NCBI GenBank assembly: GCA_038046625.1
Contig: JBBSVV010000039.1
Coordinates: forward strand, 1 to 18,859
Source: an archaeon
Lineage (GTDB): Archaea > Iainarchaeota > Iainarchaeia > Iainarchaeales > Iainarchaeaceae
Direction: 5' to 3'
Length of the DNA stretch: 18,859 bases
Shown here: positions 1 to 18,859 of the stretch, in pieces
Layout of the letters: each line of letters begins with the position of its first letter
Position numbering within the stretch: the stretch's first letter is position 1
Position numbers and translations under genes: made by a program
Notes under the pieces: model-generated
The model's input: the letters and a program-made list of their open reading frames with translations, nothing else
Databases searched by the model: none
What the model was told of the DNA's origin: nothing

Positions 1-875
1 AGGTAATAGCCGTAATAGGTGCGGCCGGATTCATTGGAAAGGCCATTTCAAGGGAGCTTGGAAAGAGCCACGAAGTCATAGGCACTTCCCTGCATAACCG
101 TGAAGGGTATTTCCATTGCGACATCACGAAAAAAAGCAGCGTAAAGGATTTCATTTCAGGCCACAGGCCGGATGTTGTCATTCACCTTGCTGCTCTCACA
201 GATGTGGATTTGTGCGAGCGCGACAAGGCGAACGCAAAAAAAATTCATGTTGATGGCACCAGGAACCTGGTTGACGCGTGCAAAAGCCTTTCCCCAAGGT
301 TCATTTATTTTTCAACGGACTTTGTCTTCGACGGCAGGAAAGGAAATTACTCCGAGGCCGATGCCACAAACCCCATAAACAATTACGGCAAAACCAAGCT
401 GGAGGGAGAAAAAATTGCAGAGGCTCTTTCAGGGCATTTGATAGTGAGGGCCTCAACGCCCTACAGCTTCGGCTCGGGCTCAAAAAAATTTCTCGGCATA
501 CTATTGGAAAAACTTTCGAGGGGTGAAAAGGCCGGTGCTTTTGCGGACTTCATAAGGTCGCCGACCCTGATTGAGAACCTCGCCGAAAACGTCGGGGCGC
601 TTGTTTCAAACGGCCATTCAGGCGTATTGCATGTCACAGGCTCCTCGCAGTTATCCATGTATGATGCCGCGCTGCAGGTTGCGGATGTGTTCGGGTTCGA
701 CCCTTCACTCGTGCAGAAAACCACCAGCAGTTCCGTTTCCCTCGATGCCCCACGGCCCCTTGATACTGGCATGAATGTTTCGCTCGCGCGGAAACTCGGC
801 CTAAACATCATCAGTTTCAGGGAAGGCCTGTTGAAGGTAAAGAAACAGGCTCAGGGTTATATCGAAAGACATTAA
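1..875 (+). CDS. rmlD: dTDP-4-dehydrorhamnose reductase family SDR (5'-truncated by window edge)
   Basis: The frame is open from base 3 (VIAVIGAAGFIGK, Rossmann GxxGxxG) and continues into the 204..875 ORF. RmlD-like motifs: HLAALTDVDLCE, STDFVFDG, catalytic YGKTK, RSPT and C-terminal APRP. Confidence 0.9.
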   Translation, partial: VIAVIGAAGFIGKAISRELGKSHEVIGTSLHNREGYFHCDITKKSSVKDFISGHRPDVVIHLAALTDVDLCERDKANAKKIHVDGTRNLVDACKSLSPRFIYFSTDFVFDGRKGNYSEADATNPINNYGKTKLEGEKIAEALSGHLIVRASTPYSFGSGSKKFLGILLEKLSRGEKAGAFADFIRSPTLIENLAENVGALVSNGHSGVLHVTGSSQLSMYDAALQVADVFGFDPSLVQKTTSSSVSLDAPRPLDTGMNVSLARKLGLNIISFREGLLKVKKQAQGYIERH

Positions 876-907
876 TTTTGAAACTTTTTCGAATGTCTTT
901 CGATAGC

Positions 908-1049
908 TATAGCAAACCAATAAAGTAATTCGGTGAATTTTCATGGTTCCTTGTACCCACAGGGTACGAGGCCCCGCAGAGCCCTGCTCTGCTAGGGTGC
1001 TATCTAGCAGACCACCATAAATGCCGAAAAACTTTCGTGGTCTGCTATA
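908..1049. mobile_element. TA-bounded MITE-like palindromic element, full copy 1 (core orientation A)
   Basis: Ends TATAGCAAACCA (908-919) and TGGTCTGCTATA (1038-1049) are inverted at 11/12. Arms match 14586-14726 at 39/41 and 37/39. The core at 949-1009 holds three hairpins. The repeat is directly seen; mobility is inferred. Confidence 0.75.
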
Positions 1050-1091
1050 TCAAAGGACAAATTTTGTATCCATATTTTTGTCCTTTGATAT
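1047..1091. repeat. Perfect 15-bp inverted repeat with 15-nt spacer (mini-MITE or bidirectional terminator)
   Basis: ATATCAAAGGACAAA (1047-1061) is the exact reverse complement of TTTGTCCTTTGATAT (1077-1091). It lies between convergent rmlD and rmlC. Confidence 0.85.
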
Positions 1092-1582
1092 TAAATTTCT
1101 TCAGGCTCGGAATCCCAGTCAAAGCCTATTTCAGCGTCATCATGGGGGATTCTCTCCTCATCGGGATCTTTCGGGTTGTACTCCTCATTCATTGCATAGA
1201 GCATTGTGACCGGCTCTTTCCCAAGGGCCTTGTATCCGTGCGCAACCTTTTTCGGGATTATTATCAGCTTGGGGTTTTTCGATGAATCGAGCTTGAATGC
1301 GGCTTTTTTTTTGAATCCCGGAGAGTCCTCGCGCAGATCATACAATCCAACCAGAGCCACCCCGGAAAGGAGAAACCAGATGTCCTGCTGCCTGTTGTGC
1401 CAGTGGAATGCCTTTATGACTCCGGGTTTTGTGAGTGAAACCGAAACCTGGTTTATGTTGTTCGCAACCCAGCTTTTCCTCAGCACCTCCAGAAAATACC
1501 CCCTTTTATCCGCGTGCTTCACGAGTTCGATTATTTTGACACCAGGAAAACCGTGGAGTTCTTTTTCAATCATAAAAACCAT
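1091..1582 (-). CDS. rmlC: dTDP-4-dehydrorhamnose 3,5-epimerase family cupin
   Basis: Motifs DKRGYFLE, GVIKAFHWH, DLREDSP, IPKKVAHGY and C-terminal IGFDW. The start could instead be the ATG at 1573. Confidence 0.88.
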   Translation of the reverse strand: MVFMIEKELHGFPGVKIIELVKHADKRGYFLEVLRKSWVANNINQVSVSLTKPGVIKAFHWHNRQQDIWFLLSGVALVGLYDLREDSPGFKKKAAFKLDSSKNPKLIIIPKKVAHGYKALGKEPVTMLYAMNEEYNPKDPDEERIPHDDAEIGFDWDSEPEEI

Positions 1583-1602
1583 CTTGGCCGATAAACCTTA
1601 AA

Positions 1603-1646
1603 TATGGCAAACCCCGAAAGTTTTTAGGCTTTTCCGCGCAGCCATA
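1603..1646 (-). repeat. Solo, degenerate right arm of the MITE-like family
   Basis: 1603-1633 matches the reverse complement of 1019-1049 at 26/31. It is bounded by TATGGC...GCCATA. Confidence 0.75.
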
Positions 1647-1654
1647 CTCATTTT

Positions 1655-3187
1655 TCATCCGCCTTCATCCCTCACGTAAATGCTCACTTCATTGTTCGAA
1701 AATATTTCCATGAATCCAATTTTTTGCCGTTGCACTGAATCCCCGAATATTTTTTCCCCCTTCGCATTCACCCACACATAATCGGCGCCATATTTTTCTG
1801 CAATCGAGAGTTCTCCCCCGAAGAAAGCGTTCACATCCTCCGCAGTTTCTTTCCTCTCCGATGTGAGATAAGCGTGTGCAAGCACGGGCTTGTGGTGTGT
1901 CTTCCAGCTTATTATTGCGCCCATCCTCTGGTCCGACATTACAATGCCCTTCGGCTGTTCCGCGAGGAAATCCAGGGCCCCTTTTTCTGCCGGGCTGATA
2001 AAAGAGAGTGCATTGTTGTTGGTCCATTGGCTCCTCTCCGAAAGCACGAACGGCCCGGAAAGGACGCAGGCAAGCACCAGGGCTGCGAACAAATATTTCG
2101 GGATTTTTTGCCGCATTGAAATGAGCCAGTGCACTGCAAAAACAGCCGTGATTATGTAGAAGAATATGAGGTATTCGGCCCCGAACCCTATCCTAGTCAG
2201 GGCAAAAGCGCCGAGCAGCCACGCGATGAGCAGCCAAGCAACGCGCTTTTCCCCGGGAATTCTAGTGAGGCCGATGAGCCCGAGGATGAGGACCACGCCA
2301 AACCCTATAAAGTAGAACAGCAGCGGCTCCTGTTTTGCAATGAAAAAGTAAATCTGCTGGTGCGCGGAAATGACCTTGTCTTCCGAAGACCAGGCCGAGT
2401 ATGCAAGTGCGGGGGCAAGAAAAACAAAAAAGTTGGCCGCAATCACCATGGTCTGCCTGGAAATTTTTTTCATGCTCAGTGTCTCGATGAGCTGCATCAA
2501 TGCAACGGTAACCGCGAAAAATATTGCGGTCACCGGGTGGATGAAGAATATAACAAGTTCAAGCGCCCCGGCAACGAGTAGCGGCTTCAAATCATTTTTT
2601 TTGAGGTACTCGAGCACGAGCACGAAACCCAGGAGCGCAAGGCCCAATGCCCAGTACCTGTGCGGCACGAACATGTTCCCTATGAGGCTGTAGCCATACC
2701 AAAAGGTCAGGTCGCTGCTCTTTATCCTCGCAATTGCGGGGAAAACGTTTCCGAGCAACGCCACCAGCCAGCCGAGGCCGCCCGCAAGTGAAATGAATCC
2801 GTAAGCCAAAAACCTTTCCCTGAATGTTTTGAATACCAAACCCAAAAAAATCCAGAGTGCCGTCAGGAAAAAAATTATGCCGAAAAACCTGGACAGGACA
2901 AAAACCGTTTCAATGGGAATGCCTGTTTTTGCGGCCTGCCCCATTGCGAGGAACAGGGGCAGAAAATATCTGCCCAGCTGTGGTTCGGATGTCTGCTTGT
3001 TTTCCAGTAAAATGCCGTGCTGCGCGTCCTCGACAAAGGATGCATAAACATAATTGTCTTCCGGGAACTCGAAGCCGAGGTAACCGTCTCCGGCCGCATA
3101 ACCCCCAAGAGTAGGCGCGAGCTGTATCGCCGACATCACGACTGCGAATGTCAGCACCATGGCAAGTTCTTTCGAGCGCTTTTCCAT
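1655..3187 (-). CDS. Polytopic membrane protein, probable GT-C fold glycosyltransferase
   Basis: 510 aa with many hydrophobic segments, an acidic motif in the first loop (FPEDNYVY) and a soluble C-terminal domain (GIVMSDQRMG...YGADYVWV). The ATG is preceded by a G-rich RBS-like tract. Confidence 0.65.
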   Translation of the reverse strand: MEKRSKELAMVLTFAVVMSAIQLAPTLGGYAAGDGYLGFEFPEDNYVYASFVEDAQHGILLENKQTSEPQLGRYFLPLFLAMGQAAKTGIPIETVFVLSRFFGIIFFLTALWIFLGLVFKTFRERFLAYGFISLAGGLGWLVALLGNVFPAIARIKSSDLTFWYGYSLIGNMFVPHRYWALGLALLGFVLVLEYLKKNDLKPLLVAGALELVIFFIHPVTAIFFAVTVALMQLIETLSMKKISRQTMVIAANFFVFLAPALAYSAWSSEDKVISAHQQIYFFIAKQEPLLFYFIGFGVVLILGLIGLTRIPGEKRVAWLLIAWLLGAFALTRIGFGAEYLIFFYIITAVFAVHWLISMRQKIPKYLFAALVLACVLSGPFVLSERSQWTNNNALSFISPAEKGALDFLAEQPKGIVMSDQRMGAIISWKTHHKPVLAHAYLTSERKETAEDVNAFFGGELSIAEKYGADYVWVNAKGEKIFGDSVQRQKIGFMEIFSNNEVSIYVRDEGG

Positions 3188-3214
3188 TCAACCATTACCC
3201 CCCTTTTAGGATTA

Positions 3215-4192
3215 TTATGCCCCGGTGTTTTCTTGGAACCATTCAATGGTCTGCCTCAAGCCATTGTCAAGGCTTGTCTTCGGCCTGAAACCCAGGATGC
3301 GTTCGGCCTTTGAAGTGTCGCAGATGCGCTTCATCCTGCCTGGGTTTTCCGAGAGGTCTTTCTCTATCTTAACCTCTTTTCCCATGAGCTCCGCAATTTT
3401 TTCCGCGAGGTCAATTATTTTTATGCCCTTGTCAGTGCCGAAGTTTATCGGGTCGGGCTTCGGGTATTTCTCGCCAAGCATTGTGAAGCCCTCCGCCACG
3501 TCCTTGACAAACACAAAACTTCTTTCCTGCTGCCCGGTGCCGAATATCCTTACCCTGCTTTCTGTCATTATCTGGTTTATGATTGACGGTATGACGTGCG
3601 ATTTCATTGGATTGAAAAAATCCCTGGGGCCATAAGTGTTGAACGGCCTCGCAATCCCGATTTTCATTCCGAATTCCTCGGAAAAGGCTTTTGCCATGAG
3701 CTCGTCAAACCTCTTGCTCCACGCGTAACCGAACTTTGCCTTGTCGGGTTCGCCGACAAAACCCATTTCCTCTTTAAGGATGCCGTCAACGCTGTCTGAA
3801 TACACGAAAGCCGAGCTTGAGATAACCGTTCTCTCAACGTGCGAGTTCCTTATGGCATCAAGCGTGTTTGATGTTATGAGGCCGTTGTCCCTTATCATTG
3901 TGGCCGGGTGCTCTATGTTATAGTTCACGCCCCCGACGATTGCGGCAAGGTGGAATACCGCGTCCATGCCCTCAACGGCCTTTCGGCAGTCCACAACGTT
4001 CCTGAGGTCGCATGGCATAACCTCAATATTGGATGCCGACTCTGCAGGGTTAACCCTCGCCTTTTTGCCGCTCCTTTCTTTCGAAGTTACCCTGATACTT
4101 GCGCCATGGTCCGTGAGCAGGTCTGCCAGATGTGAACCTATGAAACCCGTGCCACCGGTAACCAAAACATTTTTGCCTTTCCAGAACGGCAT
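3215..4192 (-). CDS. NAD-dependent epimerase/reductase, GDP-fucose synthase / GDP-mannose 3,5-epimerase-like
   Basis: Motifs GGTGFIGSHL, HLAAIVGG, YAWSK, RPFNTYGP, SHVIP and GTGQQERSFVFVKD. Confidence 0.85.
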   Translation of the reverse strand: MPFWKGKNVLVTGGTGFIGSHLADLLTDHGASIRVTSKERSGKKARVNPAESASNIEVMPCDLRNVVDCRKAVEGMDAVFHLAAIVGGVNYNIEHPATMIRDNGLITSNTLDAIRNSHVERTVISSSAFVYSDSVDGILKEEMGFVGEPDKAKFGYAWSKRFDELMAKAFSEEFGMKIGIARPFNTYGPRDFFNPMKSHVIPSIINQIMTESRVRIFGTGQQERSFVFVKDVAEGFTMLGEKYPKPDPINFGTDKGIKIIDLAEKIAELMGKEVKIEKDLSENPGRMKRICDTSKAERILGFRPKTSLDNGLRQTIEWFQENTGA

Positions 4193-4220
4193 TATACCAC
4201 AAGTAATCCTTCCTATCGGG

Positions 4221-4230
4221 TTAATAAAAA
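4221..4230 (-). promoter_or_regulatory. Putative archaeal TATA box for the 3215..4192 gene
   Basis: Minus-strand TTATTAA starts 35 nt upstream of ATG 4192. The same heptamer sits at similar spacing before two other genes. Confidence 0.5.
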
Positions 4231-4246
4231 TTTAACTTCATTCGAG

Positions 4247-4303
4247 TTTTGGACCAATAAGCTGATCGGCCGCGGCACGGCTCCGCGTTATCGTGGCCCA
4301 AAA
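4247..4303. repeat. Imperfect hairpin, probable internally deleted relative of the MITE-like family
   Basis: Stem TTTTGGACCA / TGGCCCAAAA (9/10). It carries the left-arm motif ACCAATAA...TCGG, the right-arm motif TCGTGGCC and an inner CGCGG/CCGCG stem. Confidence 0.55.
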
Positions 4304-4308
4304 TCCTA

Positions 4309-4318
4309 TTATTAAAAA
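4309..4318 (+). promoter_or_regulatory. Putative archaeal TATA box for the 4343 gene
   Basis: TTATTAAAAA starts 34 nt upstream of ATG 4343; no obvious RBS precedes the ATG. Confidence 0.5.
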
Positions 4319-4342
4319 GTTGCTTCCAATTTTTTTGTTGTC

Positions 4343-5491
4343 ATGGTGAACAAGGTTACCCTGCTTGGCACGTTGCCGCCGATAAAGGGGATAAGTGATT
4401 ACTGCATAGAGCAGACCCGCACGCTCGGCGAGAGAATAAACGTTGTTTTCCTCAACTTCAAGGCCATTTACCCGGAATTCCTGTACCCCGGGAGCACTAA
4501 AGAGGATGACCCGTCTTTCAGGGTGCCGGAATCACCGAGAATAGAAGTGAGGCCCACTCTGGCCTGGTATAACCCTTTCAGCTGGATCGGCGCAGGGCTC
4601 GGGGCAGAGGGCGAGGTTTTCCACTTCCACTGGTGGACTTACTTCCTTTTCCCGGTTGTTTTCACCGTTGCCTTGATTGCGAAACTCCGGGGAAAAAAAA
4701 TCGTGTGCACCGTGCACAATGTCATTGCGCACGAGTCAAACTTTTTGGACCGCCTCCTCACGGGAACAATGTTCCTGCTGCCTGACAGGTTCATTGTCCA
4801 CACCGATAAAAACATGGAGCAGCTCCGCGATGCCTACTCAGTAAGGCCATCCGGCATCAGCGTGATACCGCAGGGCATTTATTCTTTTTACCGCGACAAA
4901 AAGGTTTCCAAGAATGATGCGAGAAAAAAACTCGGCATTCCCGGCAAAGCCAGGGCCGTGCTTTACTTTGGCAACATCAGGAAGTACAAGGGTGTCGGGG
5001 ATCTCATCGGGGCTTTCAGGATTGCACAGAAAGAAATCCCCTCATTGTTCCTCGTCATAGCGGGGCGCCCGTGGAGCGGGGAACTCCGCACTTCAATCAG
5101 CGATTCAGTGAGGCCGGTCAGGGAAAAAAAAGTTGTCCTTGATTACATCGCGTCTTCCGACATAAAGTATTATTTCGAGGCCGCAGACGTGGTGGTTTTG
5201 CCTTACAGGCATTTTTCCGCGCAAAGCGCCCTCGGCAACATTGCCCTCGCATTTGAAAAGCCTCTCATAGTTTCCGATGCCGGCGGGCTCCCGGAACTGG
5301 TGCTCGACAAAAACATGGTTTTTGAGGCAGGCAACCCTGCTGCCCTTGCCCGCAAAATCAGCCTCGTTTTTTCGAAAAAAGGGCTCCTGCAGAGCATGGC
5401 GCGCGACTCGAAAAAACTGAAGCAAAAATATTCGTGGGAAAGCATTTCCGCGGAAACCGTCCGGCTGTACGACGGCCTTTTCCGCCCATGA
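4343..5491 (+). CDS. Glycosyltransferase family 4 (GT-B)
   Basis: 382 aa. Motifs GISDY, TVHNVIAHE, YFGNIRKYKG, ADVVVLPY, KPLIVSDAGGLPE and YSWE. Confidence 0.9.
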   Translation: MVNKVTLLGTLPPIKGISDYCIEQTRTLGERINVVFLNFKAIYPEFLYPGSTKEDDPSFRVPESPRIEVRPTLAWYNPFSWIGAGLGAEGEVFHFHWWTYFLFPVVFTVALIAKLRGKKIVCTVHNVIAHESNFLDRLLTGTMFLLPDRFIVHTDKNMEQLRDAYSVRPSGISVIPQGIYSFYRDKKVSKNDARKKLGIPGKARAVLYFGNIRKYKGVGDLIGAFRIAQKEIPSLFLVIAGRPWSGELRTSISDSVRPVREKKVVLDYIASSDIKYYFEAADVVVLPYRHFSAQSALGNIALAFEKPLIVSDAGGLPELVLDKNMVFEAGNPAALARKISLVFSKKGLLQSMARDSKKLKQKYSWESISAETVRLYDGLFRP

Positions 5492-5495
5492 ATGC

Positions 5496-5503
5496 TTTTT
5501 TTT
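5496..5503 (+). terminator. Possible oligo-T terminator
   Basis: A T8 run begins 5 nt after the GT4 stop codon and is followed by a new TATA-like box. Confidence 0.35.
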
Positions 5504-5541
5504 CGTACCAAATTCTTTATAAGCCCGGGTAAAACCAATTA

Positions 5542-5548
5542 TTATTAA
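5542..5548 (+). promoter_or_regulatory. Putative archaeal TATA box for the 5574 gene
   Basis: TTATTAA starts 32 nt upstream of ATG 5574. Confidence 0.45.
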
Positions 5549-5573
5549 CTAAACTCCCTTTCCCGTGTTTGTC

Positions 5574-7034
5574 ATGGATTTTTTGTCTGAAAAAAATTTT
5601 ACAGCCATGGCCCTGATTGTTTTTTCCCTCATTTTCCTGAGTTTCTTTCCGCACATTTACGCTTCAATCGACGAGCATACTTTCCTGAAAAATGCGCTCC
5701 TCCTCCGCAACGGTTCAATCAGCGAGCCGAACCCGGAACTCGCATGCAGGTCAAACATCTTTACCGCACAGGGTTATGTCGGAGGCCAGTTCATCGGAAA
5801 ATCCGTTTTCCTCCTGCCGTTCACATTTTTCGGCCTGGATGCGGTAATGTTCTCCGGCCTCGTCATTCACCTCGTTAATGCAATTCTTTTCTTTCTCATA
5901 CTAAAAAAACTGGGCATTGATCCGCGCTTTACGGTTCTTTACACATTTTTCCCCGTAATGCTGTGGGAAACAAGAACCCTTTACAGCGAATTGCTGGTTC
6001 TGACGGCATTCCTTGCCGCATTCTACTTTTACATTAAAGACTCAAAGTTTTCAGCGACAGCTTCCGGATTTTTGTTTGGCCTGGCGGCTGTTGTCCGGTA
6101 TGATGCCGTGGTTGGCTTTGCCGCGTTTGCCGCGCCGCTGCTGTTCCGGGACAGGAAAAAACTCTTTGAGATGCTTGCCGGTTTCATTCCGGTGGTTCTT
6201 CTGATACTCATGTTCAACACCCTCGCATATTCGGGGCCGCTGAACGCGGGCTACGGTTCCGGCGTCTCGCTTGTCTCCTCCCTTGCAAACATCAACCCAT
6301 TGACTTTGCTCGCTTACCTTGGCATACTGCTGATACTAATTCCGGGCCTGCTTGCATCGCCCTTGCTTTCATCGAAAAAAAATTATTTGCCGCAGTTCAT
6401 CCTCATTTCCATTGCATACCTATGGCTCACCTCAAGGTTCACGGACATAACCGCCTTCCCCCTTACAATTGACACTTTCCTGACCGCCAGGCTGAGGTAC
6501 CTGGTTCCGCTCATAGGGCTTCTCCTGATTCCTTACTCTGAATTGCTGGATAAAATTTTCGGAATGCTTAAGGCCGGGAAAAATATTTTGTTCGCGGCAT
6601 CGCTTTTGGTTTTGGCAATCGGCGCGGTTTTCGCCTCCTCTGTCCACGCGAATTTCACGGATTCGCGCTTCGAAACTTTCAGCCAGATCAGGTCCAATGT
6701 CCCGCAGGATGCGCTTCTCATCGGAAGCTCCGATAACTGCATTTACTCGATTGCCGCTAATCTTGAAAGGACAAGGTACATGAACATTGTCCCTGAATAT
6801 GATTTGGGCCCGCATGGCAAGGGCATAAGCCTGAATGAAAGGTTCTCCGGCGACACGTATTTTATGGACCTGGCCTATTCAAACCGCTCCTCGAACACAA
6901 GCCAAAGGCAGAACAACACAAATGCCGAGAGGAAGTTCATGCAGGATTTCATTGAAAACAATTCAGGCAACCTCGAACTCGTGTTTGAAACCGACCAGCC
7001 GAATAGCCTGAGCATTTACAAGTGGAAAGGGTGA
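5574..7034 (+). CDS. GT-C fold membrane glycosyltransferase (ArnT/PMT-like, GT39/83)
   Basis: DE motif after TM1 (YASIDEH), LYSE, GLAAVVRY, RYLVP, multiple TM segments and a soluble C-terminus. ATG 5574 is preferred over GTG 5565 on TATA spacing. Confidence 0.75.
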   Translation: MDFLSEKNFTAMALIVFSLIFLSFFPHIYASIDEHTFLKNALLLRNGSISEPNPELACRSNIFTAQGYVGGQFIGKSVFLLPFTFFGLDAVMFSGLVIHLVNAILFFLILKKLGIDPRFTVLYTFFPVMLWETRTLYSELLVLTAFLAAFYFYIKDSKFSATASGFLFGLAAVVRYDAVVGFAAFAAPLLFRDRKKLFEMLAGFIPVVLLILMFNTLAYSGPLNAGYGSGVSLVSSLANINPLTLLAYLGILLILIPGLLASPLLSSKKNYLPQFILISIAYLWLTSRFTDITAFPLTIDTFLTARLRYLVPLIGLLLIPYSELLDKIFGMLKAGKNILFAASLLVLAIGAVFASSVHANFTDSRFETFSQIRSNVPQDALLIGSSDNCIYSIAANLERTRYMNIVPEYDLGPHGKGISLNERFSGDTYFMDLAYSNRSSNTSQRQNNTNAERKFMQDFIENNSGNLELVFETDQPNSLSIYKWKG

Positions 7035-7037
7035 CTA

Positions 7038-7163
7038 TTTGGCAGGATTTACAATCGTGAGGAATGCCCACGGAGCCTTATTTTTTAAGGTGTTGGCAAC
7101 ATCCTCTCACGTGGGCAAAAGCCGAAGGCAATTTTTTTGGCAAAGCTTTTGTGGCCTGCAAAA
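7038..7163. repeat. Multi-hairpin intergenic element, diverged relative of the MITE-like family
   Basis: 7142-7159 matches the copy-2 right arm at 16/18. An 8-bp stem TGCCCACG/CGTGGGCA (7065-7072/7110-7117) encloses CCTTA/TAAGG and TGTTG/CAACA hairpins. Ends are TTTGGCAGG/CCTGCAAAA. Confidence 0.55.
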
Positions 7164-7214
7164 AGGGTTTTGATGAGATAAAACATATGCCCGCGATAAA
7201 TAGGCGGTGGAAAC

Positions 7215-8789
7215 ATGTTTGAGGAAATCCGGAAAGAAAACAAAGTGACCATCCTCGCATTGGCATTGCTTGTGTTGATAAGTTTTGGGCTCTCTCTTTC
7301 CCTGCTTTCCTGGGGCCTCCCATATTACCTGCATCCCGACGAACAATTCGTTGTGACTAATACCATGCGCATGGCGGAAAACAGGTTATTGCCGACCAAC
7401 TCAATATACCCGCCTTTAATGTTTTACACCCACCTGTCGCTGTATGGCTCGTATTTTCTCATGCTAAAAGCTACGGGGGAAGTTTCAAGCCTATCGGATT
7501 TTGCGGATTTTTACCATTCAAACCAAAGCAATTTTTTCATGATTTCCAGGGGCCTGACTATCCTTGCATCCATGCTGATTTTAATCCTGGTTTTTGTATT
7601 TGCCAGGAAAATTTCAAATAATTCCGCCGCCGGGCTTTTAGCCTCTTTTTTTCTGGTCATTTCACCGGGTTTTCTGGCGTCCTCAACACTGATAAAAGCG
7701 GATATTTTTATTGCGCTGTTCCTCCTGCTTGCGATGTATTGGCTCATCGCCAAAAACCGGCAAAACGGAAAAATCGCCGAAACTGAAAAAAAAGGAAAAC
7801 CGCATTGGATCGCCCTTTTTACCGCGCTCGCATTCAGCCTTAATTATTACGGCGTTTTCATAGTCCCGATAATTGTTGTGGGTTTTTTATTGCTGAAACA
7901 GCGGGACATGGTAGCGCCATACCTGAAAAAAGTCGTCATTTTCGGCGTTGCACTTAATTTCCTTTTTTTACTGAACTTCACACAGGGCATAAAAGACATT
8001 TTGCATGTGCTCAGCATGGTTAAGGACAGAACAGCTTCCCTGTGCATCCCATTCTGGGAGGGAAACCAATTTTTCGGATTGTGGGATGGCTTCGGCGCCC
8101 CATTGTTATTCGCGGCCGCCGGGCTTGTTTACTTTTGGAGACAAAAGAGGACTGATTACAGGCTATTGGGGGTTTCAAGCCTTTTGTTTTTATTTTTCCT
8201 GTTTTTGATATCGGCCAGGGAACCAAGGTACTCAATTGCGGTTTATCCCCTTGTTGCAATTCTGGCCGGCGCGGCAATCATGAAACTTTACGGATACCTG
8301 GCGGGCAAATACAAGTCAAACTATTTCAAAGCGGCCTTTGTTCTTGTTCTGGGCCTGTCATTAATTCCGCCGATCCAAGCGACATACGGCCTTGTAACAA
8401 ACCAGGACACGCGCTTTGTGTCGGCCGACTGGATAAAAGAAAATATTCCGATGGACCGCGTTATAGCGACTGAAACGTATGGCCCCACGCTGGACAGCTA
8501 TTTTTACTACACCTGGGGTTACACCGGGAAAGACCCTTATGACGGCGAGGGCTATTACCTGATAAAAGATTATTATATAACCGACAAAAATTTTTACGCT
8601 GCGGATTACATCATATTATCCAGCCTTGCATCGGATAAAACCAAGTATTTTTGCGACAAAAAACCGCTGGAAACATACGGCGCCATCAGGAGCTGCCCGC
8701 TAATCGGCTCCTGGCGCGCGGAACCCGCAAATTTCTGGTTCCATAACCCCGTTATTAATATGTATTCAAATTGCTTAAAGCCCGCGTGA
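7215..8789 (+). CDS. GT-C fold membrane glycosyltransferase (ArnT/PMT-like, GT39/83)
   Basis: WGLP...HPDE first-loop motif, YPPL, SR, KADI, EPRY and DTRFVSADWIKENIP; multiple TM segments; GGTGG before the ATG. Confidence 0.8.
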   Translation: MFEEIRKENKVTILALALLVLISFGLSLSLLSWGLPYYLHPDEQFVVTNTMRMAENRLLPTNSIYPPLMFYTHLSLYGSYFLMLKATGEVSSLSDFADFYHSNQSNFFMISRGLTILASMLILILVFVFARKISNNSAAGLLASFFLVISPGFLASSTLIKADIFIALFLLLAMYWLIAKNRQNGKIAETEKKGKPHWIALFTALAFSLNYYGVFIVPIIVVGFLLLKQRDMVAPYLKKVVIFGVALNFLFLLNFTQGIKDILHVLSMVKDRTASLCIPFWEGNQFFGLWDGFGAPLLFAAAGLVYFWRQKRTDYRLLGVSSLLFLFFLFLISAREPRYSIAVYPLVAILAGAAIMKLYGYLAGKYKSNYFKAAFVLVLGLSLIPPIQATYGLVTNQDTRFVSADWIKENIPMDRVIATETYGPTLDSYFYYTWGYTGKDPYDGEGYYLIKDYYITDKNFYAADYIILSSLASDKTKYFCDKKPLETYGAIRSCPLIGSWRAEPANFWFHNPVINMYSNCLKPA

Positions 8790-8795
8790 ATGCTT

Positions 8796-8833
8796 TATAG
8801 CTGGCCAATAAAATAATTCTGTGATATTTTTGG
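8796..8833 (+). repeat. Solo, degenerate left arm of the MITE-like family
   Basis: TATAGCTGGCCAATAAAATAATTCTGTGATATTT matches 908-941 at 27/34. It is enclosed by an 8-bp inverted repeat AATGCTTT/AAAGCATT (8789-8796/8835-8842). Confidence 0.75.
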
Positions 8834-8872
8834 CAAAGCATTGCCGTTGGCGGGAGGCCGGAGAAAGCGGTT

Positions 8873-10105
8873 TTATTGTTTGCCGATAATTTTTACTTCC
8901 GGCAAAGGGACAATAAATTTTCCGCCGTTTTTTATGAAATCGCCCTCTTTTTTCAGTATGGTTTCGGTATACCCGCCATAAGCCAAAAGAAGCGCATAAT
9001 CCGGATTTTCTTTTCTGAACCTGTCCACAGGTATGATTGGTATGTGTGTGCCCGGGGTAAACTTATTCTGCCTCAGGGGGGAATCGTCCACAATATAATC
9101 CAAAATCCCCGTGCCTATTTTGCAGTAGTTCAATAATGTGTTGCCGCGGGCGGGGGCGCCATACCCCACAATTGTTTTGTCGCCCGATTTTAATGAGTGC
9201 AAAAGTTTTGTCAATTCCTTTCTGCGCTTCTCCACCTTGTTTCCGAATTCCATGTATGTTTCAAGCTTGTCAAGCCCGTGTTTCTTTTCCTCTTTCAGGA
9301 GTTCCTGCACTGCCGGTTTTACCTTTCTTTTTGAATTGCCGCAGTAAACGCGTATGGATCCGCCGTGCGTTTTGATGCGCTTTGCGTCAAACACCCGCAG
9401 GCCATATTTTCCCAGATACGGTATCAGCGGGTGCAGTGAGTAATAACATAAATGCTCGTGGTACACATCGTCATACTGGAGATTTTCAACGGTATCAAGG
9501 AGGTAGTGGTTCTCGAAAATAAAAACCCCGTCTTCCTTCAGAAGAACCTTTATCCCCCGGAGTATTTCATCAAGGTCATCAATGTGGGCGAACACATTGT
9601 TGGCGACAACCATGTCCGCTTTCCCGAGCTTTTCAACAATGCCGCTGGCCACCTTTTCAGTGAAAAAATCATTTATGGTTTCCAGGCCCATTTCATTCGC
9701 CATTTTGGCTATGTTTTCCGCGGGTTCAACTCCTATTGCCTTTACCCCGCACAGTTCTTTGAGGGGTTTAAGCATCATGCCGATGTTGGAACCGATTTCT
9801 ACCAATAGTGACTTGCCATTCAAACCGAATTCTGCCGTTATTTCTTTTGCATAACCCGTGAAGTGCGGGGAAAGAACGGAATGCGGGGCATAAAAGTATT
9901 GTGAAAAAAGCTTGTCCTTTGGGACAACATCAAGGACCTGGACCAGGGCGCAGTTTTTGCAGAAAAAAACACCGAGCGGAAAATAATCCTCCTTTTCCGC
10001 CAATTGTTCCGAAGTAAGGAATTTTCCGGCCAATGGCTGTGGCCCCAATTCCAAAAATTTATGCAAATCCCTGCTCTTGCAGAGCCTGCAACTGCTATTT
10101 TTCAT
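8873..10105 (-). CDS. SAM-dependent NDP-hexose C-methyltransferase (TylCIII/TcaB9/NovU-like)
   Basis: N-terminal zinc motif CRLC...CKNC, LGPQPLA, EIGSNIG SAM motif, NVFAHI, YHEHLCYY, THGGSIR and YGAPARGNTLL. ATG 10105 overlaps the end of the upstream gene. Confidence 0.9.
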   Translation of the reverse strand: MKNSSCRLCKSRDLHKFLELGPQPLAGKFLTSEQLAEKEDYFPLGVFFCKNCALVQVLDVVPKDKLFSQYFYAPHSVLSPHFTGYAKEITAEFGLNGKSLLVEIGSNIGMMLKPLKELCGVKAIGVEPAENIAKMANEMGLETINDFFTEKVASGIVEKLGKADMVVANNVFAHIDDLDEILRGIKVLLKEDGVFIFENHYLLDTVENLQYDDVYHEHLCYYSLHPLIPYLGKYGLRVFDAKRIKTHGGSIRVYCGNSKRKVKPAVQELLKEEKKHGLDKLETYMEFGNKVEKRRKELTKLLHSLKSGDKTIVGYGAPARGNTLLNYCKIGTGILDYIVDDSPLRQNKFTPGTHIPIIPVDRFRKENPDYALLLAYGGYTETILKKEGDFIKNGGKFIVPLPEVKIIGKQ

Positions 10106-11030
10106 AGTAATCAACTGTCCTCGATATGCCTTCCTGAATTGATGTTGTGGGCTCAAAGTTCAGCCTTTTCTTGATTTTTTCAATTCCGGCAACCATGTGC
10201 TTCATTTCCCCGGGACGTTCTTTCTCGTGGTTTATTTTTGGTTTCTTTTTCATTTTGTCCGAGATAGTGCCAATCAACTGGCTTATTGAAACGCTTTGGC
10301 CCATTGCAACATTGAATGTTTCCCCGAACACGGAAGTGTCATCGGTATTTGCCGCGAGGAGGTTTGCCTGCACGACATCCGCGACAAAAGTGAACGGCCT
10401 TGTGCTGCTGCCGTCTCCATAAACGGTTATCGGTTCTCCGGCCCTGATTTTTTGGATAAACGTGTTGACAACCCCGACATCAACCGCCTGTCTCGGGCCA
10501 TAAACACTCGCATAACGGAAAATGATTGCCGGGAGATTATACTGGCGATGCCACAGCCTGCAGTATTCCTCACATGAATACTTGCTTACCCCATAAGGGT
10601 TGGTCGGTACAATTTCGGACTCTTCCGTGCTCCGGGCCTCCTTAGGGCTGCCGTATACCGCAATGGTTGAAGCCATGATAAATCTCCTGGCGCTGTTATC
10701 GGACGCCCATTTCAGCATATTTAATGTGCCGTATATGTTGGTCAGGAGGTCTTCGCGCGGCTGCTTTACGCTGAAGACCATCTTTTTTCCGGCGTGGTGG
10801 AAAACACAGCCAATGCCTTTGAAGGCCATTTTTTCCAGGTCTCCGGTCTTTGTGATATCCCCTTCAAAAAAATCAAAATTAGGGTTGCCAATAAATTGTG
10901 ACATATTGCCCCTGTTGCCGGTTGACAGGTTATCAAGCCCCATTACTTTCCAGCCCTCGGATAAAAGCCTCTCGCATAAATGAGACCCTATAAAACCCGC
11001 ACAACCGGTTACCAGCCCAATTTTACCCAT
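10095..11030 (-). CDS. NAD-dependent epimerase/dehydratase family SDR
   Basis: Motifs GCAGFIGSHL, DNLSTG, ASTIAVYG, YGVSK, RYASVYGPRQ and GDGSSTRPFTFVAD. The probable start is ATG 11030. Confidence 0.88.
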   Translation of the reverse strand: MGKIGLVTGCAGFIGSHLCERLLSEGWKVMGLDNLSTGNRGNMSQFIGNPNFDFFEGDITKTGDLEKMAFKGIGCVFHHAGKKMVFSVKQPREDLLTNIYGTLNMLKWASDNSARRFIMASTIAVYGSPKEARSTEESEIVPTNPYGVSKYSCEEYCRLWHRQYNLPAIIFRYASVYGPRQAVDVGVVNTFIQKIRAGEPITVYGDGSSTRPFTFVADVVQANLLAANTDDTSVFGETFNVAMGQSVSISQLIGTISDKMKKKPKINHEKERPGEMKHMVAGIEKIKKRLNFEPTTSIQEGISRTVDYYEK

Positions 11031-11052
11031 AAACACCAACTAAAAAAATCCG

Positions 11053-12192
11053 TTACCGAAAATCTTTTAATACCCTTAAAACCCCGGCATTACAGGCATC
11101 CCGCGTATATTTGGTTTTAATTATGGCGGCGTTATTTTTAGCCTTGAGCCTGAATGGGCCGAAATTTTTTAATATCCTTTCGAGATTTTCCGCCAGCTCT
11201 TTCCAGTTGTCCGACCGGAACCCGACGTCGTTCTCGGAAAAGAATTTTTGGAAGCTCTCATTATTTGCGGGGGTTTTCACGACTACGGGGAGCCCACAGG
11301 CCATGTATTCAAGTATTTTAACCGGGACCGCAAATAATTCGAACCCTTCCCAGAAATCAATTCCAATGTCTGCAGCGGACAGGTAACGGTACACTTCCGA
11401 GTGGGGTATGTTTTTAACCAACAGGAAATTGTCTTTTAGCCCGAGCTGTTTCACAGTGGATTCAATCTCGGCAATGCGGCCCATGGCAACCGGTGTTTCA
11501 TCAGAAGCGATTACAAACAGGATGGTTGCCGAAGTTTTTTTTATTATGGCGGCGCTTTCCCGGAGAAAATCCAGGTAACGCTCATCCCCGAGGCCGCCCA
11601 AATAAATGAGCACCCTCGAACCCGCGCTTATCCCTAATTTTTTGCGGATTTTTTTCCCTTCGGCCAAATCCGCATGGACAAGTTTTGTATCCACCCCGTT
11701 CGGCGCGACCAAAATTTTGCTTTCAGGGATGGAATACCTTTTTTCAAGCCACTTGCCTATGGTTGAATCCAGCACCAGTATTTTGTCGGAATTCCTGTGG
11801 ACAAGCATTTCCATTAAGGCATAAATCCGGAACTTCACAATTTTTTTATTCGAGATGCCGAGCTTTGCGGCAGTCTGTGTAAAAATGTCCTTTGAATCCA
11901 GGACAAACCTTTTTCTTTTCAGTTTGCATGCGAGCATTGCAAAAAAAGTGTGGGTTATGGGCGGGGAAGTACCGATTAAAACATCAAAATCTGTTTTCCA
12001 AAGAAGTTCAACCAAACCAAGGATTCCGCGGTACCTCACAATGTTTTCCCGTGATTCCAGGCCCCCGCGTGCCGGGGAAAATATTTTCACATCATTGCCT
12101 TTTGAGGTGAAATAACCGGAAAAACTGTTTACCCGCACAATTGCCGCCCCTTTTTCGGGATTTGCATAAGGGCTCACAAGGCATATCTTCAT
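11053..12192 (-). CDS. Glycosyltransferase family 4
   Basis: Motifs MKICLVSPY, TSPP, PNGVD and PVKILEYMACGLPVV. ATGA overlap with the upstream gene and a GGGGTGA RBS-like motif. Confidence 0.88.
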   Translation of the reverse strand: MKICLVSPYANPEKGAAIVRVNSFSGYFTSKGNDVKIFSPARGGLESRENIVRYRGILGLVELLWKTDFDVLIGTSPPITHTFFAMLACKLKRKRFVLDSKDIFTQTAAKLGISNKKIVKFRIYALMEMLVHRNSDKILVLDSTIGKWLEKRYSIPESKILVAPNGVDTKLVHADLAEGKKIRKKLGISAGSRVLIYLGGLGDERYLDFLRESAAIIKKTSATILFVIASDETPVAMGRIAEIESTVKQLGLKDNFLLVKNIPHSEVYRYLSAADIGIDFWEGFELFAVPVKILEYMACGLPVVVKTPANNESFQKFFSENDVGFRSDNWKELAENLERILKNFGPFRLKAKNNAAIIKTKYTRDACNAGVLRVLKDFR

Positions 12193-13556
12193 TTTGCGTC
12201 ACCCCTGAATATTGTTAAAATAAATTTCGGGTTGGACAAAATTTTTTTTGCAAGGTCAATGTCTGCATCATCAAAAAACAGCATTTCCCTTATGGAATAT
12301 TTTTCGCCGGAAATCTTTTTCATAAACCTGTTTTTCAGGGCTACATCAAGCAGGGGCGTAAAAACATTGTTCATCGCCATCCCCATGAGCCCGAAATAAA
12401 AAGTAAAAACCGAGCCAAGCACAAGCGTTGATGCAAGCATGGCGGCGGAAATTATTGTGAGGCTCTTCTGGGCCTTAAGGTTAAAGAACAGGGGTTTCAT
12501 GGGCATATTCAGTATGAACAGGACTACTGTGAGAAGCAGCACCCTGAAAACACCGGCATATTCGGCAAAATCCGGCCCCAGGACAAGATCCAAAACCGCT
12601 TCGGAAAAAACGAATGCAATGAAGAGAAAAGGGATTGAAATGAAAAGAATGTATTTCGTTGCCCTGAAAATCAGTTTTCTCGAGTCATCAAAACGCCCGA
12701 ACTTGTTTACAAGCGGGTAAAATATTGTTTCAAGGGGCTCGAAAACCCTCATAATCAGGACCTGCACTTTGAGCAATGCGCCGTAAACCCCTACTGCATT
12801 TACCCCCAAAAAGAATTCCACTATCCACGGGGAAATGTTCGACTCAATGCTCCTCAGCTGTGAAAATGCCGCGACCCACTTGCCGTGCTTTTTTGCCATC
12901 TCAAAAAACGCCATCGGGTTTGAACGCATCCTTGCAATTTCCAGGATTTCCTTCGGGACAAAAAGCAGGAAAATCAGTATTGTTAAAATGCCGCTTACGA
13001 TAAAGGCCTGCAGAATGCCTTCGACAGTTCCTGAAATAAATGCGACAAATATGTAAACAAGAACAAGCTTTGAGAGCGCATCGACAAAAAGGAAGGACGC
13101 ATACTTCCCGAAATCGGCCACAATGTGGAAAGCGCTCGTGACAATTGTCTTGGCTCCGCTGATAAACACCAAAACAGCGATGAACCGGATTACTGGCGCC
13201 ACGTCTTTCCCAAAATAAGCGGAAACATGGCCGGAGAAAAAAAACATTATGCCTGCGAGAATGCCGGTTGAAAAGAATATGAAAATAATGTACCCTAAAA
13301 ACAATCCCGATGCCTGTTCTTTGTTGTTTTGCTGCAGTTCCTTTGAGACATCCGAAACAATGGCCTTCCCGAAACCAAGTTCCATGAAAAAGGTTGCGAC
13401 GGAAAGGGCTGACAGCGCCAGCGTCAACAGGCCAAAGCCGTACGTTCCGAGGGCATTCAGCATCACAAGGAACGCCGCAAAATTAATGACGGAAGTTAAT
13501 ATGTTATTCCCGGAAATTATTGCCGCGTATTTGAATATTTCCCGCAAAGCGTTCAT
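12189..13556 (-). CDS. Oligosaccharide flippase (Wzx / polysaccharide biosynthesis family)
   Basis: 455 aa with about 12 hydrophobic segments and Wzx-type motifs LGTYGFGL, LG...VGVY, FYP and FGLMGMA; glycosylation context. Confidence 0.85.
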   Translation of the reverse strand: MNALREIFKYAAIISGNNILTSVINFAAFLVMLNALGTYGFGLLTLALSALSVATFFMELGFGKAIVSDVSKELQQNNKEQASGLFLGYIIFIFFSTGILAGIMFFFSGHVSAYFGKDVAPVIRFIAVLVFISGAKTIVTSAFHIVADFGKYASFLFVDALSKLVLVYIFVAFISGTVEGILQAFIVSGILTILIFLLFVPKEILEIARMRSNPMAFFEMAKKHGKWVAAFSQLRSIESNISPWIVEFFLGVNAVGVYGALLKVQVLIMRVFEPLETIFYPLVNKFGRFDDSRKLIFRATKYILFISIPFLFIAFVFSEAVLDLVLGPDFAEYAGVFRVLLLTVVLFILNMPMKPLFFNLKAQKSLTIISAAMLASTLVLGSVFTFYFGLMGMAMNNVFTPLLDVALKNRFMKKISGEKYSIREMLFFDDADIDLAKKILSNPKFILTIFRGDAK

Positions 13557-13591
13557 GTGAAAAGCCCTAGTTTGGCCTTAGAAAAGTTTTT

Positions 13592-14560
13592 CTAAGCCAG
13601 CTGTTTTCTCCAATACTCCAGGAGGTCTTTCAATGTTCTGTCAAGCGGTATCTCCGGCTTCCAGCCTGTCCGCCTGCCGAACTTGCTGTAGTCGCCCAAA
13701 AGCTCTTTCACATCAGACGGCCTCAGCCTTTCCGGGTCCTCTTTTACCGAAATTTTTTTGTCGGTCAAAGAGAGAAGCTTGTCCAGTATGGACTGCATCG
13801 TGTGGGTTTGCCCCGAACAGATGTTGTAGGCTTCTCCGGGCTCGCATTTTTCGATTGCCATCCAGTATGCCCTGACCATGTCCCTGACATCCGTAAAATC
13901 CCTTTTCGATGTGAGCGAGCCCACCATAAGCACCGGCTCCTGGGTGCCTTTCTCAATTTCCGCTATCTGCTTTGCCCAGTTCGAGGTGACAAAAACTTCC
14001 CCCCTTCTCGGTCCTGTGTGGTTGAAGGCGCGCGTCCTTATTATTTTGAGGCCATAACTCTGGTGGTACTGGTACCCAAGGAGGTCCATTGATGCCTTGC
14101 TCACTCCATAAGGGCTGAGCGGCCTGAAAGGATTCGATTCCGTTATCGGTATCTCGTTTGCATACACTGCCCCATAAGTTTCACTGCTCGATGCAATCTG
14201 CACCTTTATGCCGGGGTTAACCTCCCTGATTGCCTCGAAGATGTTCAACGCACCCATGATGTTTGTTTCAAGGGTTTCCCTTGGTGACTTCCACGATTCC
14301 GGCACGAAGGACTGGGCCGCCAGATGAAAAATATAATCGGGGTCGATTTCCTTTATTGTCCGCTTGACCACAAAATAATCCGTGATATCGCACTTCACGA
14401 GATTCAGCTTGTCTTTGACATGCATGATGTTTGAGAGGTCCGTGCTCTTCCCCCTGTAAGTCCCGTGGATCTCTCCAAGCTTGTTGTTCAAAATGTACTC
14501 TGTGAGGTGTGAACCCGCAAATCCCGTTATTCCCGTAATTAGAATTTTTGCTTTTTTCAT
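13592..14560 (-). CDS. GDP-mannose 4,6-dehydratase / GDP-4-keto-6-deoxymannose reductase (Gmd/Rmd) family
   Basis: Motifs ITGITGFAGSHL, HLAAQSFV, SSSETYG, SPYGVSK, FNHTGPRRG.FV and RDFTDVRD; AGGAGG upstream. Gmd versus Rmd cannot be resolved by eye. Confidence 0.85.
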   Translation of the reverse strand: MKKAKILITGITGFAGSHLTEYILNNKLGEIHGTYRGKSTDLSNIMHVKDKLNLVKCDITDYFVVKRTIKEIDPDYIFHLAAQSFVPESWKSPRETLETNIMGALNIFEAIREVNPGIKVQIASSSETYGAVYANEIPITESNPFRPLSPYGVSKASMDLLGYQYHQSYGLKIIRTRAFNHTGPRRGEVFVTSNWAKQIAEIEKGTQEPVLMVGSLTSKRDFTDVRDMVRAYWMAIEKCEPGEAYNICSGQTHTMQSILDKLLSLTDKKISVKEDPERLRPSDVKELLGDYSKFGRRTGWKPEIPLDRTLKDLLEYWRKQLA

Positions 14561-14585
14561 TTTTTACCCGCCCCTCCTTAGACTA

Positions 14586-14726
14586 TATGGCAAACCAATA
14601 AAGTAATTCGGTGGATTTTCATGGTTTGCTATCTAGCACCTTGCAGAGCAAAGCTCTGCGAGGCCTCGTACCCTGCGGGTACAAGGAACCGCCATAAATG
14701 CCGAAAAACTTTCGTGGCCTGCTATA
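14586..14726. mobile_element. TA-bounded MITE-like palindromic element, full copy 2 (core orientation B, inverted)
   Basis: Ends TATGGCAAACCA / TGGCCTGCTATA. Arms are direct repeats of copy 1, while core 14627-14686 aligns to the reverse complement of 949-1009. Confidence 0.75.
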
Positions 14727-14746
14727 GAACTAACTGATAATGTATT

Positions 14747-15787
14747 TTAATTCTTGGTTATCCTGCCGGCCAGTGCCAGGAATCTCCGCCTGAATTTCCC
14801 GAAACCAAACTTTTCAGCCACCAAAGCAGCGGTGCTTGGCCTGCTTTTTTTGCCAAGAACCCTGTCAATTGCCCTGCACCATTCCCCGGCTTCCATTGAA
14901 GACACTTTCTCCAGGCCATCAGCCCTTATTTCCCTGACCACGCCTACATTGCCTGAAATGACTGGTGTGTTGCATGACAATGCTTCTATTGGTACAAAGC
15001 CAAAACCTTCGAACCTGGACGGGAAAACAACGAAATCCGCGGCCGCGTAATACAATGCCAGCTCCTCCCTTTCACTGACAGAAACCCCCGTGATGTTTTT
15101 CACCGTGCTCTTGGTTTTCGGGAAAGTGATTGAAACAAAACCTATTTCAGGCCTCAGCCCGGCGATTTTTTCCAGCAGGTCAAAGCCTTTCTGGTATTCA
15201 GGCCGGCCCACGAACAAGCCGATTGTTTTTCCAGCGCCCAGGCCGAGCTTTTCCCTCGCCTTTTTCATGTCCCTCGCCTTAAAAGTTTTCGTGTCCACGG
15301 GATTGGGTATAACCTCCGAACCGATACCGTAATATTTTTTGTTCAGTTCTTTTGTGAGCCCCGAATTCGAGACCACCAAAGAGGCGTTCCCGGCACTCAT
15401 TTTTTCAAAGAAAGCGTAAATGAACCTTGTCCGGCAAAACTCCAGCCCCGGCTTTATTGCGTTGTCCGCGAGGCCAGCGAATGTGCCGTGTGAAATATTT
15501 ATTATCGGGCAGCCTGTGTCCCGCTCCTTTAGGTTCCATCCGAACATGCCGTTGGTGATAACCAGGTCCGGCTTCAGTGTGCCGATATTTTCCTTTAAAA
15601 ATGAGCAAACCGCCCCGGCTTTCATCGGTTCCTTCAGCGGAGAGAACCATTCAAGCGCGCCCGGCTTCACCATGCCATAACTTATTATTTTCATTCCGGG
15701 AAAAACTTTTTTCAGGTACCCGTTGTATGTCTCCACTCCGGCCTTCACTTTTGGGTCAGTGGTAGCGGTCAAAAGGATAACATTCAT
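14747..15787 (-). CDS. Glycosyltransferase family 4
   Basis: Motifs AGVET, SHGT, PNPVD, FVGRPEYQKG and PSRFEGFGFVPIEA (EX7E). ATG 15787 forms an ATGA overlap. Confidence 0.9.
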   Translation of the reverse strand: MNVILLTATTDPKVKAGVETYNGYLKKVFPGMKIISYGMVKPGALEWFSPLKEPMKAGAVCSFLKENIGTLKPDLVITNGMFGWNLKERDTGCPIINISHGTFAGLADNAIKPGLEFCRTRFIYAFFEKMSAGNASLVVSNSGLTKELNKKYYGIGSEVIPNPVDTKTFKARDMKKAREKLGLGAGKTIGLFVGRPEYQKGFDLLEKIAGLRPEIGFVSITFPKTKSTVKNITGVSVSEREELALYYAAADFVVFPSRFEGFGFVPIEALSCNTPVISGNVGVVREIRADGLEKVSSMEAGEWCRAIDRVLGKKSRPSTAALVAEKFGFGKFRRRFLALAGRITKN

Positions 15788-16710
15788 TTTACCACGGCCC
15801 AATAATACAGGAAGTAAAACGGGAAGGCGAGTGCCCTCACAAAATTCAGCATGAGGAAAACAATGAGCTCCGTGCTGCTGGCTTCAACCCCCCTTAAAAG
15901 CGACGCCCAAAAAACCAGGTAGGCAAGCACTCCGCCCGGCACAAAAATGATGTTCGAAGAATAAAAACCGAAAACCGCCATTGCAAATGCAATCCATGAT
16001 GCGGCCACTTTTGCGAGGTCCGCCAGAAAACCTTTTCCGAGGAACTTTGCGTATTTTTCCGGCATTTTTTTGAAGAGCCTGACGTCCTCTTTCAGGAGCA
16101 GAAGCGTCTCAATAGGCCTCAACAGGCCTACTCTTCTTTGCGGGTGCAGAACCCTCGCCTTTTCACAGAAAACCACTTTCCCGAACTCCATTGCCCTGAA
16201 CGCAATATCAGTGTCCTCCCTGTAAAAATGGTAGCTTTCATCAAAACCACCGGCTCTTCGCAAAACACTTGCCCTGAAAGAGAGATTGCAGGTTGGGAAC
16301 AAGCCGCCTTTGAGGTTCACGGGCGCATTGGAGTAAACCTCCTTCTTTCCCTCAGTATAAGTGAGGCCCTCAACTCCGGCAATGCCGCCATCCTCCGCGA
16401 ATTTCATGAGTATTTCCTCAAGCCAGTTTTTGTTTGGAACACAATCATCATCCGTGAACGCTATTATCGGCGCCGAGGCCTTCTTTGCCCCGATGTTCCT
16501 CTTTCGTGCGGGGCTCTCCGTATCGGACCAAAAGCATGAGAACAGCCCTTTTGACTCTTTTGCCTTTTTTTCGCAAATCTCCCTGACCTTTTCGTCCCCG
16601 CCATAAACAATTATGCATTCGAACCCGCCTTTCAGCGACTGGTTTTCAATTGCGCGAATAGCATTTTCCAGCAGGTCAGGCCTGTTATAGGCAGGAATGA
16701 CCACGCTCAC
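15784..16710 (-). CDS. Glycosyltransferase family 2 with C-terminal TM segments
   Basis: Motifs SVVIPAYN, ARKRN.G, FTDDD (DxD), GGFDE and EDTD. GTG start in a GTGA overlap. Confidence 0.9.
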   Translation of the reverse strand: MSVVIPAYNRPDLLENAIRAIENQSLKGGFECIIVYGGDEKVREICEKKAKESKGLFSCFWSDTESPARKRNIGAKKASAPIIAFTDDDCVPNKNWLEEILMKFAEDGGIAGVEGLTYTEGKKEVYSNAPVNLKGGLFPTCNLSFRASVLRRAGGFDESYHFYREDTDIAFRAMEFGKVVFCEKARVLHPQRRVGLLRPIETLLLLKEDVRLFKKMPEKYAKFLGKGFLADLAKVAASWIAFAMAVFGFYSSNIIFVPGGVLAYLVFWASLLRGVEASSTELIVFLMLNFVRALAFPFYFLYYWAVVK

Positions 16711-17810
16711 TTTCGGGTTCGTAATACCGCCTCGTACACTTTCACGAGTTCCATTGCGCGTTCCCGCGGGTCAAATTTTTTGGCCGCCTCTATCGCCCTT
16801 TTCCTGGTTTTTTCCTTTTCGGAACGCATTACTTCCACGATTTTTTCCGCCGTTCCCGCGTGGTTTTCAAAATTCACGAGGAACCCGCTCTCATTGTCCT
16901 TAATGAAATTCCTGAATGACTCTATGTTGTTTACTATTGGTATGCATCCCGACGCCATTGCCTCGATTGTAGTGATGCCGAAGCTCTCGAACCCCGATGC
17001 GCTCACAAAAAAATCCGCCTTCGAATAATACTCCAACAGCTCTTTCTCGCCAAGCTTTCCGGTGAAGAGCACGCTCTTTCCAATGCCGAGCTTTTCAGCG
17101 ATGCCCTCCAAGCCGGCTTTTAAGCCTTCCCAGTCCTCGCCGATGATGCAAAGCCTGGCGGACGGTTCCATCTTCACTGCAATTGCAAAAGCCCCAAGCA
17201 GGTTTTCAACCATCTTGTTTTCCGAAAGCCTCCCCGCAAATATGAAAAGGTTTTTTTCTTTCCTGCCTTTGGGTGCCAGGAACCTGCCAATGTCCACGCC
17301 GAGTTCCACCATCACGAGGTTTTTCCAAACTATTTTCCTGAACAGGCTGTAATCGTTCCTGCTTATCGCTATGACCCTGTCGGCAAATTTCAGGATTATC
17401 CTCTGCAAAAAGTGGAAATAAAATTGTTTCAGGGCAAAAATGTTTTTTGTGTGGAAAACCCCGCCATAAGTTGAAACAACAACCGGTTTTTTGTGGAGCT
17501 GCTTTGTGAGCACGAGGAAGTCAGAGAAAAAACCGGTCCCGTCCACATGGATAATGTCATAGCCCTTCACAAAATCCAGGGCGCTTGGCGCAATCTTGTA
17601 GTACCTGAGGTCAGTGAAGGGAACCCTGAACACCATTATTTTTCCGAGCTTTTCCTCCTGCCCGAGTTTTTTCCCGTTCGGGCACTCCTCAAGCGTGACA
17701 ACATCGCATGTGTGGCCCAGCCTTATGAGTTCCTCGCACTGGAGCCTGACAGCCGACTCCAGGCCGCCGGTGCAGGGGTAAAAGCTGTTTACTGCATGCA
17801 GAATCCTCAT
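16707..17810 (-). CDS. Glycosyltransferase family 4
   Basis: Motifs MRILH...GGLE, GRLSENK and ESFGITTIEAMASG (EX7E). The real start is ATG 17810 (ATGA overlap with upstream stop, AAGGTG upstream). Confidence 0.9.
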   Translation of the reverse strand: MRILHAVNSFYPCTGGLESAVRLQCEELIRLGHTCDVVTLEECPNGKKLGQEEKLGKIMVFRVPFTDLRYYKIAPSALDFVKGYDIIHVDGTGFFSDFLVLTKQLHKKPVVVSTYGGVFHTKNIFALKQFYFHFLQRIILKFADRVIAISRNDYSLFRKIVWKNLVMVELGVDIGRFLAPKGRKEKNLFIFAGRLSENKMVENLLGAFAIAVKMEPSARLCIIGEDWEGLKAGLEGIAEKLGIGKSVLFTGKLGEKELLEYYSKADFFVSASGFESFGITTIEAMASGCIPIVNNIESFRNFIKDNESGFLVNFENHAGTAEKIVEVMRSEKEKTRKRAIEAAKKFDPRERAMELVKVYEAVLRTRK

Positions 17811-18805
17811 TTGGACACCTTGTGCCTGATGAAACCTGCGGGCAGCCCGAACATGAACGCGACAGTCCTCACCTGTATCATCACGAGAGTGAAAAGCGAC
17901 ACCAGAGGATCCTGCTTCGCCTTCCATGCCGAAACCAGTGTGTAAAATGTAGCGAGAACAGCGAGAACAACATTGATTGCAATCATAATAAACGCAAGGA
18001 AATCCAGGCCGGCGGCGTAAAGCACCGGAATAATCATGAAAACAGCCAGTCCGCTGTAGCCCGCCATTATTTGTATCTTTATGGAATTGGGCGTGTAAGA
18101 ATCGCTCACAATTTTGTCCCTGTGCTTGTCATAAAGCAAAACCCTGTAAAATGCGCGGTAAAACTTTGCCCTGAAATACTTCCACACGGAATCAGGGTGG
18201 ACATGGTAAACAACTGCCTTTGGGTTGAAAACAAGTTTTTTTCCTGCCTTATGCATTTTATAACTAAGCTCCGGATCCTCGCCGGAAGCCTTTGGGAAGC
18301 TTTCATCAAAACCTTTCACCTCAACAAAATCCTTTTTCCTGTAAGCGGCCGAATAACTCCCGATCCAGTCGAGGTTGGAGGCGTTTTTTTTCATGAGGCC
18401 ATACCTTTCCTCTATTTCTGCCTGTGCAAACCTTGCTGTCAAGGAAGTCTGCCTTGTTTTATATGCCCCCTGAACCCCTATAACCTCTTTGTCCTTGAAC
18501 GGGGCAAGCATTTCCTCCAACCAGTTTTTTTCAGGGGTGCAGTCGGCGTCAGTGAAAACAAGTATGCTGCCTTTCGCTTTTCGCGCCCCGAAGTTGCGTG
18601 CCTTTGCGGGCCCCGAATTTTTCTGTGAAAAAACTTTTGCGCCGGCTTTTTCCGCGAGCGCCGCGGTATCATCTTTAGAGCCGTCATCAACCACGATTAT
18701 TTCGTAACTTCCATTGAAATTCTGCTGTTTAAGCGACTTCACGCACCTTGTAATGCTGTTTTTGCTATTGTAAGCCGGAACAATAATGCTGGCCGTGGGA
18801 TCCAC
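17807..18805 (-). CDS. Glycosyltransferase family 2 with C-terminal TM segments
   Basis: Motifs SIIVPAYN, VDDGSKD, GPAKARN, FTDAD, GFDE and GED. GTG start preceded by AGGTGA. Confidence 0.9.
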   Translation of the reverse strand: MDPTASIIVPAYNSKNSITRCVKSLKQQNFNGSYEIIVVDDGSKDDTAALAEKAGAKVFSQKNSGPAKARNFGARKAKGSILVFTDADCTPEKNWLEEMLAPFKDKEVIGVQGAYKTRQTSLTARFAQAEIEERYGLMKKNASNLDWIGSYSAAYRKKDFVEVKGFDESFPKASGEDPELSYKMHKAGKKLVFNPKAVVYHVHPDSVWKYFRAKFYRAFYRVLLYDKHRDKIVSDSYTPNSIKIQIMAGYSGLAVFMIIPVLYAAGLDFLAFIMIAINVVLAVLATFYTLVSAWKAKQDPLVSLFTLVMIQVRTVAFMFGLPAGFIRHKVSK

Positions 18806-18859
18806 TCAGGTCACCTTTACCGCTTTCACAATCATCTGTTCCTGAAGGCCTTTCGGCAG
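18806..18859 (-). CDS. 3' end of an upstream gene, product unknown (truncated by window edge)
   Basis: Open frame LPKGLQEQMIVKAVKVT* whose TGA (18806-18808) directly abuts the GT2 start codon. Confidence 0.55.
   Translation of the reverse strand: MPKGLQEQMIVKAVKVT

Follow-up and report, generated by a model that had tools for sequence, protein, structure and literature searches.

The window analysed here is a stretch of 18,859 nucleotides from a member of the archaeal family Iainarchaeaceae. It contains two copies of a hairpin-forming repeat, one between genes for an RmlD-like reductase and an RmlC-like epimerase, the other between genes for a GDP-mannose dehydratase-like protein and a GT4 glycosyltransferase (Table 1); the genes serve as context only. 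Both copies fold far above chance (DNA z of -5.1 to -7.6, with 0 of 200 shuffles equal). The initial annotation had placed them at 908-1049 and 14586-14726, with equally oriented arms that match at 39/41 (left) and 37/39 (right) positions, and had read the hairpin order as A-B-C in copy 1 and C-B-A in copy 2, all of which we could confirm. It had also proposed that the whole segment from GGT to ACC is flipped and that this core can be turned by a recombinase or by template switching, and here our reading departs from it.

In what follows, LR denotes the 89-bp MITE, A+B the double-hairpin module and C the central junction hairpin; class I copies carry A+B to the left of the LR centre and class II copies to the right. 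G000 is the source genome, 84.6% complete, and G001 is the comparison genome for orthologous sites. The concern that a case built on two copies would be a weak one is answered by BLAST, which finds 52 loci in G000 that match the copies and their parts; 19 rows of LR junctions come from within G000, and LR matches occur in 13 of the 22 other genomes of the family. Copy 1 sits inside a further two-hairpin element, D-E; the rmlD-like gene takes its stop codon (873-875) from the D hairpin. The D-LR-E block has a TTA duplication on both sides (857-859 and 1091-1093), and the whole block is missing from G001.

Table 1. Repeat features of the window and neighbouring genes (positions in the window)
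Feature	Position	Strand	Remarks
LR MITE copy 1, class I	908..1049	+	TA duplication 908-909 and 1048-1049; sits in central TA of D-E element
L unit, copy 1: 43-bp hairpin bearing terminal inverted repeats of its own	910..1002	+	interrupted by A+B at 948/998
A+B module, copy 1: two imperfect hairpins as an inverted doublet	949..997	+	49 bp; target duplication absent
Hairpin C, copy 1: junction of L and R inner inverted repeats	998..1009	+	TC spacer 1003-1004
R unit, copy 1: 43-bp hairpin	1005..1047	+	outer end like left end of IS630 L166, 19/24
D hairpin, left half of two-hairpin D-GC-E element hosting copy 1	860..905	+	
E hairpin, right half of D-E element	1048..1090	+	
LR MITE copy 2, class II, with TA duplication	14586..14726	+	A+B right of centre, opposite strand
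Central junction, copy 2	14627..14638	+	TC loop oriented as in copy 1
A+B module, copy 2	14639..14686	-	48 bp; orthologous G001 element without A+B
Empty TA target	5540..5541	.	G001 carries class II LR here, TA duplicated
Degenerate solo L-type half	8796..8840	+	also in G001
Degenerate R-type half	1602..1633	-	
RmlD-like dTDP-dehydrorhamnose reductase gene	3..875	+	context only
RmlC-like epimerase gene	1091..1582	-	context only
GDP-mannose dehydratase-like gene	13592..14560	-	context only
GT4 glycosyltransferase gene	14747..15802	-	context only

LR is a non-coding, multi-copy element built from two 43-bp hairpin units, L and R, which are joined by the dinucleotide TC, and its ends are 9-bp inverted repeats, TAGCARACC. 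The initial annotation classed it with the TA-bounded, non-autonomous elements attributed to IS630-type mobilisation, and suggested a search for empty TA sites and for an IS630 with matching ends; both have since turned up. Duplication of TA by LR is seen in five filled/empty pairs among those listed, namely window position 5540 and the site of copy 2 against genome G003, and loci L040, L041 and L023 against G000. Solo LR units are likewise found between TA duplications. The IS630, L166, comes from metagenome contigs and encodes an intact transposase of 339 aa (219.9 bits against NF033545, cut-off 100). Its right end equals the outer 24 bases of the L unit, TA included (24/24), and its left end agrees with R at 19 of 24 positions; since the 24/24 match was preselected by the search pattern, only the left end and the transposase count as independent. 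This right end is present at 4 of the 29 metagenome matches. The DNA of L166 has 29-30% GC and neighbours unlike those of G000, and its host is another organism.

Searches closer to the source genome gave little. No IS630 or DDE_3 gene was found in G000 (84.6% complete), and seven transposases from relatives had no tblastn match there. In a class-wide survey, 1 of 215 genomes has a 31% relative, with different ends, and the IS630 elements of G001 and of G019, an IS5-like element of G001 and the Y1 and IS110 loci have ends unlike those of LR, D-E and A+B. Viral contigs contained 40 matches to the short arm pattern, none extending into LR on inspection, as well as no match to A+B and no relative of the L166 transposase. 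An integron attC array was also considered and rejected, as integron integrases above cut-off are absent and the TA duplications point to a DDE enzyme. The initial annotation did not recognise a described family. In agreement with it, Rfam has no match for the element at E<=1, and no name for the LR/A+B family appears in the mostly open-access literature searched. LR is an apparently undescribed but otherwise ordinary IS630-type MITE, presumably mobilised in trans by an IS630 transposase that has acted in this lineage.

The difference between the two copies lies in their interior. A and B are truly reversed, as had been claimed, with 945-996 and 14639-14690 being 90% complementary over 52 nt. 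The flip of the whole GGT-to-ACC segment does not hold, because hairpin C reads TGCTA-TC-TAGCA on the plus strand in both copies; an inversion predicts for it a GA loop with GGTC at its left, whereas the copies show a TC loop. Inverting the core of copy 1 in silico leaves 13 differences from copy 2, 3 of them at diagnostic bases, while moving A+B alone across C leaves 11, with 1 at the right junction. Hairpin C is part of the MITE and not of A+B. What stands of the initial annotation is therefore the arms, the copies and the IS630-type TA element; the block inversion of the core does not. In four runs (two studies), contigs extend over the flanks and outer arms at both loci, and the core of copy 1 (944-1025) is covered in three of the four. 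The core of copy 2 is spanned by none of the contigs listed from these runs, so its tie to its locus rests on the assembly. Contig mapping also returned one opposite-strand joint, at 14532/14604.

A census of 60 central junctions gave 38 of the plain form L-TC-R, 11 L-TC-BA-R, 7 L-AB-TC-R, one each with CC, with GC and as a trimer, and one class II copy read from the opposite strand; the form L-GA-R was found in 0 of the 60. Most copies thus carry no A+B. Among the 82 rows of the arm tree there is a single GA loop, in row L019, which was probably entered turned round and reads TC from left to right. Classes I and II are dispersed over this tree, and a single clade is rejected for either (p-AU 0.003 and 0.023, respectively), in a tree built on 89 columns with one mis-oriented row, the assumptions of which are violated by conversion; copies within one class are not independent events. 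The arms fall into two subfamilies with inner bases T..G or C..A. The inner base tracks the outer base of its own unit in 53/55 and 52/55 cases, the latter being right units, so the difference reflects each unit's own hairpin.

The module A+B is a separate head-to-head inverted doublet of imperfect hairpins, 45-52 bp long. Six orthologous sites in G000 and G001 differ by A+B only, with no target duplication: copy 2, G001:C24 against C16, G001:C14/C42 against C7, L083 against C5, L085 against C50, and L081 against C3. The empty site is an exact T^T in four of the six; in the other two (copy 2 and C7) the junction base beside A+B differs as well, a change accounted for by gene conversion and not by simple insertion. 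No pair with an intact A+B in both genomes was found among the sites examined, and what varies between orthologues is the presence of the module, not its orientation, contrary to what an invertible core would give. Gain and loss are indistinguishable from two genomes.

A+B is flanked by T^T in 47 of 53 cases, and the 54 doublets listed end flush with their stems and have no GTAG/CGTC tag. The fourth stem position lacks a Watson-Crick pair in 66 of the 67 distinct halves (T-G in 58), positions 6-10 vary in pairs, and each strand carries one T-G hairpin. In G000, 23 of 24 A+B sites lie in multi-copy DNA, inside another repeat, compared with 19% of 600 random non-ORF TT sites in multi-copy DNA, the hosts including an end hairpin of IS200/605 type. 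Further positions within the LR central loop are occupied at L107, L151, L234 and L239. When A+B is excised in silico from class I, class II or mid-loop copies, an ordinary element of ~89 bp results, and A+B adjoins the T/A variant in 5/5 class I and 13/13 class II copies.

We therefore attribute both arrangements to nested insertion or loss of A+B rather than to core inversion, with a probability of about 0.82. Given the presence or absence of A+B, the T^T junctions, the fixed mismatch and the repeat hosts, the orders A-B-C and C-B-A would represent two mirror-image insertion sites and not a switch. The 89-bp LR would be moved in trans by an IS630 transposase that duplicates TA, and A+B would enter or leave repeats that form hairpins, precisely at T^T and with no duplication. 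Two mirror-image sites, GGTT^TGCTA on one strand or the other, flank the LR centre; filling of the left site would give copy 1, and filling of the right site would give copy 2 with A+B reversed. Elements so filled may then travel as a whole, and copy 1 is hosted by D-E, a two-hairpin element that duplicates TAA/TTA. No host function is required for the three nested elements.

Alternatively, A+B may have reached each side of LR in one or two ancient events, and its present spread or loss would be due to gene conversion or ectopic recombination between repeat copies, with no dedicated enzyme at work today; copy 2, for instance, would be a resident element without A+B that a class II donor has patched, or else an empty donor would have patched its G001 orthologue. 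We give this a real if minority chance, and it complements nested insertion rather than excluding it. The left arm of copy 2 comes from one subfamily while the inner and outer repeat bases of its right unit are discordant, the junction base changes together with A+B in two orthologous pairs, and G001 has the opposite orientation of a 4.5-kb segment that on G000:C1 lies between two near-identical inverted copies, so the repeats either recombine or mark breakpoints. Conversion nevertheless cannot bring A+B into new sites of unrelated hosts, and the module occurs with the same T^T junction at no fewer than four LR positions and in several further host families; in four pairs the alleles are exact and the junction is otherwise unchanged. 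A misassembly at copy 2 that joined a plain element to the core of another copy is very unlikely. The G001 orthologue without A+B and the uncovered core would fit it, but no other copy in the assembly has the core sequence of copy 2, and class II copies with unique flanks exist at other loci and in other genomes, which makes the conclusion independent of the copy 2 locus.

Two recombinase-based explanations remain to be compared with nested insertion. Movement of A+B through a small circle by an IS110/IS1111-type or other duplication-free recombinase, instead of an HUH nuclease, is improbable without being negligible. IS110 elements typically leave no target duplication and choose palindromic repeats as targets; an IS inserted in REPs is described (PMC8450116), and this IS reportedly belongs to the IS110 family. 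Of 23 family genomes, 3 have IS110 genes, and an A+B circle would be predicted to have two similar palindromic joints. Against this, nothing similar to A+B lies beside IS110 genes, G000 and G001 have no IS110, no permuted A+B is present in G000 (one chance decamer), and element and target share no core dinucleotide. A reversible switch, with the entire GGT-ACC core turned by a recombinase or by template switching, we regard as very improbable and already largely refuted. The true reversal of A and B speaks for it, the subfamily inner bases are such as an old inversion would leave, and inversion of Correia elements has been reported (PMC10969869). Yet the loop is never reversed in the census, copy 2 departs from the prediction at its diagnostic bases, the inner-base difference follows each unit's own outer base, and orientation changes at no orthologous site examined. 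The four runs, in contigs, which cannot reveal mixed orientations, contain no opposite-strand joint at the core borders, and the sole tyrosine recombinase found in G000 is XerA.

In its general features LR resembles RUP, ERIC/IRU and Correia/NEMIS elements, being shorter than 200 bp, non-coding, strongly folding, mostly intergenic, bounded by inverted repeats and a TA duplication, and sharing its ends with an IS630, as described for RUP (PMC2229807). It differs from them in its unrelated sequence, its archaeal host and its two hairpin units, each of which has both inverted repeats and occurs solo. For Correia elements, a variant that contains 50 bp of additional internal sequence is also described (PMC2229807); in LR, by contrast, the internal piece is an independent passenger that is found in other repeats too. 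Seen superficially, the window copies, with their same arms and reversed internal piece, also recall Correia elements and invertible segments. Shufflons and the Hin and Fim switches are such segments. The central loop of the window copies, however, is unreversed, and neither an invertase nor, in contigs, a mixed orientation was seen.

A+B has a close likeness in REP dimers, REPINs and BIMEs, with which it shares the inverted doublet of ~23-bp imperfect palindromes, the conserved stem mismatch and stems that vary while their structure is kept. Its nesting is not without precedent: in Anabaena, TATAGGA..TCCTATA palindromes contain inserted GTAG-15 dimers (PMC3733652), so REP dimers within TATA-bounded palindromes are already known in bacteria. 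Unlike REPs and REPINs, A+B has neither a GTAG or CGTC tag nor a spacer between its halves, its ends are flush, its junction is T^T and not CT, no RAYT was found, and empty hosts are common. The non-autonomous derivatives of IS200/IS605, of the PATE type, are a further comparison. A+B is like these in its lack of target duplication (six pairs), its precise loss and its mismatched hairpins, and IS200-type Y1 genes exist in the family, with A+B in one such end hairpin. It is unlike them in that its hairpins leave no space around them for guide tetranucleotides, its sites share T^T but not a fixed tetra- or pentanucleotide target, and its sequence does not match the Y1 element ends fetched.

As the mover of A+B we tentatively put first an HUH/Y1 nuclease of the IS200/IS605-REP kind, which would act on single strands and bind the mismatched hairpin; TnpA-REP activity, for comparison, is described as needing a bulge in the REP (PMC8266576). 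Y1 genes, either IS200-like or unassigned, occur in 9 of 23 family genomes, and none was found in G000 by the Y1_Tnp profile or tblastn. None of seven Y1 proteins tested reaches the RAYT cut-off of NF047646, and the flanks of the Y1 loci fetched, in incomplete genomes, contain no A+B and no matching ends. More speculatively still, A+B could be an archaeal counterpart of the REPINs: a tag-less double hairpin of 45-50 bp, a parasite of parasites on IS630 MITEs, served by a single-strand nuclease that chooses DNA by shape (the hairpins of other mobile elements) over sequence. According to a preprint, archaea have neither REPINs nor RAYTs (bioRxiv 10.1101/2022.05.22.493013).

LR, then, comes with a candidate transposase in hand. 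More generally, the two copies caution that a seemingly inverted core in a palindromic repeat can arise from two mirror-image insertion sites. The spread of REP-like doublets is described as still poorly understood (PMC8266576), and for A+B the alleles with and without the module are exact, the hosts are several and unrelated, and the T^T junction is fixed, so that an in vitro test would have a defined substrate and a defined target. If an HUH enzyme does insert A+B by recognising the hairpin shape, this would be a structure-targeted, duplication-free insertion system; if A+B is indeed a REPIN counterpart, it would be among the smallest mobile elements.

Both copies of the element are present in the window (contig C39; the genome, G000, spans 986 kb and is 84.6% complete), which carries a sugar-nucleotide and glycosyltransferase cluster. 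Their arms are identical at 39 of 41 positions on the left and 37 of 39 on the right, and both fold far above chance (z -5.1 to -7.6, 200 shuffles). The initial annotation had read the segment from GGT to ACC as a core that can flip. The reversal of hairpins A and B is genuine (52 nt, 90% complementary), but hairpin C stays put, reading TGCTA-TC-TAGCA on the plus strand in both copies. When copy 1 is inverted in silico from GGT to ACC, 13 differences from copy 2 are left, three of them in the loop and the base to its left; when only A+B is shifted across C, 11 are left, one at the right junction. Since none of 60 censused junctions has a GA loop between the L and R units, an invertible core is not supported.

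The underlying repeat, LR, consists of two 43-bp hairpin units, L and R, with TC between them, and hairpin C is therefore the place where their two inner inverted repeats meet. Within a unit the inner and outer repeat bases are concordant in 53 of 55 left and 52 of 55 right units (55 dimers), and 36 TA-bounded hairpin units of several kinds were found, against one in each of two shuffles. The junction census, which covers G000 and fetched loci chosen in the relatives by similarity and so gives no whole-genome counts, comprises 38 plain junctions, 11 of class II (A+B right of the LR centre, as in copy 2), eight of class I (A+B on the left and on the other strand, as in copy 1; one with a CC loop), one degenerate junction, one trimer, and one class II copy read from the other strand. 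By BLAST, 52 loci in G000 match the copies or their parts, a lower bound since many contigs (C5, C11, C15, C18, C26, C27, C38, C54) end inside LR copies; matches extend to 13 of 22 other family genomes and one of 18 outside the family. Metagenomic LR copies at L155, L159, L165 and L169 (also L145) hold a different palindromic insert in the right unit, AT-rich and about 45-50 bp long, which at L165 co-occurs with A+B.

The assignment of the element to the TA-bounded, non-autonomous IS630 type has held up, and LR is an IS630-type MITE: five filled/empty pairs show a duplicated TA, and its ends are shared with an IS630. Among 29 metagenome loci found by an LR pattern scan, four represent the right end of a single IS inserted in separate places. 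L166 carries this IS whole, with a 339-aa IS630 transposase (219.9 bits, cut-off 100) and flanks of 29-30% GC unrelated to G000. Its right end equals the L arm at 24 of 24 bases, a match preselected by the search pattern; its left end agrees with the R arm at 19 of 24 and, like the transposase, is independent of that pattern. Those flanks count against the link, as do two further results: no IS630 was found in G000 at its 84.6% completeness, and the single relative seen across the 215 genomes of this class carries ends that differ from LR. Filled elements can move whole, as a class II element occupies in the relative G001 a site that is empty in the window. Copy 1 itself sits in the central TA of D-E, two hairpins joined by GC on the same two-unit plan. 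Other D-E copies also show the TAA/TTA duplication and their central TA often holds LR or a solo unit; the entire D-LR-E block is missing in G001, and no transposase matching D-E was found.

Locations of the features discussed
Feature	Location	Remark
Copy 1	908-1049	class I
Copy 2	14586-14726	class II
D-E with TTA flanks	857-1093	extends an rmlD-like gene by five codons
D hairpin	860-905	
E hairpin	1048-1090	
Empty LR site	5540	filled by class II element in G001
Contig joint	14532/14604	opposite strand
Additional 424-aa ORF in G001	L022:16694-17968 (window ~1627)	starts inside degenerate R half; absent in window
Inverted segment	G000:C1:9034-13916	reversed in L242 (G001:C36)
Interrupted A+B	L242:5450-5700	broken by ~130 bp including another A-type hairpin, a fourth nesting level
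Split DDE-like transposase	L171:528-1623	stops ~50 bp away from an L-like arm; probably a solo unit next to a different IS

A+B forms a module of its own, a doublet whose halves stand head to head: CCTTG..CGAGG followed by CCTCG..CAAGG. Of 67 different halves, 65-67 are paired at stem positions 1-3 and 8-9, and changes at positions 6-10 come in matched pairs. Stem position 4 departs from Watson-Crick pairing in 66 halves, 58 of them with T-G, so that each strand of the doublet has one T-G hairpin. Of 53 junctions, 47 are T^T. At six orthologous G000/G001 sites (copy 2; two further LR pairs, one of them with the exact empty site GGTT^TGCTA; and three pairs from other repeats that host A+B) A+B is the sole difference apart from an adjacent base in two LR pairs, and nothing is duplicated. 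The module also lies within the LR central loop (L107, L151, L234, L239) and in unrelated hairpin repeats, one an IS200/605-type end. In G000, 23 of 24 A+B sites are in multi-copy DNA; for 600 TT sites drawn at random outside ORFs the share is 19%. Once emptied, the A+B sites have a mean folding energy of -11.7 versus -6.0 kcal/mol. Seven of 22 family genomes and none of the class's 192 others match a strict A+B pattern; with a looser pattern the family count is 11. At L078 and L079 in G001, host elements of another family that carry A+B appear to lie between long target duplications; G000 (compared at C46) lacks these elements.

Gain or loss of A+B is thus precise, at T^T, in hairpin repeats, and LR offers it two mirror-image sites. 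The two arrangements would arise by independent filling of the left site (copy 1) and the right site (copy 2), a reading to which we give a probability of about 0.82. Within LR, A+B always adjoins the T/A variant (5/5 class I, 13/13 class II), and a tree built from 82 arms after A+B was cut out does not group either class as one clade (p-AU 0.003 for class I, 0.023 for class II), a weak result from 89 columns with one row mis-oriented. Sequencing support consists of assembled contigs, from which rare variants could escape, of four runs in two studies (the region is present in eight runs); two of the four may be the source runs. Contigs of both studies back the flanks, the outer arms of both copies and the copy 1 core; none in the four runs spans the copy 2 core. 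As for the suggested mixed orientations, these contigs show no joint at the core borders. A joint elsewhere, linking 14532 and 14604 on opposite strands, recurs in 4/4 runs at about one-fold depth and matches no second locus in G000; it may reflect a paralogue that carries an LR insertion and went unassembled.

As the enzyme acting on A+B, an HUH/Y1 nuclease is the favoured, if tentative, candidate because A+B leaves no target duplication, sits in hairpin hosts and has a mismatch that is strand-asymmetric, a feature used by TnpA-REP and ISDra2 TnpA according to the part of PMC8266576 consulted. Against it stands the record of the Y1 genes: they occur in 9 of 23 family genomes, with none found in G000; none of seven tested is a RAYT, and no A+B lies in the Y1 flanks examined. 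At four loci (L053, L054, L055, L061) the Y1 transposase is divergent, stands alone and has ends with several hairpins; three of these proteins miss the IS200 cut-off, and none of the four reaches that for RAYTs. IS110 is a weaker candidate. Gene conversion probably contributes to the spread and loss of A+B, and copy 2 itself may be a conversion patch; in keeping with this, a 4.5-kb segment on C1 that lies between two near-identical, opposite class II copies runs the other way round in G001, where a neighbouring 1.3-kb gene is missing. The two repeats mark the ends of what is a genuine inversion in the chromosome.

The view that no described family matches was borne out: Rfam returned 0 matches, and literature searches found no description of an LR/A+B family. 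In the excerpts available, PMC11602168 and PMC13343696 do not mention Iainarchaeota, and REPINs are said not to occur in archaea (10.1101/2022.05.22.493013, in part). RUP, ERIC and Correia, the IS630-linked MITEs, are of the same kind as LR, judging from portions of PMC2229807, PMC3184786, PMC3049150 and PMC10969869. The closest parallel to the nesting of A+B in LR is offered by the REP dimers of Anabaena, which sit in TATA-bounded palindromes (PMC3733652, sections consulted). A+B behaves in a REP-like way but, with no tag and no RAYT found, does not qualify as a REP. LR is a new addition to an established kind of MITE, and its A+B passenger is a new variant.
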